Shown here: piece after piece, positions 1 through 64,000 of the stretch
Layout of the letters: every line of letters starts with the position of its first letter
Numbering within the stretch: position 1 is the first letter of the stretch
Source of the DNA: Thermoplasmata archaeon
GTDB taxonomy: Archaea > Thermoplasmatota > Thermoplasmata > GCA-020350865
Assembly (NCBI GenBank): GCA_020348445.1
Contig: CP070751.1
Location: 4,743,778 to 4,807,777, forward strand
Direction: 5' to 3'
DNA length: 64,000 nucleotides
The notes under the pieces: generated by a model
Databases searched by the model: none
Told to the model about the DNA's origin: nothing
The model's input: only the letters and a program-made list of their open reading frames with translations
Position numbers and translations under genes: made by a program

Positions 1-33
1 GAATCAGCCGCTCTACCGCTGAGCTACAGTGGC
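1..33 (-). tRNA. tRNA gene, 5' part only (continues beyond the left window edge); isotype not determinable
   Basis: The minus strand from 33 reads GCCACUG UA GCUC AGCGGUA GAGC G GCUGA UUC. This gives the acceptor 5' strand, U8-A9, a 4-bp D stem around a GG-containing D loop, and the 5' strand of the anticodon stem. The window ends at anticodon position 34 (C). Confidence 0.6.
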
Positions 34-34
34 A

Positions 35-191
35 AATGATGTCCATACGACGTAGCTTAGCTGGCTAGTGGAGACCGAAGGTTTCCACGAAAGACCGCTG
101 AGCTACAGTGGCATATGTATTTGATGTGAGTAGCTTAGCCGGTGCAGAGGGGCTCGCAATGGCACCTCCAAACCACTAAGCTACAGTGGCA
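35..191 (-). repeat. Two tRNA-sized (78-79 nt) units that repeat the first ~18 nt of the adjacent tRNA and then fold into a long hairpin instead of a cloverleaf
   Basis: The minus-strand unit starts are at 112 and 190 (the real tRNA starts at 33). All three begin UGCCACUGUAGCU(C/U)AG(C/U)GG. In unit 2, tRNA nt 7-18 (plus 95-106) pair with plus 52-64 around an inner stem GUGGA/UCCAC. In unit 3, plus 176-184 pairs with 130-138. There is no T arm and no 3' acceptor strand (no GCCACTG on the plus strand nearby). Confidence 0.6.
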
Positions 192-426
192 TCGAGCTTA
201 CAGCATGAAATACCACTGAGCTTAAAAGGGTTTTGTGAAAAATATGAGGTGTTTTTGGCTTTTATAATCCAATTCAATCGATACCCTGATTTTGCCGACG
301 TGATAAGAGATGAGCATATTAAAGAGATTAGAAAAAATCTGATTTTCATCAATATAACTGCTCTCATCTTTCTTACCATCTTTATTAGGATTAACCACGC
401 CCTTAATAAAAAGTTGTATCGGTAAT

Positions 427-1014
427 TTATCCTTCCTTTTCAATATGCTCTTTGATCAGAACATTTACAGAATTTACTAAAGTGTTGAGGCTATCCACAG
501 CTCTCGTCAATTCTTCCCTTGTCCTTGTTTGCTCTTTATTCATCGAAATCAATGTTTCTGAAACGATCCCGTATTTTTCATCTAATTTGTTGAAATGCTC
601 ATCAGTGTGAACGGTAAGGTTATCAACCTTTTGCCCTACTTCCTCCACTTTTTGACCTACACAATCAATCTTTTGACCTAACCGATTGAAGTGCTTTCCG
701 GCTGTGGCATATCCCTGGAACATTTCATATGCTAAATCACCGGTCTTCACTTCAAATCTCTTGAATTCCCCCTTTGGCTTGCTGAAATTTCGCCTTACAG
801 ACTCCACATAAACCATGTCGTTCTTCAGTCTGATTTTTTCAGAGAATTCATCTATGGCTTTTCTTTCGCCTTCGCACACTATTCTGACCTCCCCATCTGT
901 GAGGTTCTCGATATATCCGACCAATTTTAACTTTTGAGCAGTTCTCATGATAAATGCTCTATAGCCGGCTTCCTGCACATCGCCTCTTATCTTTAAAATG
1001 GCCCTTGTTTTCAT
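427..1014 (-). CDS. Acylphosphatase-like domain protein with a C-terminal coiled-coil/repeat region
   Basis: The N-terminal ~90 aa fit the acylphosphatase-like signature (ILKIRGDVQEAGYRAFIMRTAQKLKLVGYIENLTDGEVRIVCEG). The C-terminal half has reiterated GQKID/VGQKVEEVGQKVDNL segments. Confidence 0.5.
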   Translation of the reverse strand: MKTRAILKIRGDVQEAGYRAFIMRTAQKLKLVGYIENLTDGEVRIVCEGERKAIDEFSEKIRLKNDMVYVESVRRNFSKPKGEFKRFEVKTGDLAYEMFQGYATAGKHFNRLGQKIDCVGQKVEEVGQKVDNLTVHTDEHFNKLDEKYGIVSETLISMNKEQTRTREELTRAVDSLNTLVNSVNVLIKEHIEKEG

Positions 1015-1116
1015 AATCTCCAGAAGCGCCCTATTGCTTTTTAGAATTAATAAGTTTCGGTCTTAAAAGATATATTACGTCAGCGTTTATCTCAAGATAA
1101 ATGTTCAACATACAGC

Positions 1117-1704
1117 TCAATTTCTTTTGGCTCGTACATACTTTTTAACCATTATATCATAAGCTTCTTGACAAACCCCGCCCTCTCTTTTTAGGTCTAA
1201 CAAGACCTGTGGAGTTGAAGCGACCCACAATCCCTTTATTTTTTGCTTTTTATAGAGAACATGGGGATCGTAAACGAGTAATCTGAAATTACCTTTGCCA
1301 ACTAATCCTTTTTTCACAATTTTATCTTTCCACTTAGGAATATCGTCTTTCACAACATATATATCTGCACTTGACGGGAATAAATAATGATTGAGTAGGT
1401 TTTCAGCAAAGTATGTTGTTAGAGCATAATCCATATCAATTTTTTTTAAGAACTTGGATGGTGAATCCATAAAAAAATCATAATGCAATGGCTTTCTTGA
1501 TATGGATTCCCAGATATCCAATAGACTTTCTATTTTAACAACTTTGGTTTCTTTAACGAGTCTTCTTTTCTGTAGAGTTTGCAGATATTCGATCGTCCAG
1601 CTAGTGGAGGTTTCCGAGAGTTTTGCAACTCGGTATTTAGTGAGGGTACCATTAGGTTCATTGAGAAGAACGCGGAGGATCCGTTCCCTTTTTTCACCAT
1701 GCAT
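1117..1704 (-). CDS. Putative winged-helix DNA-binding protein, function unknown
   Basis: There is an N-terminal wHTH-like segment (RERILRVLLNEPNGTLTKYRVAKLSETSTSWTIEYLQTLQKRRLV). The rest is unrecognised. Confidence 0.4.
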   Translation of the reverse strand: MHGEKRERILRVLLNEPNGTLTKYRVAKLSETSTSWTIEYLQTLQKRRLVKETKVVKIESLLDIWESISRKPLHYDFFMDSPSKFLKKIDMDYALTTYFAENLLNHYLFPSSADIYVVKDDIPKWKDKIVKKGLVGKGNFRLLVYDPHVLYKKQKIKGLWVASTPQVLLDLKREGGVCQEAYDIMVKKYVRAKRN

Positions 1705-1848
1705 AATATGTCGGAAAGGTTATACGTTTATAAAGGTTTCCGATATATCGGAGTTAAGAGTTATTTAAATAGGTTTCCGATATATTTGTATTAATTATAA
1801 GACTCAATTATATAAACGCTTGTATCAATACATCTAAAATTAGTTTCA

Positions 1849-2730
1849 TTATTCTTTTTCCTCGGGAGTTATCTTATCTTCAGGTTCTCCTTTCGTCTTG
1901 GTTGGCTCTTTTGAACCTAACTTTCTTGAGGCCAAGATTATGGCCACCAGAGCTACAATTATGCCTAAGATTCCCGATCCCATGGCTGTATAGACAAGAT
2001 TATTGTCCGGATCCTTCTCAATTATTGTCTCTTTCTCGGTGCTCTCAAGGATTTCTATTTCTTTTGTAAGATTGTTTATCTCTAACCAAAGCTCTGCATT
2101 TTCAGATTCAAGTTGAAGCATCGAATTGTTTAATTCATTTATCCTTTTATCGAGTTGGTTTATTTGCTGTTTAAGGTCATTGATTTGAAATTGAAGTTCT
2201 TCAAGATTAGAAGCAGTTGGGGTATAGTTTATGATTATATCGTTGAAATAGAAATTATTTGTCCCACTTTCCGAAATGGAAAGGTGTATATTATCTAACG
2301 AACAATTTAAACTCAAGAATATATCGTCATTAATTTCAGCGCCCCAATATATATCATACTCGTACAATTCGATTTCTAGACTATAATTTGACCTTCCTCC
2401 CCCAAAGCTCGATTTTACTGTGATGTTATTGACAAATATGGGATATGTAAATTGAAGCCAAAAATGATTGGAAAATTCACTGCTATCTTCATAAATAATA
2501 CCTGAACTTAAATCACCGTCAAATATTTTTGTTGCATTAGTGGGGTCACCATTTAAATAGACTCCTGAGGTAAAAGGAGTATTAATAGCATCTGATTCTA
2601 CAATTTCACCTATATCGAAAGTCTCAGCATTTGTTCCAGGTAAAACCAAACAGCTGAAAATGCCGATCATCGATAATATTGCACAAAGTCTTCCTCTGTT
2701 TTTCATGATATCCCTCAATTTGTATATCAC
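1849..2730 (-). CDS. Secreted, C-terminally anchored coiled-coil surface protein
   Basis: It has an N-terminal hydrophobic signal (LCAILSMIGIFSCLVLPG) and several N-x-S/T sequons. It has a long heptad region (LEELQFQINDLKQQINQLDKRINELNNSMLQLESENAELWLEINNLTKEIEILE). It ends in a C-terminal TM helix (GILGIIVALVAIILA) plus a Lys/Glu-rich tail. Confidence 0.45.
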   Translation of the reverse strand: MIYKLRDIMKNRGRLCAILSMIGIFSCLVLPGTNAETFDIGEIVESDAINTPFTSGVYLNGDPTNATKIFDGDLSSGIIYEDSSEFSNHFWLQFTYPIFVNNITVKSSFGGGRSNYSLEIELYEYDIYWGAEINDDIFLSLNCSLDNIHLSISESGTNNFYFNDIIINYTPTASNLEELQFQINDLKQQINQLDKRINELNNSMLQLESENAELWLEINNLTKEIEILESTEKETIIEKDPDNNLVYTAMGSGILGIIVALVAIILASRKLGSKEPTKTKGEPEDKITPEEKE

Positions 2731-2983
2731 AATTGTTGTTAATATAATTTATTAGAAGAGGATTTAGGCGGTAGATAAAAAGAATAGGGCAAGTGATATT
2801 CCATACATTATTTATAGAAGAGGTTTTGATGTTCCGTAACGATGATTAAATAGTACTATTTCCGAAGGGCGCGCCCGTTTAATAGTAAAAGCTGGGGATT
2901 ACATTTAAATTGGGCCAAAAAACATTGCTCGGAGCAAATGTTTATATATGGGATTAATTTAATATTGTTATGAGGTTGGATAA

Positions 2984-4336
2984 ATGAATAGCGATAGGAA
3001 GAAGTTAGTAATTCGTATATTCTCGATTTTGTTGATAATTTTACTCTCGATTAAAGGATTGTTTTTAATCCCTTCTATGATAGACAACGCAACTTCTGAA
3101 GGATCGACAGAAATTAGTGGTTTCATATCATCGGATGCTGTATGGGCTTTGGAAAATAGTCCTTATATAATAATTGAAAACACTTTAGTTGAAGAAAATG
3201 TCAATTTAACTATCGAACCTGGTGTAATCATTAAATTCAACTCAGATAAATATATACGTATTGATGGAACATTATATGCAGTAGGAACTGAATCAAATAT
3301 AATTACTTTTACTTCAAATTCAAAATCACCTGAAAGAGGTGATTGGGGTAAAATACAAATCGAAAAAACCAGTAAAGATTCTATTATAAAATATTGCAGA
3401 GTTGAATATTCATCAGAGGGAATTGATTGTAGCGCATTAATGATTTCTATAACAGATAGCACCTTTTATACCAATGGAAATGGGATTGATTTGCATGATT
3501 GCGACTCAATTATAATGAATAATGAATTTATCAACAATGAACTTGGAGTTAACGAGGGGAAAAATATAATTAACAATGTATTTATTAAGAATGGTCGAAG
3601 CATTCTCTATGGAGAAAATGTTACTAATAATATTGTTATAAATAATGATAGAGGAATTATAAATTCAAATCTTATACAAAATAACTATATCCTTAATAAT
3701 AATGGGGGTGTCGATATTGGGAGGAAAATTAAAGTCTATAATAACTATATTGTTAATAATAGTGAATATGGTATCAACATTTTAGGTTCGGCAAATGAAA
3801 ATATCACGAATAATATTATTACGAATAATGAAATTGGAATAGAAATGGAACAGGGGGCAACTTCTCAAATAATGAATAACAAAATTGCTAATAATAAAAT
3901 CGGAATTAATATTTACTTTAGTTCTTCTTCTAATGAAGATACAAATTTTACAATAAGAAATAATAATATCCAAGATAATATTGAGTATAATTTCCGAAAT
4001 AGTGTAGAAAAAAAATATTATATGAATTATAACTGGTGGGGAACGACAGATACATCCTTAATAGATATATCTATTTATGATTATCAAGATGATTTTGAAT
4101 TAGGTAAAGTTGAATATTTACCAATCTTAGAATCACCAGTGGATGTTATACTTCAAAATATGCTCCCAATTTCAGAATTAGATCTAAGTCAATATGATTT
4201 AGATGAACCCAAAGAGGATTCGGATGATGACTTCATAGATTTTCTTGGATCAGAATTCTTCATTGCAATTAGCGTAATTGTCATTGTCTTAGGATTAAGT
4301 ATATTCTTTTATAGAAGAAAAAGAAGAGATGTCTAG
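2984..4336 (+). CDS. Parallel beta-helix (PbH1/NosD-like) repeat surface protein with a C-terminal TM anchor
   Basis: It has an N-terminal signal/anchor (LVIRIFSILLIILLSIKGLFLIP) and many short Asn-rich turns of the form NNxIxNNxxGI. It has a C-terminal TM helix (FFIAISVIVIVLGLSIFFY) followed by RRKRR. A GAGGT lies ~8 nt upstream of the ATG. Confidence 0.55.
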   Translation: MNSDRKKLVIRIFSILLIILLSIKGLFLIPSMIDNATSEGSTEISGFISSDAVWALENSPYIIIENTLVEENVNLTIEPGVIIKFNSDKYIRIDGTLYAVGTESNIITFTSNSKSPERGDWGKIQIEKTSKDSIIKYCRVEYSSEGIDCSALMISITDSTFYTNGNGIDLHDCDSIIMNNEFINNELGVNEGKNIINNVFIKNGRSILYGENVTNNIVINNDRGIINSNLIQNNYILNNNGGVDIGRKIKVYNNYIVNNSEYGINILGSANENITNNIITNNEIGIEMEQGATSQIMNNKIANNKIGINIYFSSSSNEDTNFTIRNNNIQDNIEYNFRNSVEKKYYMNYNWWGTTDTSLIDISIYDYQDDFELGKVEYLPILESPVDVILQNMLPISELDLSQYDLDEPKEDSDDDFIDFLGSEFFIAISVIVIVLGLSIFFYRRKRRDV

Positions 4337-4352
4337 GGGACAACCCTATCCA

Positions 4353-5606
4353 TCAGCATCTATAATGCCCTTTTTCGTACAGCTTTTTCGAATGCTTCAA
4401 GGCCTCGATTACAGGCATGCTCTGACCTGCAAGATAAGTTATGCATGCCCCCCCGCCCGTGCTGATATGGTTGACCTTACCTTCCAAATTCAGGTTCCTT
4501 GCGGCAGCTACTGTCTCACCACCGCCAATTACTGAAAAACCCTTGGATTCTGCTATGGCATTGAAGATAATGGTCGTACCCACCGCAAATTCCTCTATCT
4601 CAAATACACCTGCAGGACCGTTTAATATGATGTTCTTGGCTTCCAAGATTTGATTTCTGTAGTTAACAGCTGTATCCAACCCTATGTCAAATATCCTCGA
4701 TTCTGCTGGTAGGTCCCCTAACGATAACCCTTTTCTTTCTCCGTTGTCATTTAGTACTAAGTCAGCGGGCACGTCTATTTTACTGCTGTGCTCACTATCC
4801 AGGGCTTTTGCCTGCTCCGTGAGCTCCTCGTATTTACCTACCTCCTTTTCGAGGAACGAGATGTTCGGCTCTCCAAGATCATGCCCCCTGGCAAGTAAGA
4901 AGATATTGGCAACAACACCTGTTGTGAGTACTCGATCAACTACATCATTCTCCAACATGTTTCTCATTACCTCTATGGTGTCGAAAACCTTTATCCCGCC
5001 AAGAACGGCGATACTTGGCCGCTCGTTACTGTGCATAGCCTTCTGAAGCATTGAAATCTCCCTTTCCATGACCTTTCCTGCAAGGCATGGCAGAACCTCG
5101 GTAAATCCAGTAAGCGAAGGTTGAGCCCTGTGCGCAGCAGCAAAGGCATCGTTTATAAAATAATCTCCAAGCTCAGCAAGATGGGAAACCATGTGACTTT
5201 CTGCCTGGGATGCAAAATCCTTGCCCTTTAACAAATGCTCCTCTGCATAGAACCTCACGTTCTCCAAAAGGATCCTTTCGCCCTTTTTCATGTTTTGAAC
5301 CTTGGTGAGGGCCTTGCTTCCAAAGAAATCGTCGATATAAGTGACCTTCTTACCGAGCCTTTTGGTGATTTGCTTTGCATGCTTTTTCAAGTTAGTAAAA
5401 TCCCTTTTGCCTGGTCTGCTCTGATGGGCAAGCAAAACGACCTTGGACTCCGAGAGTTCCTTTATGGTCTTTATATGGTTCCGAATCCTGGTATCGTCTA
5501 AAATTTCACCTGTCAAGGGATTTATAGGGGAATTGATATCCACTCTGACTAAAACGGTCTTTCCCTTCAAATCGAAATCGTCGATTGTCAGTATTTCCTT
5601 GGGCAT
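4353..5606 (-). CDS. pgk: Phosphoglycerate kinase
   Basis: 417 aa. The N-terminus (DDFDLKGKTVLVRVDINSPI...DDTRI) and the C-terminal STGGGA motif (HISTGGGACITYLAG) are typical of PGK. The length fits archaeal PGK. Confidence 0.9.
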   Translation of the reverse strand: MPKEILTIDDFDLKGKTVLVRVDINSPINPLTGEILDDTRIRNHIKTIKELSESKVVLLAHQSRPGKRDFTNLKKHAKQITKRLGKKVTYIDDFFGSKALTKVQNMKKGERILLENVRFYAEEHLLKGKDFASQAESHMVSHLAELGDYFINDAFAAAHRAQPSLTGFTEVLPCLAGKVMEREISMLQKAMHSNERPSIAVLGGIKVFDTIEVMRNMLENDVVDRVLTTGVVANIFLLARGHDLGEPNISFLEKEVGKYEELTEQAKALDSEHSSKIDVPADLVLNDNGERKGLSLGDLPAESRIFDIGLDTAVNYRNQILEAKNIILNGPAGVFEIEEFAVGTTIIFNAIAESKGFSVIGGGETVAAARNLNLEGKVNHISTGGGACITYLAGQSMPVIEALKHSKKLYEKGHYRC

Positions 5607-5724
5607 GTTTTCGGTGGATTATACATTAGTGGTATATAAAAATGTTTAGGAGTTTATAAAGGTCCTAGCCTTTGACTGGCATATATCAGCAACATTTAAA
5701 AGCATCTATTATCATAGACATCCA

Positions 5725-6513
5725 ATGTCCACTTTAATTGATCTGAAAGGCAGTCCCAATCCCAAAATAATTGGCAGGGCTATATACAGCTATGAGGTTT
5801 TAGGCTCCACGAACATCCAGGCAAAGGATTTGGCAGAATCAGAAGCTGAGGATGGTACCGTTGTCATTGCGAAAATTCAGAGTGAGGGTAAGGCGAGGCG
5901 AAATCGGAATTGGATATCGCCGGAAGGTGGTTTATGGCTTTCAGTGATACTAAGGCCGAATATCCCTCCTCAAAAGGCCACCTTGGTAACACTTATGGCG
6001 GCAAATGCTGTTGATGAAACTCTTTCTGAATATGGTCTTAAGGCCAAAATAAAATGGCCCAATGATGTTCTTATAGACGGCAAGAAGGTATGCGGGATTC
6101 TCACTGAGGCAAAGACTAAAGAAAATGAGATAGAATATCTTGTTCTGGGAATTGGAATCAATGCGAATTTCGATTTAAGTGAATTACCTGAGGATATCAG
6201 AGGGGCTTCCACTACGATAAAAAATGAATTAAAAAGGGATATCTCCCAGGATGAATTGCTTCAAAGGTTATTAGGACATGTGAATAAGTATTATGAAGGG
6301 CTCCTTGCTTCTGATTTTCAAAAAATTGTAAAAACTTGGAAGGAAAAAAGTGATACACTGGGAAGGCATGTGAAAATCACAACTCAGATGGAGAGTATCC
6401 AGGGCATAGCTCAGGATATAGACGATACAGGGGCTCTGATATTAAAGAGGGATGACGGTGATATACAGAAATTATTTGCAGGGGATTGTGTATATTTACG
6501 GAATGTTGAATAG
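5725..6513 (+). CDS. birA: Biotin--protein ligase (class I, no N-terminal HTH)
   Basis: It has the BPL signature GKARRNRNWISPEGGLWLSVILRP (GRGRxGRxWxSPxG type) and KWPNDVLIDGKKVCGILTE. Confidence 0.75.
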   Translation: MSTLIDLKGSPNPKIIGRAIYSYEVLGSTNIQAKDLAESEAEDGTVVIAKIQSEGKARRNRNWISPEGGLWLSVILRPNIPPQKATLVTLMAANAVDETLSEYGLKAKIKWPNDVLIDGKKVCGILTEAKTKENEIEYLVLGIGINANFDLSELPEDIRGASTTIKNELKRDISQDELLQRLLGHVNKYYEGLLASDFQKIVKTWKEKSDTLGRHVKITTQMESIQGIAQDIDDTGALILKRDDGDIQKLFAGDCVYLRNVE

Positions 6514-6522
6514 AAAAAGAAG

Positions 6523-7644
6523 TTGGGATATGACATGGATGTAGTAGAGTTAACAAAAAAGCTCGTTGAAATCCAGAGTGTGACAGGTAATGAAACCGAA
6601 ATTGGAGAGTTCATTACTTCAGAATTAGATGATCCCAATGTAGAAATGCAAAAGGTTGCAGGTTTTGGTCCCAATGTTATTGCTAAACATATAACAAAGC
6701 CCGAAGACCCTATCATCATCCTGAACTGCCACATGGACACAGTGGAGGTCATGCAAGGTTGGGAATCTGATCCCTTCACTCCAAAAATCGAAGGTAATAA
6801 ATTGTACGGTCTTGGAGCATGCGATATGAAGGCCGGAGTTGCAATTGCCATTGATGTCTTTAAGAAAGCACAAGAAATGGACAAGAATATTGTATTTACT
6901 GCAGTCTCGGACGAGGAAGGAAACAGCAAGGGCTCTTATGTCCTTCTACAAAAAATGAAACAGGAAGAACTCAAGGGAGATAACTCAAATTTGCTTTGCC
7001 TGATACCCGAGGATACCGAGGAACACGTGAAGCTTGGAGCTAGAGGAAGATACGTAATCGATATAGATGTTTTTGGCTGCTCTGCCCACGGAGCCACTCC
7101 TGAATGCGGTACAAATGCAATAGTCAAGTCCACCAAGATTGTAGATGGGCTTAATGATCTACCCTTAGCTGAGCATCCGATCATGGGAAAGGGCTCATTT
7201 TGTATCTTAAAAATAGAGGGTGGGGGAGATTCCCTATCAGTTCCTGATAGGTGTACCATTAGAGTGGACAGGCATACGGTACCTGGAGAGGATAAAAGCA
7301 AAATAATAGAAGACTTTGATAATCTACTTAAAAAACTGAATTTAAATTGTGAATACAAACTATCCTTCATAAAGAGGGAAACTCCATTCTTAGAGCCTTA
7401 TATCCTTGACAAAGAAAATCCCTGGGCAGTTAAATTTCTTTCAGCATATAGGGAGTATTGTGAAAAAGAGGCCCCAATTGCCTATGGAAGATCTGTGGGG
7501 GATTTCAATGCCTTTGGATGCCTCATGCCCACCATCGTTTTTGGCCCTATGGGGGAGAATGTCCACGGTTCAAATGAATGTGTCTTTATAGATTCAATAA
7601 AAAGGTGCAGGGATCTTTATCTTAAGTTCTTAGAGGGATTATAA
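6523..7644 (+). CDS. M20 family metallopeptidase (ArgE/DapE-type deacylase)
   Basis: It has the M20 metal-binding motifs LNCHMDTV and GACDMKAG, SDEEGNS, and a dimerisation-domain-sized insert. Confidence 0.7.
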   Translation: MGYDMDVVELTKKLVEIQSVTGNETEIGEFITSELDDPNVEMQKVAGFGPNVIAKHITKPEDPIIILNCHMDTVEVMQGWESDPFTPKIEGNKLYGLGACDMKAGVAIAIDVFKKAQEMDKNIVFTAVSDEEGNSKGSYVLLQKMKQEELKGDNSNLLCLIPEDTEEHVKLGARGRYVIDIDVFGCSAHGATPECGTNAIVKSTKIVDGLNDLPLAEHPIMGKGSFCILKIEGGGDSLSVPDRCTIRVDRHTVPGEDKSKIIEDFDNLLKKLNLNCEYKLSFIKRETPFLEPYILDKENPWAVKFLSAYREYCEKEAPIAYGRSVGDFNAFGCLMPTIVFGPMGENVHGSNECVFIDSIKRCRDLYLKFLEGL

Positions 7645-7655
7645 ATTTGAAATAA

Positions 7656-8693
7656 TTATGTAGTGGCTTGACTACTTGAGCACTCTTTTTTTCCGTTTGC
7701 AAAGATGTCATCATAGTACGGTTTTATTGCAGATAGGAATTCCTTGACCGAGGTAAAGGAGTTAGTTGCATAGTATTGGTACCACCCGCAGCGTCTTTCG
7801 CAGATTCTCATCTGGTCCCTGTAACGTGCCGCTTCCTCGGATTTGAGGTATTCCATAAGAGAGGTCTTTGTGAGATCGCATGTCTTCTGCCCAAGGATTC
7901 GGCATGGATAGAATATCACGCCATCGCAGTCTATTATGATGGAGGACGTTGAGCAGCCGTGGGGCATGTTGATTCTGTCCAGGTAACCATATGGAGTTGT
8001 AATCGTGTTTTTATAGGTTTTCTTCAGCCTGCTGATTTCCTTTCTAAAATCATCTGTGTTTGGGTAGAAATTCTTTGTTCTGTCCAGATGAACTGCAGGC
8101 ATAATCACGGTCCTGGCATTGGCCTTGTAAACCTTCCTAACCTTATCCTCAAGTGCACCCAATTCCTCGTGGGTTACCACGGTTTGTACACACACTGGTG
8201 CATATACCTGGAATTCCTCAAGACGCTCCAGCATATCCAAATTTTTATGGCCCTCGTCTATACTTATGTGCAGATAATCGATATATTTGCCGTACTCCTC
8301 CATGGGTGCCTTATCCAGAAGTAGCCCATTGGTTGTGAAAAACAGATAAAAGGGTTTTGTTGCCGCATATCTGAGTATTTCGCCGAGATCATCTCTTCTG
8401 AGGGGTTCGCCTCCCTCCAGGCTCAGTAAGGTGATACTGGAATTTCCCAGATTGTCCAGGACGTTAAACACTTCCTCTGTTGGAAGAACTGGTGTTTTTT
8501 CCATCCAGACATTGCAGAATTTACATCTCATATTGCATTTGTTGGTTATCTTGTACGAAGCGTAGAAGGGGTAAATAGCCTCTTTTCTGAAATAATTGCT
8601 TGCGATATGACCCGCAATCTTCGAGTACTTTGTTATTGGAAGAAGCCTCATATACATCCCACAAAAGCCAACTTTGGGCCTTTTATTGCCCAT
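7656..8693 (-). CDS. Radical SAM protein with a Cys-rich (SPASM-like) C-terminal region
   Basis: It has the CNMRCKFCNVW CxxxCxxC motif and the GGEPL glycine motif. It has further C-terminal cysteines (HGCSTS...IDCDG...YPCR...CERRCGWY). Confidence 0.7.
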   Translation of the reverse strand: MGNKRPKVGFCGMYMRLLPITKYSKIAGHIASNYFRKEAIYPFYASYKITNKCNMRCKFCNVWMEKTPVLPTEEVFNVLDNLGNSSITLLSLEGGEPLRRDDLGEILRYAATKPFYLFFTTNGLLLDKAPMEEYGKYIDYLHISIDEGHKNLDMLERLEEFQVYAPVCVQTVVTHEELGALEDKVRKVYKANARTVIMPAVHLDRTKNFYPNTDDFRKEISRLKKTYKNTITTPYGYLDRINMPHGCSTSSIIIDCDGVIFYPCRILGQKTCDLTKTSLMEYLKSEEAARYRDQMRICERRCGWYQYYATNSFTSVKEFLSAIKPYYDDIFANGKKECSSSQATT

Positions 8694-9645
8694 AATAAGG
8701 ATTTATGGCATATAATATTTTTGATTATTTATTTAGTGGTAATATTGACGTTGTTTTCCTATATTTATGGCTTTAGATTTTAATAATGATCAACAATTAA
8801 AACAATTCTCTTTATTTCTCATTATATCTTGTTATAAGGTGGTGGGGATGAGTAAACCCTCAACCCAGGGCGATGGACCAAATCTCAGGAGGAATTCACC
8901 TCTATCAATGAAGCATCGAATAGGATGCCTTCTTCCTCGTGTACAATCCGTAACAGATATGTCGAATCAATTGATTCCGATTTGGCAGCCGACACCTTAA
9001 GAAGCTTATACAATTCCCTATCAACACGAGGTTGAATGGAACCTGCCTAACATCTTTTAGATGATGACTGTCGAACCGATTTCAGATCGATTAAACGATC
9101 GGCACCGATTTTGGAGACAATCAAGAGGTACGTTTCAACAGAGATTGATTCACACACTTGGTTTGCCCTCAAAGCAGGTTGAGAATCAAAAAATGAGCAT
9201 TGATCGCCAGAAGGGAAATCATGCCCCAATGAAGGTGAACCTCCATTTTCGATTCCAAACCAAAGTACCGATTACTATTGCGGATGCGACGATCTCTTGG
9301 GATGGATTGCTCCCTCCCAATCAATCGAATATACACTCGATCAGGTTTTTCAAGTTGGTGAAAGACCAGCTTGTATCGCCTTGTAAGAGAAAACACTCAG
9401 ACATCACATATGATGAAAGGGTATCTTCTCAATTGGTAAAAGGGTTCAATACAAACCGCAAAGGTTCGTATTTTTTCAGTAGCAGTTACGGATCCGGCAC
9501 GCACCAATTATGCCTTGTTGCGCGCGTAACTAGACATTTGATTGGTGGTGTGAACTTACTACCTACCCTCCCCACCAAAACCTATATGAGTTTGCGAAGT
9601 AATAAATCTTTTGTTACTCCTCTAAAAAAGATCCCAATATCCTTT

Positions 9646-12600
9646 CTACTTCTCCCAACTTACCTGGTTTGCGCCGCCTTCTGTTTCCTCCTCATCCACA
9701 GTTAACGCCTCCACGACCTCTGCCTCCACCACCTCCACATCCGCGTATGCTGTTTGGGGGGAGCTCTCAACCTGAAAATCAACTGTTTCTTCCTTGCCCT
9801 TTCTTCTTAACAACAGGACCATAATTAGAATTATCACGATAATGATGATGAACAGTAATAGATAGACCAGGTTATTCTCCAGCATCTCAAATGCTCCACC
9901 CTCCTGGGGGCTATCATCCTCATCTACGCCATTACCATCCCCATCACCATCCCCATCACCATCGCCATCGCCATCGATGTCTTGCCACTTTGTTGGGTCA
10001 TCTGGGAAGGCATCAGGATTTGTTCCATTGGGATTGTCTCCATAGCCATCTCCATCTCTGTCTGACCATTGAGTGGGATCGTTTGGGAATGCATCAGAGT
10101 TGTCTCCAATCCCGTCATCATCAGAATCCTGCCACTCTGTAGGATCCAATGGAAATGCGTCTTCGTCATCCAAGTAAGTGTCGTTGTCATCATCAGAATC
10201 CATGGAATCAGGGATGAAATCCCCATCAGTGTCAATGGGTACTGAGCTGGAGTTGTACGGATCAGTTCCTTCGGATTCCTCTATTGTATCCTCATACCCG
10301 TCATTGTCATCGTCCAAATCCGCATTATCTCCTATCCCATCACCATCTGAATCTTCCCATTCTGTTGGGTCTTCTGGGAAGGTATCATTCTCATCAGGGA
10401 CACCATCGTCGTCGTAATCGTCATCTATGACTGGTTCATACACGTTCACCCTCAACAATGTGCTAGAAGCGTTGTTGCTGAGATTGTCCCTTGCACCGTA
10501 AATTATTGTACCTGTGTTCAATGGCAGGGTAAATGGCGAGGTATATACATTATAAGTGGAGCCTCCGTCGATGCTGTACCATATAAAATCTACGCCGACA
10601 CCCGTGGTGTCATTGGCAATAAAAGTAACTGGTGTTGTGGTATTTACCCAATATCGTTCGTCAGGAGGAGGAGTAACATTCCCTATGAAAATGGTGGTAT
10701 TTGGCGGTGTTATATCTATATTGACAGTTATAGAAAAGACAGATTCATTGTTGCCGAGATAGTCCTCTGCTCCGTAGGTGATGTTGTGCAGTCCCTCTAT
10801 ATAGCCCGTTAACATGAAATATGAATATTCAAAATATTCGCCGTCGATTGTGTACCAAATAAATGAAACACCGCTTAATTCATCTTCTGATGTCAGAGTG
10901 AATGGTGTACTTTGAGTCACATTCCAGCAATCAGAGTCATTTAATCGATATTTGGGCTCCCCATAAGAAAGTGATGAGTTTGGTGGGGTATTATCCAACT
11001 GAACAAGGATACTGTCATATGTTTCATTGTGATTCAGATTGTCTATTGCGCCCCAGGTTATATTGTACTCGCCATCTACGTAGTTCGATAAATTGAATAC
11101 CTGACCCTCGAAATAGGTTCCATTTATCGTGTACCAAATCGTGTCAATCCCTGAATATGACTCCAGAGAGGCGAGGGTGAATTCAGTTAGAAATGTTACA
11201 TTCCAGTTATGCTCATTAAGTCTGCGATATTTTGGAGAACCAACAAAGATCTCAGTTTGAGGGGAGGTATCATCTAAAACGACCACCTTTTCATTTCCTG
11301 TTTCGTTGTTACCAATCATATCAACGCTGCCCCAGGTTATTGTGTGAATTCCTTCATTATAACCGCTGAGATTGAAAGATATCCCTTCGAAATATTTTCC
11401 GTCGATGGTATACCAAGTGTAGTTCACACTAGATCGATTATCGAAAGCTAGCAAATCAAATTGTGTGAAAGAGGTTACATTAAAATTATCGCTTTGATTC
11501 AATCGATACTTTAAACCAAAGAGTGTTATGTTCGTAGTGGGCGCCTGTGTATCGACATACACATAGGTCGTGTTGCCTGTTTTGTTGTTTCCCACACGAT
11601 CTCTTGCGCCAAAAGTTATGATATGGATACCATCTGAATAACCATCCAAGTTGAAATCCGAGGCCTCAAAATATATGCCATCGATGGTGTACCAATTTGT
11701 ATCGATCCCTGATTGGGTATCATCAGAATTAATGTCAAAGAGTGTGGAAGTTGAAACATTCCAATGATCTTGAGAATCCAGGTGATACTTTGGCAAACCT
11801 ATATCCAAAGATACAGAAGGAGGAGTCGTGTCGAGAATTACTGTGATAGTTATTTCTGTTTCATTATGTCCGAGATTATCCTGGCTCCCATATACTATCG
11901 TATGAGAACCGTCATCATATCCTGAAAGGTTGAAGCTAGAGCCCTCGAAATATTCTCCATCAATGATGTACCAACTGAAAGCAACACCCGAATAACCGTC
12001 ACTGGCATTGAGTATGAATGTGGTTGTATCTGAGACGATCCACGGATCAAAGTCATGTTCTCGGTATTTTGGATCACCCACCTCCATTTTGGTATTCGGT
12101 GCTAGTTTATCGAGAAAGATGACTATTGAATTGCCTGTTTCGTTTGTTCCGAGATTATCGATACTGCCCCAGGTAATTGCATATGAACCTTCATTTAATC
12201 CGAAGTCAGATAGTGTGAAACTTTCCCCCTCGTAATATTTTCCATTGATTGTGAACCAGGTTATCATTACACTTGAATTATGGTCTGGATGATCCACTGG
12301 TGTAAGGTTAAATTGTGTATAGGCGGTAACGTTACATCCATCGAATCCGCCAGTGGGGTATTTATCGCTTCCAAGGGTTAAAACCGTTTGGGGCATTGAA
12401 TCATCCAGCCAGACTGTGATGGTATTTGACTCGTTATTACCCAGGTTGTCACAGCTGCCCCAGGATATGGTACGTGCACCTTCATCATAACCAGAGAGAT
12501 TGAATACCAGACCCACATACAAATCAGAATCGATTTTATACCATGTAAAAGCCAAGCTTGAGTTGTGGATTGGTAAATCCTGCGGTGTTAAAGTAAAGGG

Positions 12601-15600
12601 GGTCTCGGAGGTCACATTGGCTTCATCTTCGTATTCCACAGGATGATGCGGAGAGCCTATGGTCAATTCAGTATAGGGTACTGAATCGTCGAGCCAGACT
12701 TTGATAAGATTCCCTGTTTCATTGTTATCGACATTATCTTTGCTGCCCCAGGTTATGTCATGCTCTCCCTCAGAATAGCCTGATAAGTTGAAACTTGTAC
12801 CTTCATAGTAATCCAAATCTATAGTGTACCATGTGACTGCCACACTTGCGTTATGGGAGGGATTGTCTTTTGCTGTTAGGAAAAAAGTAGTATTTGACGT
12901 GACATTGCATCCTTCCTGTGGGGATAACGGATATTTTGGGAGAGCGATTGTAAGTGTTGTCTCAGGCGTGCTGTCATCCACCCATATGGTGATAGTGCTG
13001 GCCGAGCCGTTGTTACCGAGGTTGTCCTCACTGCCCCAGGTTATTGTGTGGGCACCTTCACCATAACCCAACATTGTAAATTGCGAGTCTTCATAGTAAT
13101 CAGTACCTATGAAATACCAATGAAATGCAATGCCTGATCCATGAGAGGGATTGTCTAGTCCAATGAGAGTAAGCTGTGTATTCGAGGTCACGTTGCATTC
13201 GTCATTTGGCGAATCAGGATGTTTTGGTTCGTCAATAGAAAGTATGGTGGAAGGTCCACTTTCATCTATCCAGACTGTTATATTTATGGTTCCGTTGTTG
13301 CCGCTAAAATCCTCACTTCCATATGAAATGTTATGCGGTCCTTCACTGTAACCTGAGAGTGTGAAGGGCGTTCCATCAAATTCAAAATAAACTCCATCGA
13401 TGATGTACCATGTGAAATTCACGCCCGAGTATTTGTCCCATGCCGATAGGTTAAAGGAAGAGGTTTGTGTTATGTTCCAGTCGTCACCAACATTGGCCCG
13501 ATATTTCGGATCTTCTATGGTAAGGGTTGTAATTGGTGGAGTGCCGTCCCACACCGTGATATTGCAGGTATCGTTGTCCCAGTTACCCCATGCATCGCTC
13601 ACGTTCAATGTAACTGTAAAAACACCTATGGTCGAGTATGAATGCACCACACTCGAATCATAAGGACCCATCTTGTTGGAATAGTTACCGTCGCCAAAAC
13701 TCCAGTTGTACCATGCGATGTATCCCGAGTCATCCCATGAACCTGAACCATCTATCACTATGGGTTGATCTGTTCCTGTTGAGTTGTCTGGACCTGCGTC
13801 CGCTATGGGAGTTACATTATCCTTCCCAAATATCTGCATCGTTGGATCACCTAAAAGGTTCCACTCATAAACGACCCATCTGTAGGTGTTGTGTGTCAAG
13901 GCATCCGAGGCGAACTCCACCTTTGTTTGTTGGAGGGTTTTACCGATTCTAATCTCGTAGTTGTTAAAAAGCTGATTGTAGAACTCGTTATCAAGTTCAC
14001 CGCTGTATTTGGAAACGTCGAAGCTGATGAACCATCCAAACCTGCTGTTTAAAATGCAGGCCACAAAACCGCCGTCCGGATTGATTATATACTCTTCTGC
14101 CATACTATCCCTATCGCCCACATAGCCACCATCGCTTCTTCTTCCATCAAATGAACCACTGTAGCATGCTATTGAAAGGTGTATGGGATAGTAAGTGTTG
14201 ACAACATCATCAGCATCTGTATCAGAATAAAATGTACCTTCCTTGATCTCATAGCTTTGGACGGAGCCATGACCGCCATGGTTGACGAAAAGGGTGTTGT
14301 TGGCGATTTCTTGTTCCCAAATTGCAACTGATATCTCGTGCCCGTCTTTCTCGTACAATCGGGTTATATTGTAAACAGAAGGGATGTAACTCTCGACACC
14401 GTCGACTGAAACTCCTCCATCTCCGTTTTTTATATAATCAAGATAATAGGGACCACTTGAATCGGTCTCCCCGTGTAATGTGACATGCCTGGGTCTTGGA
14501 TTTGCCTCGAAGTATGTGACCTTATCAACGAAGGTCTGAGCCTCGGTAACAGAACCTACAGGAGCCCTCCCCACGAAAACCTCGGCCAAAATGTCCGATT
14601 CCTCCCCAGCATCCCCACCTCCTCCATTGGCAGAGTCCTTCTCACCGTATATGGAATCTCCATCATTGTCCCAGTTTCCGTCCAAACCTCCAAAATATAG
14701 GTCAGTGGGGATGTCATCATCCTCTTCTGGACCTCCTGTAGCGAAAACGTAACCATAACAGCCCCTGTGAGGCATTATTTCGTCATCTCCTCCCAGCATT
14801 ACAAAACTCGTGCTCCAATTGATGTATGCATCCTTGATGAAATTACGGATTTCTTCCTGGGTATCGTTACCGTTATAATCGGGATCGGCTGTGATGGCCT
14901 CTTTGGTAACCACTATAGTTGGTATCCCGGAGCTGTTCTTATTATTTGCCATTGTTTGAAAAGTGGAGGCCAGTGCATTGCTTGTAATTATCACATAGTT
15001 ATAAGTTTCAGATGAATTTGTCAGGGAAAGCGGTGTGATACCCCCCGAGGATTCCTGTTCACTGGAAGTTTCATAGGAATCCAGCATTAAGGGATTATCC
15101 ACAAATCCCTTTACTAATTCCTTGTCTTGGTCTAAACCACGGTACAAAGGAGATATGTCCCTAATATCAAGGGTGGTTACCGTGACATCCATGTTCGTGA
15201 AGTAAAGTACTTTTCCAGAAGAAGGTAAATAATGCATTGGGTACAAGTTTAAAAATAGGATTTTATAACCCCTTAACGTTTGCACAGAAACAAATGAAAA
15301 TTCAATCTCTGGATATCTATTTTCTGAGTCATATATTGACCAATCTAATGTCTCAGTCGACAGACTTGTATCCTCTGAACCCATGATCATGGATTCCTCG
15401 CCTGGCTTGATATAATATGTTCCATCAATGACTACCTCGTCTTTTCCAGTTACTTTGATATTTCCCAGGACATTGCCTTGTGGAAGGAGAACATTTATAC
15501 TCTTTACAGGAATTATTGGCATGCCCGGTTTTATCTCGTTGCGTAGAGGCTCCATCCGTGGAATATCATATTCCCCTATTTTTTCCATCTCAGGTTCTGA

Positions 15601-15885
15601 AAAACTGTAACTTATTGAAAATGTATTTTCCTTGACAACATCGATTATGTCTGGGTCCACTGATTTCAAATCCTGATAAAACGAAACCTCGGTGGTGCTT
15701 AAATCTGAGTCTGCATCCGACACTTTTATGTCAGCAGAAATTGGTGCGCCCACGCTATCTTTCACATCCAAGTGATCTTCTGGGATTTCTTTTCCCAAAT
15801 CCCCTAAAACACCTGGGATGCCCATTGTAAACAATAAGAGCAAAACCAGAAAGAGTGCGGTTTTTGTGGATTTTTGTTTTGCCAT
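9646..15885 (-). CDS. Giant surface-anchored C25 (gingipain-like) cysteine peptidase: signal, propeptide/C25 domain, PKD, 11 WYTIDG-type repeats, thrombospondin-type-3-like Ca repeats, TM, cytoplasmic tail
   Basis: The signal peptide is ALFLVLLLLFTMGIPGVLG. The C25 catalytic dyad context is FVNHGGHGS (about 14262-14290) and HLSIACYSGSFDG (about 14158-14187). The PKD domain is DAGPDN...WSFGDGN...VTLNVSD. There are 11 repeats of ~93 aa with the motif (F/Y)TWYTIDGxYFEG...GxHTITWGSxDNLGNNET. The Asp-rich DxDxDGxxDxxD repeats and a (DG)n run lie at ~9930-10440. The TM helix is LLLFIIIIVIILIMVLLL. Confidence 0.8.
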   Translation of the reverse strand: MAKQKSTKTALFLVLLLLFTMGIPGVLGDLGKEIPEDHLDVKDSVGAPISADIKVSDADSDLSTTEVSFYQDLKSVDPDIIDVVKENTFSISYSFSEPEMEKIGEYDIPRMEPLRNEIKPGMPIIPVKSINVLLPQGNVLGNIKVTGKDEVVIDGTYYIKPGEESMIMGSEDTSLSTETLDWSIYDSENRYPEIEFSFVSVQTLRGYKILFLNLYPMHYLPSSGKVLYFTNMDVTVTTLDIRDISPLYRGLDQDKELVKGFVDNPLMLDSYETSSEQESSGGITPLSLTNSSETYNYVIITSNALASTFQTMANNKNSSGIPTIVVTKEAITADPDYNGNDTQEEIRNFIKDAYINWSTSFVMLGGDDEIMPHRGCYGYVFATGGPEEDDDIPTDLYFGGLDGNWDNDGDSIYGEKDSANGGGGDAGEESDILAEVFVGRAPVGSVTEAQTFVDKVTYFEANPRPRHVTLHGETDSSGPYYLDYIKNGDGGVSVDGVESYIPSVYNITRLYEKDGHEISVAIWEQEIANNTLFVNHGGHGSVQSYEIKEGTFYSDTDADDVVNTYYPIHLSIACYSGSFDGRRSDGGYVGDRDSMAEEYIINPDGGFVACILNSRFGWFISFDVSKYSGELDNEFYNQLFNNYEIRIGKTLQQTKVEFASDALTHNTYRWVVYEWNLLGDPTMQIFGKDNVTPIADAGPDNSTGTDQPIVIDGSGSWDDSGYIAWYNWSFGDGNYSNKMGPYDSSVVHSYSTIGVFTVTLNVSDAWGNWDNDTCNITVWDGTPPITTLTIEDPKYRANVGDDWNITQTSSFNLSAWDKYSGVNFTWYIIDGVYFEFDGTPFTLSGYSEGPHNISYGSEDFSGNNGTINITVWIDESGPSTILSIDEPKHPDSPNDECNVTSNTQLTLIGLDNPSHGSGIAFHWYFIGTDYYEDSQFTMLGYGEGAHTITWGSEDNLGNNGSASTITIWVDDSTPETTLTIALPKYPLSPQEGCNVTSNTTFFLTAKDNPSHNASVAVTWYTIDLDYYEGTSFNLSGYSEGEHDITWGSKDNVDNNETGNLIKVWLDDSVPYTELTIGSPHHPVEYEDEANVTSETPFTLTPQDLPIHNSSLAFTWYKIDSDLYVGLVFNLSGYDEGARTISWGSCDNLGNNESNTITVWLDDSMPQTVLTLGSDKYPTGGFDGCNVTAYTQFNLTPVDHPDHNSSVMITWFTINGKYYEGESFTLSDFGLNEGSYAITWGSIDNLGTNETGNSIVIFLDKLAPNTKMEVGDPKYREHDFDPWIVSDTTTFILNASDGYSGVAFSWYIIDGEYFEGSSFNLSGYDDGSHTIVYGSQDNLGHNETEITITVILDTTPPSVSLDIGLPKYHLDSQDHWNVSTSTLFDINSDDTQSGIDTNWYTIDGIYFEASDFNLDGYSDGIHIITFGARDRVGNNKTGNTTYVYVDTQAPTTNITLFGLKYRLNQSDNFNVTSFTQFDLLAFDNRSSVNYTWYTIDGKYFEGISFNLSGYNEGIHTITWGSVDMIGNNETGNEKVVVLDDTSPQTEIFVGSPKYRRLNEHNWNVTFLTEFTLASLESYSGIDTIWYTINGTYFEGQVFNLSNYVDGEYNITWGAIDNLNHNETYDSILVQLDNTPPNSSLSYGEPKYRLNDSDCWNVTQSTPFTLTSEDELSGVSFIWYTIDGEYFEYSYFMLTGYIEGLHNITYGAEDYLGNNESVFSITVNIDITPPNTTIFIGNVTPPPDERYWVNTTTPVTFIANDTTGVGVDFIWYSIDGGSTYNVYTSPFTLPLNTGTIIYGARDNLSNNASSTLLRVNVYEPVIDDDYDDDGVPDENDTFPEDPTEWEDSDGDGIGDNADLDDDNDGYEDTIEESEGTDPYNSSSVPIDTDGDFIPDSMDSDDDNDTYLDDEDAFPLDPTEWQDSDDDGIGDNSDAFPNDPTQWSDRDGDGYGDNPNGTNPDAFPDDPTKWQDIDGDGDGDGDGDGDGNGVDEDDSPQEGGAFEMLENNLVYLLLFIIIIVIILIMVLLLRRKGKEETVDFQVESSPQTAYADVEVVEAEVVEALTVDEEETEGGANQVSWEK

Positions 15886-16007
15886 TAGATCACCGATACT
15901 TGTAACTCATATTATTCTTTTGGTTAAATTTCAAGGTCTTTTCTGTCCCGTGTTTTTTGGGTAGCCAGACGGTCCTGGGTTTCAATATGCAAATTTCAGT
16001 ATTTATA

Positions 16008-19000
16008 TTATTTGTTGGGAGATTTGGGTCTTTCCTTTTGGTTAATCCTATTGCCAGGACTGCTTGTATCTTCCCATGTTACGTTTTGATAAGTGGTCTC
16101 TTCCCCCACAGAATTTACGGGAGGCTCAGGTTGTTCTTGAACGACGATCTGTTGCTGGGCAGGCTCGGGCTCCTTCTTCCAAGAGGCGCTCGCCCTCCAT
16201 CTCTTATATCCTTTGTACATCAATATCAAAATGATCAACAAGATTATTCCTATTATCAAAAAGTTGATGCAAAATGATTGCTCAAACTGGCCAATGAATG
16301 GGAGCTTTTCCCAATCTGTGGGTTCCCGCCATCTATCCTTATCTGTGGGATATTTATCCTCTGCATCACCTACGCCATCACCGTCCGTATCTGGATTCAA
16401 GGGATCTGTTTCATCTTCATCAACGATTCCATTTTGGTTTTTATCCTCGTCGATATCCAGTAGCCCGTCATTGTCGTCATCAGTGTCTCTTATATCCTCA
16501 ACCCCATCTCCGTCCGTGTCTATGATGTCCACGATCACCTGGAGTGTGGATTTATCGGCCTCATTGTCCAAGGCATCGATACCATAATAGATTATGGAGG
16601 TTGTCGAATTTGGAACCTTAAAGGGCGATTCATATATTGTATAACTCGTGCCTCCATCGATGCTGTAAAGTATAGTGGTGCCGTCCGCACCAGAGTCAAA
16701 GGAATCCAGAGTGATGGGAGTGGATGTGGCAATATGGAGTTCATCATTGATGGTGCCATTGGGCTGCCCTACTTTTATTGAGATTTTCGGGGGTGTGTTG
16801 TCGATATAGACCCTCTGGGTGTTTCCAGTTTCGTTGTTCTCTAGATTATCCATGGAGCCCCAGGTGATGGTATGGAAGCCATCGGATTTTCCATCGAGAT
16901 TGAAGATGGTCCCCACAAAGTATTTACCATCCAATGTATACCATGTATGGGCAACACCAGAATACATATCAAATGGCGTTAATGTGAAAGTCGTTTGGGA
17001 GGTGATGTACCAATTGTCGTTATCAGCCATGGGGGATTTTGGTGAGCCAATATCCATATCTGTATCAGGATGTTTCGTGTCAAGGTATATGAGTTGAGTT
17101 TTTTCGGTTTCATTGTTACCCAGGTTGTCATAACTACCGTATTTGATGGTATGAAAACCATCTAAAATCCCGGTCAGATAGAAATTTGAACCCTCATGAT
17201 ACACTCCATCTATGGTGTACCATGTATCAGCGACACCAGAACGTTGGTCAGTTGACGTCATTGAAAACATTGAGGCGTCCGTTACATTCCAATAATCATA
17301 TTGGCTGTCACGATATTTTGGCGAGGTAAAATCGATATCAGTTACAGGACGGGTATTATCCAAAATCACGATTTTTGATTTTGCTGTTTCATTGTTGCCT
17401 AGGTTATCTATGCTGCCATAGGTGATGGTATGAACACCATCATTTAAATCGGAAAGATAGAAAGTAGAGCCTTCGAAATACTCGCCATCAATTGTGTACC
17501 ACGAAGTATACACCCCGGATTTCGAATCAGAGGAAGATAATGAGAACTCAGTATCGGACGAGACATTCCACGTGTCGATTCCCGCTGCCCTGAATTTCGG
17601 TTGGTCGAAACTCAGTGAGGTTGAAGGGAAACCAGCATCTAAAATCACATTCAAGGTATTGCCTGGCTCCGAGTTCCCAAGGTTATCCACGCTACCCCAA
17701 ATTATGGTATGCAACCCCTGTCCTAAGCCAGACAAATTGAAGCTCGTTCCCACATAATAGTTGCTATCAATGAAGAACCATGTGTAATTCACTCCTGAAT
17801 ATTTGTCTGAGGGTATTAGGGTAAATATTGTTGCATGCGTGACGTTCCAGTAATCATCCAAATTGTCGCGATGCTTTGGCTCGCTTATATCATACGGGGT
17901 GTTTGGTGGGGAATCATCGAGAATGACATCCATGAAATTGTACGATTCGTTGTACCCCAGAGTATCCCTGCTTCCCCACGTTAGGGTGTGCAGTCCTTCA
18001 TCAAGACCTGAGAGGGTGAAGGGATTGCCATCGTATTCATGGTATTCACCATCTATTGTGTACCAGGTAAAATCAGCATCATTGGAGATGATCAACACAG
18101 TCAATTTAAAATCAGTTTGGGAAGTTACATTCCAAAGATCGGTGGTGGATTCTCGATACTTTGGTACACCTATGTCCAGTATTGTAACAAGGGATGTGAA
18201 GTTGAGATTCACGATCTCTGGCGGATTTGTTTCGTTCCAACCGAGGTTATCCTGGCTTCCCCAAGTGATGGTGTGCAATCCCTCAGAATAACCAGATAGG
18301 TTAAAGAAATTACCCTCAAAGTAATTACCGTCGATTGTATACCATGTGAAGTCCACACCAGAGTATAGATCGGATGAGTATATCGTAAAGATCGAAAGGA
18401 TTGTCACGTTCCAGTTATCCTCATCATCCTTGCGGTATTTTGGATCGCTTATTGATAGAAGCGATGAGGGGGGTGAATCATCCAACCATATGGTGATGAA
18501 ATTGTCAGTCTCGTTGTTTTCTATTCTATCGTAACTTCCCCAGGTGATGGTATGGGAGCCCTCCACCAAGCCAGATAAAGTAAATGATGTTCCTGTGTAA
18601 AATTCACCGTCTATCGTATACCATGTCAAATCGATACCGGCATTATGAAGAGTAGGTTCGTCCGCCCTAGAAAGAGTAAACTGGGTAGAGGAAGTAACAT
18701 TGCACCCATCGTAAGGTGATAGGGGATGTCTTGGCGTTTCGATGGTCAAGTCGGTAACAGGAGGCGAATCGTCCACCCATACTGTTATCGAGTTGCTCGT
18801 TTCGTTGCTACCAAGGTTGTCCATTGAACCCCAAGCTATGGTATGCGATCCTTCGCTGTAACCTGTTAGATCAAATGTAAAGCCCAGATGATATTCACCG
18901 TCGATGAGATACCAGGTGTAATCGATTCCGGAATTGTGAATATCAGGCTTGTCAGAGCCTGATAATGTAAACTGGGTTGAGGATGTTACATTACAACCTT

Positions 19001-22000
19001 CGTAAGGTGATAGTGGATACCTCGGCGTTCCAATATATAAATTGGTTACAGGGCGCGAATCGTCCACCCATACAACAATTGTATTTCCTGATTCATTGTG
19101 ACCAAGATTATCTTTACTACCCCATGTTATGGTGTGCATGCCCTCACCGTAGGCTGATAAATCAAATGCTGAGCCTGTAAAGTAATCACCGTCTATCGTA
19201 TACCATGTAAAATCGATTCCAGCATTATGGATATCGGGCTTATCAGCTGCTGATAAGGAGAACAGGGTTTCTGACGTCACATTACAACCATCGTAAGGTG
19301 ATAGCGGATATCTCGGTGTTTCAATGGACAAATCGGTTTCAGGTGGTAAATCGTCCAACCAGACAACTATTGTATTTCCTGTTTCATTGTGACCAATATA
19401 ATCGGTGCTACCCCACGAGATCGTATGGGCACCTGCCCCGTAACCTGCAAGGTCGAACAGCGATCCAGCATAGTAATCGCCGTCTATTTTGTACCAGGTG
19501 AAATTTATGTCAGAGTTATGGCCAACTGGTTTATCATTTCCTGATAGCGTAAACTGGGTGCTGGATGTTATGTTACAACTTTCGTATGGTGTTAATGGAT
19601 ATCTCGGTGTTCCCATGTCTAGATCTGTTTGTGGAGGCGAATCATCAACCCAGACTTTTATTGAATTTCCTGTTTCGTTGTTGCCAAGATTATCTTCGCT
19701 GCCCCACAAAATGGTGTGTCCCCCCTCACCGTAGATGGATAAATCAAAAATGGATCCAGTATAATAATCACCGTCTATTACATACCACGTGGAACTGATA
19801 CCAGTGCTGTGAGTTATAGGCTCGTCAGCTCGCGTCAGCATAAACTGGGTGGTTGATGTCACGTTGGAGCCATCATTTGGAGTCAAGGGATATCTTGGCA
19901 GGCCAATGGTCAATTGAGTTTGCGGGGGCGAGTCGTCAACCCAGATCGTTATTGAATTTGCTGTCTCGTTGTGTCCCAAATTGTCCATGCTTCCCCATGT
20001 GATCGTATGCTGGCCCTCTCCATAGAAAGACATATCAAATGCAGAACCAGTATAATAATCGCCGTTGATGGTATACCAGGTAAAATTGATACCAGAGTTG
20101 TGAACATCGGGCTTATCTGATGCTGTTAAGGTAATCTGGGTGTCTGATGTCACGTTGATACCTTCATAGGGGAAGGAAGGATATCTCGGCAAGCCCACCG
20201 ATAATCCTGTTTCTGGGGGTGAACCATCAACCCAGACAAAGAACGAGTTTCCTGTTTCATTGTTACCTAGATTATCGATACTGCCCCACAAAACCGTATG
20301 GGAGCCTTCGCCGTAGGTTGATAAATTGAATGTTGTTCCAATGTATAAATCTCCATCTATGGAATACCATGTGAAGTTCATTCCTGAGTTGTGAAAACCT
20401 GGATAATCTGCACCTGATAATGTAAACTGGGTTTCGTGTGTCACGTTCACATATTCAAATGGAATTTCGGGATATTTTGGAGAACCTATAAAAAGGTTAG
20501 TTGATGGGGGTGAATCATCAAGCCAGACTATGAAAAATTTTCCAGTTTCGTTGTTACCAACATTATCCACACTACCATATGAGATATTATATTTGCCCTC
20601 GATGTAACCTGAGAGGTCGAAGGTGGTACCTTCATAATAATCTGAATCGATGACATACCACGTCTTATTCACCCCTGTTCGTGAATCTGATGAGGATAAC
20701 GATATCTGGGTGCTCGACGTGATGTTCCAGGGATTAAATGTTACTAGGCGGTATTTTGGATCTCCAATAGTGTATGTGGTAATTGGTGGGGTAATATCAA
20801 GATAAACCTGAATTGAATTGGCTGTTTCATTGTTACCCACGTTATCGATGCTTCCGTACATGATCGTGTACAATCCCTCTGCATAGCCTGATAGATTGAA
20901 TTCAAAACCCTCGTAATAATAGGAATCGATGATGTACCAGGAATAATTGGTGCCAGAATATTGGTCAGTGGACTGTAATGTAAAGGTTGTCATGTAAGAG
21001 ACATTCAATATGTCGCCAACGGTTGCTCGAAAGTTCGGCTGCCCTATTACAATGTTCGTTTGCGGAGGTACCACATCTACATTAACGGTCTGAATATTTC
21101 CAGTGGCATTCTGGCCTAGATTGTCCATACCACCCCATGTGAGGGTGTGAACTCCTGGTGTTAGTGTAAAAGGAGCTGAGTACTCGTAATACACCCCATC
21201 GATTGTATACCACGTGAAATTGATTCCAGAGCCATCACCGTCACCATTGTCAACAAGGGTAAGTAAAGTTGTGGTAGAGATATTCCAACTGTCAGTTGGT
21301 TGTTGTCGAAATTTTGGTGTGCCAAATGAAATATCGGTAATGGGTGGTGTGCTGTCGAGGTTGACTTTTATACCCCATGTCTGGAAGTTGCCCACATTAT
21401 CTTCGCTGTACCATAATAAATTGACCTCACCATCTAGAATTCCAGAAAGATTAAATATCAAGTCGTAGTGGGGACCAGAATCAGCAAAATACCAGGTGGT
21501 ACTCATTCCCGAGTACTTGTCATATGGGGATAAAGTGAACAAGGTTTCATCTGTCACATTCCAGGGATGGGAGTCGTGTACCCGATATTTTGGAGTGCCG
21601 ATGGCGATGGGTGTGACAGGTGGAGAGTTGTCCAGGCATACAAATATGTTATTGCCTGTCTCGTTGTTACCCACCATATCCTCGCTACCCCAGGTTATGT
21701 TGTGCAGGCCCTCATCATAGCCTACCAAATCGAATGCCATCCCTTCGAAGTATTCTCCATCTATCGTATACCATGTGAAATTCACACCCTCATAGTTGTC
21801 AACAGCAGACAATGTGAACAGAGTAATCGTGAGGTTCGCGGTGACATTCCAATTGTCCCCGATATTCTCCTTGTATTTTGGATCTCCGATGGTGAGGGTT
21901 GTAACAGGTGGGCCGATATCGGCAACTGTGATATTGACCTCATCAGTATCCCAATTTCCGAAGCTGTCACTGACATTCAAAATCACGGTATAAAACCCGG

Positions 22001-24170
22001 GCACAGTGAAATTGTGTGTTAATATGGAATCGGTCCCATTGTGATATGTTCCGTCTCCAAATGACCAATTGAACCAAGCGATAAAGCCAGAGTTGTCAGT
22101 GGAGCCTGAGCCATCCAAAACCACCGCAACGTTTACATCCGATGAATTGTCAGGACCTGCATCTGCCACAGGCGGTATGTCAGTTGGTACCGCCACGTTA
22201 TAGACTATTGGTGTATAAAGCAAATGACCCTCCTCGTCCAGGATTTTGACGCGGAAATCCCAGAATCCCTCCTGCAAAGCAGTGCAGTTGATCACTCCGT
22301 TTCCACCTCCGATCCAGCTTAAGTTTACTTGAGGTACTACAGATAAAAATGGATCTGACGTGCCGTTCAACCTGGACTCAAGAATAAATGAACCGTTGTT
22401 GCCATCGTTATCGGCACCTACATCCTCATCAGGAAAGCCTGTATCGTTAAGTATGAAGTCGTACACAGGTTTAATGCTCATGTCATCTACAGGATCTGAT
22501 ATGAATATTCCAACAGGGCCGGAATAGATCTCGTTAAAGCCAATGGACATGTTGCCGTCCGGGGCTATATCGCTTATGTTCCAAACCCAAACATGTGTGT
22601 CCGAGCCATTGTAGCTGTCACTGTTGGGAACGGTGTCGTTTCTGAAGCCCATGACATCGTTTTTCCAGGGATCTGTCGATTCGCCCTTGGAGCCTCCAGC
22701 AGTAATAAGTTCTTCATTGCCATCTGCTTCCTCTAGGTCAACCCTCAATCGATTGGGATTACGATTTGCAGGGGCAGTTTCATTGATATGCCATATTAGA
22801 ATTCCATCACCTGGCAGGAATGAGTCGAATCCTTCTTTCTGTCTGTTTTCCACCAAAAAATATTCGGTTGTGTCCTGCGAGGGATCATGAGCCCATATCT
22901 TATAGATTACAGTATTATTCCATACAGGTGGAATTTCCAATCTGAAAAGAGAAAGATCAGATGTGACTATTTTGGGCTCAACCCATCCCAGTTTTATTTT
23001 TGACCATGCACAGAAATGGGCTGGAGAATTTCCTCCTCCATTCCAAGAGCCGCTAGCCATGACACCCCATTTACCTATTCCGTCAGATTCACCGCCGCTT
23101 CCCCCATAATCTGAATCATAAAGGTCAGGTAGGTTTAGTACATGCCCGAATTCATGGGCAAAAACTCCCACCCTTCCGTCTTCTGGTTCTGTTGAATACG
23201 ATCCTGCTGTAACACCATCATTTGTTACATAGAATGTACTGCTTTTATGGGACCATATATCAAATTCGTCCCCGCTTTGCTCCTCTCCTGAGCCTGCATG
23301 TATTATAAATAGGGCATCTATCCACCCATCGGAATCCAAATCATAGGGTGAGAAATCAACTGTTGGATCTGATTTGTTCACAGCCTCTCTTGCCATGTTG
23401 GATACAGAGCCATTGGCATTGTCCCTCCCTCCCCCCTCATTGTCACCATAATAAGCCCTCACATAGTCACTTTGAAAGGGGCCAAAAACATCCACCTCGA
23501 TATCGAATTGACCGTACGATACCTCCTGATAATAGGTGCGCATCGTATTGCCGGTGGTTCCGTTAAGCAACTGCTCAAAATGGGCTTTGTCATTTCCCGG
23601 ATCAAAATCATTATCCTGAAAACTCAGCATGATGGCAACTGCCTTCCATGTGGTGTTTATAGGAGGTGCCCGAGTCCCATGGGGTTTATCTCTCACTTTT
23701 AATCCACTAACATCTGGATGATCATTGGATAAATGTCTTTGTATTCCAGAAATAAATATTGGATCTACCTCACCGACTCTATTATTGGTGGGAACCAAAA
23801 CACCCCTTTCATCTTTTTCTGCGTAGGTCCACCAGCCAGTCTCATCTTCCATAATGGAATATCCATCCATGGTTTCCACGTGACCACCAAACTGTTCCCC
23901 AACTCTTCTAGCTTCAAATTCAGTGCCATCGGGCTGAATTATAATAAAAGGGGCAGGATCTGGTGGATAGGTCGTGTATCCTGTATAATATCCCTCATCA
24001 TCAAGCAAATTTGCATTAATATCTTGGATACTGGGCTCCATTACAGTTGAGAGATTTTCCGAGTTCTCTATATTACTCCCAGCTATTCCTAACAAACCAG
24101 CAATTAAAAGGCAAATAAGTGATAGGAATATCATAGAACTTGGATGATGTTGTTTAGCTTCCTTCTTCAC
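16008..24170 (-). CDS. Giant surface-anchored M6 (immune inhibitor A-like) metallopeptidase: signal, M6 domain, PKD, ~19 WYTIDG-type repeats, Ca repeats, TM, cytoplasmic tail
   Basis: The zinc motif is AHEFGHVLNLPDLYD at 23121-23160 (HExxH plus the LPDLYD typical of M6). The PKD domain is ADAGPDN...WSFGDGT...VILNVSD at ~21930-22190. There are ~19 repeats of the same ~93-aa module as in the downstream gene. D-rich Ca repeats lie at ~16290-16540. The TM helix is INFLIIGIILLIILILMY. The start codon in the track is GTG, and an ATG 12 codons downstream is possible. Confidence 0.8.
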   Translation of the reverse strand: MKKEAKQHHPSSMIFLSLICLLIAGLLGIAGSNIENSENLSTVMEPSIQDINANLLDDEGYYTGYTTYPPDPAPFIIIQPDGTEFEARRVGEQFGGHVETMDGYSIMEDETGWWTYAEKDERGVLVPTNNRVGEVDPIFISGIQRHLSNDHPDVSGLKVRDKPHGTRAPPINTTWKAVAIMLSFQDNDFDPGNDKAHFEQLLNGTTGNTMRTYYQEVSYGQFDIEVDVFGPFQSDYVRAYYGDNEGGGRDNANGSVSNMAREAVNKSDPTVDFSPYDLDSDGWIDALFIIHAGSGEEQSGDEFDIWSHKSSTFYVTNDGVTAGSYSTEPEDGRVGVFAHEFGHVLNLPDLYDSDYGGSGGESDGIGKWGVMASGSWNGGGNSPAHFCAWSKIKLGWVEPKIVTSDLSLFRLEIPPVWNNTVIYKIWAHDPSQDTTEYFLVENRQKEGFDSFLPGDGILIWHINETAPANRNPNRLRVDLEEADGNEELITAGGSKGESTDPWKNDVMGFRNDTVPNSDSYNGSDTHVWVWNISDIAPDGNMSIGFNEIYSGPVGIFISDPVDDMSIKPVYDFILNDTGFPDEDVGADNDGNNGSFILESRLNGTSDPFLSVVPQVNLSWIGGGNGVINCTALQEGFWDFRVKILDEEGHLLYTPIVYNVAVPTDIPPVADAGPDNSSDVNVAVVLDGSGSTDNSGFIAWFNWSFGDGTYHNGTDSILTHNFTVPGFYTVILNVSDSFGNWDTDEVNITVADIGPPVTTLTIGDPKYKENIGDNWNVTANLTITLFTLSAVDNYEGVNFTWYTIDGEYFEGMAFDLVGYDEGLHNITWGSEDMVGNNETGNNIFVCLDNSPPVTPIAIGTPKYRVHDSHPWNVTDETLFTLSPYDKYSGMSTTWYFADSGPHYDLIFNLSGILDGEVNLLWYSEDNVGNFQTWGIKVNLDSTPPITDISFGTPKFRQQPTDSWNISTTTLLTLVDNGDGDGSGINFTWYTIDGVYYEYSAPFTLTPGVHTLTWGGMDNLGQNATGNIQTVNVDVVPPQTNIVIGQPNFRATVGDILNVSYMTTFTLQSTDQYSGTNYSWYIIDSYYYEGFEFNLSGYAEGLYTIMYGSIDNVGNNETANSIQVYLDITPPITTYTIGDPKYRLVTFNPWNITSSTQISLSSSDSRTGVNKTWYVIDSDYYEGTTFDLSGYIEGKYNISYGSVDNVGNNETGKFFIVWLDDSPPSTNLFIGSPKYPEIPFEYVNVTHETQFTLSGADYPGFHNSGMNFTWYSIDGDLYIGTTFNLSTYGEGSHTVLWGSIDNLGNNETGNSFFVWVDGSPPETGLSVGLPRYPSFPYEGINVTSDTQITLTASDKPDVHNSGINFTWYTINGDYYTGSAFDMSFYGEGQHTITWGSMDNLGHNETANSITIWVDDSPPQTQLTIGLPRYPLTPNDGSNVTSTTQFMLTRADEPITHSTGISSTWYVIDGDYYTGSIFDLSIYGEGGHTILWGSEDNLGNNETGNSIKVWVDDSPPQTDLDMGTPRYPLTPYESCNITSSTQFTLSGNDKPVGHNSDINFTWYKIDGDYYAGSLFDLAGYGAGAHTISWGSTDYIGHNETGNTIVVWLDDLPPETDLSIETPRYPLSPYDGCNVTSETLFSLSAADKPDIHNAGIDFTWYTIDGDYFTGSAFDLSAYGEGMHTITWGSKDNLGHNESGNTIVVWVDDSRPVTNLYIGTPRYPLSPYEGCNVTSSTQFTLSGSDKPDIHNSGIDYTWYLIDGEYHLGFTFDLTGYSEGSHTIAWGSMDNLGSNETSNSITVWVDDSPPVTDLTIETPRHPLSPYDGCNVTSSTQFTLSRADEPTLHNAGIDLTWYTIDGEFYTGTSFTLSGLVEGSHTITWGSYDRIENNETDNFITIWLDDSPPSSLLSISDPKYRKDDEDNWNVTILSIFTIYSSDLYSGVDFTWYTIDGNYFEGNFFNLSGYSEGLHTITWGSQDNLGWNETNPPEIVNLNFTSLVTILDIGVPKYRESTTDLWNVTSQTDFKLTVLIISNDADFTWYTIDGEYHEYDGNPFTLSGLDEGLHTLTWGSRDTLGYNESYNFMDVILDDSPPNTPYDISEPKHRDNLDDYWNVTHATIFTLIPSDKYSGVNYTWFFIDSNYYVGTSFNLSGLGQGLHTIIWGSVDNLGNSEPGNTLNVILDAGFPSTSLSFDQPKFRAAGIDTWNVSSDTEFSLSSSDSKSGVYTSWYTIDGEYFEGSTFYLSDLNDGVHTITYGSIDNLGNNETAKSKIVILDNTRPVTDIDFTSPKYRDSQYDYWNVTDASMFSMTSTDQRSGVADTWYTIDGVYHEGSNFYLTGILDGFHTIKYGSYDNLGNNETEKTQLIYLDTKHPDTDMDIGSPKSPMADNDNWYITSQTTFTLTPFDMYSGVAHTWYTLDGKYFVGTIFNLDGKSDGFHTITWGSMDNLENNETGNTQRVYIDNTPPKISIKVGQPNGTINDELHIATSTPITLDSFDSGADGTTILYSIDGGTSYTIYESPFKVPNSTTSIIYYGIDALDNEADKSTLQVIVDIIDTDGDGVEDIRDTDDDNDGLLDIDEDKNQNGIVDEDETDPLNPDTDGDGVGDAEDKYPTDKDRWREPTDWEKLPFIGQFEQSFCINFLIIGIILLIILILMYKGYKRWRASASWKKEPEPAQQQIVVQEQPEPPVNSVGEETTYQNVTWEDTSSPGNRINQKERPKSPNK

Positions 24171-24376
24171 TGTTTCACACTGCCGATTCCCAGGGGATTT
24201 CGGTAAATTCAGTTAACCTTAATATTTCATTGACGCCCACTCGAAATACCCCCCAGTCCATAAATCAATTTTAGTTATAGTAAGAATAATATATATACTC
24301 TTTCATTTTACCCCGCAAAGTGACACTTGAGTCCGTATTTACTAATTATCTGTGGGGATCCCCACTCGGCCATACG

Positions 24377-25975
24377 TCATTTTTTACCTTCCAAAATCGC
24401 CTTTAAAAGACCAACATAGAGTGGAGCCGGCCTTGCAGGTCTGGACTTCAGCTCTGGATGAAACTGGGATGCTACAAAGTATGGGTGGTCAGAAAGTTCG
24501 GCAATTTCCATTCTGATCTTGTCTGGGGACCTGCCAGTGAATTTCAATCCACTGTCCTCGATCTGCTTTATATAATCTGGATTTATTTCGTATCTATGGC
24601 GGTGCCTTTCAGATATGGTTGTGGATTCATAAAGCATTTGAGCTTTGGATCCTTCTTGAACTATCACGTCCTGGGCTCCCAGCCGCATTGTACCTCCCAG
24701 ATTCTTGACACCCTTTTGCTCAGGCAGAATATCCACCACAGGATGCGGTGTGTTTTTGTTGAACTCTGTGCTGTTGGCACCTTCTAATCCAAGGACATTT
24801 CTGCAAAACTCCACTACAGCCAGCTGAAAACCAAGGCAGATGCCTAAAAATGGGATTTTATTCTCCCTTGCATATCTTGCAGCCTCGATCTTTCCCAGGG
24901 CACCCCGTTTTCCAAATCCTCCCGGAACTACCACACCATCGACACCTTCAAGCTGGATAGCTGTGCCCCCTGGTTTTTCATCCTCGGCCTCCACCCATCT
25001 GATATTTACCTTGGATTTGGTAAAGGCCCCGCAATGATGCAGTGCCTCGAAGTGACTGATATATGAATCTTTAAGATGCGTGTACTTCCCAACTATTGCG
25101 ACACTCACCTCACTTTCCGGATTTTCGAGTCTGTCGAGGAAGGCCCTCCATTCTTTTAGATCTTCAGAGGAGGAGGGTACACCCAATCTCTCCAAGAGAA
25201 AATCGGTGAGGCCCTGTTCCTCGAGAATCAAAGGAACCCTGTAAATGCTCTGGGCATCGGGAGCGCTGATCACAGCAGTTGTGGGAACATCGCAGAAAAG
25301 CGATATCTTCTCCTTAATTGACTTGCTGAGAGGGGACTTTGCCCTGCATACGATGGCATCGGGTCGAATTCCTATTGCCCTCAGCTCCTTGACTGAGTGT
25401 TGTGTAGGTTTTGTCTTTTGCTCCCCCACAACGCTCATAACAGGTACCAATGTGATATGTACGAACATACAGTTCTGATGCCCAATCTCTATGTGAAGCT
25501 GGCGGACCGCCTCTAAAAAGGGCATGGACTCGATATCCCCTACAGTGCCTCCCAGCTCAACAAGTGTTACATCCACACCAGATTTTTCAGCGGCCTCTTT
25601 GATCATATTTCTTATCTCATCTGTTATGTGCGGGATAATCTGAACTGTCTGGCCGAGGTAGTCTCCTCTTCTTTCCTTCTCAATTACTGCCCTGTAGGCC
25701 TTGCCGGTTGTGATGTTGTGATCCTTTGTCAGACTCGTATCCAGAAAACGCTCGTAGTTGCCGAGGTCCAAATCCACCTCGCTTCCGTCATCCAGAACAA
25801 AAACCTCGCCGTGCTGATAGGGATTCATGGTGCCAGCATCACAGTTGAGATAGGGATCGATTTTTATGGCAGTTACAGAAAGCCCCCTGCTCTCCAGGAG
25901 TTTACCCATTGAGGATACTGTGATTCCCTTTCCTAGTCCAGATAAAACACCGCCCGTGACGATAATATATTTCAT
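24377..25975 (-). CDS. pyrG: CTP synthase
   Basis: 532 aa. It has [19 protein letters not shown] at the N-terminus and the GATase triad context GICLGFQ...HRHRYE. Confidence 0.95.
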
Positions 25976-26190
25976 TAATTTTACCTCACGGGAATGGGCA
26001 ATTGCGTTGGATGTCTATAAAGCTAACGTGGTACTATGTGGCAGGAACGTTGCTTTAATCCCGTTTTTCTTTTTGATTCAAATCTTTATGTGTGACGTCG
26101 CTTTTAACGATTTTTTGGGTGGGAGATCTATTCATTGTTCTTACAATATAATCATTCATGTATCATATCTTGATAAGGGTAAAGTTCATA

Positions 26191-26316
26191 GGGTGGGAGG
26201 AGGGGGTAATGGATGGGGGGTATTTGATGGGGGGCATTGGATAGGAGGCATAGAATTGGGTGTATTAGAGGTGGTATTAGATAGGGGGCATTGAATGGGG
26301 GGACATGGGATGGGGG
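26191..26316 (+). repeat. G-tract-rich degenerate ~14-nt repeat with two canonical four-tract G-quadruplex candidates
   Basis: GGGTGGGAGGAGGGGGTAATGGATGGGGGG lies at 26191-26220 and GGGGGCATTGAATGGGGGGACATGGGATGGGGG at 26284-26316. Between them are reiterated GG(G/A)GGCAT(T/A)G(G/A)AT-like units. The tract lies in the divergent intergenic region between pyrG and the GTPase gene. Confidence 0.6.
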
Positions 26317-26439
26317 ATTGTTTGAAAAATTTATGAGGTTTAAGGGTGAAAGGAGAGGGATTTATAAGGTGGGGAGGATGTCTTCGTAATCAGCCTACAT
26401 CTTTTTTTATCATTAATGCAATAGGGTATTGATGATAAC

Positions 26440-27630
26440 ATGGAGGTAGGTGTAGTTGGAAAGCCGAATGTGGGCAAGTCCACGTTCTTTTCGGCGGCAA
26501 CGTTGGCAAAGGCGGAGATCGCAAGCTATCCCTTCACCACAATCGAGGCAAATCGGGGTGTTATGTACGTTCGGGCAAAATGCCCTCATGTGGATTTCGA
26601 GACCCAGTGCAATCCCAGAAATTCCCACTGCGAAAACGGAACGCGCCTTGTGCCTGTGGAGGCCATAGATGTGGCAGGTCTGGTTCCCGACGCACACAAG
26701 GGAAAGGGCCTGGGAAACAAGTTCCTGGACGATTTGAGGCAGGCTGCGGCCCTTGTTCACATAGTGGATGCCAGCGGGTCAACAGATTCCGAGGGGAATC
26801 CCTGCGAGGTGGGGAGCCACGACCCCATGGAGGATGTTGAATTTCTGGAAAGGGAGATAAACCAATGGATAAAAGGGATACTCTTCAAGGACTGGCACAA
26901 GCTCTCAAAACAGGTGGAGATGAGCGGAACTAAATTGGAGCGCATTTTTGCAGAGAAGCTCACAGGTCTGGGGATAACAGAGGGAATGATATATGCAGGT
27001 CTTCGGGACGCAGATTTAGGAGATAAACCCACTCAATGGAGCGAGGAGGACCTTCTTCTTCTATCCCATCGGATAAGGGCACACGGCAAACCAATGATCA
27101 TTGCAGCCAATAAATGCGAAATCGCCCCCGAGGATAACCTAAAAAAGCTGAAGGAACTTGAGGATTACATTGTCATTCCCACCTGTGCCGAGGTAGAACT
27201 TGCACTACGAAGGGCCTCAAAGGGAGATATGATAGATTATGTGCCTGGTTCCGATTCCTTCAAGATTCAAGAGGAAAAGGACATTTCGGAGGCCCATAAG
27301 AAGGCCCTGGAAAAGATCCAACATATTCTCGATAAAATCGGAAATACAGGGGTCCAAAAATGCGTTGAGGAGGCTGTTTTCAAACTTCTTGACCTTATAG
27401 TTGTCTATCCTGTGGAAGATGAAACGCATCTGACAGACAAGGATGGCAGAGTACTTCCCGATGCTTATCTTATGAAACGAGGGGCAACTGCTGTGGATCT
27501 GGCGTTCAAGGTTCATACAGATTTGGGTAATAACTTCATAAGGGCAATAGACGCAAGGACAAAGCGTGTGGTAGGGCACGACCATGAGCTTAAAGATGGC
27601 GATGTAATCAAGATAGTGGCCAACGCTTGA
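26440..27630 (+). CDS. Obg-family P-loop GTPase/ATPase of YchF type with a C-terminal TGS domain
   Basis: G1 is [10 protein letters not shown]3 is DVAGLV and G4 is NKCE. The C-terminal TGS-like end is [12 protein letters not shown]. Confidence 0.8.
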
Positions 27631-27636
27631 GGTTTT

Positions 27637-30036
27637 GTGATGGAATCCTGGGATGTGAGAATACTTACAGGCTCTTATTCAGTTGAGGATAACGCCCCAA
27701 CAATAGAGCTCTTTGGAAAAACAAGGGATAATAAATCCATTACAGTCAGGTACAAGGGATTTTTACCTTACTTTCATGTGCTTGCCGATAAGAATGATGT
27801 AGCTGAAATGCTAGGTGATGATCCCGATGTTCTGAAATTGGAGGATATTACCCTGTTTTACCAGGGAAAGAACAAGGGGGCTACAAAAGTAACAGTGAGA
27901 ATTCCAGCTACTGTACCAAAGTACAGGACAAAGCTCCTGACCGAGTACATTGTTTTGGCAGCGGACATTCCTTTCCAGCATCGTTTCATGTACGATATGG
28001 ATCTGGGCTCCTGCACAAGGGTATCAGGCTCAGTTGTTGACAAGGGAAATTACACCTCGGATTTGGTGGTCGAGGCCAAGAAGTTTGAGGATTGCGAGCC
28101 CTTCAAGCCTGATCTGAAAATCCTCAGTTTCGACATTGAAAACAGTTTGAAGGATGGGAGGATATTCACAATCTGCTGTTACATAAAATTCAATGAAGAA
28201 ATTGCAGAGAAAATGTTGAGAGGGGACGAGAAGTCCATAATCGAGAATTGGGTCGAGGTCATAAAAAAACACGACCCAGACATAATTACAGGTTACAACA
28301 TCGACGGATATGACATTCCGTCAATTATAGACAGGGCATCGAAACTGGGATTGGGAGAGCCCACTTTGGGGAGGAATCTCAGGCCACCTAAACAGATCTC
28401 AGGAAGGTTCTGGAGACTGGACGGCCGAATTATCGCAGATGCATGGTGGAATGCAAAAAAGGAGCTCAAGCCCAAGAAAGAGACCCTATCTCACATATCG
28501 GAGATACTATTAGGAGAAAAGAAACTGGATGTGGACCCCAAGAGAATAGACGAAGAATGGGAACAAAATCCTGACAAGGTGGTTGAGTACTGTCTTCAGG
28601 ATGCGAAACTGGCATTACAGATCCTAGAGAAAATCAGGATTCTGGGAAAGGCGATGGATCTTGCAACTGTATCGAAATTACCTCTGGATGATGCCATAAA
28701 CGGCCGTACTTCCATATTCATTGATTCCATTCTAATTCGCGTGGCCGATAGAGCGAGTGTTGGGGTTCCGCTTTCTGGTGGCAAAGGCGGAGGGGAAAAG
28801 ATAGAAGGAGGATACGTTCACTCCATCGATCCCGGCCTGTATAATATGGTCTGTGTGCTTGACTTCAAATCCATGTATCCAAGTCTCATCATTGCAAACA
28901 ACATATGCTTTACAACACTTGATAAAAAAGGTACCATAGTGAGTCCTGTGGATGTCCATTTCCTGGGTAAAGAAGAACGTTATGGGCTTGTGCCCAAGGT
29001 CTTGATAAGGCTAATGGAGGACAGGGACAATTTCAAAGCCAAGATGAAGGAAGCAAAGGATAAAGGTGATCAGGATACATTCTTGTACTACAATGGGCTC
29101 CAGGATGCTGTAAAGATCCTCATGAACTCGATTTATGGAGTCTTTGCATCCTCATTTTACAGGTTCACGAACAGGGATATTGGAAGCAGCATCACGGCAT
29201 TTGCCAGGCAGAGCGTAAAGGAGCTGATTTCGAAGTTGGAGGAAGAGAACCTCAAGGTCATTTATTCAGATACCGACAGTGTGTTCTTTGAGTCTCCAAA
29301 AAAGAGCCTGGAGGAAACCATAGAGTTTGGCCAGGAGATAGCAAACCGGTTCAGTGCCCAGGGTGAGATATTGGAATTTGAAGGGATACTGGATCCACTG
29401 TTCTCCCACGGAAAGAAGAAGAGGTATGTGGGGAGGATCATATGGCCTGAGGAGGGTGTGATCGTGAGGGGGTACGAGGTCAGGAGAACAGATGCCTTTG
29501 ACCTACAGAGTGAGGCACTAACCGCGGTTTTCGAGGATATCCTCAAAAGGGACCCCGATGGAGCTGTTGCCACTGCCAAGAAGTTAGTATCCGACATTCT
29601 CAATGGCGAGGCCCCCAAGGAGAAACTCGTGATTTCAAGGACCGTGAAATCAGAGCGAAACTATGTGAATCCTGATAAGATGGTGAATGTAATTGTGGCA
29701 AGGAAGTTGAAGGAGATGGGCTATGATTTTGTGCCTGGTATGAAGGTCTCATGGATAGTGACAGACAGCAAGAAGACTCCCCAGGAGATCGAGCCCTATC
29801 TGGACGGTAGGGAATTTACAGCTGAACCTGACTGGGATTACTATGCCAAGAGGGTGGCCATGACAATTGCCCGGGTGACTGAAGTATTTGGTTGGGATGA
29901 AAAAAGCTTGCTTGGGGGAGCCAGACAAAAGACTCTGTTCTCTGATGACTTTCAAGGGAAATCTTCGAAAACTAAGGAGGAAAAATCAAAGCCCAAAAAG
30001 ACGGACAAGAAACTCACGCTGGAGGACTTTTTATAA
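27637..30036 (+). CDS. polB: Family B DNA polymerase
   Basis: Exo I is FDIEN and Exo II is YNIDGYDIP. The Pol motifs are DFKSMYPSLII, KILMNSIYG and YSDTDSVF. The track start is GTG, and an ATG follows one codon later. It starts 6 nt after the GTPase stop. Confidence 0.9.
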   Translation: MMESWDVRILTGSYSVEDNAPTIELFGKTRDNKSITVRYKGFLPYFHVLADKNDVAEMLGDDPDVLKLEDITLFYQGKNKGATKVTVRIPATVPKYRTKLLTEYIVLAADIPFQHRFMYDMDLGSCTRVSGSVVDKGNYTSDLVVEAKKFEDCEPFKPDLKILSFDIENSLKDGRIFTICCYIKFNEEIAEKMLRGDEKSIIENWVEVIKKHDPDIITGYNIDGYDIPSIIDRASKLGLGEPTLGRNLRPPKQISGRFWRLDGRIIADAWWNAKKELKPKKETLSHISEILLGEKKLDVDPKRIDEEWEQNPDKVVEYCLQDAKLALQILEKIRILGKAMDLATVSKLPLDDAINGRTSIFIDSILIRVADRASVGVPLSGGKGGGEKIEGGYVHSIDPGLYNMVCVLDFKSMYPSLIIANNICFTTLDKKGTIVSPVDVHFLGKEERYGLVPKVLIRLMEDRDNFKAKMKEAKDKGDQDTFLYYNGLQDAVKILMNSIYGVFASSFYRFTNRDIGSSITAFARQSVKELISKLEEENLKVIYSDTDSVFFESPKKSLEETIEFGQEIANRFSAQGEILEFEGILDPLFSHGKKKRYVGRIIWPEEGVIVRGYEVRRTDAFDLQSEALTAVFEDILKRDPDGAVATAKKLVSDILNGEAPKEKLVISRTVKSERNYVNPDKMVNVIVARKLKEMGYDFVPGMKVSWIVTDSKKTPQEIEPYLDGREFTAEPDWDYYAKRVAMTIARVTEVFGWDEKSLLGGARQKTLFSDDFQGKSSKTKEEKSKPKKTDKKLTLEDFL

Positions 30037-30345
30037 GAATAATATTTAGGAACCTATAATATTTAGATGGAAATCTAGTAGGGCATTTTCTAATATTTTC
30101 ACGATTTTTACTCAGGATCACAGAAACCTTATATATACATATATCCTTATTTGAAGAAGGAAGGGAGTTGCGGGAAGGTTCAACTCTTCGTATGCGAGGG
30201 CGCCATATTAAAAGGTCTAAATGGGAAATGAGGGTAATGACCATGAGTCAGGTTAGATTAGCTGTTATCGCATGTTATGGTGATATAAGTAGAATGGGTT
30301 ACGCCGAGGTGGGGCGCGGGTCAAATACCAATAAACTCTGGAATG

Positions 30346-30357
30346 GGAGGAGGTGAT
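30346..30357 (+). promoter_or_regulatory. Shine-Dalgarno-like ribosome binding site
   Basis: GGAGGAGGTGAT ends 5 nt before the ATG at 30363. It is complementary to the canonical AUCACCUCC 3' end of 16S rRNA. Confidence 0.5.
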
Positions 30358-30362
30358 TAAGA

Positions 30363-30866
30363 ATGAGAAAAGTGAGAACATTCGGAACAATACTTGGAAC
30401 ACTGTTAATCGTAACGATTCTTTTAAGCGACTCAGCAGTCGCAGATTGGACTTGGGTAGGAGATATAACTTATTCTATAGATTGTGAGAATCCCGAAAAT
30501 GCACTTGGTGAATGGGATGGGAATTTTGCCACTGTAGGGACAAATAGCCCCGAACCCGGACCCGGAGACCTAATGCTCGATTTTGGGTGGGGCGGAATAT
30601 CAGACTTCACATATGTTTGGGTGATCGGGACAAATCTTTGGGGTATGGAAGAGAACTATACAATAAATATCTTCGCAAGTGATGGAGAGACATATTGTGG
30701 ACCTTGGAACGGAAATAATGATACATACAACCATAGCTTTTTAACGGATGATTCTGGCGATGATGTTTGGCAATATGTTCAAATTCTAGGTACGACTGGT
30801 CAGACTGATGGTACAGATACAATCTACGGACCAGAGATTGATGCAGTAGGCTATGAGATTCCATAG
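30363..30866 (+). CDS. Small secreted protein, function unknown
   Basis: It has a signal-like N-terminus (FGTILGTLLIVTILLSDSAVA) and a strong SD upstream. I recognised no domain. Confidence 0.45.
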   Translation: MRKVRTFGTILGTLLIVTILLSDSAVADWTWVGDITYSIDCENPENALGEWDGNFATVGTNSPEPGPGDLMLDFGWGGISDFTYVWVIGTNLWGMEENYTINIFASDGETYCGPWNGNNDTYNHSFLTDDSGDDVWQYVQILGTTGQTDGTDTIYGPEIDAVGYEIP

Positions 30867-31006
30867 AGACAAGGTAAATATCCTATAGAACCAAGCTTGT
30901 AGATGCTGGGAGTTAAACAAGCTCCTTGGCATCTTCTTATTTTTTTTAAGCTCAGAACCTTTATAAACTTTCAAAACTATGAGAAATATGTATATAAATA
31001 AATAAT

Positions 31007-33907
31007 ATGCAGAATAAGGAGGGGTGTGTACATACGAATAATAATCCCTGGCGAGGAGATAAGAGGATTAAAGCGTTAAAATGCTTTCCTGTCATAATCA
31101 GTGTGCTTTTTATCATATCGATTACGATATTGATTGTTCCTGACAGAAATCTGATACCAACCTCAAGTGGTGCTACAATATATGTTCCTAACGATTATCC
31201 TACAATACAGGATGCGATAAATGCGGCTAAGGATGGAGATACGGTCTATGTTTTTAACGGGATATATAACGAAGATGTAGTGGTTAATAAGACCATAAAT
31301 TTGACTGGGGAGAATAGGGATAGCACGAAAGTTACCGGTAGTGGTGGAACTAATGTAGTTCGGATTTCAGCTGATTATGTGAATGTCTCAGGATTCACAA
31401 TCAAAAGTGGATCTACTACTATTACAGGGCTGGTGATAGATTCTGATTTTAATACAATTGCAACCAACAACTTCTCTTACAATTGGGTTGGTATCTATCT
31501 CCGATACTCCAGTGGGAATAATATAACAGGCAATATTATGTTTGGAGATGGAATTTGTATTATCGGGGATCAACTTGAGCATTGGAACACGCACAATATC
31601 GACATTTCAAATACAGTCAATGACAAACCAGTGTTCTACTGGAAGGACCAAACTGAGGGTGTAATCCCAGTAGATGCGGGACAAGTTATACTTGCTAACT
31701 GTACAAACGTGATTGTAGAGGCCCAAGCAATTACTGGTGTTTCTGTTGGTATTTCACTTGGATTTTCTTCCAATAACGAGATTATAGGTAATGTCATTTC
31801 CTCATGCATATTCTGGTATGGTATCGGCCTTTATCATTCCAACAGGAATAATATCATAGGCAATTTTGTCGATAACGGCCGAAATTATGGCCTCTATATC
31901 CAGCATTCTAGCGGAAACAACATCTTAGGCAACACCCTTTCCTCCAATGGAGACTCCCCTGGAGATTACGTTATTTATCTTGATTACTCAGAGGGTAATA
32001 ATATTACAACCAACACCTTTTCTAACAGTTTGTATAGGGGGATCGGACTCTATTATTCCAATGGAAACACCATCATAGGCAATGATTTCCAGAACAACCA
32101 ACATGATTGCCTCTACCTCGATTTTTCTAGCAGAAACAACATCTCAGTCAACACGTTTTCGAATGCCACGGCCGGCGATGGCATCCGGCTCATTAATTCC
32201 CATGGGAATTACATCATTGATAACACACTTACTTCAAATGCAGGGCGTGGCATATGGTTCGAATATTCCGATAGGAACTACATCAAAGGCAACAACGCTT
32301 CGCGCAATTTTATAGGCATCCGGTTACAATATTCATCGAGCAATACTATAGAGAACAACACCTGCCACAGGAACGGTCTTCAAGGCATTTTAATTGAATA
32401 TAGCCCCGTGAGGAATACTGTCAAAAACAACACATGTCACAGGAACGGCGGAAGCAATATTTATATCCGCTTTTCCAATGAGACTAATATCGTAGGTAAC
32501 AATATTACGCACAGTGGTTACTATGGTATTCGTATTGTAGAATCCAGTGGGAACAACATCATAGGTAATACCATCTTCTCGAATGCCAAACATGGCATCT
32601 TTATCGTTGGGTCCTATGGGAACAGCCTCATTCGCAACAACATATCCTTTAACGACGAGTCCGGCATTAAGCTCGAATATTCTGAGAGGCATACCCTCCG
32701 TGATAACAACATTACGAATAATAAGCATGGATTGTATCTTTACAGACTTTCACACAACAACATTATAACAGGCAATACAATATCATCGAACAACAATGAC
32801 GGTATCCTTCTCGAATTGTCATCGAACAACAAAATAACAGATAACTATATTTCCGACAATTTAAGAGGCATAAATCTTTCCTTTTTTTCCTTTCCCTCAA
32901 GCAACAATGTTATATCAGGCAACAATATTTCGAACAACACTCACGGCATCAGGCTTTCTTCAGCATTGAACAATGCTATAATGGGTAACAATATTACTTT
33001 GAACAATTTGGATGGCATCCGCTTATTCTTTTCTTCTGATTGGAATGGCATTATAGGCAATACTGTCCTCTCGAACGGCAACTATGGTTTCTATTTAAAC
33101 AACTCAACAAATAACAGCATTTACCACAACAACATCATAAACAATACAAATCAAGCTTACGATAATACAAATAATGCAAACCAATGGGACGATGGCTATC
33201 CATCAGGAGGGAATTACTGGTCAGATTTTGATGAATCAAGTGAAGGTGCGTATGATGAGTACAATGGAGAAGGTCAAAATATATTGGGAAGCGACGGCAT
33301 AGTCGATAACGGGACGATTGGAGGAGGGGGGAAGAATCCATATGTGATTGACTCGGATTCCCAGGATAATTACCCCCTCATCGAGCCTAACAAGAATTTT
33401 ATGATTTTAAAACAGGGCTGGAACCTTATTTCTTTACCTCTGATCCAGAAAGAACAAAACCTTACAAAAGTGCTTAAATCCATCGATGGCTTGTATGATG
33501 CGGTCCAATGGTATGATATCACAGATGCAAGAGATCCCTGGAAGCATTACAAAGTAGGCAAGCCCTATGGAAACGATTTATTTGAGCTAAATGAAAAAAT
33601 GGGCATTTGGATTCATATTACTCAACCTGGAGATACGATATTCTTCTACAACGGTACTCGGCTAACCGAAAATCAGAAAATAGCACTTCATCCAGGTTGG
33701 AACATGGTTGGCTACCCATCATTGAATAATAGGGACAGGACCTCGGCTTTGAACAACATCGACTTCCCATCTGATGTCGATGCGATCTGGACCTATGATT
33801 CCATGACTCAAAGATGGGAGAAGATGGGTCCGTCTGATTATTTCGAGGTCGGAAGAGGATACTACATTCACTCCAAAGTCACAAAGGATTGGGATGTTCC
33901 TCTATAA
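31007..33907 (+). CDS. Large parallel beta-helix (NosD/PbH1-like) repeat protein with an N-terminal membrane anchor
   Basis: It has an N-terminal TM helix (FPVIISVLFIISITILIV). More than 20 consecutive ~23-aa turns follow the pattern SxxNxIxGNxxxxNxxxGIxLxxS. The opening motif is IYVPNDYPTIQDAINAAKDGDTVYVFNGIY. Confidence 0.6.
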   Translation: MQNKEGCVHTNNNPWRGDKRIKALKCFPVIISVLFIISITILIVPDRNLIPTSSGATIYVPNDYPTIQDAINAAKDGDTVYVFNGIYNEDVVVNKTINLTGENRDSTKVTGSGGTNVVRISADYVNVSGFTIKSGSTTITGLVIDSDFNTIATNNFSYNWVGIYLRYSSGNNITGNIMFGDGICIIGDQLEHWNTHNIDISNTVNDKPVFYWKDQTEGVIPVDAGQVILANCTNVIVEAQAITGVSVGISLGFSSNNEIIGNVISSCIFWYGIGLYHSNRNNIIGNFVDNGRNYGLYIQHSSGNNILGNTLSSNGDSPGDYVIYLDYSEGNNITTNTFSNSLYRGIGLYYSNGNTIIGNDFQNNQHDCLYLDFSSRNNISVNTFSNATAGDGIRLINSHGNYIIDNTLTSNAGRGIWFEYSDRNYIKGNNASRNFIGIRLQYSSSNTIENNTCHRNGLQGILIEYSPVRNTVKNNTCHRNGGSNIYIRFSNETNIVGNNITHSGYYGIRIVESSGNNIIGNTIFSNAKHGIFIVGSYGNSLIRNNISFNDESGIKLEYSERHTLRDNNITNNKHGLYLYRLSHNNIITGNTISSNNNDGILLELSSNNKITDNYISDNLRGINLSFFSFPSSNNVISGNNISNNTHGIRLSSALNNAIMGNNITLNNLDGIRLFFSSDWNGIIGNTVLSNGNYGFYLNNSTNNSIYHNNIINNTNQAYDNTNNANQWDDGYPSGGNYWSDFDESSEGAYDEYNGEGQNILGSDGIVDNGTIGGGGKNPYVIDSDSQDNYPLIEPNKNFMILKQGWNLISLPLIQKEQNLTKVLKSIDGLYDAVQWYDITDARDPWKHYKVGKPYGNDLFELNEKMGIWIHITQPGDTIFFYNGTRLTENQKIALHPGWNMVGYPSLNNRDRTSALNNIDFPSDVDAIWTYDSMTQRWEKMGPSDYFEVGRGYYIHSKVTKDWDVPL

Positions 33908-33965
33908 AATTTTATAGAAGAGGGGAAAAAGAGGACTTTTGAAAGGTGAAGGAAAACAACTTTAT

Positions 33966-35243
33966 TTATTTACTCTCTCCCACATCGATCTTCCCATCCT
34001 TCACTACAGTCTCCACAAGATTCCCACCAAAACGATAAGGTATATGCATGTGATTTGGGCAATCGAGTATGATGATATCTGCCTCTTTTCCCACTTCTAG
34101 GCTCCCAATCTCTTGAGCCCTATTTATTGCATGCGCGGCGTTGATAGTGGATGCAACTATGGCTTCAGAAGGCAGCATCCCCATGTTGTAACAAGCCAAG
34201 GCAATCATGAACTGCATGGATTCTGTCCAGCAATTGGGATTGAAATCTGTGGCAAGGGCAACAGGGACTCCAGAATCGATCATGAATCTTGCTCTTGGAT
34301 ATTCCTTCTGCATAAGGGCAAAGGGAGTTCCAGGAACCAAAACTCCAATAACCTCTTTTTCGGCCATACTTTTGATTCCCTCATCTGATGACTTCACAAG
34401 ATGACTTGCCGAAATTGCCTCAACCTCGGCTGCCAGCTCTGTTCCCCCGAGCTGTACTATTTCGTCTGCATGGATTTTTGGCCGAAAGCCATGTTCCTTT
34501 CCTTTCATGAGAATCTTTCTCGATTGCTCAACTGAAAAAACACCCTTTTCGCAGAAGACATCACAGAATTCTGCAAGTTTTTTTTCTGCAACCTCAGGAA
34601 GTGTTTCTTCAACTACAAGATTAACATAACCATCTACATCCTCCTTATACTCAGGAGGTATTGCATGTGCACCGAGAAAGGTGGGGATAAGATCCATTAC
34701 ATGATTTTCATTAAGATATTTTATCACCTCAAGGCATTTTATTTCTGTTTCAGTTTCCAAACCATAACCTGATTTTGCTTCCACTGTTGTCGTACCATAA
34801 CATAACATTCGGGCTAGGGTCCTTTCTGCATTAGAAAGAAGTTCTTCCTTGCTAGCTTTCCTGGTTTCCCTCACAGTTCTGAGTATTCCCCCGCCCATGT
34901 TCAGTATATCCAGATAGGTCTTACCTTCCAATTTTAACTTCAACTCATCTTCCCTAAAGCCCGCAAAAATAAGATGCGTATGCGGGTCCACAAAACCAGG
35001 CATCACAGTTTTTCCCTGAGCATCGATTATTCTTGTATCGGATGTGATATTTACTTTTTGCTCAACATTCTCAGTTTTTCCAACCGCGACAATCCCTCCA
35101 CCAGAAACAGCTACAGATCCTCCTTTAATAACTCCTAACTCAGTCATATGTTCCTTTACTCTGGGTTTACTGTTATCACCCGCAAGTGTCACAAGTTCAG
35201 ATGCATTCTTAATTAGAAGATCCGCGCCCTCCTGCATTTTCAT
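33966..35243 (-). CDS. hutI: Imidazolonepropionase-type amidohydrolase
   Basis: It has PGFVDPHTHLIFAG and YLDILNMGGGILRTVRETRKASKEEL, and the metal ligands KIHADE and ASH. The overall length is ~425 aa. Confidence 0.7.
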   Translation of the reverse strand: MKMQEGADLLIKNASELVTLAGDNSKPRVKEHMTELGVIKGGSVAVSGGGIVAVGKTENVEQKVNITSDTRIIDAQGKTVMPGFVDPHTHLIFAGFREDELKLKLEGKTYLDILNMGGGILRTVRETRKASKEELLSNAERTLARMLCYGTTTVEAKSGYGLETETEIKCLEVIKYLNENHVMDLIPTFLGAHAIPPEYKEDVDGYVNLVVEETLPEVAEKKLAEFCDVFCEKGVFSVEQSRKILMKGKEHGFRPKIHADEIVQLGGTELAAEVEAISASHLVKSSDEGIKSMAEKEVIGVLVPGTPFALMQKEYPRARFMIDSGVPVALATDFNPNCWTESMQFMIALACYNMGMLPSEAIVASTINAAHAINRAQEIGSLEVGKEADIIILDCPNHMHIPYRFGGNLVETVVKDGKIDVGESK

Positions 35244-35266
35244 TACCTCTTCTTATAAACTAAGAA

Positions 35267-36619
35267 CTAGATTCTTTGTATATCAGTTTTATGACCATCA
35301 AATAAAACGGGTTGTTTGAGATTTCGGTAAACAACATTCGATCTGTATAAGTTTTTAATAAGGCTCGTAATCCCTGAATAACCATATGTTTTCACTGTTC
35401 CCAATATAATTTTATCCAGTCTTCTAAATACGCTTCTTCTTGGATTTGCCATATCAAATCCATAGTGCAGGAGCTTTTGCATCTCTTCAGGTGAAATTGT
35501 TGGATGATTCCATACAAGATGCTTTGCATTGTACTTTCTATAATCCTTTTCAAATATCCCGTATTTATGCTCTATCTCGTCCCATAAGGGAGTTTCAGGT
35601 AAAGGAGTTATTATACATATCTGGGTTGCATCCAGTTTTAGTTCCCTCACCTTCTCCAAATCCCTTTTAATGGACTCTGGAGTTTCGATGTCAAATCCTA
35701 TCATATAGTAACCTATTATACCAATTCCCCGGCTGTGAAGGTCTTTTACAATTTCTATGACCTCTTCTGCCTCTGCTTTTTTGTTGATCTTCTCTAAAAC
35801 GGCCTGATTGAAGCTCTCAAGGCCCAATCCCAGGCCGCCAAGACCAAGATGACCGTCATCCCAGCTGTCGAGCTTCTTGTAAATGAGATCTGCTCTGGTC
35901 ATTGTCCACCAGAAGTGTCGATATTTCTTTATAAGCTCCACAACCTGGCCTGCATGCTTTGTATTCATTCCAAAGAACTCATCAAGAATAACCACGCCGC
36001 CTACTCCAATCTTCCTATAATAGGCAAGAACCCTTTCGATGCTCTCTATTGGAACCTTGGTCACTTTATTAGCAAAACTTGGGCTCTGACAGAACCTGCA
36101 GCTGTATGCACAGCCTCTTGTTGTAAAAAGCACACCCATCCAATTGATATGAAGATTCGGAAGTCCAGCTGGAACAATTAGAGGTGGATGAAATATCTCC
36201 TTTATCTCATAATCCAAGGCCCTAGCAATCTCATGCTCGGCATATCCTGTGAATATCCTGTCAAAATAAGGCTGTACCTCCTTTGTTAAAATACCGTAGT
36301 TGCCCCCCCATATCTCGTTTACACCATTTTTTCGGGCAGTCTCGATCATCTTTATGACCTCGGCAACCTCGTTCAAATAAAATGAGAAGCCCACTATATC
36401 CCAGCCTTCCTTCAGCTTACTCATGTACTGTTCCCATGTCGGGTATTCAAGTATTTCAATTTGGGGTATGTTCTGCTTTATGAATCTGAGGCCCGGTGAG
36501 ATGGTCCTGTCTGCATGAAGTTTTGAATTCCAAGTTACATTGGTCTGCATCCAGTTATAGATATCGTTTTTGTCTCTTATGTATGAGGTTGTGAACAGTA
36601 CCCTTTTTTCGGTTGGCAA
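35267..36619 (-). CDS. B12-binding-domain radical SAM enzyme
   Basis: It has an N-terminal Rossmann-like B12-binding region followed by TTRGCAYSCRFCQSP (CxxxCxxC). Confidence 0.7.
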   Translation of the reverse strand: MPTEKRVLFTTSYIRDKNDIYNWMQTNVTWNSKLHADRTISPGLRFIKQNIPQIEILEYPTWEQYMSKLKEGWDIVGFSFYLNEVAEVIKMIETARKNGVNEIWGGNYGILTKEVQPYFDRIFTGYAEHEIARALDYEIKEIFHPPLIVPAGLPNLHINWMGVLFTTRGCAYSCRFCQSPSFANKVTKVPIESIERVLAYYRKIGVGGVVILDEFFGMNTKHAGQVVELIKKYRHFWWTMTRADLIYKKLDSWDDGHLGLGGLGLGLESFNQAVLEKINKKAEAEEVIEIVKDLHSRGIGIIGYYMIGFDIETPESIKRDLEKVRELKLDATQICIITPLPETPLWDEIEHKYGIFEKDYRKYNAKHLVWNHPTISPEEMQKLLHYGFDMANPRRSVFRRLDKIILGTVKTYGYSGITSLIKNLYRSNVVYRNLKQPVLFDGHKTDIQRI

Positions 36620-36764
36620 AATTTCCCCTATACTGCGAACTCCAAATGATTATATAAACATTTTGCAGAATGGAGGTTAAAAGAGGGGGTAAGGCCTTAT
36701 AATGGAGATAGTAAAGCAGGTGTCCCAATATATTTAAATAACCAAAGCCGCATCATATCAAAAG

Positions 36765-37757
36765 GTGGTTTTACTGGATATCTGGTTTCACATCATAATG
36801 GATATCATTTTGATTGCTGGTCTTTTTGGATTGGGTGTTGGATATTACCTAAAAGATAAAAGATGCCACAAGTTCCGTTTGATGGGCTTCGTGCTATTTG
36901 GGACATTCTGGGTACTTCAGATACCGCATTTTTTAGAAATCAGAGATGCTTTCAACGCAATCATCTGTGTCCTTGCCCTTCCATTTTATGGCTTTCTCGG
37001 TTACAATGAATACTTGTCATATATCTGGGAAGAGGAAAAAGATTGTCTGAAGTGGATTGCTGGGGCCTCTTTTTTTGCAGGAGGATTGTACTTCTTTGTT
37101 GACAAAATTCCGATTCTATCTGCTTATATAATATATGGTGTTGCTATTCAGACTGTATGGCTAGTTAACGGAATGGGATTCAACTACGGTGTAGGAGAAA
37201 TCAATTATGCAGGAAATCCCCTGTTTTACAGGACCAATTTCAATGAAATCTCTGTGCCAATAGAGGGATCCCGTGTTGCCATGATTCAATCCTGCACAGG
37301 CCTTCAGAGCATGCTGATATTTGTGGGAGCCATATACTGCGTTTCTGCTTTATCTAAGCGCAAATGGTACGCTTTTTTTGCCACTGTCCCTGTAATTTAT
37401 GTCCTAAATCTTGTCAGGAATGTAGGGATTATCTACATGATGGATGACCTAGGTTGGAGCTACGATTTCTCACATAATACCGTCGGAAAGTTCGGCAGTT
37501 TTATAGCCCTGATAGTCCTCGCATTTGTAGCCTTCAAGCTCTTACCTGAATTACTTGATAATGTAATTGGATTAATGGACCTTTCAAGCAGGGAAAAGAA
37601 AGAAGATGAAGAGGAAGAAGAACTTGAAGAGATGGGCGAAAAGGAAATCGAAGAAAAAGGAGAAAGTGGAGACGAGGAAGAAGATACAGAAATAACAAAA
37701 CGTGAATCTAAAAAAGAAAATGAAAATTCAGAATTAAAAGAGGATAAAGAGGATTAA
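36765..37757 (+). CDS. Archaeosortase (exosortase/archaeosortase family transpeptidase) with an unusual ~65-aa Glu/Lys-rich C-terminal tail
   Basis: It is polytopic, with the family landmarks in order: an active-site Cys context QSCTGLQSMLIF, an Arg context NLVRNVGIIY, and a downstream His (FSHN). The tail is SSREKKEDEEEEELEEMGEKEIEEKGESGDEEEDTE. Confidence 0.65.
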   Translation: MVLLDIWFHIIMDIILIAGLFGLGVGYYLKDKRCHKFRLMGFVLFGTFWVLQIPHFLEIRDAFNAIICVLALPFYGFLGYNEYLSYIWEEEKDCLKWIAGASFFAGGLYFFVDKIPILSAYIIYGVAIQTVWLVNGMGFNYGVGEINYAGNPLFYRTNFNEISVPIEGSRVAMIQSCTGLQSMLIFVGAIYCVSALSKRKWYAFFATVPVIYVLNLVRNVGIIYMMDDLGWSYDFSHNTVGKFGSFIALIVLAFVAFKLLPELLDNVIGLMDLSSREKKEDEEEEELEEMGEKEIEEKGESGDEEEDTEITKRESKKENENSELKEDKED

Positions 37758-37969
37758 CCTCCAGAAACAACCTGTATTATCTCGATATTTTCACCATCTT
37801 CAAGTTCCGCATCCAATGGGATAGGATTTCCATTTTTAGAGATAATATGGGCATCTGGGGCAAGATTCAATTTATCAAGGATGTCCTGGCCAGTTGCTTT
37901 TATTTTAATTTCTATATTTTCTTTTTTCCCATTAGGAATGTACTTTACTTTTATTATCATGATACTCAA
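37754..37969 (-). CDS. ThiS/MoaD-type ubiquitin-like small protein (SAMP-like) ending in Gly-Gly
   Basis: 71 aa with beta-grasp-like length and pattern. The C-terminus is IEIIQVVSGG followed by the stop codon. Its 3' end overlaps the 3' end of the archaeosortase gene by 4 nt (convergent). Confidence 0.6.
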   Translation of the reverse strand: MSIMIIKVKYIPNGKKENIEIKIKATGQDILDKLNLAPDAHIISKNGNPIPLDAELEDGENIEIIQVVSGG

Positions 37970-37977
37970 ATCCCAGA

Positions 37978-38220
37978 TTATAACATTTCATCGCAGAACT
38001 TACACAGCAGTGCGTCCTCCTTGTTCTTTCCGCCGCAGGCAGGACACGTTTTTTTATTCATCTCTTTGATTTCTTTTTTTCTCCTTCTTCCCCCTATGAT
38101 CCAGGTGATAAATGCAAAACCTATTGTCATGGCCAAAACGGCAAGTATAAGGTAGCAAAACGTTGCCGATACGCCAAGATCCTTGCTTATGTCATCTATG
38201 ATACTTGCTGGTATTAACAT
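37978..38220 (-). CDS. Small membrane protein with a C-terminal zinc ribbon
   Basis: It has one TM helix (FCYLILAVLAMTIGFAFITWII), a basic stretch, then CPACGG...CKFCDE. Confidence 0.45.
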   Translation of the reverse strand: MLIPASIIDDISKDLGVSATFCYLILAVLAMTIGFAFITWIIGGRRRKKEIKEMNKKTCPACGGKNKEDALLCKFCDEML

Positions 38221-38330
38221 TGTTTACCACTGCCCTTTGTGATAATCGGAAAATGAATTGGGTGGATAAAAACCTACCGATTCAAAAAAGCTTAAAAAAG
38301 ATGAAAAAATAAAAATAAAAGCCCAATAGG

Positions 38331-38558
38331 TTATTGGGCGGGGGTTCTCAGTGCATTGTGCAGTTGCTTTGCATGGAACCAGGCGTTGTTCTCTTTCAAC
38401 CACCTGTATACATTCCATGCACCTTCTCTGTTCCCCTCAGAAAGATCTTTTTTAGCCACTGCATACCAGTATTTGGCCTGCTCCTTTGTGATGCTCATCT
38501 TGGCCCCAATATTATCTTCGCTCTCAGACACAATTTCATTATTTTCGGTTTTTTGCAT
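38331..38558 (-). CDS. Hypothetical small protein
   Basis: The ORF has a plausible helical repeat (AKYWYAVAKKDLSEGNREGAWNVYRWLKENNAWFHAKQL). I recognised no family. Confidence 0.3.
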   Translation of the reverse strand: MQKTENNEIVSESEDNIGAKMSITKEQAKYWYAVAKKDLSEGNREGAWNVYRWLKENNAWFHAKQLHNALRTPAQ

Positions 38559-38757
38559 TTTTATGCCTCCGTTTGTCTATTTTAATTTTTCACTGAATAA
38601 CGGAACTTCAGCGGAGACTGCATTTCAATCTCAAGTCTGATTATGTAATTCTATTTAAAAAACCTTATATCAGGAGTAAAGCGAAAGTAAACCCGAAATA
38701 ATCATTACTGGCTCACTTCATTTTATTATGAAAGTAGAAAATGTAAATCCTTTTGTT

Positions 38758-39507
38758 CTAATTGTCTTTTTTAGGGGTCAGTCTGTCCATTAGAGCAGTT
38801 ATGAACATCTCGGGCTCATCCACATCGAAAAGGATTTTCTTTGTTGTTTTTATCGGGGGAAATCCCAAAACAAAGGCCTTTTGAGGCCGTTTTAAGGTAA
38901 TGAGCACCCTGTATCCAAAATACCCGGATACAGCCCGATATCTTCGGGGTACCTTCAGATCTTTTGGTAAATCGGGAAGGCGGTCAGTGTCAGCTTTTAC
39001 AGATTCAATATTTTCTATGGGGATGAACAGCTCGATAAAGCTCACCCTGATTAATAGGGTTTTACCTAGTATTTCGTGGTCAGTTATATTTTTTGTAACT
39101 GTGAGCATGACCCCAAATGCCACCTCAGGAATAGAGAAATACAAAGGAATATCCAAGTAATCACTGATAACATATGATATGCCCATAAAAATCGAACCCG
39201 ATATTAGGACCGTGAGTACAAGATTGAGGTGCCCTCCTGCATGCTTGAACCGTAGCGGCTCCACACCCTGCAAATACAGAAGCACCTTGCGCTGTTTGCT
39301 ATGAGCCAGAAAGCCAAGATAACCAATTATCGCGACCGCAATTGAAATTGCGAGAATCGTATAACCCTTTCTCTCTGGTGGGAAATTAATAAGGAGCACT
39401 AAAACCTCCAGTATAAGGGTAATACCTAGTATGATTGTAAGGAGATTCCAGTTGAGGAGCCATTCGTGTTTTTTAAATGTATTTTTCCTTTTCACTGCAT
39501 ACACCAA
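38758..39507 (-). CDS. Membrane protein with four predicted TM helices and a soluble C-terminal domain, function unknown
   Basis: The hydrophobic segments are LLTIILGITLILEVLVLLI, ILAISIAVAIIGYLGFLA, LVLTVLISGSIFMGISYVI and EVAFGVMLTV. Confidence 0.45.
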   Translation of the reverse strand: MVYAVKRKNTFKKHEWLLNWNLLTIILGITLILEVLVLLINFPPERKGYTILAISIAVAIIGYLGFLAHSKQRKVLLYLQGVEPLRFKHAGGHLNLVLTVLISGSIFMGISYVISDYLDIPLYFSIPEVAFGVMLTVTKNITDHEILGKTLLIRVSFIELFIPIENIESVKADTDRLPDLPKDLKVPRRYRAVSGYFGYRVLITLKRPQKAFVLGFPPIKTTKKILFDVDEPEMFITALMDRLTPKKDN

Positions 39508-39689
39508 ATCCTCTGAAATCGGATAATGAGTTGTTCCTTTAAAAATATAAGTGATGCGAGTGTAAGCACATTACATTAATATTTTGGTTGAGACTCAAGG
39601 GATGGGGTTATCGATCAACTGGTAATAGCCATGGTATTGGAGTGAAACCGGTTTGAATTCATGATTGCACAGACAGAAATCTATTTAAA

Positions 39690-39992
39690 ATGGAATGGTA
39701 TTATAGTTTGGGGCGTGAAAAAATGGAAAATCTGACATTGCTTGGACTGATTTACCTGATTGCGGGAGCGATATTGGCAATATTTTTGCCGATAACGCTG
39801 ATATTGACAATATTTGGAATTATCCTTGTGGTAATGGGAAAATACAACACTCCCAACATATATTCACCCTATCCCATGTTCCAACCCTGTCCCGATTGCA
39901 GTCGCAATGTGGGGCCAAGCTCTCAGAAGTGCCCATATTGCGGGACACAATTAGCAGCAGAACCAGCACCTGGATATAACCCAACTCCATAA
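39690..39992 (+). CDS. Small membrane protein with a C-terminal zinc ribbon
   Basis: It has two TM segments (LLGLIYLIAGAILAIFLPITLILTIFGIILVV), then CPDCS...CPYCG. The true start may be the internal Met (MENLTLL). Confidence 0.45.
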   Translation: MEWYYSLGREKMENLTLLGLIYLIAGAILAIFLPITLILTIFGIILVVMGKYNTPNIYSPYPMFQPCPDCSRNVGPSSQKCPYCGTQLAAEPAPGYNPTP

Positions 39993-40050
39993 TCCTTTTT
40001 TATTTATATTTTTATTTTATTTCATTTTCAGGTAGAGGTAGTCCTATTTA

Positions 40051-40365
40051 GGAGGCACTGGGGTGTTCGAGCTTAAGATATCAGCATATTGTAACATAAC
40101 TCGAACATAAGCCATTTTGCGGGACCCGAGGCTTAAGATTTGATTATATTTCAATTATAAGCGAGGGATAAGCCCTTATGTGGGATGTTCGAGATTAAGA
40201 AATCAGCGTATTGTAACATAACTCGAACATAAGCCATTTTGCGGGACCCGAGGATTAAGATTCAATTATCATTTAAACATAACCGAGGGGCAAGCCCTTT
40301 TGCGGGTGTTCGAGCTTAAGCATCAAGTGATGTATAATTATAACTCGAATACAAAGTGCCCCCAC
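40051..40365. repeat. 2.5 copies of a 122-bp tandem repeat built from two related 61-nt half-units (T1, T2), flanked by tRNA-Trp 3'-end-like sequence
   Basis: TGTTCGAG starts at 40064, 40186 and 40307. CCCGAGG starts at 40125 and 40247. T1 forms a hairpin GTTCGAG-N29-CTCGAAC. T1 copies a and b differ at only a few positions. Confidence 0.7.
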
Positions 40366-40390
40366 GTATTAAAATAATTACAAAACAGAG

Positions 40391-40605
40391 TGGGGGCACT
40401 GGGATTTGAACCCAGATCAGCGGGTTTCCACCGTATAGAGAGCGACTCTATACAAGGTATTTTGGGCTTATTCTTGTGATGGGTCATTGCTCCAGTTAAT
40501 CGTCATTTCCGTTGAGCTAAACACCCAACAAATCGGTAAACCCGTTGGCAATCATTCCCATCTATAACTGGAGCCCGCGAGGATCCCTGACTACCCCATG
40601 CCCCC
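40391..40605 (-). tRNA. tRNA-Trp (anticodon CCA) with a ~142-nt intron at the canonical 37/38 position
   Basis: Exon 1 is GGGGGCA U GGGGUAGUCAGGGAUCC U C GCGGG CU CCA G (anticodon at 40569-40571). Exon 2 is A CCCGC UGAU CUGGG UUCAAAU CCCAG UGCCCCC A. The acceptor, anticodon and T stems all pair perfectly. The intron is ~40426-40567, with boundaries good to +/-2 nt. Confidence 0.85.
40488..40562 (-). ncRNA. Box C/D sRNA embedded in the tRNA-Trp intron, predicted to guide 2'-O-methylation of C34 and position 39 of its own host tRNA
   Basis: The terminal stem is GAUGGG/CCCAUC. The order is C-like AUGAUUG, 12-nt guide CCAACGGGUUUA, D'-like CCGA, C'-like AUGACGA, 12-nt guide UUAACUGGAGCA, D-like AUGA. 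Guide 2 pairs over 10 bp with GCUCCAG plus the first three intron nt, which puts C34 at N+5. Guide 1 pairs with AAACCCG-UG, which puts C39 at N+5. Confidence 0.7.
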
Positions 40606-40877
40606 ACAAAGAGCATGGCCTGGTAGAATTTTTCTCATTTCTTTCTCAACTGCTGCGCTCTCTTTCTTCTTCTCATCTTCTTTTTGCGCCATTTCCATCG
40701 TTGCTGCCCTCTTTTCTTCCAAACTCTTGAACTTCTTTTCATCAGGACTCCTCGTTTTACCAACGGGTGAAAGTGTTTCTGGTACATTTACTTTATGGCT
40801 CTAATATGTGTTTAGAATGCTTAAAGATGGGAAATAATGGACATTCCCAATTATAACGTTATTTTTTGGTTAGTCCC

Positions 40878-43800
40878 TCACTTTTCCTTTCTAGGCCATT
40901 TAAAAAACGCCACCAATGCGATTATGGCAAAGATAACAATGGTTATCAATAATAAAATAAAAGCATCCACTTCTGAGAAACCCTCTGAATCCTTATCCCC
41001 TTCACCTGAAGATCCATCAATAGGGCTATCAGTGTCAGTTGTATCTTCAACTAATTTAATCTTCACACTGTACATAGCCTGATTATCCACATTATCGGTC
41101 ACAATAACGATTATTGTATGTTTGCCCTCGGAAAGTCCAAAGGTCTCCAAATCGTACTCCCAATTTCCATTTATCAAAACCGAGGTGATGTTGATAGGCT
41201 CTTCATTATCGATGATAAGAGCCATTTCCTTGATTCCTGTATCATCAAATGCATTGCCAATAATAGAAATAGACCCACCAACAACCTCGGATTCCTCGTA
41301 GGCTGCAATCTCAACTTTTGGATCCTGGCTATCCACTTCAAACGTTGTACTTGCCTCCTCTATATGGCCTACCTGATCTTGAACCGATATAGTAATGGTG
41401 TGGGTGCCACTTTCCAGCTCCCTAGTTTCCCATAACTTATAGTTCCAATCCCCATCTGAAATCTTCCAGGTGATATCGATCACGGTCTCGTCATCAATTA
41501 TAAGATATGCATTAGTAATCCCCAAATTATCGAATGCAGTTCCGTAGAATTCTATTGGAGAGCCGGCTTTGAATACCTGATTTTCTTCTGAAACAGCGAT
41601 CTCTGTAGAAGGAGATGTGCCGTCTAATATAATCTTTATCCTATCCGAGGCTACATTACCCGAGCCATCTGTGGCTATAACCTCCACATCATGCTCCCCT
41701 TCGCTTGTTGTGTATTGGGTCTCCCAGTTATAGGACCAAAAACCATCCTGCATTATATTTGATGTGATATCTATCTGGATTGTGCTATCTATCACTATTT
41801 CCAGGGATGCTATTTCCTTATTATCTTGGGCAAAACCCGAAAAATATATGGTGTTTCCTTGTTTAAATACATCTTCATCAGAGGGGTCGTCGATTCTTAC
41901 CACAGGTGTCGTTTTCTCTAAAATTCTGATATTCCTTGTAATGTATGCCAGATTTAAGACCTCATCTATTACCCTAATAGTAATTGTGTGCTCGCCATAG
42001 TCCAGGTCATGTGTGTTTATTTTAATTGACCAGGATTCATCCACAAGATAATATGTGATATCGGTTCTGTTGACCTCGTCAGAATCGATAATCATTTCTA
42101 AAGTATCGACCATTATATTATCTGTTGCCGTTCCACTAACAATGATTGTGTCCCCTAGCCAGTAAATGGCACCCTCAAGAGGGCTTTCCACTAAAAGCTC
42201 AGGATTTATGCCGTCTAAGGATACTGTGGTCATATCGGATGCCTTATTACCCGAACCATCTGTTGCCCAAACCTCAATCTTATGCTCTCCCTCTGAAGAT
42301 GAAGAGGGTGCATTCCATCTGTAGGTCCATGTGCCGTCTTCCAGTAGATTTGATATAATATTTACAGTATCATTATTATCAAAGATAAGTTCGAGGGATG
42401 CGATCTCCTCATTGTCAGTGGCTATACCGGCGATATCGATCGTCTCCCCAGGTCGAAAAATCTGACTGTCTGTTGGATTCTGGATTCTGACTTCAGGTGA
42501 AACTTCCTCAAAGACACTGATGGCTTTTGTATCGGAGGCGTTATTTTGTGCTGTATCACTGATTATTACAGTTATTGTGTGATCACCATAACCTATATCA
42601 TCTACATCCATTTCATATGAAAAATGGTCATCAGATAGATAGGAAGTTATATCGGTAAAATTTTGCTCGTCAGAATCTATTATCAATTTTACAGATTCTA
42701 TCCATCCATTATCTGTTGCAGTTCCATTTACAGTTAATGCATCTCCTAACCAAAACGAGTCCCCTTCAGATGGACTCTCTATGTTGAGTACAGGATCAGT
42801 TGCATCCAACAAACTGAAATTTTTCTGCATCATTGAGATGTTCTCATTATCACTTGCCTTGGCCTTGACCATATGAATACCAGGTTTAAACACTGAAGTG
42901 TCTAAGGATAACTCCCATGTGGTAAATGGCTCCTCCCATTCCTCGCTTGTATCTAATGCAGGCATCCAGTTATTCATGTCATCTATATCAATTTCTACCT
43001 TGTCAACACCTTCAGGTCCCCATGCTGTACCCTCGATAATAAATATATCTCCATGAAAAAATTCCTCTCCCTCCAAAGGCTTTTCAAGAACCAATTTTAA
43101 GCTGCTGTAGATATTTACCGTGATATTGATGATTTTCGTTGTAGATTGCGAAAACTCATTGGAGAAAACAGCGTAGTATCTGTCCTCGTTGGGTAGTGTA
43201 AATAAAACATCATTTGAAATCGATCTTTCTTCAACATTATAGGCATCAAATGAAAGGTCATTTGCATAAAGGTTGTAGTTCAATAAATCCGCGATAAAGA
43301 AGTCGATATTACCCGATTGTCCATACGAGTCCCCATGCTCTCCTGTATATACATTTTCAACCTGTGTTATGTGGGCTTCTACATCATATTTTACCTCCAT
43401 TTCGAAGTGTGGATCGACAATCCCCGGAGGTGTGATTTCCTCGTAGTCCAATCTCGGAGCACTCAGAGGTAGATGAAATGTATATGTGTAACTTGCATCA
43501 GCTTCTGAATTTGATATAACCTGAGTCACTCCGTTTATGGGATCGCTTCCAAGGTCGTCTGATTCGGCACTTGACCAGAAATTCCTCTCATCCCCAAGAG
43601 GTATGGTCACATTTCCTGTATAATCAGTTGAGCCCCACGTGGTCGTGGTAAGTAGGTCAGGATTGTAATAGTATTCAGTGGACACACGGACCAAAGCTCC
43701 ATCCACAGGCATTCCAGAGTCGTCCAAAACAGTGGCAGTGTAATTGCATATCTTCGTATATTTTTTTGAAACAGACCAGATGTCGCTGTCACCTCTTGTG

Positions 43801-44930
43801 TTCCAGACCGAGGATATCTTCTTTCCCCAGCCATTCTCATACATCATTGGATTATCCACTGCACCGTCCCAATGGATCCATCTTTTATCCCAGAATTCGT
43901 TCCAAACGTGATCTTCAGCCGTATTGAGGGTACAGGTTGATGGTATCAAACCTGCCCTTGCGATGGCATTTCGCATGTCCTGGTACTCACCGCATCTTCC
44001 ATAGTGCTTTCGATAGATTCTAACAGGTTGTATGGGTCTTTCTGTGATGTCGCTTGTAAATCTCATTGATCCACTGATCCAGCTGTTACACCTCGAGATG
44101 GCCTCCCATAGCGTATATGCTCCCTCTAATTTCTCCTTAAGGAGCGGATAACCCGAATCATTGAAATAGAATAACCAATCCCTCCAGAATTTACCTGTAG
44201 GCGGTGGCACACCGTAGTTTTTGTCAAATGGAGGATCTGTTGTATAATTGTATTCGGGATCCACGTAAGTTGCGAGCTCGTCACTTAACTTCGGTTCCAC
44301 AATATACCAATAGTAAATACCTTTGGGAAGCTCGCAGCTGACATTATCCCTGTCTTTGTAGATCACGGTTGTATAGTCATCCCTTTCCACGATTTCCACG
44401 TATTTGAGATACTGATCGGCATCGTAGATCAACTGGGCATTATGGGTGATAAGCTCTGGAAAGAAGTAATCATCCTGGAGATTCTCGACTGCAGTATGAG
44501 CAATTACAAAAGCAATTTCGTCTATGTATTTCTCATCAGGTGAGTTAAGTATCAGGTTTGCGTATGTGTTCTGGAATTCAGAGGATAACTGGCGGAACTT
44601 AAAGGAGAGATTGCCCCTAAGCCATCTTGGTACCATTGCTAAGGCCTGATCGCAAGTAGGAGGTAGGTCAACTGGAGGTTTTGCTGAAAGTTCATCATCC
44701 CCAGGGTCGAAGTAGATGTAGAACGATTCGCCTGGATCGATTTGAAGAGTTTGTGTGATAGAGGCGAAAAGATCGGATTCTGTCTCATCACTATCTGTGC
44801 TTTCAATGGGGGTTGAATCCTCATCTGAACCTGGATTATCACCTGTTGTGGTACCTGGAATGATGATGTTGGATATCAAAAGCATAATTAGCATCCAAAT
44901 TAACGTGCTCCGATTTTTTGTTGATAGCAT
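40878..44930 (-). CDS. Giant surface protein with an N-terminal transglutaminase-like (papain-fold) domain, about eight Ig-like repeats and a C-terminal TM anchor
   Basis: It has a signal/anchor (LIWMLIMLLISNIIIPG). The transglutaminase-core triad context is HYGRCGEYQDM (43981-44008), EDHVWNEFWD and WIHWDG. There are ~100-aa repeats with GDxIxIxGTAxDNxxIxxLELIxD...GEHxIxVxAxDxxGN. The C-terminus is FILLLITIVIFAIIALVAFFKWPRKEK. Confidence 0.7.
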   Translation of the reverse strand: MLSTKNRSTLIWMLIMLLISNIIIPGTTTGDNPGSDEDSTPIESTDSDETESDLFASITQTLQIDPGESFYIYFDPGDDELSAKPPVDLPPTCDQALAMVPRWLRGNLSFKFRQLSSEFQNTYANLILNSPDEKYIDEIAFVIAHTAVENLQDDYFFPELITHNAQLIYDADQYLKYVEIVERDDYTTVIYKDRDNVSCELPKGIYYWYIVEPKLSDELATYVDPEYNYTTDPPFDKNYGVPPPTGKFWRDWLFYFNDSGYPLLKEKLEGAYTLWEAISRCNSWISGSMRFTSDITERPIQPVRIYRKHYGRCGEYQDMRNAIARAGLIPSTCTLNTAEDHVWNEFWDKRWIHWDGAVDNPMMYENGWGKKISSVWNTRGDSDIWSVSKKYTKICNYTATVLDDSGMPVDGALVRVSTEYYYNPDLLTTTTWGSTDYTGNVTIPLGDERNFWSSAESDDLGSDPINGVTQVISNSEADASYTYTFHLPLSAPRLDYEEITPPGIVDPHFEMEVKYDVEAHITQVENVYTGEHGDSYGQSGNIDFFIADLLNYNLYANDLSFDAYNVEERSISNDVLFTLPNEDRYYAVFSNEFSQSTTKIINITVNIYSSLKLVLEKPLEGEEFFHGDIFIIEGTAWGPEGVDKVEIDIDDMNNWMPALDTSEEWEEPFTTWELSLDTSVFKPGIHMVKAKASDNENISMMQKNFSLLDATDPVLNIESPSEGDSFWLGDALTVNGTATDNGWIESVKLIIDSDEQNFTDITSYLSDDHFSYEMDVDDIGYGDHTITVIISDTAQNNASDTKAISVFEEVSPEVRIQNPTDSQIFRPGETIDIAGIATDNEEIASLELIFDNNDTVNIISNLLEDGTWTYRWNAPSSSSEGEHKIEVWATDGSGNKASDMTTVSLDGINPELLVESPLEGAIYWLGDTIIVSGTATDNIMVDTLEMIIDSDEVNRTDITYYLVDESWSIKINTHDLDYGEHTITIRVIDEVLNLAYITRNIRILEKTTPVVRIDDPSDEDVFKQGNTIYFSGFAQDNKEIASLEIVIDSTIQIDITSNIMQDGFWSYNWETQYTTSEGEHDVEVIATDGSGNVASDRIKIILDGTSPSTEIAVSEENQVFKAGSPIEFYGTAFDNLGITNAYLIIDDETVIDITWKISDGDWNYKLWETRELESGTHTITISVQDQVGHIEEASTTFEVDSQDPKVEIAAYEESEVVGGSISIIGNAFDDTGIKEMALIIDNEEPINITSVLINGNWEYDLETFGLSEGKHTIIVIVTDNVDNQAMYSVKIKLVEDTTDTDSPIDGSSGEGDKDSEGFSEVDAFILLLITIVIFAIIALVAFFKWPRKEK

Positions 44931-45047
44931 TCAAACCGGTCCTTTTACATTGTATAATATCAACTCTATGGTTACTAAAATACATAAAATTTTGCACGAT
45001 GGACTATATATCAATATTCTATGATTATATAAAGAAATTTGAAAGAT

Positions 45048-45527
45048 TTAACCAACTACTGGAACCTCTATTCCTTTATCAGGATATCCAGATTTTTTAA
45101 CTGTAACAGATAGTGAATCCATGGTGCCTTCTTCCACCTCAAGATGTAGTCCGCTAAAGGCGGCTTCGCCGTTTTCATTGGTCTCAGCCCATGCTGTTCC
45201 ACCACTAGAGAAGCTAACATCACAACCAGATAAGGTAACAGTCGCCCCTTTAACCTTATTATTGTCGGAATCCCGGACTATTATTTTCAACGTTCCTGAT
45301 TCAGTTGAAGAGAATCCATCCCCGTTATCATCTGTCAACGTTATCTGATTTGGATCCGGTGAAATGGTTCCAAAAGATTTTGGAGTGCTTATACTATTTA
45401 ACCATGCTATAATAATGACTATGGCAATCGCTGCTATCACAACCAAGATAATCAAATACAGCGGTAATCCCTCAAGGGCACCTTTTTCGTCCCAACTAAG
45501 TTTCTTTCCAAGTTTGGCTTTGTTCAT
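45048..45527 (-). CDS. Possible archaeal type IV pilin-like (class III signal peptide) protein
   Basis: It has a basic N-terminus, then KG/ALEGLPLYLIILVVIAAIAIVIII, which resembles a prepilin-peptidase site followed by the hydrophobic helix. The C-terminal region looks like a beta-sandwich (KGATVTLSG). Confidence 0.4.
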   Translation of the reverse strand: MNKAKLGKKLSWDEKGALEGLPLYLIILVVIAAIAIVIIIAWLNSISTPKSFGTISPDPNQITLTDDNGDGFSSTESGTLKIIVRDSDNNKVKGATVTLSGCDVSFSSGGTAWAETNENGEAAFSGLHLEVEEGTMDSLSVTVKKSGYPDKGIEVPVVG

Positions 45528-45696
45528 TCATTTCCTCCCAAGTCTTTTCCTGATTCCTAAAACTCATTTTCGATATATAATACTTTTTGCAATATATATT
45601 CAAATTATACATCACTAAAAAAGTATTAACTTATTTGTATTAATTTTCGCAATTATAAAGTTGAGTTTATGAATTAAAGTATTTAAAAAAACAGAG

Positions 45697-45771
45697 CGGA
45701 CTCGGCGGGATTCGAACCCGCGACATCCAGCTTAGAAGGCTGGCGCCCTATCCATGCTAGGCCACGAGCCC
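45697..45771 (-). tRNA. tRNA-Arg (anticodon UCU), intron-less
   Basis: The minus strand reads GGGCUCG...CCAGC CU UCU AA GCUGG...GCGGG UUCGAAU CCCGC CGAGUCC G. The 7-bp acceptor stem includes G3-U70 pairing geometry G-U. The length is 75 nt. Confidence 0.9.
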
Positions 45772-45856
45772 AACTCTGAATCTGTGCCCAAAATTATGTG
45801 GTAGCTATTAAAAGTTCCCCTTGGGGGAGAAGGAAAAATTGTACCTTAAAGTCGGG

Positions 45857-45917
45857 GTGTTCAAGTTATGATTATACATCAATTTCGTCTTAAGCTTGAA
45901 CACAAACGACGGTCCAC
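45857..45917. repeat. Palindromic T-loop-like element (GTGTTCAAG-N29-CTTGAACAC) plus an inverted copy of the tRNA-Ala 3' acceptor end
   Basis: The 9-bp arms lie at 45857-45865 and 45895-45903. CGGTCCAC at 45910-45917 is the reverse complement of GTGGACCG at 45942-45949 (the tRNA-Ala 3' end). The element is ~80 percent identical by eye to the reverse complement of repeat copy T1c at 40308-40350. Confidence 0.65.
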
Positions 45918-45942
45918 GAATATAAGTATAAAATAAATAAAG

Positions 45943-46032
45943 TGGACCGGAGGGGATTTGAACCCCTGGCCTCCACCAATTTGGCCATCAAAGGATGCCA
46001 AGGTGGCGATCTTCCAACTGATCTACCGGCCC
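45943..46032 (-). tRNA. tRNA-Ala (anticodon GGC) with a 17-nt intron
   Basis: The sequence is GGGCCGG UA GAUC AGUUGGAA GAUC G CCACC UU GGC A [UCCUUUGAUGGCCAAAU] U GGUGG AGGCC AGGGG UUCAAAU CCCCU CCGGUCC A. The G3-U70 pair, the Ala identity element, is present. The intron is ~45979-45995. Confidence 0.85.
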
Positions 46033-46179
46033 GATTGCGATTGTATTCAAATTGTAGGGCCGGTAGGTATAGTGGGGGCGAAGCCACCACGAATATCTAC
46101 CGGCCCGTATTTAATTGATGTCCCATTTGAGGGACGGTAGGGCGAGTGGAGACTTGTTCTCCACGGGGTCTACCGGCCC
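46033..46179 (-). repeat. Two 73-74-nt units, each starting with the first 11 nt of tRNA-Ala and folding into a ~50-nt two-tier hairpin
   Basis: GGGCCGGUAGA starts (minus strand) at 46032 (the real tRNA), 46106 and 46179. Unit B has outer arms at 46097-46106 and 46057-66 (10/10 bp) and an inner stem GUGGUGG/CCCCCAC. Unit C has outer arms at 46170-79 and 46131-40 (9/10 bp) and an inner stem GUGGAGA/UCUCCAC (7/7 bp). Confidence 0.7.
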
Positions 46180-46265
46180 TTATTAAATTTCAATTGGGAA
46201 TCCTGAATTTATGAGGATATGTTAATTTCGCATAAATATATTATCCTAAATACAGAAGGGGAGCC

Positions 46266-46784
46266 TTAAAGCATTCCTCCCTCTTTTAGTATCCTCTCCA
46301 ATTCCTCTGCAATGCCCTTATCAAGGATAATCTTGTGTTTTCCGATGTCAGATTCTGTAAATATTGTGGACTCTTTGCTTCCATGCTTGATCTTCTTTAC
46401 CTCGTCATGATAAATCTCAAAGTACTCCTTTGCACCGGCCTCCTTTGCATGATCAGCCTTGTCTGGCCAGTACTGTCCATCACTTAGGGAATATAACCGT
46501 TTCGCAACCTTGTCGTCTCCCCCTGGATAAGACTTGGGCTCCCTTATAAACACTGTCCTCAGATTGGTTATCCCAAAGCACCCAGGTCCATCCATGAATA
46601 TGACCTTCCACCCAGCCTTATGTCTCTTATAAATTCCTATACACATACCGTCTATTGATTTAGTCAGGCACTCACCATCGTGAAAAAGCATCTGACCTGA
46701 GGTGTCATATATCGTGCCTTTACCATCTATGTCTCCAAGTTTCATGTTGCTCACCCATATTTTACAATTGTTATCGTGAATCAT
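46266..46784 (-). CDS. Hypothetical soluble protein
   Basis: The 172-aa ORF has a coding-like composition and is tightly linked (3 nt) to the upstream membrane protein gene. I recognised no family. Confidence 0.4.
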   Translation of the reverse strand: MIHDNNCKIWVSNMKLGDIDGKGTIYDTSGQMLFHDGECLTKSIDGMCIGIYKRHKAGWKVIFMDGPGCFGITNLRTVFIREPKSYPGGDDKVAKRLYSLSDGQYWPDKADHAKEAGAKEYFEIYHDEVKKIKHGSKESTIFTESDIGKHKIILDKGIAEELERILKEGGML

Positions 46785-46787
46785 ATA

Positions 46788-47294
46788 TTATGATACAGGA
46801 GGAGTAATACCTGCAACCGAAATCTCGATAATAAGTGCAATGGATATAACTATTCCTGCAATTACTATCCCCATTGCAATATTTCCATCCTTGATATCCC
46901 CGATTATATCCTTACCCTCCATGAATCGTTTAAGTATCCACAATGCAAGATAAATAGAGATTATTGCAAGGACAACAGACAATAGCATCTGGGAAAATCC
47001 CCATGCAACATTCCATGCATAATCTATATTAAAGCTCGGTATTTCAACCAGGCTCGCGATTCCCGAGCGTATGACGATGGCAATTGCCAGAATGACACCA
47101 ATCATAAGAATAGCAACAGCAGCGTTTCCTTGCTCAAGCTCTTTTAATATGTTGAGTTCACCCATCTTACCCATTTGCGTGATCTTCTCAAAAAATACAA
47201 GACCGATATTCACTGCAACAACAGCCAGAACCACTCCAATCAACACCTTGATTATGACCAATAATACTTCCAATGTCCCCTGAAACAGATCCAT
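46788..47294 (-). CDS. DUF350-like small integral membrane protein (duplicated)
   Basis: It has four TM helices and two copies of the GNxAxxIxxxGxxIxxAxII pattern (QGNAAVAILMIGVILAIAIVI and DGNIAMGIVIAGIVISIALII). Confidence 0.5.
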   Translation of the reverse strand: MDLFQGTLEVLLVIIKVLIGVVLAVVAVNIGLVFFEKITQMGKMGELNILKELEQGNAAVAILMIGVILAIAIVIRSGIASLVEIPSFNIDYAWNVAWGFSQMLLSVVLAIISIYLALWILKRFMEGKDIIGDIKDGNIAMGIVIAGIVISIALIIEISVAGITPPVS

Positions 47295-47409
47295 AATATC
47301 ACCTTGTCACATCAATCATTCTCAAGAATCCAAATCCAGATTGAAATCCCTGTATAAAACTTTTTGGAGACTGGAGTTTTATTTCCTAATCGCAGATTTA
47401 TCCTTTATA

Positions 47410-48831
47410 TCAATACCTGTACTCCTTGAGTGTATGCTGGAACCTGTGCTTTTCGGGGGGAATATCCATGGGATATTTTTCTGTAACACAACCGAGGCAA
47501 AGATCGTCTTTTGAAAATTGTAGTGCTTCAACCAATCCCTCAATGCTTATGTATCCCAAGGAATCTGCATTAAGAATCTCTCTTATTTCCTCCACAGTTC
47601 TATCATGGGCTATGAACTGGTCCCTTGTTGTCATGTCAATTCCCAAATAGCATGGCGATATCAGCGGGGGGGTGCCGATTCTGACATGCACCTCAGATGC
47701 CCCTGCCTCTCTTACCATATCCACGATTCGCTTCATGGTGGTACCCCTTACTATACTGTCATCCACTAGAACAACCCGTTTGTCCTCAACTTCACATTTA
47801 ATTGGATTTACCTTCTCCCTTACTGTAATCTCCCTTAATTTCTGGGAGGGCATGATAAAAGTTCTTGCTATGTATCGGTTCTTCATAAGGCCCTCAGCAA
47901 GAGGTATTCCAGATCCCAAAGAGAAGCCAAAAGCATGTGCTCTTCCCGAGTCAGGAACAGGTATTATAATATCTGCATGGGCAGGATGCTCCTTTGCCAG
48001 TCTCCAACCAACTCTCTTTCGAATCTCGTAAACACATCTTTCATCTATGATTGAGTCCCCCCTGGCAAAGTAAGTATATTCAAAGAAACAGTGGGCTCTG
48101 TGCTTTAGGTTAAACAGTTGATGTGATTTGTAATCTTTAGATGTTATTTCCACCACCTCTCCAGGAGCAACATCCCTTATCATCTTGGCACCTATTACAT
48201 CCAGAGCAACACTTTCTGAGGCAATGATATATCCATCTGCAAATTTACCCAAGCATAAAGGTTTTATTCCCAGGGGATCCCTAATTCCGAAAATCCTGTT
48301 GTTGAACATCATTGTGAAAGAGTAAGAGCCTTCGATCTCATTTAACGTCCTTTTTAATGCATTTATAAGGTCTCCTGAGGAGTTTAAGTGGTCAATTAAA
48401 AGATAACCAACAACCTCCTCCTCACAACCGAGTTCAAACTCGTGGCCCTTTCTCTTCAGTCGTTTTCGCAATTTCTCTGCATTGATAAGTATACCATTAT
48501 GGGCCAAGGCCACTTCACCGGCTTCTGTCTTTATGATTGTGGGTTGTGCGTTCTCAGGTTTGGATAATTTTATGGAGTAATAGGTATGACCTATTCCGTT
48601 CCTACCTTTCATGGATTTCAGTTTTTCATCATCAAAAATATTTGCTACCAAACCTATACCTTTGTGCGATTCGATCTTCTTGTTGAATACTGAGATACCT
48701 GCTGCTTCCTGACCGCGATGTTGAAGAGCACGAAGAGAGTAATAAATGTAGTTGGATGCTTTCGACTTCGAGGCGATGGCAACGACACCGCATCTCTCTT
48801 TAAACCTATGTTGTAGTTTTTGAATATTCAT
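47410..48831 (-). CDS. purF: Amidophosphoribosyltransferase
   Basis: It has a short propeptide followed by the Ntn nucleophile context ERCGVVAI. It has RGQEAAGI, the PRPP loop VLVDDSIVRGTT, and C-terminal Fe-S cysteines (PCYLGID, CLGCVT). Confidence 0.9.
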   Translation of the reverse strand: MNIQKLQHRFKERCGVVAIASKSKASNYIYYSLRALQHRGQEAAGISVFNKKIESHKGIGLVANIFDDEKLKSMKGRNGIGHTYYSIKLSKPENAQPTIIKTEAGEVALAHNGILINAEKLRKRLKRKGHEFELGCEEEVVGYLLIDHLNSSGDLINALKRTLNEIEGSYSFTMMFNNRIFGIRDPLGIKPLCLGKFADGYIIASESVALDVIGAKMIRDVAPGEVVEITSKDYKSHQLFNLKHRAHCFFEYTYFARGDSIIDERCVYEIRKRVGWRLAKEHPAHADIIIPVPDSGRAHAFGFSLGSGIPLAEGLMKNRYIARTFIMPSQKLREITVREKVNPIKCEVEDKRVVLVDDSIVRGTTMKRIVDMVREAGASEVHVRIGTPPLISPCYLGIDMTTRDQFIAHDRTVEEIREILNADSLGYISIEGLVEALQFSKDDLCLGCVTEKYPMDIPPEKHRFQHTLKEYRY

Positions 48832-48924
48832 ACAGATGCCCGTTCCTCATTTAGATGGTCCCTTTAAATGGATACAAATCTTGCGTAAAAGTGGGTGGGA
48901 AGAGCCTATTCCATATTACCTAGC

Positions 48925-50322
48925 CTATTTCCCGCACCAGCAATGAAGACATAGAGATTCTTTTGGAAGACCTATTGCTCTTATCATATCATCCAGGGTC
49001 TGGTATTTCAAAGAGGTGACACCAAGATCATCTTTTATCCATTCCACCATTTTTTGGAATTTTACAGAGTTTGAATCTATATATTCAGTGACGTCTTCTA
49101 TGTCATTTCCTTCTAATGCCCTGATGGCTCTTCTTGCTGCAAGTTCACTTATGGTTCTTGTGGATAGGATGTATCTACATGGAAACATAAGTGGGGGGCA
49201 TGCAACTCTTATATGGACCTCTTTTGCCTCATTGTCCCATAATTTCTGGACAGTGAAGTTCCGAAGTTGGGTTCCCCTGACTATGGAATCCTCGCATAGT
49301 ACCATCCGATTATCTTTAATAACCTCTTTTATTGGAATGAGTTTCATTGTTGCCACCATGTCTCTTATCTCCTGGGATGGCGGAGTGTAACTTCTACCGT
49401 ATCCTGAGGTATACTTAACCAGGGGCCTTCTAAACGGCACCTTCGCACCCATGGCATAACCGATTCCGTGGGCTGTTCCGGAGTCTGGGACACCAGAGGC
49501 AAAATCCAACTCTATATCATCATTTTTTGCTAGACACTTTCCTGTTCTTTCCCTGACACCCTCGACACTGATTCCCTCATAACTGGAGGCAGGATACCCT
49601 GTATAGATCCATAAAAATGCACAAATTTGAGTCGAGGATTCTGGCCCCTTCTTGTCACTAAGCCCTCCTTCTTTTAAAAGCACTATCTCACCAGGGCCTA
49701 GGTATTTCACTATGTTAAAGCCGAGATTAGGAAGGGAGCAGGTCTCTGAAACCACAACATGTTCATGGTCTTTCTTCCCTACAACAAGTGGTGTATGCCC
49801 GTGTCTGTCTCTTGCAGCATAGATCCCTTCTTCTGTGAGCAATAAAAGTGAAACAGAACCCTTGATTTTATCGAACATCTTTTCAATACCATCGATTATG
49901 TTTTCTCCACGGGTAATCAATTTACCGATAACCTCGGTTGTGTTGAGAGTTCCGTCATCCATTTCACTGAAAGAGAGACCTTCATTTTGCAATTGAAGGG
50001 CTAGTTCCTCGGCGTTTTCTATAAGACCCGCGGTGACGATGGCAAAATTTCCAAACGAGGAGGAGATTATTATAGGTTGGGAATCCATATCACTTATTAC
50101 ACCTATTCCGCTGTTTCCATTCATATCCTTGTAATCATCAAAGAATTTCGATTTGAATTGGGATTGTGTGATATCATGTATTTTTCTCTGTATCTTTTTG
50201 GTTTCTTTGTTATAGACAGCCAATCCACCACGCTGTGTACCCAGATGTGAATGGTAATCAACACCATAAAACAGGTTATTTGTACAATTGCCCATACCGA
50301 CAACGCCAAAAACTCCACTCAT
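48925..50322 (-). CDS. PurF-like paralogue (class II amidotransferase fold plus PRTase domain) lacking the N-terminal Cys nucleophile
   Basis: It is collinear with PurF (PRTase loop VLCEDSIVRGTQ; C-terminal CPPLMFPCRY and CLHCWCG). However, the N-terminus is MSGVFGVVG rather than (M)CG. The start lies 1 nt after the L37e stop. Confidence 0.7.
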   Translation of the reverse strand: MSGVFGVVGMGNCTNNLFYGVDYHSHLGTQRGGLAVYNKETKKIQRKIHDITQSQFKSKFFDDYKDMNGNSGIGVISDMDSQPIIISSSFGNFAIVTAGLIENAEELALQLQNEGLSFSEMDDGTLNTTEVIGKLITRGENIIDGIEKMFDKIKGSVSLLLLTEEGIYAARDRHGHTPLVVGKKDHEHVVVSETCSLPNLGFNIVKYLGPGEIVLLKEGGLSDKKGPESSTQICAFLWIYTGYPASSYEGISVEGVRERTGKCLAKNDDIELDFASGVPDSGTAHGIGYAMGAKVPFRRPLVKYTSGYGRSYTPPSQEIRDMVATMKLIPIKEVIKDNRMVLCEDSIVRGTQLRNFTVQKLWDNEAKEVHIRVACPPLMFPCRYILSTRTISELAARRAIRALEGNDIEDVTEYIDSNSVKFQKMVEWIKDDLGVTSLKYQTLDDMIRAIGLPKESLCLHCWCGK

Positions 50323-50323
50323 T

Positions 50324-50488
50324 CTAATGCCCCTTTACCCAGTTGTAGGTTCTGATTTTTGTTGAGAAACCAAAACCGCAGGCAGCGCATCTCTTTTTCC
50401 GAATGTGATAAGACCTTTTACCGCATCGCCTGCAGCGGATATGCGTCTTTTTTTGTTTCTTACCCATGGAAGGGGTGCCCTTTGTCAT
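50324..50488 (-). CDS. rpl37e: 50S ribosomal protein L37e
   Basis: I translated this by hand because it is below the ORF-track cutoff: [54 protein letters not shown]. It has the classic MTKGTPS start and a C4 zinc ribbon. Its position after the Sm gene is the conserved archaeal arrangement. Confidence 0.85.
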
Positions 50489-50506
50489 CTTACCTCACCC
50501 ACTTTT

Positions 50507-50755
50507 TTATGGAGAGATGTAAACTACATTGTCCCCGCGCACAATCGCGACATCGAGCTTTCTTTTCAGCTCTTTTTCCACATATTCCTCGGCATTTTTC
50601 AGAACAAGGTTCATGTGCGGATCGTAGCCTTCCAGAATTCCGCGATACTCTCTTTTAGCTTTAAGCTCAACCAATACCTTGTTGTTAAGGTTTTTATTCA
50701 ACATGTTCAAAGGTTTTTGCATGGGCTTCCCCCTAAGTTGTCTGAATATATACAA
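50507..50755 (-). CDS. Sm-like (LSm) archaeal protein
   Basis: The Sm1/Sm2 motifs are [26 protein letters not shown] and [10 protein letters not shown]. Confidence 0.85.
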
Positions 50756-50802
50756 CAGTACTTAAATCTTTGTTATAAATTTCTGATTAAGGTACCTCGA
50801 AA

Positions 50803-52146
50803 TTAGGAGCCTTCGGAAAGTCCCTTCAAATACTTGGGAAGGCCCGAAGATTCCCTTGGACCGACCAAGACCTCCCTTCCCGATTTCTCGTTCAGTTTCG
50901 CGCTCATCCTCGCCACCATACCTGGTATTATAATCTTGTTGTGTTTGATTTTGTCCTTTGCACCTGATTTTTCCAAGGCTTCTGCAACCATCTCAGGTGT
51001 AAGCTTTCCCGCTGCAAAAGCGGTCATCACTGATAACCCCTCTGTATCTATTACCTGAAGGTAGCTTGGTATCTTGCTGTTTTCAATGTCCCCTGCCACA
51101 GTAAAATAAGTCAGAGAAAAATTGGTTGTGAATAGCAAGGGCGAGTTTTCATCTGGGTTGTTTATCTCATAGAGTTCGGGTTTTACCTGAATCGGAATCT
51201 GTGGATCTGTGTAGATGTTCTGTCTTAAAGTGAACAAGGGAAACATCTTCCACTTGGAGATGTCATTGAGCATAAGAGCTGCAGAATATTTCATTGTGAA
51301 TACGGCAGCAGCAAGTGCCTCCTTTTCAGGATCCCCTTCAAGACTCAATATCACTGGATAACCCAATGGTCTGAAGTTCTTTTTTGCAGAAAGCCGCCTG
51401 ATGATGGTAAGAAGCCTCATGGTCTCGCCTAAAGATTTCTTTCCAAAATCCAGCATTATATCTTCCACACCGGCTTTCTTGATATTCTGTGTCAATTCAG
51501 CAAGCTCGTCAAGCCCTCCCTCCTCAAAAGCCACAATTGGACATTCGTACTTCTTTGCAAGCTCAGCCATTGCCTGCCAATTGTCCTTGGTTGCGGCATG
51601 AATCAAGGGCTTCCCACTAGAAGCTATTTTCAGGCCTTCTTCCATTACCTCTGGTTTATCGGAAATTAATATCAAAGGCAATGAAGTCTTTCCCGTAACT
51701 GTCTTTACAGTCTCAGTAAATTTAGCAGGATCTCCTGAAGAGGCCTTTATTGCCAGCATACCCATCTTCAATATCTGTCCAACTCTCTCGAATTCAACTT
51801 CTGAGGCTTCCTTTACCTTTGCCTCAAGTTCCTCTGGACTTGTTGTGTCCTCTACTATCAATGAATAAGCTGTTGGGTGATAGAAGGTCTTCTCGTGCCT
51901 GAAAAGTTCGGTCTCGTTTCCCATCTCTATTTTATTATCACCGGTTCCAACAGTAACAAGCCTGATTGGTGGTGCAGAAGATTCCTCAAGTTGGGTCTTT
52001 ACGTCATCAGAAACATCAGGACAGGCAGAAAGTTCGGCCTGTTTATTTGCCAGTTTCATGGCAAAGGCCAGGCATGTGGGCACACCGCACTTTCCACAGT
52101 TGGTCTTTGGTAGTAACTTGTATATCTCGATTGCCGTCATTCCCAT
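50803..52146 (-). CDS. acsC: Corrinoid iron-sulfur protein, large subunit (AcsC / gamma)
   Basis: The N-terminus is IEIYKLLPKTNCGKCGVPTCLAFAMKLA ([4Fe-4S] motif). ETELFRHEKTFYHPT and NFSLTYFTVAGDIE are collinear with bacterial AcsC as I recall it. Confidence 0.9.
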   Translation of the reverse strand: MGMTAIEIYKLLPKTNCGKCGVPTCLAFAMKLANKQAELSACPDVSDDVKTQLEESSAPPIRLVTVGTGDNKIEMGNETELFRHEKTFYHPTAYSLIVEDTTSPEELEAKVKEASEVEFERVGQILKMGMLAIKASSGDPAKFTETVKTVTGKTSLPLILISDKPEVMEEGLKIASSGKPLIHAATKDNWQAMAELAKKYECPIVAFEEGGLDELAELTQNIKKAGVEDIMLDFGKKSLGETMRLLTIIRRLSAKKNFRPLGYPVILSLEGDPEKEALAAAVFTMKYSAALMLNDISKWKMFPLFTLRQNIYTDPQIPIQVKPELYEINNPDENSPLLFTTNFSLTYFTVAGDIENSKIPSYLQVIDTEGLSVMTAFAAGKLTPEMVAEALEKSGAKDKIKHNKIIIPGMVARMSAKLNEKSGREVLVGPRESSGLPKYLKGLSEGS

Positions 52147-53132
52147 TATTCACCACCTCCAGAGGTTGCAAGTTCCTCAACTGCCTCTCTCACCATTTTA
52201 ACTGCAGAAGGATGCCTCATAATAAGCATGTCTGCCCCTGCTGTGATTGCAGATAGGCCTGTTGTTGCCTCCCAATAGGGACCTCTTATTTTTTCATCGC
52301 CGTAGGCCTCATTTGGTTGATGTGCTTCTCGAGCCTTCCAAGAAATAGAGGTATCGCATAAAATCGGCATCTGCAGCATCTGATCACCCATGAGTGCAGC
52401 TAGCCTTATTCTTTCGATAACAGAGTACGAGTACTCAAGGCCATAACCCAATCCTGCCTGCAACGGATCCATTACGATATTTTCTGGTTTGATACCAAAG
52501 TCAGTAAGCAGTATATTCAGCTGCTTTGCCAAGTTGATATCCAAATTGGAGAAGGCAACAATTGCATGATCATTTGCCATGGTGGCGACACTAATGGATT
52601 TGTACCTTTCCTCCTCTGCAAGTCCAAGAAGACATCTTTCACCCTTTGTTGCGTCTGAGACTACCTGCATGACCTTGGAATCCTTTTCATCATTACCACA
52701 GCCGTATATGAGCAATGGAACAGATACTGCAGAAAGAACCTCCTTTACTATCTCCACTGCCTGATCTGGACTCTTATCCTCCTCCTCGGGATTCGTGCCT
52801 TCCAGTTTCAGGCAGATAGCTTCAGCACCGTACTTTTCCACACATGTTTTTGCCCAGGAGGATGGTGACTCCAAAACATCGTTAAAAGGCTCCCTAGCCA
52901 AAGCCGGATAATCCTCCCGCACGACATCTAGGACCTCCATTGCAATAACTGTCTTTCTGGGCATATCACCCTCGAAATACAAAAAGGGCAGAGTGCTTAC
53001 ACCACCTAATGTAATACTACTTGACCTTGTGCCCCCCTCTTCTTGTGTTCCACCGAACTTAACTTCTCTAATCTTACCTGTCCACTTTTCCTTTGGTATC
53101 TGAACTGGCATATATCTCACCTCGTAACTCAT
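52146..53132 (-). CDS. acsD: Corrinoid iron-sulfur protein, small subunit (AcsD / delta)
   Basis: It has GGTRSSSITLGG, LDINLAKQLNILL and GLGYGLEYSYSVIERIRLAAL, all AcsD-like. It overlaps the acsC start by 1 nt. Confidence 0.9.
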   Translation of the reverse strand: MSYEVRYMPVQIPKEKWTGKIREVKFGGTQEEGGTRSSSITLGGVSTLPFLYFEGDMPRKTVIAMEVLDVVREDYPALAREPFNDVLESPSSWAKTCVEKYGAEAICLKLEGTNPEEEDKSPDQAVEIVKEVLSAVSVPLLIYGCGNDEKDSKVMQVVSDATKGERCLLGLAEEERYKSISVATMANDHAIVAFSNLDINLAKQLNILLTDFGIKPENIVMDPLQAGLGYGLEYSYSVIERIRLAALMGDQMLQMPILCDTSISWKAREAHQPNEAYGDEKIRGPYWEATTGLSAITAGADMLIMRHPSAVKMVREAVEELATSGGGE

Positions 53133-53153
53133 TTTTATTCATATATTCCACTA

Positions 53154-56100
53154 TCACATAAGTGGTGGCATATCCAATGCAGGATGACCCACCTTTTGAC
53201 AGAATGCAACTAGCTCCTCGGCAGTTTTTGCTACTTCCTCAGTTGCGATCTTGTCATAGAAATCAGGCGTCTCTAGCTCCTCGCATCTTTTTTCCATATG
53301 TTCCTTCATTGCTTCCTTGAGCTCCTTGGGCATCCACATGATTCTGTGAAAACCACCATTTGCACGGATGAATTTTTTGCTTAATAAGAATTTCCTGCCA
53401 ACTCCGATGAATCCCGGGGTCTGCAGGCCGCCACCAACTGATCCTGCCAATGTCGAGAACTTCATACCCAATGGTGTTTCTCCTGGGTGCTCACGGTTGA
53501 CAACAATCACACCCTGCAGATCAGGTGTTATACCCACTATGCACTCGAAACATCCGCAAGATGTCATGGGATTTTCCATTAGATCGTATTGATTAAATAT
53601 TTCCAGTTTACCGTGGCTGTATTCTTTTACTGCCTCGTTTACACCCACCCATTGACCCTTGTTCTCGTCTATGGTATCCTTCTTCTCAACAGGTTGATTG
53701 GGGCCTGTGGGTGAAAGTTGATTTGCAGCCTTTGCATCCATCCAGTTGATGGCACCGCATAATCCCAATCTCTCGGGGCTAATGATGCATACATGCTGCG
53801 GTGCAAAAGACTGACACAGCGTACAGGTATAGAATGTCTCAACTGCCTCGTCTGTCAATCCTGCCATCTTCTGGTCCCTTGCTTCATATGTTTCTAGAGC
53901 CTCGGGCAATCGCTTTTGAAGCTCCTCTTCATCTGTTACTATGGTCACCTGCACCCTGTTTAATATGGCACCGAACTCCTGGTGCATCCTTGTATAGAGT
54001 ATTGTTCCAAAATCCTTGAACTTGAGGCCGTTGGCAACACCATTTTTGCTCAATCGAATCCAGACCAGATTCCTTTGACCTGTATGCCAAGCACCTTCTG
54101 CGAAGTTGATGAATTGATGAATTCTTCGCTCCAGCACTGATTCAAAGTCCTCTATCATCTTCTTGCCATAAACCTCGACAAATATTCCAAGGACTGTCTT
54201 GCCCCCCTCTTCCATTTCGTCGACATCTTTGCCAATTAATGTGATCTTTCCGTCCTCCATTTCCTCTGCTGGTCGCATCTTGCAAAGCTCCATTGCCAGG
54301 GTCTTGGCTGCACCGCCTGCTTCCATATGTGTCTGGGGTCTTCTTACTGTCTCACCTTCGAAGGCAGGGCCGTATGCAACAGGTATATCGACTGTTCCCA
54401 TCTTGATGATCATGTCCCTAATCTCGATAGCAGTGGAGATCATCTGGGTATAGTCTTTTTGCATGACATACTTACCAGGAATCTCCTCAATATCCTGATC
54501 TGTTACTGTTGGTGAACCATTGAAAAGCACTGCAAATTCTGCTGCAGTTTTTATGTCGTCAATTGGGCCAAGCTGTAGAACCACGACCTTTGGTCTCTTT
54601 GATAGGTAATTGTAAATTCCCTCCCTGTCACCAGGCTTTACTCCACCAAATACCATTGCAGCTCTTATTGCAAAGGAAAGACCGTGTATGGCCTGTGTGA
54701 ACTCTCCCACACAAAACAGCATTCTGTCCAGACCCTTTTTCTCACCGATTTCGATTCCTACTTCTTTGATCTGTTGTATCGTGTCGAACGTGGGTATGAT
54801 CAGCATACCTTTGTTTTGTGCATCGCGGATGATCTTCTTCAGGGCATCAGGGTCCTTAGCTTTGCCCACAAGAACAATAGCACCTGGGATGGTGTCGTCA
54901 ACAAACGCTATTCCCAGTTCCCTTAGTATAACATCCGATACAAAACCTGAATATAAAGGATCCTCGCCATACGGATCTGGCTGACCTTTGATATATTTGA
55001 GAGCCTCGACGATTTCTGCTGAGACCATGGTTGCTTCGCCAGATTTAACTGCATTTTCGTAGGTGTATTCACCCTCTATTATCTTACGCCTGACATCACC
55101 AAGGATAATTGGAAGCTCTCCCAATGTCTTTACCTTGGCTCCAGTCCACGCTAGTATGCACGGCAGGAAATAACCTGTATCGGGATATTCGATCTCCTGC
55201 TCGCGGCCGTACTTTCTAATGGCTCTGTTGAGGAGGTAATCTGCATAGCCAGTTGCAATAATTGCACCATCAATGGCTTTTTTAAACAACTGCTCTTGTG
55301 ATATCTTTGGGCGCTCGTCCTGGGGAGTTGTTCCATCCCAGTAAATCCTTTCTGGATCATCACTTATACCCAGTTTCCAGCGCCTGTATTTAATAATGTT
55401 GTTTAACTTCCTTGCAGCCTCTTGAGGATCCTTTTCAAATACAAAGAATCCTCCATACACGTCCTTGGCTGTGACCTCTGCGATTTCAGTCACAATTGGG
55501 CTGCCTTTATGGAAGGCATAGACCCCAACATGCGTGGGCCACCCTGTTGCCACAAGCCAAGTTCCGATTGCAACAGCTTTCTCGCTCATCGCCTCTGGAG
55601 CAGAGCCCACCATTGGAAACTGGTGCATGTCAATTCCCATCTTATTGGAAAGCTCGGCCACCAGATTCTCGGCTCTGGAATTATCAACACAAGATCCCAT
55701 GTGAAGAACCAGAGGTAAGGGCCCACCCATTCCAGCCTTTTCCCCCGCTTCTGTTAGAAATCCCTTGAGTGAATCACCAGCATATTCATTTGTGGCCTCA
55801 GGTGTGAGATAACCGTGCTTTGCAAGGGCCTGGGCTGCACATCCTGTTGCCACAACAAGAACGTTATTCTTGGCAAGTTCCCTTGCTATTGTCAGATGGC
55901 CTTCATCATGTTGGGTTTTAACGTTATTACAACCTGCAATAAGGCATATTCCTGCTATTGTGCCATCATTTATTTTGTCCACAAGGTACTGTAGTGGATC
56001 TTCCGAATTGAAATTGCTAAGTATCTTCTTTATTGTCTCCAAGCTGAAACCAGCAGTGACCTTGTTCTTGAACTCGGGGATGAACACCTTGCTCGGATCC

Positions 56101-57290
56101 CTATTCTTGTATGCAGCTATTGCTACCTTTATGATCTCCTTGGCTGCCTCAGCGGCGCCCTTCTCAGTAAACTCTATATGTGTGTCAGTTGGAATCCTGG
56201 TAATGGGCATTGTTGAAATGAGCTTGGTATGAAAGCACTGTGACCAGTATCCTAGGGAGGGTGAGATACATTGGTAATCTACCACAATGGCATCAAGAAC
56301 ACCTGTTAGGATTGCCAGTTCCGAGCATGCGAAGTTCGTACAAATGGGAACTCCCCTTCTCATGAGGAGCTCATTTGCTGTGCAGCAGATACCAACGATG
56401 TTGATTCCCTTGGCTCCTGCAGCTTCAGCTTCCCCTTTTAATTCCTCGGCAGCGTCGCATACAACCTCAGAAAGAACTGGGTTGTGTCCATGAACACATA
56501 TGTTGATATGGTCCTCTTTTAGAGCACCGAGATTTGCTTCTGAAGAAACAATATCGGGGGTTCCAAATAGAATGTCGGCAAAGTCGGTTGAAATATTTTC
56601 ACCTGTAACATCACCCATTGCGCATTTTATTCCACCAAATATGAGGGGTACAGGATCGGCATCGCAGCCCTGATGCGATCTGTGCATAAGCTCTGCAATT
56701 CCCCTGTCAATGTTAGTGCACATAACATCATGGGAATCCACAAGATTTAATCTCTTCTCAGGAAGCATTGTCTTAAGCCAAGTTGCGGGTTGATCGTCTT
56801 GTCTTGCAAAATCTTCAAGTGCTTTTTCTGCAAGTTCCTTTGCTAGGGTCATGTTGTCCTTGCCTGCAATATCTATTCCCACCTTCTCGGCCACTCGTTT
56901 GAGTTTCTCTTCGTCCTTTATTGAATAGGCAGGAGCCTTTCCCTCGGCGAGTGCATGAAGTGTATGGGCAAGATGCCTCCCATGATCAGAGTGGGCCGCG
57001 GCACCCCCGCCTATCATCCTCAGGACCTTTCTTGCCACAATGGTGTAATCCTTTGCTCCGCATATCCCCTCTTTGGGTCCCCTTCCATGGGGATCGATCC
57101 TACAGGGTCCTTGAAGACACAGCCTGCAACACAGACCAGATTCTCCAAATCCGCACTGAGGTGACATTGCATCCATTCTATCCCAGTAGGTTTCCATATT
57201 TGCTTCTGCAGCTTTGTCCAGCATCACCCAGGCTGCAGGGTCAACTGTTTTATCTTTATGGTTTTCTTTCTGTTCTGAATCTTCGCTCAT
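53154..57290 (-). CDS. acsA-acsB: Fused Ni-CODH (AcsA-like, N-terminal ~650 aa) and acetyl-CoA synthase (AcsB-like, C-terminal ~700 aa) in one polypeptide
   Basis: The CODH part has QCGFGESGLCCRLCLQGPCRI, VHGHNP, GICCT, AGCNN and HMGSCVDNSR. The linker ISDDPERIYWDGTTPQDERPKISQEQ lies at ~55300-55375. The ACS part has YPDTGYFLP, GPAFEGE, the A-cluster motifs CQSFAPQHVCIISPERLGLCG (~53740-53830) and SCGCFE (53533-53570), and the end GHPALDMPPLM. Confidence 0.9.
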   Translation of the reverse strand: MSEDSEQKENHKDKTVDPAAWVMLDKAAEANMETYWDRMDAMSPQCGFGESGLCCRLCLQGPCRIDPHGRGPKEGICGAKDYTIVARKVLRMIGGGAAAHSDHGRHLAHTLHALAEGKAPAYSIKDEEKLKRVAEKVGIDIAGKDNMTLAKELAEKALEDFARQDDQPATWLKTMLPEKRLNLVDSHDVMCTNIDRGIAELMHRSHQGCDADPVPLIFGGIKCAMGDVTGENISTDFADILFGTPDIVSSEANLGALKEDHINICVHGHNPVLSEVVCDAAEELKGEAEAAGAKGINIVGICCTANELLMRRGVPICTNFACSELAILTGVLDAIVVDYQCISPSLGYWSQCFHTKLISTMPITRIPTDTHIEFTEKGAAEAAKEIIKVAIAAYKNRDPSKVFIPEFKNKVTAGFSLETIKKILSNFNSEDPLQYLVDKINDGTIAGICLIAGCNNVKTQHDEGHLTIARELAKNNVLVVATGCAAQALAKHGYLTPEATNEYAGDSLKGFLTEAGEKAGMGGPLPLVLHMGSCVDNSRAENLVAELSNKMGIDMHQFPMVGSAPEAMSEKAVAIGTWLVATGWPTHVGVYAFHKGSPIVTEIAEVTAKDVYGGFFVFEKDPQEAARKLNNIIKYRRWKLGISDDPERIYWDGTTPQDERPKISQEQLFKKAIDGAIIATGYADYLLNRAIRKYGREQEIEYPDTGYFLPCILAWTGAKVKTLGELPIILGDVRRKIIEGEYTYENAVKSGEATMVSAEIVEALKYIKGQPDPYGEDPLYSGFVSDVILRELGIAFVDDTIPGAIVLVGKAKDPDALKKIIRDAQNKGMLIIPTFDTIQQIKEVGIEIGEKKGLDRMLFCVGEFTQAIHGLSFAIRAAMVFGGVKPGDREGIYNYLSKRPKVVVLQLGPIDDIKTAAEFAVLFNGSPTVTDQDIEEIPGKYVMQKDYTQMISTAIEIRDMIIKMGTVDIPVAYGPAFEGETVRRPQTHMEAGGAAKTLAMELCKMRPAEEMEDGKITLIGKDVDEMEEGGKTVLGIFVEVYGKKMIEDFESVLERRIHQFINFAEGAWHTGQRNLVWIRLSKNGVANGLKFKDFGTILYTRMHQEFGAILNRVQVTIVTDEEELQKRLPEALETYEARDQKMAGLTDEAVETFYTCTLCQSFAPQHVCIISPERLGLCGAINWMDAKAANQLSPTGPNQPVEKKDTIDENKGQWVGVNEAVKEYSHGKLEIFNQYDLMENPMTSCGCFECIVGITPDLQGVIVVNREHPGETPLGMKFSTLAGSVGGGLQTPGFIGVGRKFLLSKKFIRANGGFHRIMWMPKELKEAMKEHMEKRCEELETPDFYDKIATEEVAKTAEELVAFCQKVGHPALDMPPLM

Positions 57291-57336
57291 TCAAAGCCTC
57301 CCAATATATTCTTGATTCTCAGATCTAAGATTGAAA

Positions 57337-57765
57337 TCATTCCTTTATGTAAAGCGCCTCTGTGGGACAAGACGCAACACATGCCTGGTACTCCCCGCCT
57401 CCACATAAATCACATATGATTGAGATATTCTTCTCCTCCAGCTTAGCAACGGCATCAAAAGGACAGGCCTCTATGCACTCCCAGCAACCAGTGCATTTCT
57501 CCTCATCCAAAACCACTGTTCCGTCTTCTAATTTTGTAATGGCATCGTACTCGCAAGCATCAACACATTTTGGTTTTTTACAGTTGACGCAGACCTGTAC
57601 ATGAGGTTTGTCTTTCTTGATCACAACCATTATCCTTTGATGCATTTTAGGGTCGATTTCCATAACTTCGTCGATATCCTTTGCATCAGAGTGATTTTGT
57701 ATACATGCAAGTTCGCATGTGTGGCATGTCTCACATCTTTCTGGGTATAATTTTACAATTTTCAA
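57337..57765 (-). CDS. CooF/HycB-like polyferredoxin (four [4Fe-4S] motifs)
   Basis: The motifs are CETCHTCELAC, CVNCKKPKCVDAC, CTGCWECIEACP and CDLCGGGEYQACVASCP. It is the first gene of the CODH/ACS cluster. Confidence 0.8.
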   Translation of the reverse strand: MKIVKLYPERCETCHTCELACIQNHSDAKDIDEVMEIDPKMHQRIMVVIKKDKPHVQVCVNCKKPKCVDACEYDAITKLEDGTVVLDEEKCTGCWECIEACPFDAVAKLEEKNISIICDLCGGGEYQACVASCPTEALYIKE

Positions 57766-58098
57766 GTAAACACCCCAAGTGCTGAATATTAATGGATTAA
57801 AAAGCTTAATCCCCCCAGTAACCAGCGTGTCGATTGCGGTAATAATTATTAGTATACTAAAAGGTTTCTGTGTAACGATGTTGAAAATCGTCGTAAAACA
57901 CCAACAAATTTGCAGTTTATGACCGAATGCGATTCAAATGAAAGAAAAATAATATTGATCTCGTTACATTATTGTATTCAGGTTGTAGGATTACTCACTA
58001 TAACCCAATTTGTGCCTCTAACTTTGAAATTTCTTAGATTTGTAATTATATTTGAAAATCCTTTGGGATTATTGTATTAAACAAGTCTTAGATCCAAT

Positions 58099-58374
58099 CT
58101 ATCTAATGGTTGCGAACTTCAAAATCACACCGGTTCCAGCCAGCTTTGACTGGACTTTATCAACAAATCTGAGAACCTCGGGCAGCGTCACATTGTTCTT
58201 CCATTTATATTCGAAGTCGTGCTCTCCAATTGATGATTCAAGGCCCATCTCAGTGAGCTTCTGTGTAATCACCGATCCCTTCTCCCCATCTGCTGAAACA
58301 TAAACTTCAATATAGGTCTTCATATTGTCACCAAAACGCAACCGCAACAATAGGATAAAAGGCTTGTGCATCAA
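58099..58374 (-). CDS. Hypothetical small protein (likely starts at the internal Met, ~58323)
   Basis: The ORF has a plausible alpha/beta pattern from MKTYIEVYVSADGEKGSVITQKL onward. I recognised no family. Confidence 0.3.
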   Translation of the reverse strand: MMHKPFILLLRLRFGDNMKTYIEVYVSADGEKGSVITQKLTEMGLESSIGEHDFEYKWKNNVTLPEVLRFVDKVQSKLAGTGVILKFATIR

Positions 58375-58449
58375 TTATCGATACATGTATTTACATTCAC
58401 TTTACCCTCTCCTATATATTAAAATATCATATCAAATAAAAACTTAAAT

Positions 58450-58956
58450 ATGGGTGAGGAGACAAGATTCTACAATTTCAGCAAGACGATAAATGAACAG
58501 TTGATACTGGATATAATCGAGGATCATGGAGATTACGTGCTCCATGCCACTGAGTCCGTCTTGGCAAGGCGTTTTTTAGACTGGGAAGGGATTTGTTATC
58601 TAGCTGATATTTTAACGGTGTTTAGGAAGAACCACAGGGATTATCTGATCGGAATCGAAATAAAGGACTGGAAACACACAGTCCATCCAAAACTCTGCTG
58701 GGAATACCTAAAAACATACAGAAAGAGCTGTGAATACTTTTACCTGGCAGCTAGAAAATTCTCTGGCACGGCATCAATTATCAAGGAGATCGGATTAATC
58801 AACCTCAGCACCATGAAGGTGGTAAAAAGGGCCGAGTATCTTTTCCCTCAAAAGGAGTTTCGGGCCGGTGTAGTAAGGGGTCTGAAAAAGTTCACTTCTC
58901 CTGTCAGGGATATTATAGAAGATCCGTACCAAATGAGTTTGGATATGTATTTGTAG
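58450..58956 (+). CDS. Hypothetical protein with a possible PD-(D/E)xK nuclease-like core
   Basis: The order ADILTVF ... LIGIEIKDWKH resembles a D...(D/E)xK motif on consecutive beta strands. This call is weak. Confidence 0.35.
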   Translation: MGEETRFYNFSKTINEQLILDIIEDHGDYVLHATESVLARRFLDWEGICYLADILTVFRKNHRDYLIGIEIKDWKHTVHPKLCWEYLKTYRKSCEYFYLAARKFSGTASIIKEIGLINLSTMKVVKRAEYLFPQKEFRAGVVRGLKKFTSPVRDIIEDPYQMSLDMYL

Positions 58957-59059
58957 AAGATACATGGAATACCAAATCTCAGATTGATTCGAATAGGTGT
59001 TCACCAATGAAAACTAATGATTTGTGAGTGTTCTATTTGATATTGAATTATGTGAGAAC

Positions 59060-62000
59060 CTATATGTCCTTTCCCCCAAAATTAGGTAAAACTTCCTCAA
59101 TCTTAAAAGCATTTTCAGATTCCAGGTATGCCAGAATAAACTCCTCAAAGGGAATACCAGTTCTTATTGACAAAAGGACGATATCTTGGATCCTTGTGAC
59201 GTCCATTGGATGAATTTTAGGATTCGATGTTTTAAAGTCGTTTATTACAGATATTATACAATCGGTATCCTTTTTCAATCGATTTTTAAATCCATATCTT
59301 CTCACAAGTAAAATTGTAAACAAAATCAGCAAAAGCGGCCAGAATATAATTAGGAGAAAGATATTTGGTACTCTAGATGGTTCCCCAGGATCCTCTTCAG
59401 GCTCTATCGAAAATGTTTCAGGTCCTGAGCTGTTCCAGTTACCACTTGTGTCCACAGCCCAGATAGTATATGTGTAATCTCCAAGGAAGTCCGAATCGAT
59501 ATTATAGTACCACTGATTATGGCTTCCTTTCTCCATGGTGACATTCGTCCATGTTCCATCAGCAAGTGTTAGATTTATCCAAACTCCGCCGATTCCCACA
59601 TCATCGAACACACCGACAGTTATGTTTATCATGTCGTCTATGTTAAAACGATTCGGTTTTTCTTTCGGTATTTTAATATCTGGGCCGTCGGTATCCTGTA
59701 TTATAAATGATCCTGAACTTGTATTGTTCCAATTACCACTGGTGTCACAGGCAAAGATTGCATAGATGTATAATCCTAAATCAGTGTACGGTTCCCTAAG
59801 ATACCATCCATCACCTCTGAAGTGACTCAGGCTTTTATTTACCCATGTGCCATTGGGATATCGAAGGTTTATCCAAACTGAATCCACAGCCACATCATCC
59901 AATACATCCACAGATATGTTGACATATCCTTCGTTCTCCTGTGGATCAGGTGTATCAACTAAATCATTAAACCATGGAGAAATGATATCTATTATCGTGA
60001 ACATACCAAGATCAGTAGCATTCCATTGTCCACTTTTGTCCTTTGCCCAAATCCTATATGAGGAAACTCCAGGAATAAAATACGAATTTTCGTAGTACCA
60101 ATTGTAACCAGAACCTGGTACCGTACTTGTATTCACCCAGATATTATTAGGATATACGAGGTTAAGCCATACCTCATCCACACCATCGTAATCCTTCACA
60201 TTGAGGGTTATGTTCACAAAACCGCCAACCACCTGTGGATCAGGATAATCTGTGAGATTCCACAATATGGGAGGAATATCAAGCTTGGTAATTTCAAAAG
60301 TCCCGGGGACTGTCGAGTTCCAGTTGGAACTTGTATCCTTTGCCAAAATTGAGAAAAAATAAATACCTTCGTCTGGGTAAGAGATGTTATAGAACCATTC
60401 ATCCCCTGCTCCCTTATTCATGCTGGTATTTAGCAAACCGCCATCTGGATATGGAATTACAACAAAGACCTCATCCACTGCAATATCATCAATGACCTTC
60501 ACAGATATATTAACAAAACCGCCTATTTCTTGAGGATTTGGATCACTTTTTTCATCCCAAATTAAAGGACCATCAGTGTCTCGGATTACGAAGCTATAAG
60601 AGCCTGTTGTGTTCCAGTTGTAGCTTGTGTCATACGCCCATATCTGATAGGAATAAATCCCTAGATCTATGTATGAGGTGTCGTGATACCAACCAAATCC
60701 TGTTCCTTTAGCCATGCTGATGTTAATCCAAGAACTGTCTGGATAAGTTATATTTATCAAAACCTCGGAAATAGCCACATCATCAATTACATCCACTGTG
60801 ATATTTACAAAACCATCGTTCTCCTGGGGATCAGGGAAGTCGAGAATATTGTTAAATTCAGGTCTTATCATATCTATTATCGTGAAAGTTTCCGGCCCGA
60901 AGACCATTTTATTGTCACTTGTATCGTTCACCCATATTGTGTAGGAATACACCCCCACTACAAAATAGGCTGTATTATAATGCCACTCATTTCCAGTTCC
61001 TTGGGCCATTGTGGCATTATACTGCATACCAATAGGATTTGTGAAATTGATCCAAACTGAATCCACACCCATGTTATCTGTGGCATTTACAGTGATGTTC
61101 ACAAAACCTCCAAATACTTGTGGATCTGGAAAATCGCTTCCATTCCATACAATAGGAGGTACTATGTCGATCTTTATATCAAAAGCACCAGGGCCGCTTG
61201 TATTCCAATTCCCACTTGTATCACTGGCCCAGATCCTATAGACATATGCACCCAAATCTGTATAGGAGGAGTTGTAGTACCATCCACTTCCTGATCCTGG
61301 CTCCATGCTCACATTAATCCATGTGCCGTTCGGGTATGTGAGATTAATTAGAACCTCATCAATTGCAACATCGTCTATTATTTCCACCGTTATGTTTACA
61401 GAACCATTTATTTCTTGAGGATCTGGAGTATCATCAAGATTATTAAATTCTGGGCCATCCGTATCTTCCACAAGGAAGCTCTCAGGACTTGTGCTGTTTA
61501 GGTTATTGCTTGTATCATTTGCATAAATCGTATAAAGATAGGTGCCTAAGTCAGAATATATCGTGGTATAAAACCATCCATCCCCCAATCCCTTATCCAT
61601 TGAAACATTGAACCATGAGCCATTTGGATATGTGATGTTCACCCATACTTCATCTACTCCCACATCATCTGTCACATCCACTGTGATATTGACAACACCA
61701 TTATTCTCCTGTGGATCTGGAAAATCGAGAATGTTATTGAATATTGGGCCATCAGTATCCTGGATTGTGAAGGTACCTGGGCCAGTTTTATTCCAGTTGG
61801 AACTTGTGTCCTTTGCCCACACTGTATAGGAATGAATCCCCAAATCCAATAAAGAGTTATTATAAAACCACTCATCCCCTATTCCCTTTTCCATGCTCAC
61901 GTTAATCCAAGAGCTGTCAGGATATGTTATGTTAACCCACACACCGTCAACACCAACATCATCAATTACATCCACAGTGATATTTACAAAGCCTCCGTTC

Positions 62001-64000
62001 TCCTGCGGATCTGGTGTATCAATAAGGTTAGTTAAGATTGGCCCATCCGTGTCCTGGATTGTAAAAATCCTAGGTCCTGTTGAATTCCAATTGGAGCTTG
62101 TGTCATTTGCCCATACAGTATAAGAATAATCACCCAAATCGGGATAGGTTGAGTTATAAAACCATTCATTTCCCGCGCCCTGTGTCATGGTGACGTTAAT
62201 CCAAGAGCTATCTGGGTAGGTTATATTTACCCATACCTCGTCAACTCCAACATCATCTGTAATATCAACTGTTATATTGACGTAACCATCATTTTCTTGG
62301 GGATTGGGAGTGGCATCAAGATTGCTTAGCTCGGGATCAATTGAATCGAAAATCCCGAATGCCCCTGGACCAGCACTGTTCCAATTGTTGCTTGTGTCAT
62401 TTGCCCAAACTATATATGAATATATACCAGAGTCCATATATGAAGTATCGTGGAACCATTCGTTTCCTGAGCCTTTTGTCATACTGACGTTGACTGTACT
62501 TCCATCAGGATATGTTATATTCACCCAAACCTCGTCTACGGCAATATCATCAGTTACATCAACTGTGATGTTTACAAGGCCCCCTGGAACTTGGGGATCT
62601 GGAAAATCATTTAGGTTCGAAAGAACAGGAGGGCTGGTATCTCCTTTGATCTCGAATCCGCCAGGATTTGAATTATTCCAGTTGGAGCTTGTGTCATTGG
62701 CCCAGACAGTGTATGAATAAGTTCCTTGGTCAATGAATGTGGAATTGTAATACCATCCATCCCCACTGCCAGGTAACATACTGATATTGAGCCAACTTCC
62801 ATTTGGATAGGTAATGTTTATCCAGACTCCCCCCACACCAACGGGATCAGTGACGTTCACACTTATGTTGACAAAACCACCGATTTCCTGAGGATCAGGA
62901 GCATCTACAAGTCCTTCAAATAAAGGTCCCTTTGTATCCTGGATTGTAAAGGTCCCAGGACCTGAGCTGTTCCAATTTGAGCTTGTGTCTTTGGCCCAAA
63001 CTGAGTATGAGTGAATACCCAAGTCAGTATAGGTCGTGTTGTAGAACCATTCATCTCCTACTCCTGGTATCATACTGATATTAATCCAAGTAGCGTCAGG
63101 ATAGGTAATATTAATCCAAACCTCGTCCACTCCAACATCATCTGTCACATCCACGTTTATATTAACAAAACCATTATATTCTTGAGGATCGGGAATATCA
63201 TTAAGATTAGCGAGGAAAGGACCGTCAGTATCCTGAATTATGAAAGTACCTGGACCTGAGAAGTTCCAATTGGAGCTTGTATCGTTAGCCCACACGGTGT
63301 AGGAATAACTCCCAAGGTCAGCGTAGGTGGTGTTGTAGAACCACTCATCTCCAGCACCTGGTGCCATACTCACGTTCAACCAAGTGGCATCTGGGTAAGT
63401 TATGTTGATCCATACTCCATCCACTCCCACATCATCTGTGACATCCACTGTAATATTGACATAACCATCATTTTCCTGGGGATCTGGAGCATCATCAAGA
63501 TTGGAGAATACAGGGCCATCAGTATCCTGAATAGTGAACGTACCGGGACCCGTGGTAGCCCGATTATCACTAGTATCGTTGGCCCATACTGTATAAAAAT
63601 ATACACCCAAATCTGAATAGGATGCTTCATAGAACCATTCATTCCCACTGCCTTTGTTCATTGAGACATTGGTCAAGGTGCCGTTTGGATAGGAGATGTT
63701 CACCCAAACACTGTCGACTCCTACATCATCTATTACATCCACCGTTATGTTGACATTTCCTCCATTTTCTTGGGGATCGGGAACATCACCTAGGTTATTG
63801 AGTAATGGGCCATCAGTGTCTTGGATAGTAAAAGTCCCAGGTCCGGCTGTATTCCAATTGTCATTTGTATCGTTGGCAAATATCGTATAAGTATAAGCCC
63901 CCAAATCAGCATAGGATGTATTGTAGAACCACTCATCCCCTGTTCCTTGGATCATCGATACATTGGTCCAAGTCGCATCAGGATACGTGACATTGATCCA
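59060..64000 (-). CDS. Giant surface repeat protein, N-terminus outside the window: at least 16 copies of a ~97-aa beta-sandwich-like repeat, a TM helix, and a ~95-aa cytoplasmic domain
   Basis: The reading frame stays open to base 64000 (WINVTYPDATWTNVSM precedes the track's first Met). The repeat consensus is GPGTFTIQDTDGPxxxNLxDxPDPQENxGxVNITVDVxDDVGVDxVWVNITYPDxSWxNVSMxxGxGxEWFYNxxYxDLGxYSYTVWAxDTSxNWN. The TM helix is IFLLIIFWPLLLILFTILLV. Confidence 0.75.
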   Translation of the reverse strand, partial: WINVTYPDATWTNVSMIQGTGDEWFYNTSYADLGAYTYTIFANDTNDNWNTAGPGTFTIQDTDGPLLNNLGDVPDPQENGGNVNITVDVIDDVGVDSVWVNISYPNGTLTNVSMNKGSGNEWFYEASYSDLGVYFYTVWANDTSDNRATTGPGTFTIQDTDGPVFSNLDDAPDPQENDGYVNITVDVTDDVGVDGVWINITYPDATWLNVSMAPGAGDEWFYNTTYADLGSYSYTVWANDTSSNWNFSGPGTFIIQDTDGPFLANLNDIPDPQEYNGFVNINVDVTDDVGVDEVWINITYPDATWINISMIPGVGDEWFYNTTYTDLGIHSYSVWAKDTSSNWNSSGPGTFTIQDTKGPLFEGLVDAPDPQEIGGFVNISVNVTDPVGVGGVWINITYPNGSWLNISMLPGSGDGWYYNSTFIDQGTYSYTVWANDTSSNWNNSNPGGFEIKGDTSPPVLSNLNDFPDPQVPGGLVNITVDVTDDIAVDEVWVNITYPDGSTVNVSMTKGSGNEWFHDTSYMDSGIYSYIVWANDTSNNWNSAGPGAFGIFDSIDPELSNLDATPNPQENDGYVNITVDITDDVGVDEVWVNITYPDSSWINVTMTQGAGNEWFYNSTYPDLGDYSYTVWANDTSSNWNSTGPRIFTIQDTDGPILTNLIDTPDPQENGGFVNITVDVIDDVGVDGVWVNITYPDSSWINVSMEKGIGDEWFYNNSLLDLGIHSYTVWAKDTSSNWNKTGPGTFTIQDTDGPIFNNILDFPDPQENNGVVNITVDVTDDVGVDEVWVNITYPNGSWFNVSMDKGLGDGWFYTTIYSDLGTYLYTIYANDTSNNLNSTSPESFLVEDTDGPEFNNLDDTPDPQEINGSVNITVEIIDDVAIDEVLINLTYPNGTWINVSMEPGSGSGWYYNSSYTDLGAYVYRIWASDTSGNWNTSGPGAFDIKIDIVPPIVWNGSDFPDPQVFGGFVNITVNATDNMGVDSVWINFTNPIGMQYNATMAQGTGNEWHYNTAYFVVGVYSYTIWVNDTSDNKMVFGPETFTIIDMIRPEFNNILDFPDPQENDGFVNITVDVIDDVAISEVLINITYPDSSWINISMAKGTGFGWYHDTSYIDLGIYSYQIWAYDTSYNWNTTGSYSFVIRDTDGPLIWDEKSDPNPQEIGGFVNISVKVIDDIAVDEVFVVIPYPDGGLLNTSMNKGAGDEWFYNISYPDEGIYFFSILAKDTSSNWNSTVPGTFEITKLDIPPILWNLTDYPDPQVVGGFVNITLNVKDYDGVDEVWLNLVYPNNIWVNTSTVPGSGYNWYYENSYFIPGVSSYRIWAKDKSGQWNATDLGMFTIIDIISPWFNDLVDTPDPQENEGYVNISVDVLDDVAVDSVWINLRYPNGTWVNKSLSHFRGDGWYLREPYTDLGLYIYAIFACDTSGNWNNTSSGSFIIQDTDGPDIKIPKEKPNRFNIDDMINITVGVFDDVGIGGVWINLTLADGTWTNVTMEKGSHNQWYYNIDSDFLGDYTYTIWAVDTSGNWNSSGPETFSIEPEEDPGEPSRVPNIFLLIIFWPLLLILFTILLVRRYGFKNRLKKDTDCIISVINDFKTSNPKIHPMDVTRIQDIVLLSIRTGIPFEEFILAYLESENAFKIEEVLPNFGGKDI

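Follow-up and report, generated by a model that had tools for sequence, protein, structure and literature searches.

What is the short inverted sequence that lies just behind the tRNA-Ala gene in the genome of a Thermoplasmata archaeon (contig CP070751.1), and does it serve the maturation of that tRNA? The original prediction, made for a stretch of 64,000 nucleotides (hereafter the window, always at its full length), described three consecutive elements 3' of tRNA-Ala, namely an inverted copy of the acceptor 3' end behind a 24-nt AT spacer and a T-loop-like palindrome, and reported the same arrangement at tRNA-Trp. It proposed that the inverted copy can pair with the acceptor strand of the tRNA and would thereby compete with the acceptor stem or clamp the 3' trailer. 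The described arrangement is indeed present at both genes (Table 1) and is far beyond chance. A strict palindrome pattern gave 3 matches in comparison to 0.00 expected, the combined arm and loop motif gave 4 in comparison to 0.06 expected, and a covariance model that was run without filters over the entire window detected the hairpin only in the 3' flanks of these two tRNA genes. The gene for tRNA-Trp was missed by ARAGORN and falls below the Rfam threshold because of its intron; it was recovered by ARAGORN only when introns were allowed. Its inverted copy is followed by TT and by GTATTCGAG-N29-CTCGAACAC.

Table 1 Positions of the tRNA genes and of the module parts in the 64-kb window. A, copy of the tRNA 3' end; S, spacer; IR, inverted copy of the tRNA end; H, hairpin. 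L numbers denote loci retrieved because they contain H.
Feature	Position	Strand	Composition	Basis
tRNA-Ala(GGC)	45943-46032	-	host gene of the module, with an anticodon-loop intron	Rfam tRNA 57.2 bits; ARAGORN with introns allowed; sequence
A at tRNA-Ala	45942-45949	-	CGGTCCAC; acceptor 3' strand nt 67-72, discriminator A73 and first trailer nt; left arm of the outer palindrome	direct reading; parsed copy
S at tRNA-Ala	45918-45941	-	24-nt AT-rich spacer TTTATTTATTTTATACTTATATTC with a T-run and the conserved ATTC end	direct reading; family profile (T at position 1, T-run at 6-9, A-T-W-C at the end)
IR at tRNA-Ala	45910-45917	-	GTGGACCG; perfect reverse complement of A	direct reading; parsed copy
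H at tRNA-Ala	45857-45903	+	47-nt hairpin, 9-bp arms GTGTTCAAG/CTTGAACAC and 29-nt loop; loop flipped relative to the tRNA, so that the model matches the + strand	covariance model 71.7 bits, E 6e-15; inverted-repeat pair
CCC	45854-45856	-	stump of the direct repeat of the tRNA 3' end; the rest has decayed here	comparison with L003 (CCTCCGGTCCAC after the hairpin) and L002 (CCCCTTCGGTCCAC)
Two mirror-image 5' modules	46033-46179 (U1 46131-46179, S 46107-46130, U2 46057-46106, S 46033-46056)	-	each a copy of tRNA nt 1-11 (GGGCCGGTAGA), an inner hairpin, the inverted copy CTACCGKCCC and a 24-nt spacer	repeat families in the window; one or two such units precede tRNA-Ala genes in L001, L107, L088, L092, L127 and L136
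tRNA-Trp(CCA)	40391-40605	-	host gene of the second module array, with a ~139-nt intron	ARAGORN with introns (gives 40390-40605); Rfam 21 bits for part of it; sequence
A, S and IR at tRNA-Trp	40355-40400 (A 40390-40400, S 40366-40389, IR 40355-40365)	-	A AGTGCCCCCAC; S 24 nt; IR GTGGGGGCACT	direct reading; parsed copy
Compound hairpin array at tRNA-Trp	40051-40352 (H1 40306-40352, variant 40245-40291, H2 40185-40230, partial variant 40132-40160, H3 40063-40108)	-	closed by the direct repeat CCCAGTGCCTCC (40051-40062), which matches the Trp 3' end at 11 of 12 positions (the differing base is 40053)	122-bp tandem repeat; covariance-model hits; sequence
tRNA-Arg(TCT) and trailer	45671-45771 (tRNA 45697-45771)	-	third tRNA in the window, without a module; trailer CTCTGTTTTTTTAAATACTTTAATTC resembles a spacer S, thus an empty site or a site that lost its unit	sequence; comparison with orthologous loci

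Some details of the initial description had to be corrected. The linker between IR and H at tRNA-Ala (TCGTTT) comprises 6 and not 7 nt, and the interior of the Ala hairpin is inverted relative to the Trp copies and to 59 of 62 copies elsewhere. The CCC behind the hairpin is the remainder of a direct repeat of the tRNA 3' end that is intact in relatives, and the Trp site holds five hairpins in a compound array instead of one. In intact copies this direct repeat, which had been overlooked, comprises the last 12–17 nt of the tRNA. The likeness of the palindrome to the T-loop has two sources: the junction with the duplicated T-stem 3' strand, and a hairpin arm that mimics GGTTCRA. The arms are, however, not copies of the host T-loop, since the G/A variant of the arm does not follow the TTCGAAT or TTCAAAT of the host tRNA. 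Similarly, IR cannot be regarded as a copy of the tRNA 5' strand (GGGCCGG in tRNA-Ala), as it has A opposite U70 in tRNA-Ala and also complements the discriminator, trailer and T-stem 3' bases.

To find out whether the module is a peculiarity of this locus, we searched for the hairpin pattern in 185,579 genomes of species representatives. It was found in only four genomes, all of related Thermoplasmata, and in addition in 14 metagenome contigs, but in none of 2.9 million viral contigs of IMG/VR. (A first scan with a looser pattern had returned mostly chance hits in bacteria; these loci served as negative controls.) The covariance model detected 62 hairpins in the retrieved loci and none in 47 control loci. 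Every copy inspected follows a tRNA 3' end or a fragment of a tRNA 3' end. Of 38 tRNAs in the retrieved loci, 31 have an H that starts 27–43 nt past the 3' end, and these cover 17 isoacceptors; as the loci were chosen for containing H, this fraction is not a genome-wide rate. IR never occurs without H. It is a true reverse complement of the contiguous 3' end of its own tRNA, running through the discriminator and 1–4 trailer nucleotides, and it recurs, matched to each tRNA, at 17 or more isoacceptors with a spacer of 23–24 nt in 29 of 35 parsed copies. In 29 of 35 copies it matches the adjacent tRNA end better than the downstream repeat, and never the reverse, although this comparison is biased because IR was defined by its match to the upstream end. 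Two outcomes that would have spoken against the original prediction, a generic dispersed palindrome and the absence of the inverted copy from other tRNAs, were thus looked for and not found: the palindrome is linked to tRNAs, and the inverted copy is present at many other tRNAs.

The hairpin is constrained. Its helix of 12 pairs (nine arm pairs plus three invariant pairs) is 97.9% paired, all 9 variable pairs show double-sided changes, and the observed values were reached in 0 of 500 shuffles. This is not an ascertainment effect, since loops that were found without any arm filter have 0 arm mismatches in 44 of 67 cases. In orthologous Trp modules of four species, whose flanking protein is 68–81% identical, S is only 33–80% identical, whereas IR keeps 9–10 of 10 positions and the arms keep 8–9 of 9. 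A bias towards wobble pairs, which might have distinguished pairing in RNA from pairing in DNA, was uninformative because the mismatches reflect the C-rich composition of the tRNA strand.

The units behave like insertions. One unit consists of A, a copy of the last 12–17 nt of the tRNA (T-stem 3' strand, acceptor 3' strand and discriminator), the 23–24-nt AT-rich spacer S with its T-run, IR, a linker of 2–4 nt, and the 47-nt hairpin H with a conserved loop (TTAT..ACATCAAT..TCTTAAG). It lies between the T-loop and a second copy of the tRNA end, as an insertion at the boundary of T-loop and T-stem that supplies its own replacement 3' end would do, and the tRNA stays intact when unit and tRNA match. 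Tandem arrays hold 2–4 units. At orthologous tRNA-Arg(TCT) genes the number of units is 0 in the window, 1 in L003 and L127 and 2 in L002/L107. Nested units lie between H and the direct repeat in L095, and the Trp array of the window appears to be arranged in the same way. In two cases, tRNA-Pro(TGG) copy 1 in L128 and tRNA-Pro(GGG) copy 1 in L132, a heterologous unit sits exactly between the T-loop and the gene's own T-stem 3' strand and carries the end of another tRNA together with its matching IR; each of these genes is followed by an intact tandem copy. No partner gene was detected: an all-against-all BLAST of 668 ORFs from all loci found only syntenic orthologues, and a Pfam search of nine neighbours in the two loci checked (L135 and L137) found housekeeping and surface proteins but no integrase or transposase.

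The proposed function in tRNA maturation was only partly supported by our analysis. In a read-through transcript of the tRNA-Ala of the window the trailer-paired form is the minimum-energy fold (−60.3 kcal/mol, compared to −56.1 kcal/mol with the acceptor stem enforced). However, 27 of 32 3' spacers carry a run of four or more T at about positions 6–9, the usual archaeal terminator signal, and most tRNA transcripts should therefore end before IR. None of the nine 5' spacers, which must be read through to reach the tRNA, contains such a run. Intact units carry a second copy of the tRNA end that can pair equally with IR, and a module that occurs in tandem, nested and in the wrong tRNA is a repeat unit and not a dedicated trailer. 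No RNA sequencing run was found that contains the region, and an acceptor clamp is possible but unproven. The DNA runs that contain it are sediment metagenomes, one of which includes 96% of the words of the region; placing their contigs on the region revealed only breaks at the conserved tRNAs and one other hairpin copy, but no empty or filled alleles. A promoter inside S was also considered, as the geometry would put a start site at the first base of H, but the same reasoning fails for the 5' spacers.

We tentatively interpret the feature as a partly decayed copy of a lineage-specific, non-coding and non-autonomous repeat of about 100 bp that lives at the ends of tRNA genes. The architecture of the unit, its strict linkage to tRNA ends, the tandem, nested and wrong-tRNA copies, the gain or loss between orthologous loci and the covariation of the paired arms are directly evident from the sequences; what follows is inferred from them. 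We assume that the units spread and persist at the DNA level by duplicative insertion or recombination at T-loop-like motifs and that, since they encode no protein of their own, any enzyme involved acts in trans. Two hairpins, A with IR closed by S, and H, are presumably the parts that matter, either in single-stranded DNA or in RNA, and IR would be kept matched to the neighbouring tRNA end by hairpin-templated correction or by selection. In this view the host tRNA is largely unaffected, because the T-run in S ends most transcripts before IR, and read-through transcripts can fold in such a way that IR pairs with the downstream repeat instead of invading the acceptor stem. We found no enzyme, no excision product and no pair of empty and filled alleles within one population, and mobility is thus inferred from comparative patterns only. 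The nested and wrong-tRNA copies could instead arise by gene conversion between arrays, with the hairpin and the T-loop as homology. The model does not explain how each tRNA obtains its own matching IR (quasipalindrome correction is only our proposal), nor the fixed spacer length of 23–24 nt at both the 5' and the 3' sides. Near-perfect IR and arms at orthologous loci with a diverging S are what a function for the host would also give, and the 5' modules, which lie between promoter and tRNA, are necessarily transcribed and are kept in several genomes, hint at an RNA role.

Other explanations cannot be excluded but appear less likely to us. A cis-acting trailer, in which IR pairs with the acceptor and T-stem 3' strand in read-through transcripts, buries the tRNase Z site, opens the acceptor stem and so delays or gates 3' maturation, agrees with the complementarity of IR through exactly the tRNase Z cleavage site, with its better fit to the adjacent tRNA end, with the fold of the Ala transcript and with the conservation of IR. 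It would also apply to the 5' strand of tRNA-Ala, which has inverted copies 24 nt from both ends. This reading is nevertheless unlikely, as a T-run precedes IR in 27 of 32 copies, the tRNA folds before IR is transcribed, intact units offer IR a second partner, units occur nested and in the wrong tRNA, and many tRNAs and some orthologues lack the module. About as doubtful is an array of pseudo-tRNA hairpins in a polycistronic precursor, in which each downstream [IR-H-direct repeat] and each upstream [5' copy-inner hairpin-inverted copy] would fold into an acceptor-stem mimic and be cut out by RNase P (at ATWC/G, the slash marking the junction) and tRNase Z to release small RNAs of 50–73 nt. S always links a 3'-acceptor-like strand to a 5'-acceptor-like G-rich strand and ends in A-T-W-C in 32 of 35 copies, both before IR and before genuine tRNA 5' ends; the mimics would be separated by uniform 24-nt spacers, the 5' modules lie between promoter and tRNA with spacers free of T-runs, the stem of IR and repeat reproduces the cognate acceptor stem, and the loop motif TGGRACATCAATT of the hairpin is shared with a 5' spacer. 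On the other hand, each 3' unit is preceded by a T-run, the downstream repeat often lacks the discriminator and is fitted worse by IR, and the module has no Rfam match at E<=1 and, by eye, no C/D or H/ACA boxes in the loop consensus on the tRNA strand.

It is also conceivable, though unlikely, that the units are mobile, intron-like elements of the T-loop: A-S-IR-H would be removed by the tRNA splicing endonuclease because the right arm of H (CTYGAAC) pairs with the T-arm (GGTTCRA), so that the T-loop is joined to the downstream repeat and a circle of ~100 nt is released, and the short T-loop introns common in this lineage would have arisen from such units by internal deletion. The unit boundaries coincide with the position of T-loop introns (3' exon = ATCCC + acceptor 3' strand) in L003, L127, L133, L134 and L130, the intron 3' ends (CTCGAAA/AT, CCTGAAA/AT) resemble the right arm of H plus junction (CTCGAAC/AT), minimum-energy folds pair the tRNA 5' strand with the distal repeat, and the two tRNA-Pro genes with heterologous units, whose exons are intact in L128, can give a functional tRNA only if the unit is spliced out. 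Drawn by hand and without a dedicated tool, a 4-bp helix GUUC:GAAC and a 2–3-nt bulge can be placed on the 3' side, but the 5' bulge would be a structured segment of ~70 nt, and no canonical bulge-helix-bulge, with two 3-nt bulges separated by a 4-bp helix, resulted. Moreover, the tRNA-Ala and tRNA-Trp of the window are complete upstream of the unit, splicing of matching units is unnecessary and would leave no trace in the sequence, both tRNA-Pro genes have an intact tandem copy and may be pseudogenes (L132 copy 1 has a defective acceptor 3' strand), and the T-run would terminate transcription inside the supposed intron. Least likely are scars of classical integrative elements or casposons whose interior was later deleted. 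Direct repeats of 12–17 nt flank the unit in relatives and at tRNA-Trp as att sites would, they begin next to the T-loop, and orphan tRNA-3' fragments with modules occur in L135 and L137. However, no integrase, Cas1 or other recurrent gene was found near any copy in the ORF comparison, no copy was found in the viral contigs, unit size and architecture are uniform in all 62 copies, and the unit starts with the T-rich S and ends with ...CTTAAGCTYGAACA, ends that are not inverted repeats of each other. Neither mechanism produces a tRNA-matched inverted copy.

Literature searches found no description of such modules, but several systems resemble them in part. The tandem 178-bp repeats downstream of the E. 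coli tyrT tRNA-Tyr operon (rtT region) are non-coding, lie directly 3' of a tRNA gene and each end in a copy of its 3'-terminal segment; they represent a single locus in one genome and are not known to have an inverted copy, a conserved hairpin, a fixed spacer or a 5' counterpart. Integrating elements of Archaea (the Caldiarchaeum model, PMC3293823; SSV/pNOB8-type integration) also target tRNA genes, leave partial tRNA copies beside an intact gene and have been linked to the origin of introns and split tRNAs, but they are kilobases long, encode a recombinase and leave direct repeats only. The casposon of Aciduliprofundum boonei, a host of the same phylum, duplicates 15 bp next to the T-loop-encoding segment of a tRNA gene (PMC5137440), and tandem insertion is possible in principle. 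Its duplication overlaps the tRNA by only 5 bp. The present repeat starts at the T-loop/T-stem boundary and is 12–17 nt long, with a variable length and a register that differs from A. boonei. Casposons have terminal inverted repeats and Cas1/PolB genes, none of which was found in the present loci. Hairpin-ended elements of single-strand transposons (IS200/IS605-derived PATEs; REP/BIME with RAYT) are small and protein-less, with two covarying hairpins each, strand-specific orientation, insertion next to a short conserved motif and formation of clusters and arrays. Their stems are constant within a family, their loops are short and they are not known to copy the target, while in the present units, which likewise show two hairpins with covarying stems and strand-specific orientation, one stem is built from the target tRNA itself and the loops are 24 and 29 nt; no Y1 transposase was seen in the flanks that were examined. 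Archaeal tRNA introns at non-canonical positions and permuted or split tRNA genes (PMC3218864, PMC4090602) share the use of T-loop positions and the need for intron-like sequence complementary to the adjoining exon, and the A-S-IR junction looks like that of a permuted gene. Rfam gives a permuted-tmRNA match at 40345-40418 that remains below threshold (27.8 against 47 bits), but only an acceptor-like strand and H, without a D arm or anticodon arm and thus not the full 5' half of a permuted gene, follow the spacer, and the upstream tRNA needs no splicing. The double-hairpin elements of fungal mitochondrial DNA (Allomyces), short mobile non-coding units scattered in intergenic regions and near structural RNA genes, belong to a different domain of life and are not known to show strict linkage to tRNA ends or to carry copies of the target. 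The module also lacks the G+C-rich hairpin immediately followed by a U-run of an intrinsic terminator: the T-run lies inside the 24-nt loop (positions 6–9 of S) upstream of IR, and only 2–4 pyrimidines follow the stem of A and IR.

tRNA genes are the favoured landing sites of archaeal mobile DNA and the only archaeal genes that commonly carry introns or are split or permuted, and how these disruptions arise is an open question. The present family provides dozens of related snapshots in a few genomes of sediment archaea, comprising intact units, tandem arrays, nested units, units in the wrong tRNA, flipped hairpins and decayed copies, so that the steps can be ordered; in our reading it shows how small hairpin elements can colonise, duplicate and sometimes split tRNA genes. 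If the unlikely intron-like reading were true, it would be a concrete, observable route for the gain and transposition of protein-spliced tRNA introns and for the origin of permuted or split tRNA layouts. Of practical relevance, standard tRNA finders miss or mis-end several of these genes. The target-matched inverted copy, the spacer fixed at 23–24 nt and the mirror-image modules at both ends of a gene are not produced by any insertion mechanism known to us. If the hairpins act in RNA, this is a new layer of pre-tRNA architecture; if they act in DNA, it is a new kind of structure-guided element aimed at the most conserved motif of tRNA genes.

The window comes from an archaeon and carries three tRNA genes on its minus strand, for alanine, arginine and tryptophan, of which default ARAGORN finds only the tRNA-Arg(TCT) gene and Rfam at its gathering score only the Arg and Ala genes. 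The gene for tRNA-Trp(CCA), which is missed by both, has an intron of ~139 nt that contains AACTGGAGC, complementary to the gene's own anticodon stem-loop (GCTCCAGTT), and ATGA-type box-like motifs; this fits the box C/D guide RNA of euryarchaeal tRNA-Trp introns. Neighbouring genes include a radical SAM protein, the CdhD subunit of CO dehydrogenase/acetyl-CoA synthase and two adjacent paralogous purF-like glutamine amidotransferases, the second of which lacks a detectable phosphoribosyltransferase domain in Pfam. Several very large ORFs (1350-2720 aa) are also present; the 1350-aa ORF has internal repeats of ~590 nt, and the small ORF downstream of it has weak Ig-like domain hits. These are probably repetitive surface proteins. 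The closest genome by purF (82% identity) is the 3.2-Mb MAG CP070739.1, labelled Methanomassiliicoccales, and two other Thermoplasmata MAGs are syntenic.

Coordinates of features in the window and in the related loci (L numbers denote the individual loci that were compared)
Feature	Location	Coordinates	Strand
tRNA-Ala(GGC), with an anticodon-loop intron	window	46032-45943	minus
tRNA-Arg(TCT)	window	45771-45697	minus
tRNA-Trp(CCA)	window	40605-40391	minus
Hairpin with flipped interior at tRNA-Ala	window	45857-45903	
Closing repeat A' at tRNA-Trp	window	40062-40051	
Sub-threshold match to permuted tmRNA	window	40345-40418	minus
Trailer of the module-less tRNA-Arg	window	45671-45696	minus
Two mirror-image 5' units upstream of tRNA-Ala	window	46179-46033	minus
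Mirror-image 5' module	L001	~11526-11605	
Module of the second type	L001	~11745-11830	
Module of the second type	L095	~4245-4345	minus
tRNA-Pro gene with anticodon TGG, tandemly duplicated	L128	~1714-1886	minus
tRNA-Pro gene with anticodon GGG, tandemly duplicated	L132	4776-5000	
T-loop intron	L003	~4815-4860	
T-loop intron	L127	~5845-5875	
Very large ORF	window	40878-44930	minus
Very large ORF	window	9646-15885	
Very large ORF	window	16008-24170	
Very large ORF	window	53154-57290	
Very large ORF	window	59060-63955	
Small ORF with weak Ig-like hits	window	45048-45527	
purF-like gene	window	47410-48831	minus
purF-like gene	window	48925-50322	minus

The original prediction described, directly 3' of tRNA-Ala, an inverted copy of the acceptor 3' end, an AT spacer of 24 nt and a T-loop-like palindrome, and every element that it listed is present at the stated coordinates. 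The strict palindrome pattern has 3 matches in the window against 0.00 expected, and the arm-plus-loop motif has 4 against 0.06 expected. A covariance model of the hairpin, run with filters off over the whole window, hits only the 3' flanks of tRNA-Ala and tRNA-Trp. The Ala hairpin differs from nearly all others in that its 29-nt interior is flipped, so that the model matches the plus strand there. Such a flip relative to the tRNA is found in 3 of 62 copies (the window, L142/L151 and L152), each of which sits in a module with other signs of decay, and this is consistent with inversion by recombination between the 9-bp arms.

In the syntenic loci the hairpin is followed by a direct repeat of the tRNA's own 3' end. 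At tRNA-Ala of L003 the order is ...CCCCTCCGGTCCAC, 23 nt, GTGGACCG, 5 nt, the hairpin and CCTCCGGTCCAC, whereas tRNA-Arg of L002 carries two such units in tandem, 99 bp apart. The full unit therefore consists of A (the T-stem 3' strand, the acceptor 3' strand and the discriminator), the spacer S, the reverse complement of A (IR), a linker and the hairpin H, and is closed by a second copy A'. At the window's tRNA-Ala only CCC of A' survives, while at tRNA-Trp A' (CCCAGTGCCTCC) closes an array of five hairpins. A stretch at tRNA-Trp gives a sub-threshold Rfam match to permuted tmRNA (27.8 bits, E 0.01); the order T-arm, acceptor 3' strand, loop and acceptor 5'-like strand mimics the junction of a permuted gene.

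A specific hairpin pattern matches only four genomes among 185,579 species representatives, all related Thermoplasmata MAGs, in addition to 14 metagenome contigs and no viral contig. The covariance model finds 62 copies in these loci and none in 47 control loci of bacteria and other archaea. Every copy inspected follows a tRNA 3' end or a tRNA-3'-end fragment. Of 38 tRNAs that ARAGORN finds in the loci, 31 have H starting 27-43 nt past the gene; since the loci were chosen for having H, this fraction is not a genome-wide rate. The isoacceptors are Ala (GGC, TGC, CGC), Arg (TCT, CCT), Trp, Leu (CAG, TAG), Glu (TTC, CTC), Tyr, Pro (TGG, GGG), Gly (CCC, GCC), His and Ser. IR was never seen without H. 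A second module type follows some tRNAs (L001, L107, L129, L095 and L153) and has an inverted copy of the T-loop and T-stem 3' strand (for example GGAGGGATTTGAA), a different hairpin (GGATGAAAGG...CCTTTCTATCC) and a longer direct repeat that starts inside the T-loop.

The spacer between A and IR is 24 nt long in 18 and 23 nt long in 11 of 35 parsed copies; it has T at position 1, a T-run at positions 6-9 and a conserved A-T-W-C end. IR is 8-14 nt long, starts flush with the spacer and includes the complement of the discriminator and of 1-4 trailer bases. In tRNA-Ala, IR carries A opposite U70 and is therefore templated on the contiguous 3' end, not copied from the 5' acceptor strand. IR fits the upstream tRNA end better than A' in 29 of 35 copies and never the reverse, although this comparison is biased because IR was defined by its match to the upstream end. 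The hairpin loop has invariant TTAT and CTTAA (within the motif TCTTAAG) next to the arms, and a central ACATCAAT. The hairpin helix is 97.9% paired, with double-sided changes at all nine variable pairs, and loops found without any arm filter still have perfectly paired arms in 44 of 67 cases. Orthologous Trp modules of four species, in which a flanking protein is 68-81% identical, keep IR (9-10 of 10) and the arms (8-9 of 9) while S drops to 33-80% identity. Such covariation shows that pairing matters, but it does not by itself say whether in RNA or in single-stranded DNA, as hairpin-templated correction of palindromes would give the same pattern.

Several features suggest spread of the units. 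Their number differs at orthologous tRNA-Arg(TCT) loci (0, 1, 1 and 2). The window's empty tRNA-Arg site keeps a spacer-like trailer (CTCTGTTTTTTTAAATACTTTAATTC) that aligns with the first spacer of the orthologous module-bearing loci, and that may be a footprint of unit loss or the native sequence from which spacers derive. Arrays reach four hairpins, and in L095, and apparently in the window's Trp array, foreign units are nested exactly between a hairpin and the closing repeat. In one MAG, two tandemly duplicated tRNA-Pro genes (L128 and L132) each carry in copy 1 a unit built on another tRNA's 3' end, together with the IR that matches that other tRNA; in L132 the foreign end is that of tRNA-Trp. 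In both genes the unit lies exactly between the T-loop and the gene's own T-stem 3' strand, and an intact tandem copy of the gene follows. These cases define the unit as A-S-IR-H and its site as the 3' side of a T-loop-like motif (TTCRAAT, or the look-alike YGAACAY at the end of H). Only a unit that matches its tRNA leaves the gene working without splicing, which would explain why matching units dominate. Gene conversion between arrays is an alternative route to the same structures. No gene was found to travel with the units.

Upstream of tRNA-Ala lie two mirror-image units of 74 nt, each with a copy of tRNA nt 1-11, an inner hairpin (GTGGnnn-RCAAG-nnnCCAC), the inverted copy and a 24-nt spacer. 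They sit between the promoter and the tRNA, and one or two such units precede tRNA-Ala genes in several of the related genomes (L001, L107, L088, L092, L127 and L136). On the RNA strand, a spacer always joins a 3'-acceptor-like strand to a 5'-acceptor-like strand and ends in ATWC. The 3' spacers carry four or more T in 27 of 32 cases, whereas the nine 5' spacers, which must be transcribed through, never do. The family is therefore shaped by the direction of transcription, each tRNA end or repeat being followed by a likely terminator, and this argues that most tRNA transcripts stop before IR.

The original prediction further proposed that the inverted copy competes with the acceptor stem or clamps the 3' trailer, and this interpretation is partly supported. 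For the window's tRNA-Ala, a read-through transcript is predicted to prefer the A:IR hairpin (-60.3 kcal/mol) over the acceptor stem (-56.1). Where A' is intact, all strands can be satisfied in two ways: either the tRNA folds and IR pairs with A' around H, or A pairs with IR and the tRNA 5' strand pairs with A'. Predicted minimum-energy folds use both. The proposed competition is thus thermodynamically sound but conditional on read-through. A relation to introns is also conceivable. tRNAs of this lineage often have T-loop introns (L003, L127, L133, L134, L130, L149 and L154), and some genes, such as tRNA-Arg of L127, carry two introns. Non-canonical intron positions are best known from Thermoproteales. 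The 3' exon of the T-loop introns of this lineage starts at the same boundary as A', and the 3' ends of these introns resemble the right arm of H; the inner hairpins of the 5' modules also resemble T-loop intron hairpins. A canonical bulge-helix-bulge could not be drawn by hand for a whole unit. We therefore retain the intron reading, which would be the most novel one, as an alternative and not as the main interpretation.

In summary, the observation at tRNA-Ala is confirmed and extended. The architecture of the units, their linkage to tRNA ends and the importance of pairing are shown by the sequences, whereas the spread of the units, termination in S and the folding of read-through transcripts are inferred from sequence alone. 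In the best-supported reading, the modules represent a new, lineage-restricted family of protein-less hairpin repeat units that colonise tRNA gene ends and carry direct and inverted copies of those ends.

Follow-up and report, generated by a model that had tools for sequence, protein, structure and literature searches.

Repeats that carry pieces of a tRNA gene or fold into intergenic hairpins are known from several systems. In the tyrT operon of E. coli, 178-bp repeats, each ending with the 3′ end of tRNA-Tyr, reportedly yield the rtT RNA. Like the units described here, these repeats are tandem, lie beside a tRNA and carry a terminal tRNA copy of ~19 nt each, and they are co-transcribed and cut by tRNA-processing enzymes, as the units may be too; they differ in being bacterial, in occurring on the 3′ side only, and in having no inverted copy, no hairpin built from the tRNA end and no 5′ counterpart. 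REP/BIME sequences are short imperfect intergenic palindromes that are often clustered, are strand-independent, and can form hairpins in transcripts. The units share these short, imperfect, intergenic and strand-independent palindromes with REP/BIME and with IS200/IS605-derived sequences, but REPs occur genome-wide with one consensus, whereas the units were found beside tRNAs only, have locus-specific arms copied from the tRNA, and come with no RAYT or TnpA gene among the 10 open reading frames (ORFs) scanned. Integron attC sites and CTX-phage attP are, as commonly described, two-tier hairpins with an unpaired central spacer and tolerated mismatches, whose stem reproduces the target duplex and which form tandem arrays beside a primary site; the units resemble them in these features but have no cassettes, no phage genomes and no identified integrase, and their target would be a tRNA end.

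At the level of DNA, replication template switches give rise to inverted triplications (PMC4689423), template switching between short inverted repeats is documented to homogenize the arms and to invert the spacer (PMC8604942), and highly transcribed DNA stimulates quasi-palindrome mutations (PMC3820800). Inversion duplications of this kind (snap-back; ODIRA) have in common with the units the direct-inverted-direct order, a hairpin-loop junction, identical arms, inversion between the arms and a stimulus by transcription (PMC4689423, PMC8604942, PMC3820800). Known cases, however, are usually large, sporadic and unstable, whereas the units have arms of 10 to 22 nt, occur at tRNA termini only, and are tandem with a fixed period of ~73 nt and conserved across genera, unpaired bases included.

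In the window, the whole 64-kb stretch of DNA analyzed here, a tRNA-Ala(GGC) gene is transcribed from the minus strand (46032 to 45943), and two units, B and C, lie directly upstream of it.

45943..46032, minus strand: tRNA-Ala(GGC) gene (Rfam RF00005, 57.2 bits), the first 11 to 12 nt of which are the sequence copied by the units
46033..46056, minus strand: 24-nt linker between unit B and the tRNA (TACAATTTGAATACAATCGCAATC), G-poor, predicted to be unpaired, proximal leader
46057..46106, minus strand (46106 to 46057): hairpin of unit B, B-type; 5′ arm identical to tRNA nt 1-12, 3′ arm the exact complement of nt 1-10
46107..46130, minus strand: 24-nt linker between units C and B (TCAAATGGGACATCAATTAAATAC), of the "TCAAAT...ATAC" linker type common to loci L241 and L242
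46131..46179, minus strand (46179 to 46131): hairpin of unit C, C-type; 5′ arm identical to tRNA nt 1-11, 3′ arm CTACCGTCCC with a mismatch opposite C4
46231..46244, minus strand: candidate archaeal TATA-like element (ATAATATATTTATG), ~52 to 65 nt upstream of unit C

The tRNA-Ala carries G3:U70, as read from the sequence, and a 17-nt intron at position 38 (about 45979-45995; ARAGORN with introns allowed, ggc i(38,17)). No rRNA of the source genome lies inside the window. Unit B has the layout GGGCCGGTAG-ATATTC-GTGGTGG-CTTCG-CCCCCAC-TATAC-CTACCGGCCC, with GTGGTGG-CTTCG-CCCCCAC as inner hairpin (as RNA with its flanks, the B-type inner hairpin reads UAUUC-GUGGUGGCUUCGCCCCCAC-UAUAC), and unit C the layout GGGCCGGTAG-ACCCC-GTGGAGA-ACAAG-TCTCCAC-TCGCC-CTACCGTCCC, with GTGGAGA-ACAAG-TCTCCAC as inner hairpin. 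These strings had been given in the earlier note and match the minus-strand sequence exactly. The note's statement that the outer stem copies the adjacent tRNA was correct as well, but its length of 10 nt was too short, the identity running to 11 nt for unit C and to 12 nt for unit B. The array periods are 73 and 74 nt. When the window was searched on both strands for GGGCCGGTAG with at most one mismatch, all five matches fell within 46023-46179, against a chance expectation of 1.25. Predicted folding energies were -31.9 kcal/mol for unit B (z -6.0) and -25.3 kcal/mol for unit C (z -4.7), with none of 200 shuffles as good in either case, and the units scored 72.9 and 76.8 bits, respectively, with CM R1.

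Units upstream of tRNAs consist of a direct copy of the first 11 to 22 nt of the tRNA, a short terminal loop, an inverted copy and a linker of ~24 nt. The resulting order of direct copy, inverted copy and real tRNA 5′ end (a - a′ - a(tRNA)) was found in 21 of 21 5′ units. In L241, L243 and L247 a motif (A/T)TATTTAT precedes the first unit by a comparable distance, and the TATA-like element at 46231..46244 is, by its sequence and position, the putative promoter of the whole array together with the tRNA. Separate promoters inside the linkers were considered and rejected, as linkers such as GCTCACTCGCTCTGCTCGTTCAC have no TATA-like element and their AT-rich stretches are too near +1.

A second array is present at the start of the window.

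34..190, minus strand: two units of 78-79 nt that precede a different tRNA gene, truncated by the window start (nt 1-33)

Each of its units begins with GCCACTGTAGCT, and the hairpin starts from tRNA nt 7, leaving the first six nucleotides, GCCACU, unpaired. The proposed rule that the outer stem equals the first 10 to 18 nt of the tRNA is thus not general. One inner hairpin of the second array has the form GTGGAAACC-TTCG-GTCTCCAC. Two different tRNAs have B-like inner hairpins sharing the flanks TTC-GTGG...TTCG...CCAC-TA. Three inner stems of the type GTGG...CCAC had been reported, and in the window they are indeed confined to units B and C and one unit at 34-190 (shuffle mean, 0.7). The acylphosphatase neighbor of the second array was used to seek relatives of it, but its synteny with the tRNA was not kept in L250-L254.

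Homologous units, one to three in number, were found at the same tRNA-Ala locus in seven independent syntenic assemblies of related Thermoplasmata, two of which are closed genomes, and an eighth related contig has at least two. One unit is present in L241, L243 and L248, two in the window, and three in L242, L245 and L247. These results show that the array is genuine and not an assembly artifact; assembly stutter, which the earlier note had left as an explanation to be checked, is excluded, and its view that the architecture is nonrandom, recurrent and due to a process or a function was borne out. Both B-type and C-type units are recognizable across the relatives. The core of unit B is 96% identical over 26 nt to that of L245_u145 and 85% identical to that of L148_u146, and the core of unit C is 81% identical to those of L241_u74 and L247_u73, with compensatory changes in the inner stem. 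For comparison, PurF identity is ~77% between the window and L245 and 77 to 87% among the genomes that keep units at the syntenic locus. Conservation of the hairpin core, unpaired internal-loop bases included, exceeds that of the arms or the linkers. The internal-loop sequences of B-type units differ from those of C-type units, and the linkers are not palindromic.

Covariation among the units speaks for the two-tier hairpin: 85.3% of the cells were paired compared to 80.1% in shuffles, none of 500 shuffles reached that value, seven pairs had changes on both sides, and slid controls gave 40 to 54%. RNAalifold independently recovered the two-tier fold. In 16 units a regular helix of 7 bp, GTGGNNN/NNNCCAC, makes up the upper stem and is capped by a loop of 5 nt. 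The arms follow the tRNA variant of their own locus, as had been claimed, and this extends to lineage-specific variants of the 5′ end: A7 with its partner T is present in two of the three L242 units, L248 has A7 with a disrupted 3′ arm, and T5 with its partner A is present in two L247 units. The units thus evolve in concert with the tRNA. The base opposite tRNA position 4 is variable among units. Contigs assembled from short reads terminate in or close to the arrays. L135 has no unit, and its single leader is similar to both linkers of L166 and to both of L223, where a shared promoter lies upstream of the unit.

Beyond what the earlier note had described, mirror-image units were found downstream of tRNA-Ala, tRNA-Arg and tRNA-Trp and of many marine-group-type tRNA-Ala genes. 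Two such regions lie in the window.

45857..45917, minus strand: degenerate 3′ unit downstream of tRNA-Ala, in which the tRNA 3′ end is present as an inverted copy (GTGGACCGTCG) and the direct copy is mostly lost
40051..40365, minus strand: 3′ array downstream of tRNA-Trp (gene 40391-40605), with an inverted copy of the tRNA 3′ end (GTGGGGGCACT)

In 3′ units an inverted copy of the tRNA 3′ end is followed by an inner hairpin and a direct copy (b(tRNA) - b′ - b), so that at 5′ and 3′ gene ends alike the inverted copy is the one nearest the tRNA, at a distance of ~20 to 30 nt. The copied 3′ segments span the T-loop or T-stem to the tRNA 3′ end, and those of the marine group end in ACCA. The unit at 45857..45917 has the inner module GTGTTCAAG-CTTAAGAC...CTTGAACAC, which matches units of L245, L247 and L248; its orientation in the window and L247 is inverted relative to that in L245 and L248. 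The tRNA-Trp array comprises five hairpin modules of the GTTCGAG...CTTAAG...CTCGAAC family and then the direct copy CCCAGTGCCTCC, and its orthologue in L248 (9125-9195) is a single unit. One family of 3′ inner modules is common to tRNA-Ala, tRNA-Arg and tRNA-Trp; inner hairpin families are side-specific and recur at different tRNAs, and the outer arms are those of the local tRNA. The 3′ units of the window clade lie past runs of T5 to T7, which are typical archaeal terminators, so this architecture is also present at sites that are unlikely to be co-transcribed with the tRNA. At tRNA-Arg, the window has no unit compared to L248, and the trailer that adjoins the tRNA is the original one; the trailers in L248 resemble one another. 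Among the loci examined, 28 of 171 tRNAs have a downstream copy of their own 3′ end. Units flanking tRNAs in this way seem to be an unannotated pattern.

The hairpins have no strand-specific RNA signature, a further point beyond the earlier note. In the 5′ units there are 12 G·U and 14 A·C mismatches, and the antisense strand is the more stable one in 15 of 21; in 33 3′ units, 42 G·U pairs were counted in the sense strand and 65 in the antisense strand. Both strands fold equally well. Opposite G3 the 5′ units have C, and opposite U70 the 3′ units have A, while the tRNA itself has G3:U70. Such exact Watson-Crick arms must be copies of one DNA strand rather than remnants of the other acceptor strand of the tRNA. 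A tRNA or tRNA pseudogene was likewise rejected: neither Rfam nor ARAGORN called one, and the 3′ arm also pairs with nt 8-12 and has C opposite G3, as an inverted copy of the 5′ strand does. In L220_u72, where tRNA nt 1-16 are kept exactly and 19 of 22 nt overall, the derivation of the interior from the tRNA is visible by eye, and the 3′ half of L148_u73 matches the reverse complement of tRNA nt 1-22 at 16 of 22 positions. The match of the inner stem to the D-loop was significant for L148_u73 and L247_u73 but not for the other 14 units tested. Judged from these similarities, the inner stem GTGG.../...CCAC may descend from the D-loop sequence GTTGGAAG.

We tentatively interpret the units as DNA-level snap-back duplications of tRNA gene ends that are homogenized with the tRNA and form part of the transcribed pre-tRNA leader; we put the probability of this reading somewhat short of even. 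A replication template switch (snap-back) at a highly transcribed tRNA gene would have created the first direct-inverted-direct structure, unequal recombination between direct copies would then let the tandem array grow or shrink within the range of one to three units, and gene conversion with the tRNA and between the arms would keep the arms matched to the current tRNA. Located between the putative promoter and tRNA-Ala, the array would become part of the pre-tRNA leader as two stable hairpins, which would be discarded once RNase P has cleaved at tRNA +1. The downstream units would come from a process at tRNA 3′ ends that mirrors this one. This reading is favored because the direct-inverted-direct order is found at 5′ and 3′ ends of tRNA genes alike, the arms are inverted copies with exact Watson-Crick matches, strand asymmetry is absent, and the inner 3′ module is flipped between genomes. 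It is also favored because copy number varies among relatives and contigs break at the arrays, evolution is concerted with the tRNA, the interiors of L220_u72, L148_u73 and L247_u73 show tRNA-derived traces, the leader was duplicated along with the tRNA head (L166 and L223 compared to L135), and the same architecture occurs past terminators in 3′ units. Several observations argue against it: conservation of the core, unpaired bases included, is far above that expected of a neutral by-product; inner modules common to different tRNAs are not predicted by a purely local origin; derivation from the D-loop is nonsignificant for most units; and the linkers have none of the palindromy expected of a symmetric junction. 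A hint of constraint on the transcript also counts against it, namely, the avoidance of T-runs in the sense strand (one run of at least four T versus seven runs of at least four A) and G-poor linkers (12% G versus 24% C).

That same hint, together with the strongly conserved unpaired nucleotides of the core and with covariation and RNAalifold agreeing on the two-tier hairpin, is what would be expected if the hairpins were selected functional parts of the tRNA-Ala primary transcript, which we consider possible but rather unlikely. They could then serve as tRNA-like pseudo-substrates or processing modules, as protective terminal hairpins, as a protein platform, or as a device that keeps the antisense arm off the tRNA 5′ end. 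As pseudo-substrates, they would offer RNase P a basal helix of 10 to 12 bp with the authentic 5′ strand and leader context, and 3′ processing enzymes would be presented with the authentic 3′ strand of the 3′ units (including CCA in marine-group loci); the direct copy is in fact on the side of the matching enzyme, as 5′ strand in 5′ units and as 3′ strand plus CCA in 3′ units. Such a minihelix, running from +1 with an authentic terminal strand, has 10 to 12 bp at tRNA-Ala and is seen in the marine-group 3′ units ending in ACCA, but at 34-190 nt 1-6 of the tRNA are outside the helix, and mimicry of the acceptor stem is therefore not general. On this reading the units must be transcribed, because the arrays sit between a conserved TATA-like element and the tRNA and because L243 has no promoter-like sequence between unit and tRNA, and the processed rtT RNA of the tyrT repeats of E. 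coli would be a precedent. Against a role as RNA, there is no excess of G·U over A·C, and in 5′ and 3′ units alike folding of the antisense strand equals or exceeds that of the sense strand. Moreover, the inner 3′ module is found in either orientation, the 3′ units of the window clade lie behind oligo-T terminators, and RNase P needs no sequence identity to the tRNA, so that function alone leaves the concerted evolution unexplained. Mimicry of AlaRS identity elements was rejected, as G3·U occurs only in an alternative register and the base opposite position 4 varies, and so were C/D, BHB-intron and CRISPR-like readings on grounds of anatomy: there are no boxes, no K-turn and no bulge-helix-bulge, and the arms are true inverted copies. 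No Rfam family accounts for the units; the search returned the tRNA alone, even at E ≤ 10. In the H/ACA-like geometry noticed earlier in unit B, that of a guide RNA with the internal loop as pseudouridylation pocket, a lower stem of 10 bp leads into a 6+5-nt internal loop and U-ACA immediately follows the stem, and the units resemble archaeal H/ACA sRNAs in being single hairpins in which an internal loop separates the lower from the upper stem. This reading did not hold up and is now exceedingly improbable: ACA follows unit B only (unit C is followed by TCAAAT, and the B-type orthologues L245_u145 and L148_u146 by TTCAAAT and ATTCAC), the upper stem has no K-turn or K-loop, in agreement with the earlier note, and no tandem G·A motif, no H/ACA family matched in Rfam at E ≤ 10, and the hairpins are strand-symmetric with a lower stem that copies and evolves with the neighboring tRNA, for which an H/ACA RNA has no role.

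The strand symmetry fits equally with miniature mobile elements or folded-hairpin recombination sites aimed at tRNA gene ends, in which the stem would reproduce the target duplex (the tRNA terminus) and the inner hairpin would be bound by a recombinase acting in trans, such as an IS200/IS605- or REP/RAYT-like HUH enzyme or a tyrosine recombinase that works on folded sites, as with integron attC or CTX-phage attP; repeated insertion beside each regenerated copy of the target would produce tandem arrays. A single order (target, ~24 nt, target complement, hairpin, target copy) fits both sides of the gene, the inner hairpin families are side-specific and common to different tRNAs with local outer arms, copy number varies among relatives, the hairpin cores are very similar across genera while the linkers differ, and integration in archaea is known to target tRNA genes, their 5′ halves included (PMC8371274). 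Nevertheless we regard a mobile origin as improbable, since none of the 10 window ORFs scanned encodes a transposase or integrase (all are housekeeping genes), the neighborhood is one of conserved housekeeping synteny, and within the window no copies exist away from tRNAs. A guide of 10 to 14 nt would have to be remade for each new tRNA, an insertion directly at the tRNA end would not leave the original trailer beside the unit-free tRNA-Arg of the window (compared to L248), and vertical inheritance seems to account for the B-type and C-type units at syntenic loci. Viral contigs and phage and plasmid records, searched with the tRNA D-arm, the inner hairpins and the arrays, contained no match other than unrelated GC-rich terminator-like hairpins, and a model search of ~770 kb of other Thermoplasmatota loci for dispersed copies found only tRNA-Ala arrays. 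Dispersed palindromes of the REP/BIME or MITE type are not supported, as within the 64 kb the modules lie only beside tRNAs. A contig scan with GGGCCGGTAGN{15,45}CTACCGGCCC returned, among the matches listed, a GC-rich palindrome conserved in Streptomyces and Lentzea, and the single archaeal match among those listed (L038) was an unrelated hairpin with no adjoining tRNA. Classical integrative elements, that is, viruses or plasmids with tyrosine integrases, could also have left the units as scars, with the direct copies as leftover attL/attR cores. Direct repeats of tRNA 5′ or 3′ segments that flank the gene and leave the tRNA intact are a hallmark of such integrations, pTN3-like integrases using the tRNA 5′ half and other integrases the segment from the T-loop to the 3′ end (PMC8371274), and the 3′ copies extend from T-loop or T-stem as far as the tRNA end. 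This origin is nonetheless very improbable: only ~62 nt and no element genes or integrase lie between the repeats, the direct copies, at 11 to 19 nt, are much shorter than in att remnants, neither the inverted copy nor the conserved hairpin is predicted, and the units, which appear to be vertically conserved, persist at the syntenic locus across genomes with PurF 77 to 87% identical.

Units B and C are members of a family of palindromic repeats made from tRNA gene ends. The family is apparently undescribed; no description of such tRNA-flanking units was found in the literature. If the units are by-products of replication only, they would cleanly record, in nature, how templates switch at highly transcribed genes and would exemplify the concerted evolution of a tRNA with the palindromes that flank it; in practice, they would also cause contigs to break beside tRNAs in metagenome assemblies. 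It is conceivable, although we think the opposite more probable, that tRNA genes of Thermoplasmatota are flanked by a previously unrecognized class of conserved hairpins that mimic gene termini and have a dedicated mechanism, either as tRNA-end-guided mobile or recombination hairpins that target by complementarity or as processed tRNA-linked hairpin RNAs that control transcript maturation or stability. If functional or mobile, the units would represent a new kind of element that recognizes tRNA gene ends by sequence mimicry, and would bear on pre-tRNA processing in archaea and on the role of tRNA genes as preferred recombination targets.

The tRNA-Ala array of the window comprises an intron-bearing tRNA gene and two hairpin units upstream of it:

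46032->45943, minus strand: tRNA-Ala(GGC), intron-bearing (Rfam 57.2 bits; ARAGORN with introns allowed, i(38,17))
46106->46057, minus strand: 50-nt hairpin of unit B, plus a 24-nt linker, directly upstream of tRNA-Ala
46179->46131, minus strand: 49-nt hairpin of unit C, plus a 24-nt linker, next to unit B and upstream of tRNA-Ala

The tRNA, which has the G3:U70 pair as read from the sequence, was not called by ARAGORN with default settings. Units B and C begin with its first 12 and 11 nt, respectively, and each hairpin ends with 10 nt complementary to the tRNA head, perfectly in unit B and with one mismatch in unit C. The strings reported for both units in the earlier note are exact, and reading the minus strand confirmed its observation. 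Its claim that the units do not reflect chance also held: GGGCCGGTAG matches five times in the window (up to one mismatch, both strands), always at the tRNA-Ala array, compared to 1.25 matches expected by chance, and the folding energies are −31.9 kcal/mol (z −6.0) for unit B and −25.3 kcal/mol (z −4.7) for unit C. Units B and C are therefore real.

A PurF gene is located 1.4 kb upstream in the window, and its close homologues (75–87% identity) come from MAGs that carry the label Thermoplasmata or Methanomassiliicoccales and include two closed chromosomes. In all seven syntenic loci extending to the tRNA (L numbers denote loci from other genomes or metagenomes), the interval from the gene upstream to tRNA-Ala contained one to three homologous units: one in L241, in L243, and in L248 and L249, which are independent, identical assemblies, and three each in L242, L245, and L247. 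The units proposed for the window are thus present in relatives, and the array is not an artefact. Several short-read contigs terminate at or near arrays, as expected for repeats; contig ends of relatives (L244, L245, L247, L249) often lie just before, inside, or just after tRNA-flanking arrays, and the acylphosphatase gene adjoining the second array (window 34–190, two units upstream of another tRNA) was found mostly on 1–2-kb contigs (P0122–P0129). The tRNA-flanking repeats apparently break assemblies.

An unbiased metagenome scan with the tRNA D-arm sequence as query yielded ~115 tRNA-Ala loci, only four of which carried upstream copies of the tRNA head. L148 is a tRNA-Ala(CGC) locus with at least two units of the same family as those of the window, and L220, L166, and L223 represent a more distant lineage whose tRNA starts with GGGCCAGTAG. 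An upstream copy of the tRNA's own first 11 nt was detected for 6 of 160 tRNAs, a downstream copy for one. A palindrome GGGCCGGTAG-N30-CTACCGGCCC with a fixed length of 50 nt occurs, among the matches listed, in more than 100 genomes of Streptomyces, Lentzea, and other actinomycetes (L001–L120, e.g., L001 1317–1366); Rfam gave no match for that of L001, and this palindrome is unrelated to the archaeal units.

We compiled 21 units located upstream of tRNAs (5' units), 16 of which are covered by alignment A2. The period is 70–75 nt in full-length units, and two short L223 units have 37 and 44 nt. The 16-unit alignment revealed a two-tier hairpin with an outer helix (columns 1–12 with 39–50), a 4 + 3-nt internal loop, a 7-bp inner helix GTGGNNN/NNNCCAC with a 5-nt loop, and an unpaired linker after the hairpin; RNAalifold, run independently, gave the same fold. 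Pairing was found in 85.3% of the cells compared to 80.1% in shuffles (0 of 500 reached this value) and 40–54% in slid registers, and seven pairs, involving 22 cells, changed on both sides, which none of the 500 shuffles matched. Free covariation was seen in the inner stem (AGA/TCT, AAG/CTT, CAG/CTG, AGG/CCT), and the partner of C4 is a variable base that is mismatched in 13 of the 16 units.

Two unit types, B and C, are recognisable between genomes. Core identity outside the arms is 96% between unit B and L245_u145, 85% between unit B and L148_u146 (u numbers denote individual units), and 81% between unit C and either L241_u74 or L247_u73. PurF identity among the genomes sharing these types is only 77–87%, and a TATA-like motif is all that aligned in their other intergenic sequence. 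Searching with a covariance model of the unit gave no further copy in the window or in ~770 kb of other Thermoplasmatota loci. Conservation of one linker type, CACTCGCTTCGCTCGTTCAC with variants, extends from the clade of the window to the GGGCCAGTAG lineage (L148_u146, L243_u73, L245_u216, L247_u216, L220_u72, L220_u142); this linker has a TCGCT repeat within it, and no pairing is predicted for it.

Variation of the tRNA 5' end between genomes is tracked by both arms of the units. In L242 and L248, whose tRNAs start with GGGCCGATAG, A7 is present in all units; in two of the three L242 units it faces a T of the 3' arm, and the 3' arm is disrupted opposite A7 in the third and in the L248 unit. 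The L247 tRNA starts with GGGCTGGTAG, and two L247 units show a T5-A pair. In L243 and L247_u145 the 5' arms carry C->T changes and the 3' arm is closer to the complement of the tRNA head than to its own 5' arm, that of L247_u145 matching the complement of the first 10 tRNA nucleotides exactly. The L242 tRNA-Ala belongs to the closed genome CP070672.1, and its 3' part (intron and 3' half; 12946–13045) is a run of N in the sequence data used.

Mirror-image units are present downstream of tRNAs (3' units). In relatives, at least one follows tRNA-Ala, tRNA-Arg, and tRNA-Trp (L248, L245, L241, L243), starting ~24 nt past the tRNA with the tRNA 3' end copied in inverted orientation, followed by a family-specific inner hairpin (GTTCGAG...CTTAAG...CTCGAAC) and a direct copy of 11–19 nt from the T-loop or T-stem through the discriminator base.

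Window 45917->45857, minus strand: decayed 3' unit behind tRNA-Ala
Window 40391–40605, minus strand: tRNA-Trp(CCA) with a 142-nt intron; orthologue at L248 8890–9103
Window 40365->40051, minus strand: 3' array behind tRNA-Trp, five inner modules in a row
L248 9125–9195 and 6770–7330, L245 6880–6973, L241 11950–12110, L243 8140–8290: 3' units in relatives
L123, L125, L216, L225, L234, and ~20 more loci of the D-arm scan: GGGCGTG-type tRNA-Ala with downstream units

The window tRNA-Trp was missed by default ARAGORN and by Rfam at the gathering threshold. Its intron gave a weak match to the C/D-box sRNA sR3 (14.7 bits), and a C/D-box sRNA is expected in archaeal tRNA-Trp introns. Among all loci analysed, the last 12 nt of the tRNA recurred in the 500 nt downstream for 28 of 171 tRNAs, and one tRNA had such a copy upstream. 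Many of the 28 are GGGCGTG-type tRNA-Ala from marine metagenomes, with one to three units at a period of ~88 nt, which from their marine sources we take to be marine group II. Each of these hairpin units terminates with the 3' end of its own tRNA, CTCGGCACGTCCA(CCA), and many end in ...GTCCACCA.

The order on both tRNA sides is the same: the tRNA end and ~20–30 nt are followed by the inverted copy, the inner hairpin, and the direct copy. In the window and in L247, the orientation of the 3' inner module is opposite to that in L245 and L248; its asymmetric interior (TTAT ... GTCTTAAG) at window 45857–45903 is inverted compared to L245 6893–6939 and L248 6798–6844, which implies DNA inversion between short inverted arms. 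The proposed rule that the outer stem equals the first tRNA nucleotides failed at the second locus, where the hairpin begins at tRNA nt 7 and the copy of nt 1–6 is left unpaired, so that the description as an acceptor stem is not general. Upstream of this array, window 191–223 (minus strand; AAGCTCAGTGGTATTTCATGCTGTAAGCT) may be a third, decayed unit, with a fold no better than shuffles (z −0.25).

The window, L241, L243, and L247 share a conserved (A/T)TATTTAT element ~52–66 nt upstream of their first unit. The L166/L223/L135 lineage has one common promoter, which stands upstream of the unit in L166 and L223 and upstream of the tRNA itself in L135, which has no unit. Some linkers wholly lack any AT-rich element. 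These features are evidence that the 5' arrays are probably transcribed; weak backing comes from the scarcity of T-runs on the sense strand (one run of at least four T, seven of at least four A) and the G-poor linkers. The hairpins themselves showed no RNA-specific signature, with 12 G.U and 14 A.C mismatches. The fold of the antisense strand is at least as good in 15 of 21 5' units and 19 of 33 3' units, and in the 3' units G.U pairs are commoner on the antisense strand. At the G3:U70 pair of the tRNA, the arms are copied in exact Watson-Crick fashion, with C opposite G3 in 5' units and A opposite U70 in 3' units, and the 3' units of the window's clade sit past T5–T7 runs. These observations, like the flipped 3' module, speak against an RNA-specific signature of the hairpins. 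An H/ACA guide RNA, to which unit B had been likened, was rejected and is extremely improbable: the ACA behind unit B is missing from orthologues, the lower stem evolves as a tRNA copy, the upper stem contains no K-turn or K-loop, as the earlier note had remarked, and a check for known RNA families with Rfam gave only the tRNA, even at E<=10.

Template switching (snap-back) in replication yields a direct-inverted-direct order, co-duplicates the leader or trailer, homogenises the arms, and flips the interior (PMC4689423, PMC8604942, PMC3820800). Snap-back at a tRNA gene end would generate direct-inverted-direct copies, with the leader or trailer duplicated along with the direct copy, and template switching could homogenise the arms and flip the interior. 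We tentatively favour the view that the units are palindromic duplications, at the DNA level, of the ends of tRNA genes, which are homogenised with the tRNA and form part of the pre-tRNA leader. L220_u72 retains tRNA nt 1–16 exactly and 19 of 22 overall; the 3' half of L148_u73 matches the reverse complement of tRNA nt 1–22 at 16 of 22 positions, and its inner stem GTGGAAG/CTTCCAC resembles the D-loop GTTGGAAG. For a tRNA-derived interior, the shuffle test was supportive for L148_u73 and L247_u73 only.

The snap-back model does not account for the hairpin core, including unpaired bases, being more conserved than arms and linkers, for a B-like inner hairpin with identical flanks at two different tRNAs, or for one 3' module family at three tRNAs. 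These observations keep two other explanations alive. A leader or trailer hairpin RNA with a dedicated role in the pre-tRNA transcript is possible, at a distinctly lower probability. A miniature mobile or hairpin recombination element using complementarity to the tRNA end is unlikely, as the window ORFs tested included no recombinase gene, none of the copies was seen apart from tRNAs, and viral, phage, and plasmid searches gave no match; moreover, the unit-free trailer of the window tRNA-Arg matches the tRNA-proximal trailer of L248, which disfavours insertion directly at the tRNA end. That the units are integrase scars is very unlikely. In the literature searched we found no published description of this tRNA-flanking palindrome system. 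The tRNA-Ala array of the window is conserved in relatives and belongs to the system, which extends more widely in Thermoplasmatota.

Follow-up and report, generated by a model that had tools for sequence, protein, structure and literature searches.

A single-chain CO dehydrogenase/acetyl-CoA synthase of bacterial type in a Thermoplasmatota archaeon

The Wood-Ljungdahl pathway centres on CO dehydrogenase/acetyl-CoA synthase (CODH/ACS), a textbook example of substrate channelling in which a gas tunnel runs between two subunits. The locus studied here raises the question whether an archaeon makes both catalytic subunits as one polypeptide and, if so, how such a protein is arranged and where it came from. 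The window analysed, to which all positions refer, is a 64,000 nt stretch of contig CP070751.1 from a Thermoplasmata archaeon. Our main reading, to which we assign a probability of roughly 0.82, is that it encodes a genuine, functional single-polypeptide CODH/ACS of ~150 kDa and bacterial type, belonging to a Thermoplasmatota (Methanomassiliicoccales-related) archaeon, assembled as an (AcsA-AcsB)2 homodimer and fused once.

The fused AcsA-AcsB gene occupies positions 53154..57290 on the minus strand as one ORF of 1378 amino acids plus stop codon with an ATG start. A preliminary description of this DNA had reported an uninterrupted ORF of this length, leaving the strand unnamed; the ORF list and the minus-strand translation, which is uninterrupted, bear this out, and the plus-strand translation of the interval is full of stops. 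The cluster motifs quoted there were likewise all recovered from the minus-strand translation: the B/D-cluster motif CGFGESGLCCRLCLQGPCRI corresponds to residues 46-65 of the fused protein, HMGSCVDNSR in the C-cluster region to 530-539, and the A-cluster motifs CQSFAPQHVC...CG and SCGCFE to 1159-1179 and 1244-1249. Pfam assigned four domains to the chain, Prismane (53-623, 526.8 bits), CODH_A_N (686-767), CdhC (969-1123) and ACS_CODH_B_C (1135-1378). Two NCBIfam models were matched over practically their whole lengths, TIGR01702 CooS by residues 16-642 (714.7 bits against a cut-off of 478; profile positions 2-621 of 621) and NF040764 AcsB by residues 673-1378, A1 domain included (939.1 bits against a cut-off of 800; profile positions 1-705 of 705).

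The CODH module (residues 1-640; 55371..57290, minus strand) is of the CooS/AcsA clade-F type according to TIGR01702, PDB sequence matches, ligand mapping and Foldseek. In the PDB it matched Moorella thermoacetica AcsA over residues 23-661 (of 674) and Carboxydothermus hydrogenoformans CODH-II over 7-634; Foldseek superposed it on the latter with a TM-score of 0.98 (normalised by target length) and an rmsd of 1.2 Å over 634 columns. Mapping through Neomoorella stamsii AcsA onto the ligands in M. thermoacetica numbering identified those of the D-cluster (C46, C54), B-cluster (C55, C58, C63, C77) and C-cluster (H269, C303, C341, C454, C484, C534), which are invariant or at least 90% conserved across 84 fused homologues. 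Full-length profile match, ligands and fold thus all place this module in the CooS/AcsA family.

The ACS module matched M. thermoacetica AcsB over residues 9-729 of 729 and comprises three domains, all on the minus strand. Domain A1 (residues ~665-960; 54411..55298) was recognised by Pfam CODH_A_N and by PDB matches to the A1-only constructs 9fu4_B and 6yua_A; its bacterial counterpart forms the N-terminal part of ACS, makes the docking contact with CODH and houses the CO tunnel. Domain A2 (~961-1127; 53910..54410) contains the CdhC match, its boundary being placed from the M. thermoacetica domain limits and the residue offset of 650 given by the mapping. Domain A3 (~1128-1378; 53154..53909), delimited by ACS_CODH_B_C and the M. 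thermoacetica mapping, holds the A-cluster, with C1156, C1159, C1168 and C1178 as [4Fe-4S] ligands (M. thermoacetica 506/509/518/528) and C1159, C1245, G1246 and C1247 as Ni ligands (the last three being M. thermoacetica 595-597). Residues A758, A874 and A917 in A1 are identical to M. thermoacetica A110, A222 and A265, and F1162 corresponds to the gate residue F512; these four M. thermoacetica residues we take to be the CO-tunnel and Phe-gate positions defined by tunnel mutants of the Lindahl group. Across the 84 fused homologues, little or no variation occurs at the A-cluster ligands and the ACS tunnel positions. The module is therefore a bacterial-type AcsB by its full-length match including A1, its A-cluster ligands and its tunnel residues.

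Both modules align end to end with the α2β2 enzyme of M. thermoacetica (AcsA/AcsB; 1MJG, 1OAO) and with the CODH/ACS of C. hydrogenoformans (7ZKJ), sharing the three ACS domains with A1 and having identical metal ligands and ACS tunnel residues, at ~47-51% identity to the Moorella-group proteins. The operons of those two bacteria are likewise linked to genes for the corrinoid iron-sulfur protein. In contrast to the bacterial enzyme, the protein described here is one chain, with the C-terminal tail of AcsA and the N-terminal tail of AcsB shortened, and resides in an archaeal host. With archaeal ACDS (CdhABCDE) it shares the overall chemistry, the cluster types and homology of the CdhD/CdhE corrinoid subunits, whereas ACDS has a CdhA-type CODH with additional E and F clusters plus an epsilon subunit, and a CdhC without A1. 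An assignment to the CdhA/CdhC type was rejected, as TIGR00314 cdhA scored just 60.8 bits against a cut-off of 781.3 and the ACS carries A1; the low score and the presence of A1 make this a bacterial-type enzyme in an archaeal host. The earlier claim of a complete bacterial-type Ni-CODH followed head-to-tail by a complete AcsB is borne out by the domain models, the ligands, the fold and conservation in over 100 independent homologues. The protein is thus a genuine single-chain variant of bacterial α2β2 CODH/ACS, its CODH and ACS not being separate polypeptides.

Between the modules lies the linker ISDDPERIYWDGTTPQDERPKISQ (residues ~641-664, ~24-25 aa; 55299..55370, minus strand), whose estimated length of ~25 aa in the preliminary description fits an AlphaFold model showing coil between CODH helix 622-639 and ACS helix 665-694. 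It is the least conserved segment of the protein apart from the N-terminus: homologues share an identity of 0.25 with the query at residues 641-660, compared with 0.4-0.9 in most of the protein. The region 625-680 spans 47-58 residues among homologues, so that linker length varies by ~11 residues, the most compact linkers of the family being ~11 residues shorter than the ~24 of the query. In Neomoorella, the free AcsA C-terminal tail, spacer and AcsB N-terminal tail are together longer than the fused linker.

How the two modules are arranged in space was approached with an AlphaFold2 monomer model of residues 1-1130 (pLDDT 88, pTM 0.89), in which the linker coil reaches a pLDDT of ~92. Since CODH accounts for only 57% of the modelled chain, the pTM of 0.89 would imply a confident, fixed CODH-A1-A2 arrangement. 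The linker is predicted to be ordered, which fits an ACS docked in cis, on the CODH part of the same polypeptide, and a homodimer equivalent to α2β2. Because the model is a monomer ending at residue 1130, cis docking, dimer and tunnel geometry rest on pTM and pLDDT together with homology. Two chains would dimerise via their CODH modules and share the bridging D-cluster, giving an (AcsA-AcsB)2 equivalent to the Moorella α2β2 enzyme, and each A1 domain would dock on the CODH module of its own chain. The C-cluster may then reduce CO2 to CO with electrons from ferredoxin, and CO would move via the conserved hydrophobic A1 tunnel to the A-cluster, where it would be joined with a methyl group from AcsCD and with CoA or, in reverse, acetyl-CoA would be cleaved. 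Fusion would fix the stoichiometry at 1:1 and render assembly of the tunnel interface intramolecular.

An intact but domain-swapped protein, in which A1 docks in trans on the partner CODH or adopts a rerouted interface like that of Clostridium autoethanogenum, so that the tunnel path differs from Moorella, appears unlikely. The monomer prediction is compatible with cis as well as trans docking, and on the CODH side of the tunnel, where Moorella L215 is kept, two residues differ (A219 is S205 and A578 is G562 in the fused protein). The CODH-ACS interface and gas channel can reportedly be rearranged, as in the C. autoethanogenum CODH/ACS (6YTT), which is among the PDB sequence matches of the fused protein. 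However, the pTM together with the ordered linker fits a self-consistent cis arrangement, the ACS-side residues A758, A874, A917 and F1162 are of the Moorella type, and both halves are nearer to Moorella/C. hydrogenoformans than to C. autoethanogenum (ACS 760-772 vs 646 bits; CODH 723 vs 521 bits).

Cleavage of a translated fusion precursor within the linker, which would yield an ordinary two-subunit α2β2 CODH/ACS, could account for the low conservation of this segment, but we consider it quite improbable: the sequence shows no recognisable protease site or self-cleaving element, the four enzyme domains are all that Pfam found, and the linker is modelled as ordered and not as a floppy exposed loop. 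Moreover, it has been shortened below the free tails of the unfused enzymes, which is unexpected for a segment that is simply removed.

The distribution of the fusion supports a genuine joining of the two genes. All four Pfam domains occur on one chain in at least 120 protein clusters (90% identity; ~1,000 sequences), which are 55-95% identical to the query and come from independent JGI, ENA, NCBI and Logan assemblies. The junction is in frame at loci L001, L002, L006, L007, L009 and L011-L014, as well as at L008 and L010, which have frameshifts elsewhere; chromosome-scale contigs with the fusion measure 3.2 Mb (L006), 2.7 Mb (L009) and 2.1 Mb (L014). A stop or indel at the junction in related genomes, named in the preliminary description as fatal to its claim, was not found, the frame being kept at every related locus that reaches the junction, which speaks against a missed stop or frameshift. 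An artefact of assembly or sequencing behind the single ORF (a lost stop, a frameshift or a chimeric join of really separate acsA and acsB) can practically be dismissed, for although the nearest bacterial operons have the genes adjacent and sometimes one in-frame stop apart, so that a single base error could mimic a fusion, it recurs in these independent clusters down to 55% identity and on chromosome-scale contigs, its linker differs in sequence and length among lineages yet is always in frame and is shorter than the Neomoorella tails plus spacer, and GC content shows no step at the junction (0.45-0.47 across 53000-56999).

Among the GTDB loci checked, the fusion occurred only in archaeal MAGs of the Thermoplasmatota/Methanomassiliicoccales type; at the bacterial loci examined (L003, L015-L016, L018-L084) the CODH and ACS genes are separate. 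At several of the latter acsA directly precedes acsB, with a single in-frame stop between them in Neomoorella stamsii and Desulfovirgula. Separate phylogenies of the two halves, as proposed earlier, placed the fused proteins in a single clade each time (neighbour-joining trees, distance-based, midpoint-rooted and without bootstrap), which suggests that the fusion had a single origin. Its source was likely a bacterial acsA-acsB pair: the two genes, neighbours in an operon derived from bacteria, would most likely have become one when the stop codon and short spacer separating them were lost. When 1.84 billion proteins were clustered at 50%, just one full-length representative reached across the junction. 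Tentatively, and at slightly less than even odds, one may go further and envisage that, following one transfer of a bacterial acsA-acsB operon, an obligate single-gene CODH/ACS with a single origin spread through the Thermoplasmatota and that its covalent link took the place of non-covalent assembly at the tunnel interface; the same lineage would later have given rise to CODH-decayed forms (P0121, P0123) and possibly to the AcsB that stands alone in gut Methanomassiliicoccaceae. In that case, the protein would offer a minimal one-gene core for heterologous CO2-to-acetyl-CoA chemistry and a natural experiment on whether CO channelling and leakage change on tethering.

Heterologous expression of CODH/ACS is notoriously hard, and a catalytic core encoded by one gene with fixed 1:1 stoichiometry could simplify it. 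The family further indicates that the C-terminus of CODH and the N-terminus of ACS can be joined by a linker ~11 residues below ~24 with all catalytic residues retained, and it represents a discrete bacterial-type CODH/ACS lineage within Archaea, of use in reconstructing how the pathway was transferred horizontally. Adjacent genes whose products are obligate partners commonly fuse in evolution, and this case overturns no mechanism.

The fusion gene shares an operon with genes for a ferredoxin and for both corrinoid iron-sulfur protein subunits. A CooF-like ferredoxin gene (142 aa, TTG start; 57337..57765, minus strand; Pfam Fer4_11, Fer4_7 and related; NCBIfam HydN/DmsB/DsrO-type ferredoxins) lies 46 nt upstream of the fusion gene. 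Its product has CxxCxxCxxxC motifs, its 16 cysteines would suffice to ligate four [4Fe-4S] clusters, and it probably exchanges electrons with the CODH module; the gene takes the same position in L001, L002, L006, L007, L009, L010 and L014. Downstream by 21 nt follows AcsD, the CdhD-like small subunit of the corrinoid iron-sulfur protein (328 aa; 52146..53132, minus strand; Pfam CdhD; NF003376 399 bits, cut-off 280), whose end is overlapped by 1 nt by AcsC, the CdhE-like large subunit (447 aa; 50803..52146, minus strand; Pfam FeS and CdhD; NF003195 595 bits, cut-off 306). Both are syntenic at related loci, and relatives that are only 67-74% identical also show the order ferredoxin, fusion, AcsD, AcsC. 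This order, without nearby cooC or acsE, differs from that of the bacterial enzyme; Pfam and NCBIfam searches found none of the maturation and methyltransferase genes cooC, acsE and acsF within the 64-kb window.

The preliminary description had left open whether such fusions were already catalogued. Two are listed in Supplementary Table 1 of Inoue et al. 2019, OGS41472.1 and OGS44063.1 (clade F, 'others'), from Euryarchaeota archaeon RBG_16_62_10 and RBG_13_57_23. Compared by table annotation, they probably belong to the same family: as in the window protein, a clade-F CooS with type II D-cluster and complete C-cluster signature precedes ACS in an archaeal host, but they are annotated with an extra N-terminal Cys3 motif that the window protein lacks, are 1275 aa and (partial) 989 aa long compared with 1378 aa here, and are tabulated only. 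JGI automatic protein names also carry both functions. Among the main texts searched, we found no paper that discusses or characterises the fusion. The fusion is thus a real, catalogued architectural variant, and its novelty is lowered but not removed: it is widespread in databases and tabulated, whereas biochemical or structural descriptions were absent from those main texts.

Other fusions affect the same complex. In Desulfomonile tiedjei WP_014808137.1, CODH is fused N-terminally to the ACDS delta subunit, so that partners and domain order differ from the fusion in the window. The representatives also include CODHs with N-terminal extensions of ~215-470 residues and AcsBs with C-terminal extensions of ~480 residues. 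None of these Desulfomonile-type and extended CODH/AcsB proteins joins both catalytic subunits, but they show that components of the complex do fuse.

The gene at 53154–57290 lies on the minus strand, where it opens with ATG and continues uninterrupted for 1378 residues (ORF list and translation); a plus-strand reading of the same interval was rejected because of its many stop codons. The preliminary description had reported a single uninterrupted ORF joining CODH to acetyl-CoA synthase, and the minus-strand translation is indeed stop-free and contains all of the motifs quoted there. Pfam placed Prismane/CODH on residues 53–623, CODH_A_N on 686–767, CdhC on 969–1123 and ACS_CODH_B_C on 1135–1378. 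In NCBIfam, the complete model of the anaerobic CODH catalytic subunit (TIGR01702) matched residues 16–642 with 715 bits (cut-off 478), and the bacterial AcsB model (NF040764) matched residues 673–1378 over all of its 705 positions with 939 bits (cut-off 800). With the NCBIfam model of archaeal cdhA, the same protein reached 61 bits, below the cut-off of 781. A PDB sequence search aligned residues 10–645 with positions 23–661 of the 674-residue AcsA of M. thermoacetica and residues 652–1378 with positions 9–729 of the 729-residue AcsB, and it returned no solved chain spanning both the CODH and the ACS half. Domain models, metal ligands and family conservation agree that the reading as a CODH–AcsB fusion was right and that the finding is real. 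By its sequence, the window protein represents a very well known enzyme in a variant, fused architecture.

The metal ligands were mapped using AcsA (674 aa) and AcsB (729 aa) of Neomoorella stamsii (locus L015) as a numbering proxy. These proteins carry Cys or His at each of the positions which we take to be the ligands in M. thermoacetica, and every such position is identical in the window protein: C46 and C54 for the D-cluster, C55, C58, C63 and C77 for the B-cluster, H269, C303, C341, C454, C484 and C534 for the C-cluster (all via AcsA), and C1156, C1159, C1168, C1178 and C1245-G1246-C1247 for the A-cluster (via AcsB). For the ACS tunnel, A758, A874 and A917 are the counterparts of A110, A222 and A265, and F1162 is that of the gate residue F512. 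In CODH, L215 of the tunnel is retained as L201, and two tunnel residues differ (A219 to S205, A578 to G562). Across 84 aligned fused homologues, conservation of the ligands and of the tunnel residues in ACS is complete or no lower than 90%.

The fusion is not confined to this genome. Among 5.8 billion protein clusters searched, at least 120 fused ones at 90% identity were recovered, drawn from JGI, ENA, NCBI and Logan assemblies. Those listed sum to about 1,060 member sequences, share 55–95% identity with the query, are mostly 1340–1440 aa long and contain all four Pfam domains in every case. Nine loci from GTDB species representatives have the single ORF uninterrupted (L001, L002, L006, L007, L009, L011, L012, L013 and L014), some of them on chromosome-scale contigs. 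Two further loci (L008, L010) have frameshifts or Ns around residues 1141 and 1184–1227, in the ACS part, with the junction in frame, and one (L017) is ended by a contig edge. An indel or stop at the junction in related genomes, which the preliminary description had named as the sign of two separate genes, was looked for; the junction is in frame wherever it was reached. GC content is level across it. Apart from the N terminus, no segment is less conserved than the linker, whose identity to the query is 0.25 over residues 641–660 vs mostly 0.4–0.9 elsewhere. Its length varies by about 11 residues between lineages with the reading frame kept in all; the shortest linkers, for example in P0039, fall about 11 residues below the ~24 of the query. 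These comparisons argue that the single ORF is a genuine fusion, not an artefact. When 1.84 billion representatives clustered at 50% identity were scanned exhaustively with HMMER, only one full-length representative spanning the junction was recovered (P0038), together with two shorter variants; the next matches were ordinary unfused proteins, an AcsB (P0124) and a CODH (P0125), both at 48%.

Some members of the family depart from the standard layout. Two fused proteins, P0108 (1894 aa) and P0119 (1896 aa), carry an intein of ~540 aa (PF14528, PF14890), and an intein of that length occupies the same site in an unfused AcsB (P0147, 1276 aa). The intein sits precisely at the position of C1159 in the window protein (nt ~53814–53816), the equivalent of M. 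thermoacetica Cys509 and the A-cluster cysteine that links the [4Fe-4S] cubane to the proximal Ni; judging by this position, an intein-bearing enzyme could not bind the A-cluster before splicing. P0121 (1141 aa, NCBI, on a 228-kb contig) and P0123 (991 aa, NCBI) belong to the fused family and have a decayed CODH half. In P0121 the cysteines of the B- and D-clusters are missing, as is the stretch equivalent to query residues 325–413; in P0123 an unrelated N terminus of ~200 aa precedes what is left of CODH, its last ~100 residues. The AcsB half, intact in both, shares 56% (P0121) and 46% (P0123) identity with the query, and the two proteins look like intermediates on the way to CODH loss. At L008, from the 'Halobacteriota' MAG MFD04544, a second ferredoxin copy and a CODH fragment with 50% identity to CODH residues 42–189 lie 5′ of the fused gene (5001–5435 and 2820–3224), which points to either a second CODH paralogue or an incomplete local duplication. 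The representatives search also returned other non-standard CODH/ACS architectures (P0127, P0128, P0129, P0148, P0137 and P0138), with N-terminal extensions of CODH of ~215–270 or ~470 aa and C-terminal extensions of AcsB of ~480 aa.

An AlphaFold2 monomer model of residues 1–1130 (CODH, linker, A1 and A2), built from an 84-sequence alignment, had a mean pLDDT of 88.1 and a pTM of 0.89. Residues 640–664 were modelled as coil with a pLDDT of about 92. Only the first eight residues and residues 41–80 were weak; the latter comprise the B/D-cluster cysteine loops, which depend on metal clusters and on the dimer partner. Since CODH accounts for 57% of the residues modelled, the pTM of 0.89 implies that the predicted position of A1 and A2 relative to CODH is confident. 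In Foldseek, the CODH part matched CODH-II with a TM of 0.98 and an rmsd of 1.2 Å, a comparison of single chains that speaks to folds and not to the interface between the CODH and ACS modules. Docking in cis, the homodimer and the continuity of the tunnel are inferred from model confidence and homology.

The fused gene sits in a compact cluster. A ferredoxin of the CooF/HydN kind (142 aa, 16 cysteines) is encoded 46 nt upstream, the corrinoid iron-sulfur protein subunit AcsD 21 nt downstream, and its partner AcsC follows with a 1-nt overlap with acsD (all by Pfam and NCBIfam). This order is repeated in relatives down to 67% identity. Pfam and NCBIfam found no cooC, acsE or acsF in the 64-kb window, and maturation and the methyl branch are therefore encoded elsewhere. 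The enzyme most likely works as an (AcsA-AcsB)2 homodimer, which would be equivalent to the bacterial α2β2 enzyme. CO2 would be reduced at the C-cluster, driven by the ferredoxin; CO would pass from there through A1 to the A-cluster; and a methyl group supplied by AcsCD would be condensed with it and CoA to acetyl-CoA. The reverse reaction is equally possible.

Named hosts are Thermoplasmata, Thermoplasmatota, Methanomassiliicoccales and unclassified 'Methanobacteriota/Euryarchaeota' MAGs. Bathyarchaeia and Halobacteriota contribute one record each, both within one subgroup at 67% identity, and these may be loosely classified bins. The closest genome among the matches listed is CP070739.1, 'Methanomassiliicoccales archaeon bin396' (L006), which shares 87% and 89% identity with the two halves of the window protein and whose synteny extends through the downstream purF-like gene. 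Apparent bacterial fusions in the GTDB scan, which were matches to residues 1–1130, were rejected after an ORF check: all bacterial loci examined have two ORFs. The cluster around P0125 has the classical order cooC-acsA-acsB-acsC-RACo-cooC, with P0125 16 nt upstream of acsB.

Separate phylogenies of the two halves, as proposed in the preliminary description, were computed as midpoint-rooted neighbor-joining distance trees. The fused proteins form one clade in each, and the 'unfused' members inside it are solely intein-containing, truncated or frameshifted fusion copies. The CODH half is sister to ACS-linked AcsA of Bacillota, Synergistota and Moorella, and the ACS half to a small group including a stand-alone AcsB from a Methanomassiliicoccaceae MAG, followed by bacterial AcsB. 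A single origin of the fusion is likely, not proven, given trees without bootstraps. In N. stamsii (L015, 6954–6956) and Desulfovirgula (L018, 6939–6941), one in-frame stop codon and a few codons separate the acsA and acsB frames, which makes an origin through loss of one stop codon plausible. The fused linker is shorter than the free AcsA tail, spacer and AcsB N-terminal tail of these two bacteria combined. Most bacterial pairs among the best 80 loci share one reading frame; programmed readthrough was rejected as an explanation, since this is probably a selection bias, the scoring favoring tblastn alignments that run through an in-frame stop. Fusing acsA and acsB is easy in evolution and conservative in mechanism. 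The Methanomassiliicoccaceae MAG (JGI 3300010162; L004, L005) encodes a bacterial-type AcsB at 6001–8193 (730 aa, 46% identity), followed by AcsD and AcsC as in the window; no CODH gene adjoins it, and the gene upstream encodes a 302-aa protein without CODH similarity.

The fusion, plentiful in metagenomic databases and uncharacterised, has been tabulated on one occasion; specialists would regard it as useful and a mild surprise, not as startling. Two archaeal fusions are tabulated in the supplement of Inoue et al. (2019) and absent from its main-text discussion. Among archaea with AcsB, a 2026 preprint (PMC13370988) names Thermoplasmatota and Methanomassiliicoccales along with others, its text being silent on a CODH fusion; the Yaplasmales paper lists CooS, CooF and AcsB among Wood–Ljungdahl genes and leaves fusion unremarked; and the 2026 eLife study of CODH genomic contexts contains neither 'fused' nor 'fusion'. 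Phrases for a CODH-ACS or AcsA-AcsB fusion were absent from the 20 top-ranked texts listed among ~8.3 million papers and preprints, and this full-text search, whose scope did not extend to the likeliest source, Adam et al. 2018 (PNAS), found no published discussion. Text matches in papers on D. autotrophicum and syntrophic acetate oxidisers were irrelevant, and 'acsAB' in an Atribacterota paper denotes concatenated alignments, not a fused gene. Automatic product names at JGI already join both functions.

The remaining genes of the window encode archaeal housekeeping functions (family B polymerase, PGK, CTP synthase) and large surface proteins. Just 3′ of the acs operon lie tandem amidophosphoribosyltransferase-like genes on the minus strand: 47410–48831 qualifies as a genuine purF (483 bits, cut-off 350), and 48925–50322 is a divergent paralogue (205 bits, below that cut-off) with no PRTase match in Pfam, which also adjoins the acs operon in L006. 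Four ORFs of 168–330 aa had no Pfam match (58450–58956 and 36765–37757 on the plus strand, 46266–46784 and 38758–39507 on the minus strand), and 58450–58956 and 46266–46784 had none in NCBIfam either. Five large ORFs, at 16008–24170 (−, 2720 aa), 9646–15885 (−, 2079 aa), 59060–63955 (−, 1631 aa), 40878–44930 (−, 1350 aa) and 31007–33907 (+, 966 aa), presumably encode surface or S-layer-associated proteins; the domains were seen in the 1350- and 966-aa ORFs, which carry Big_7/Big_13 Ig-like repeats plus a transglutaminase core, and NosD/beta-helix repeats.
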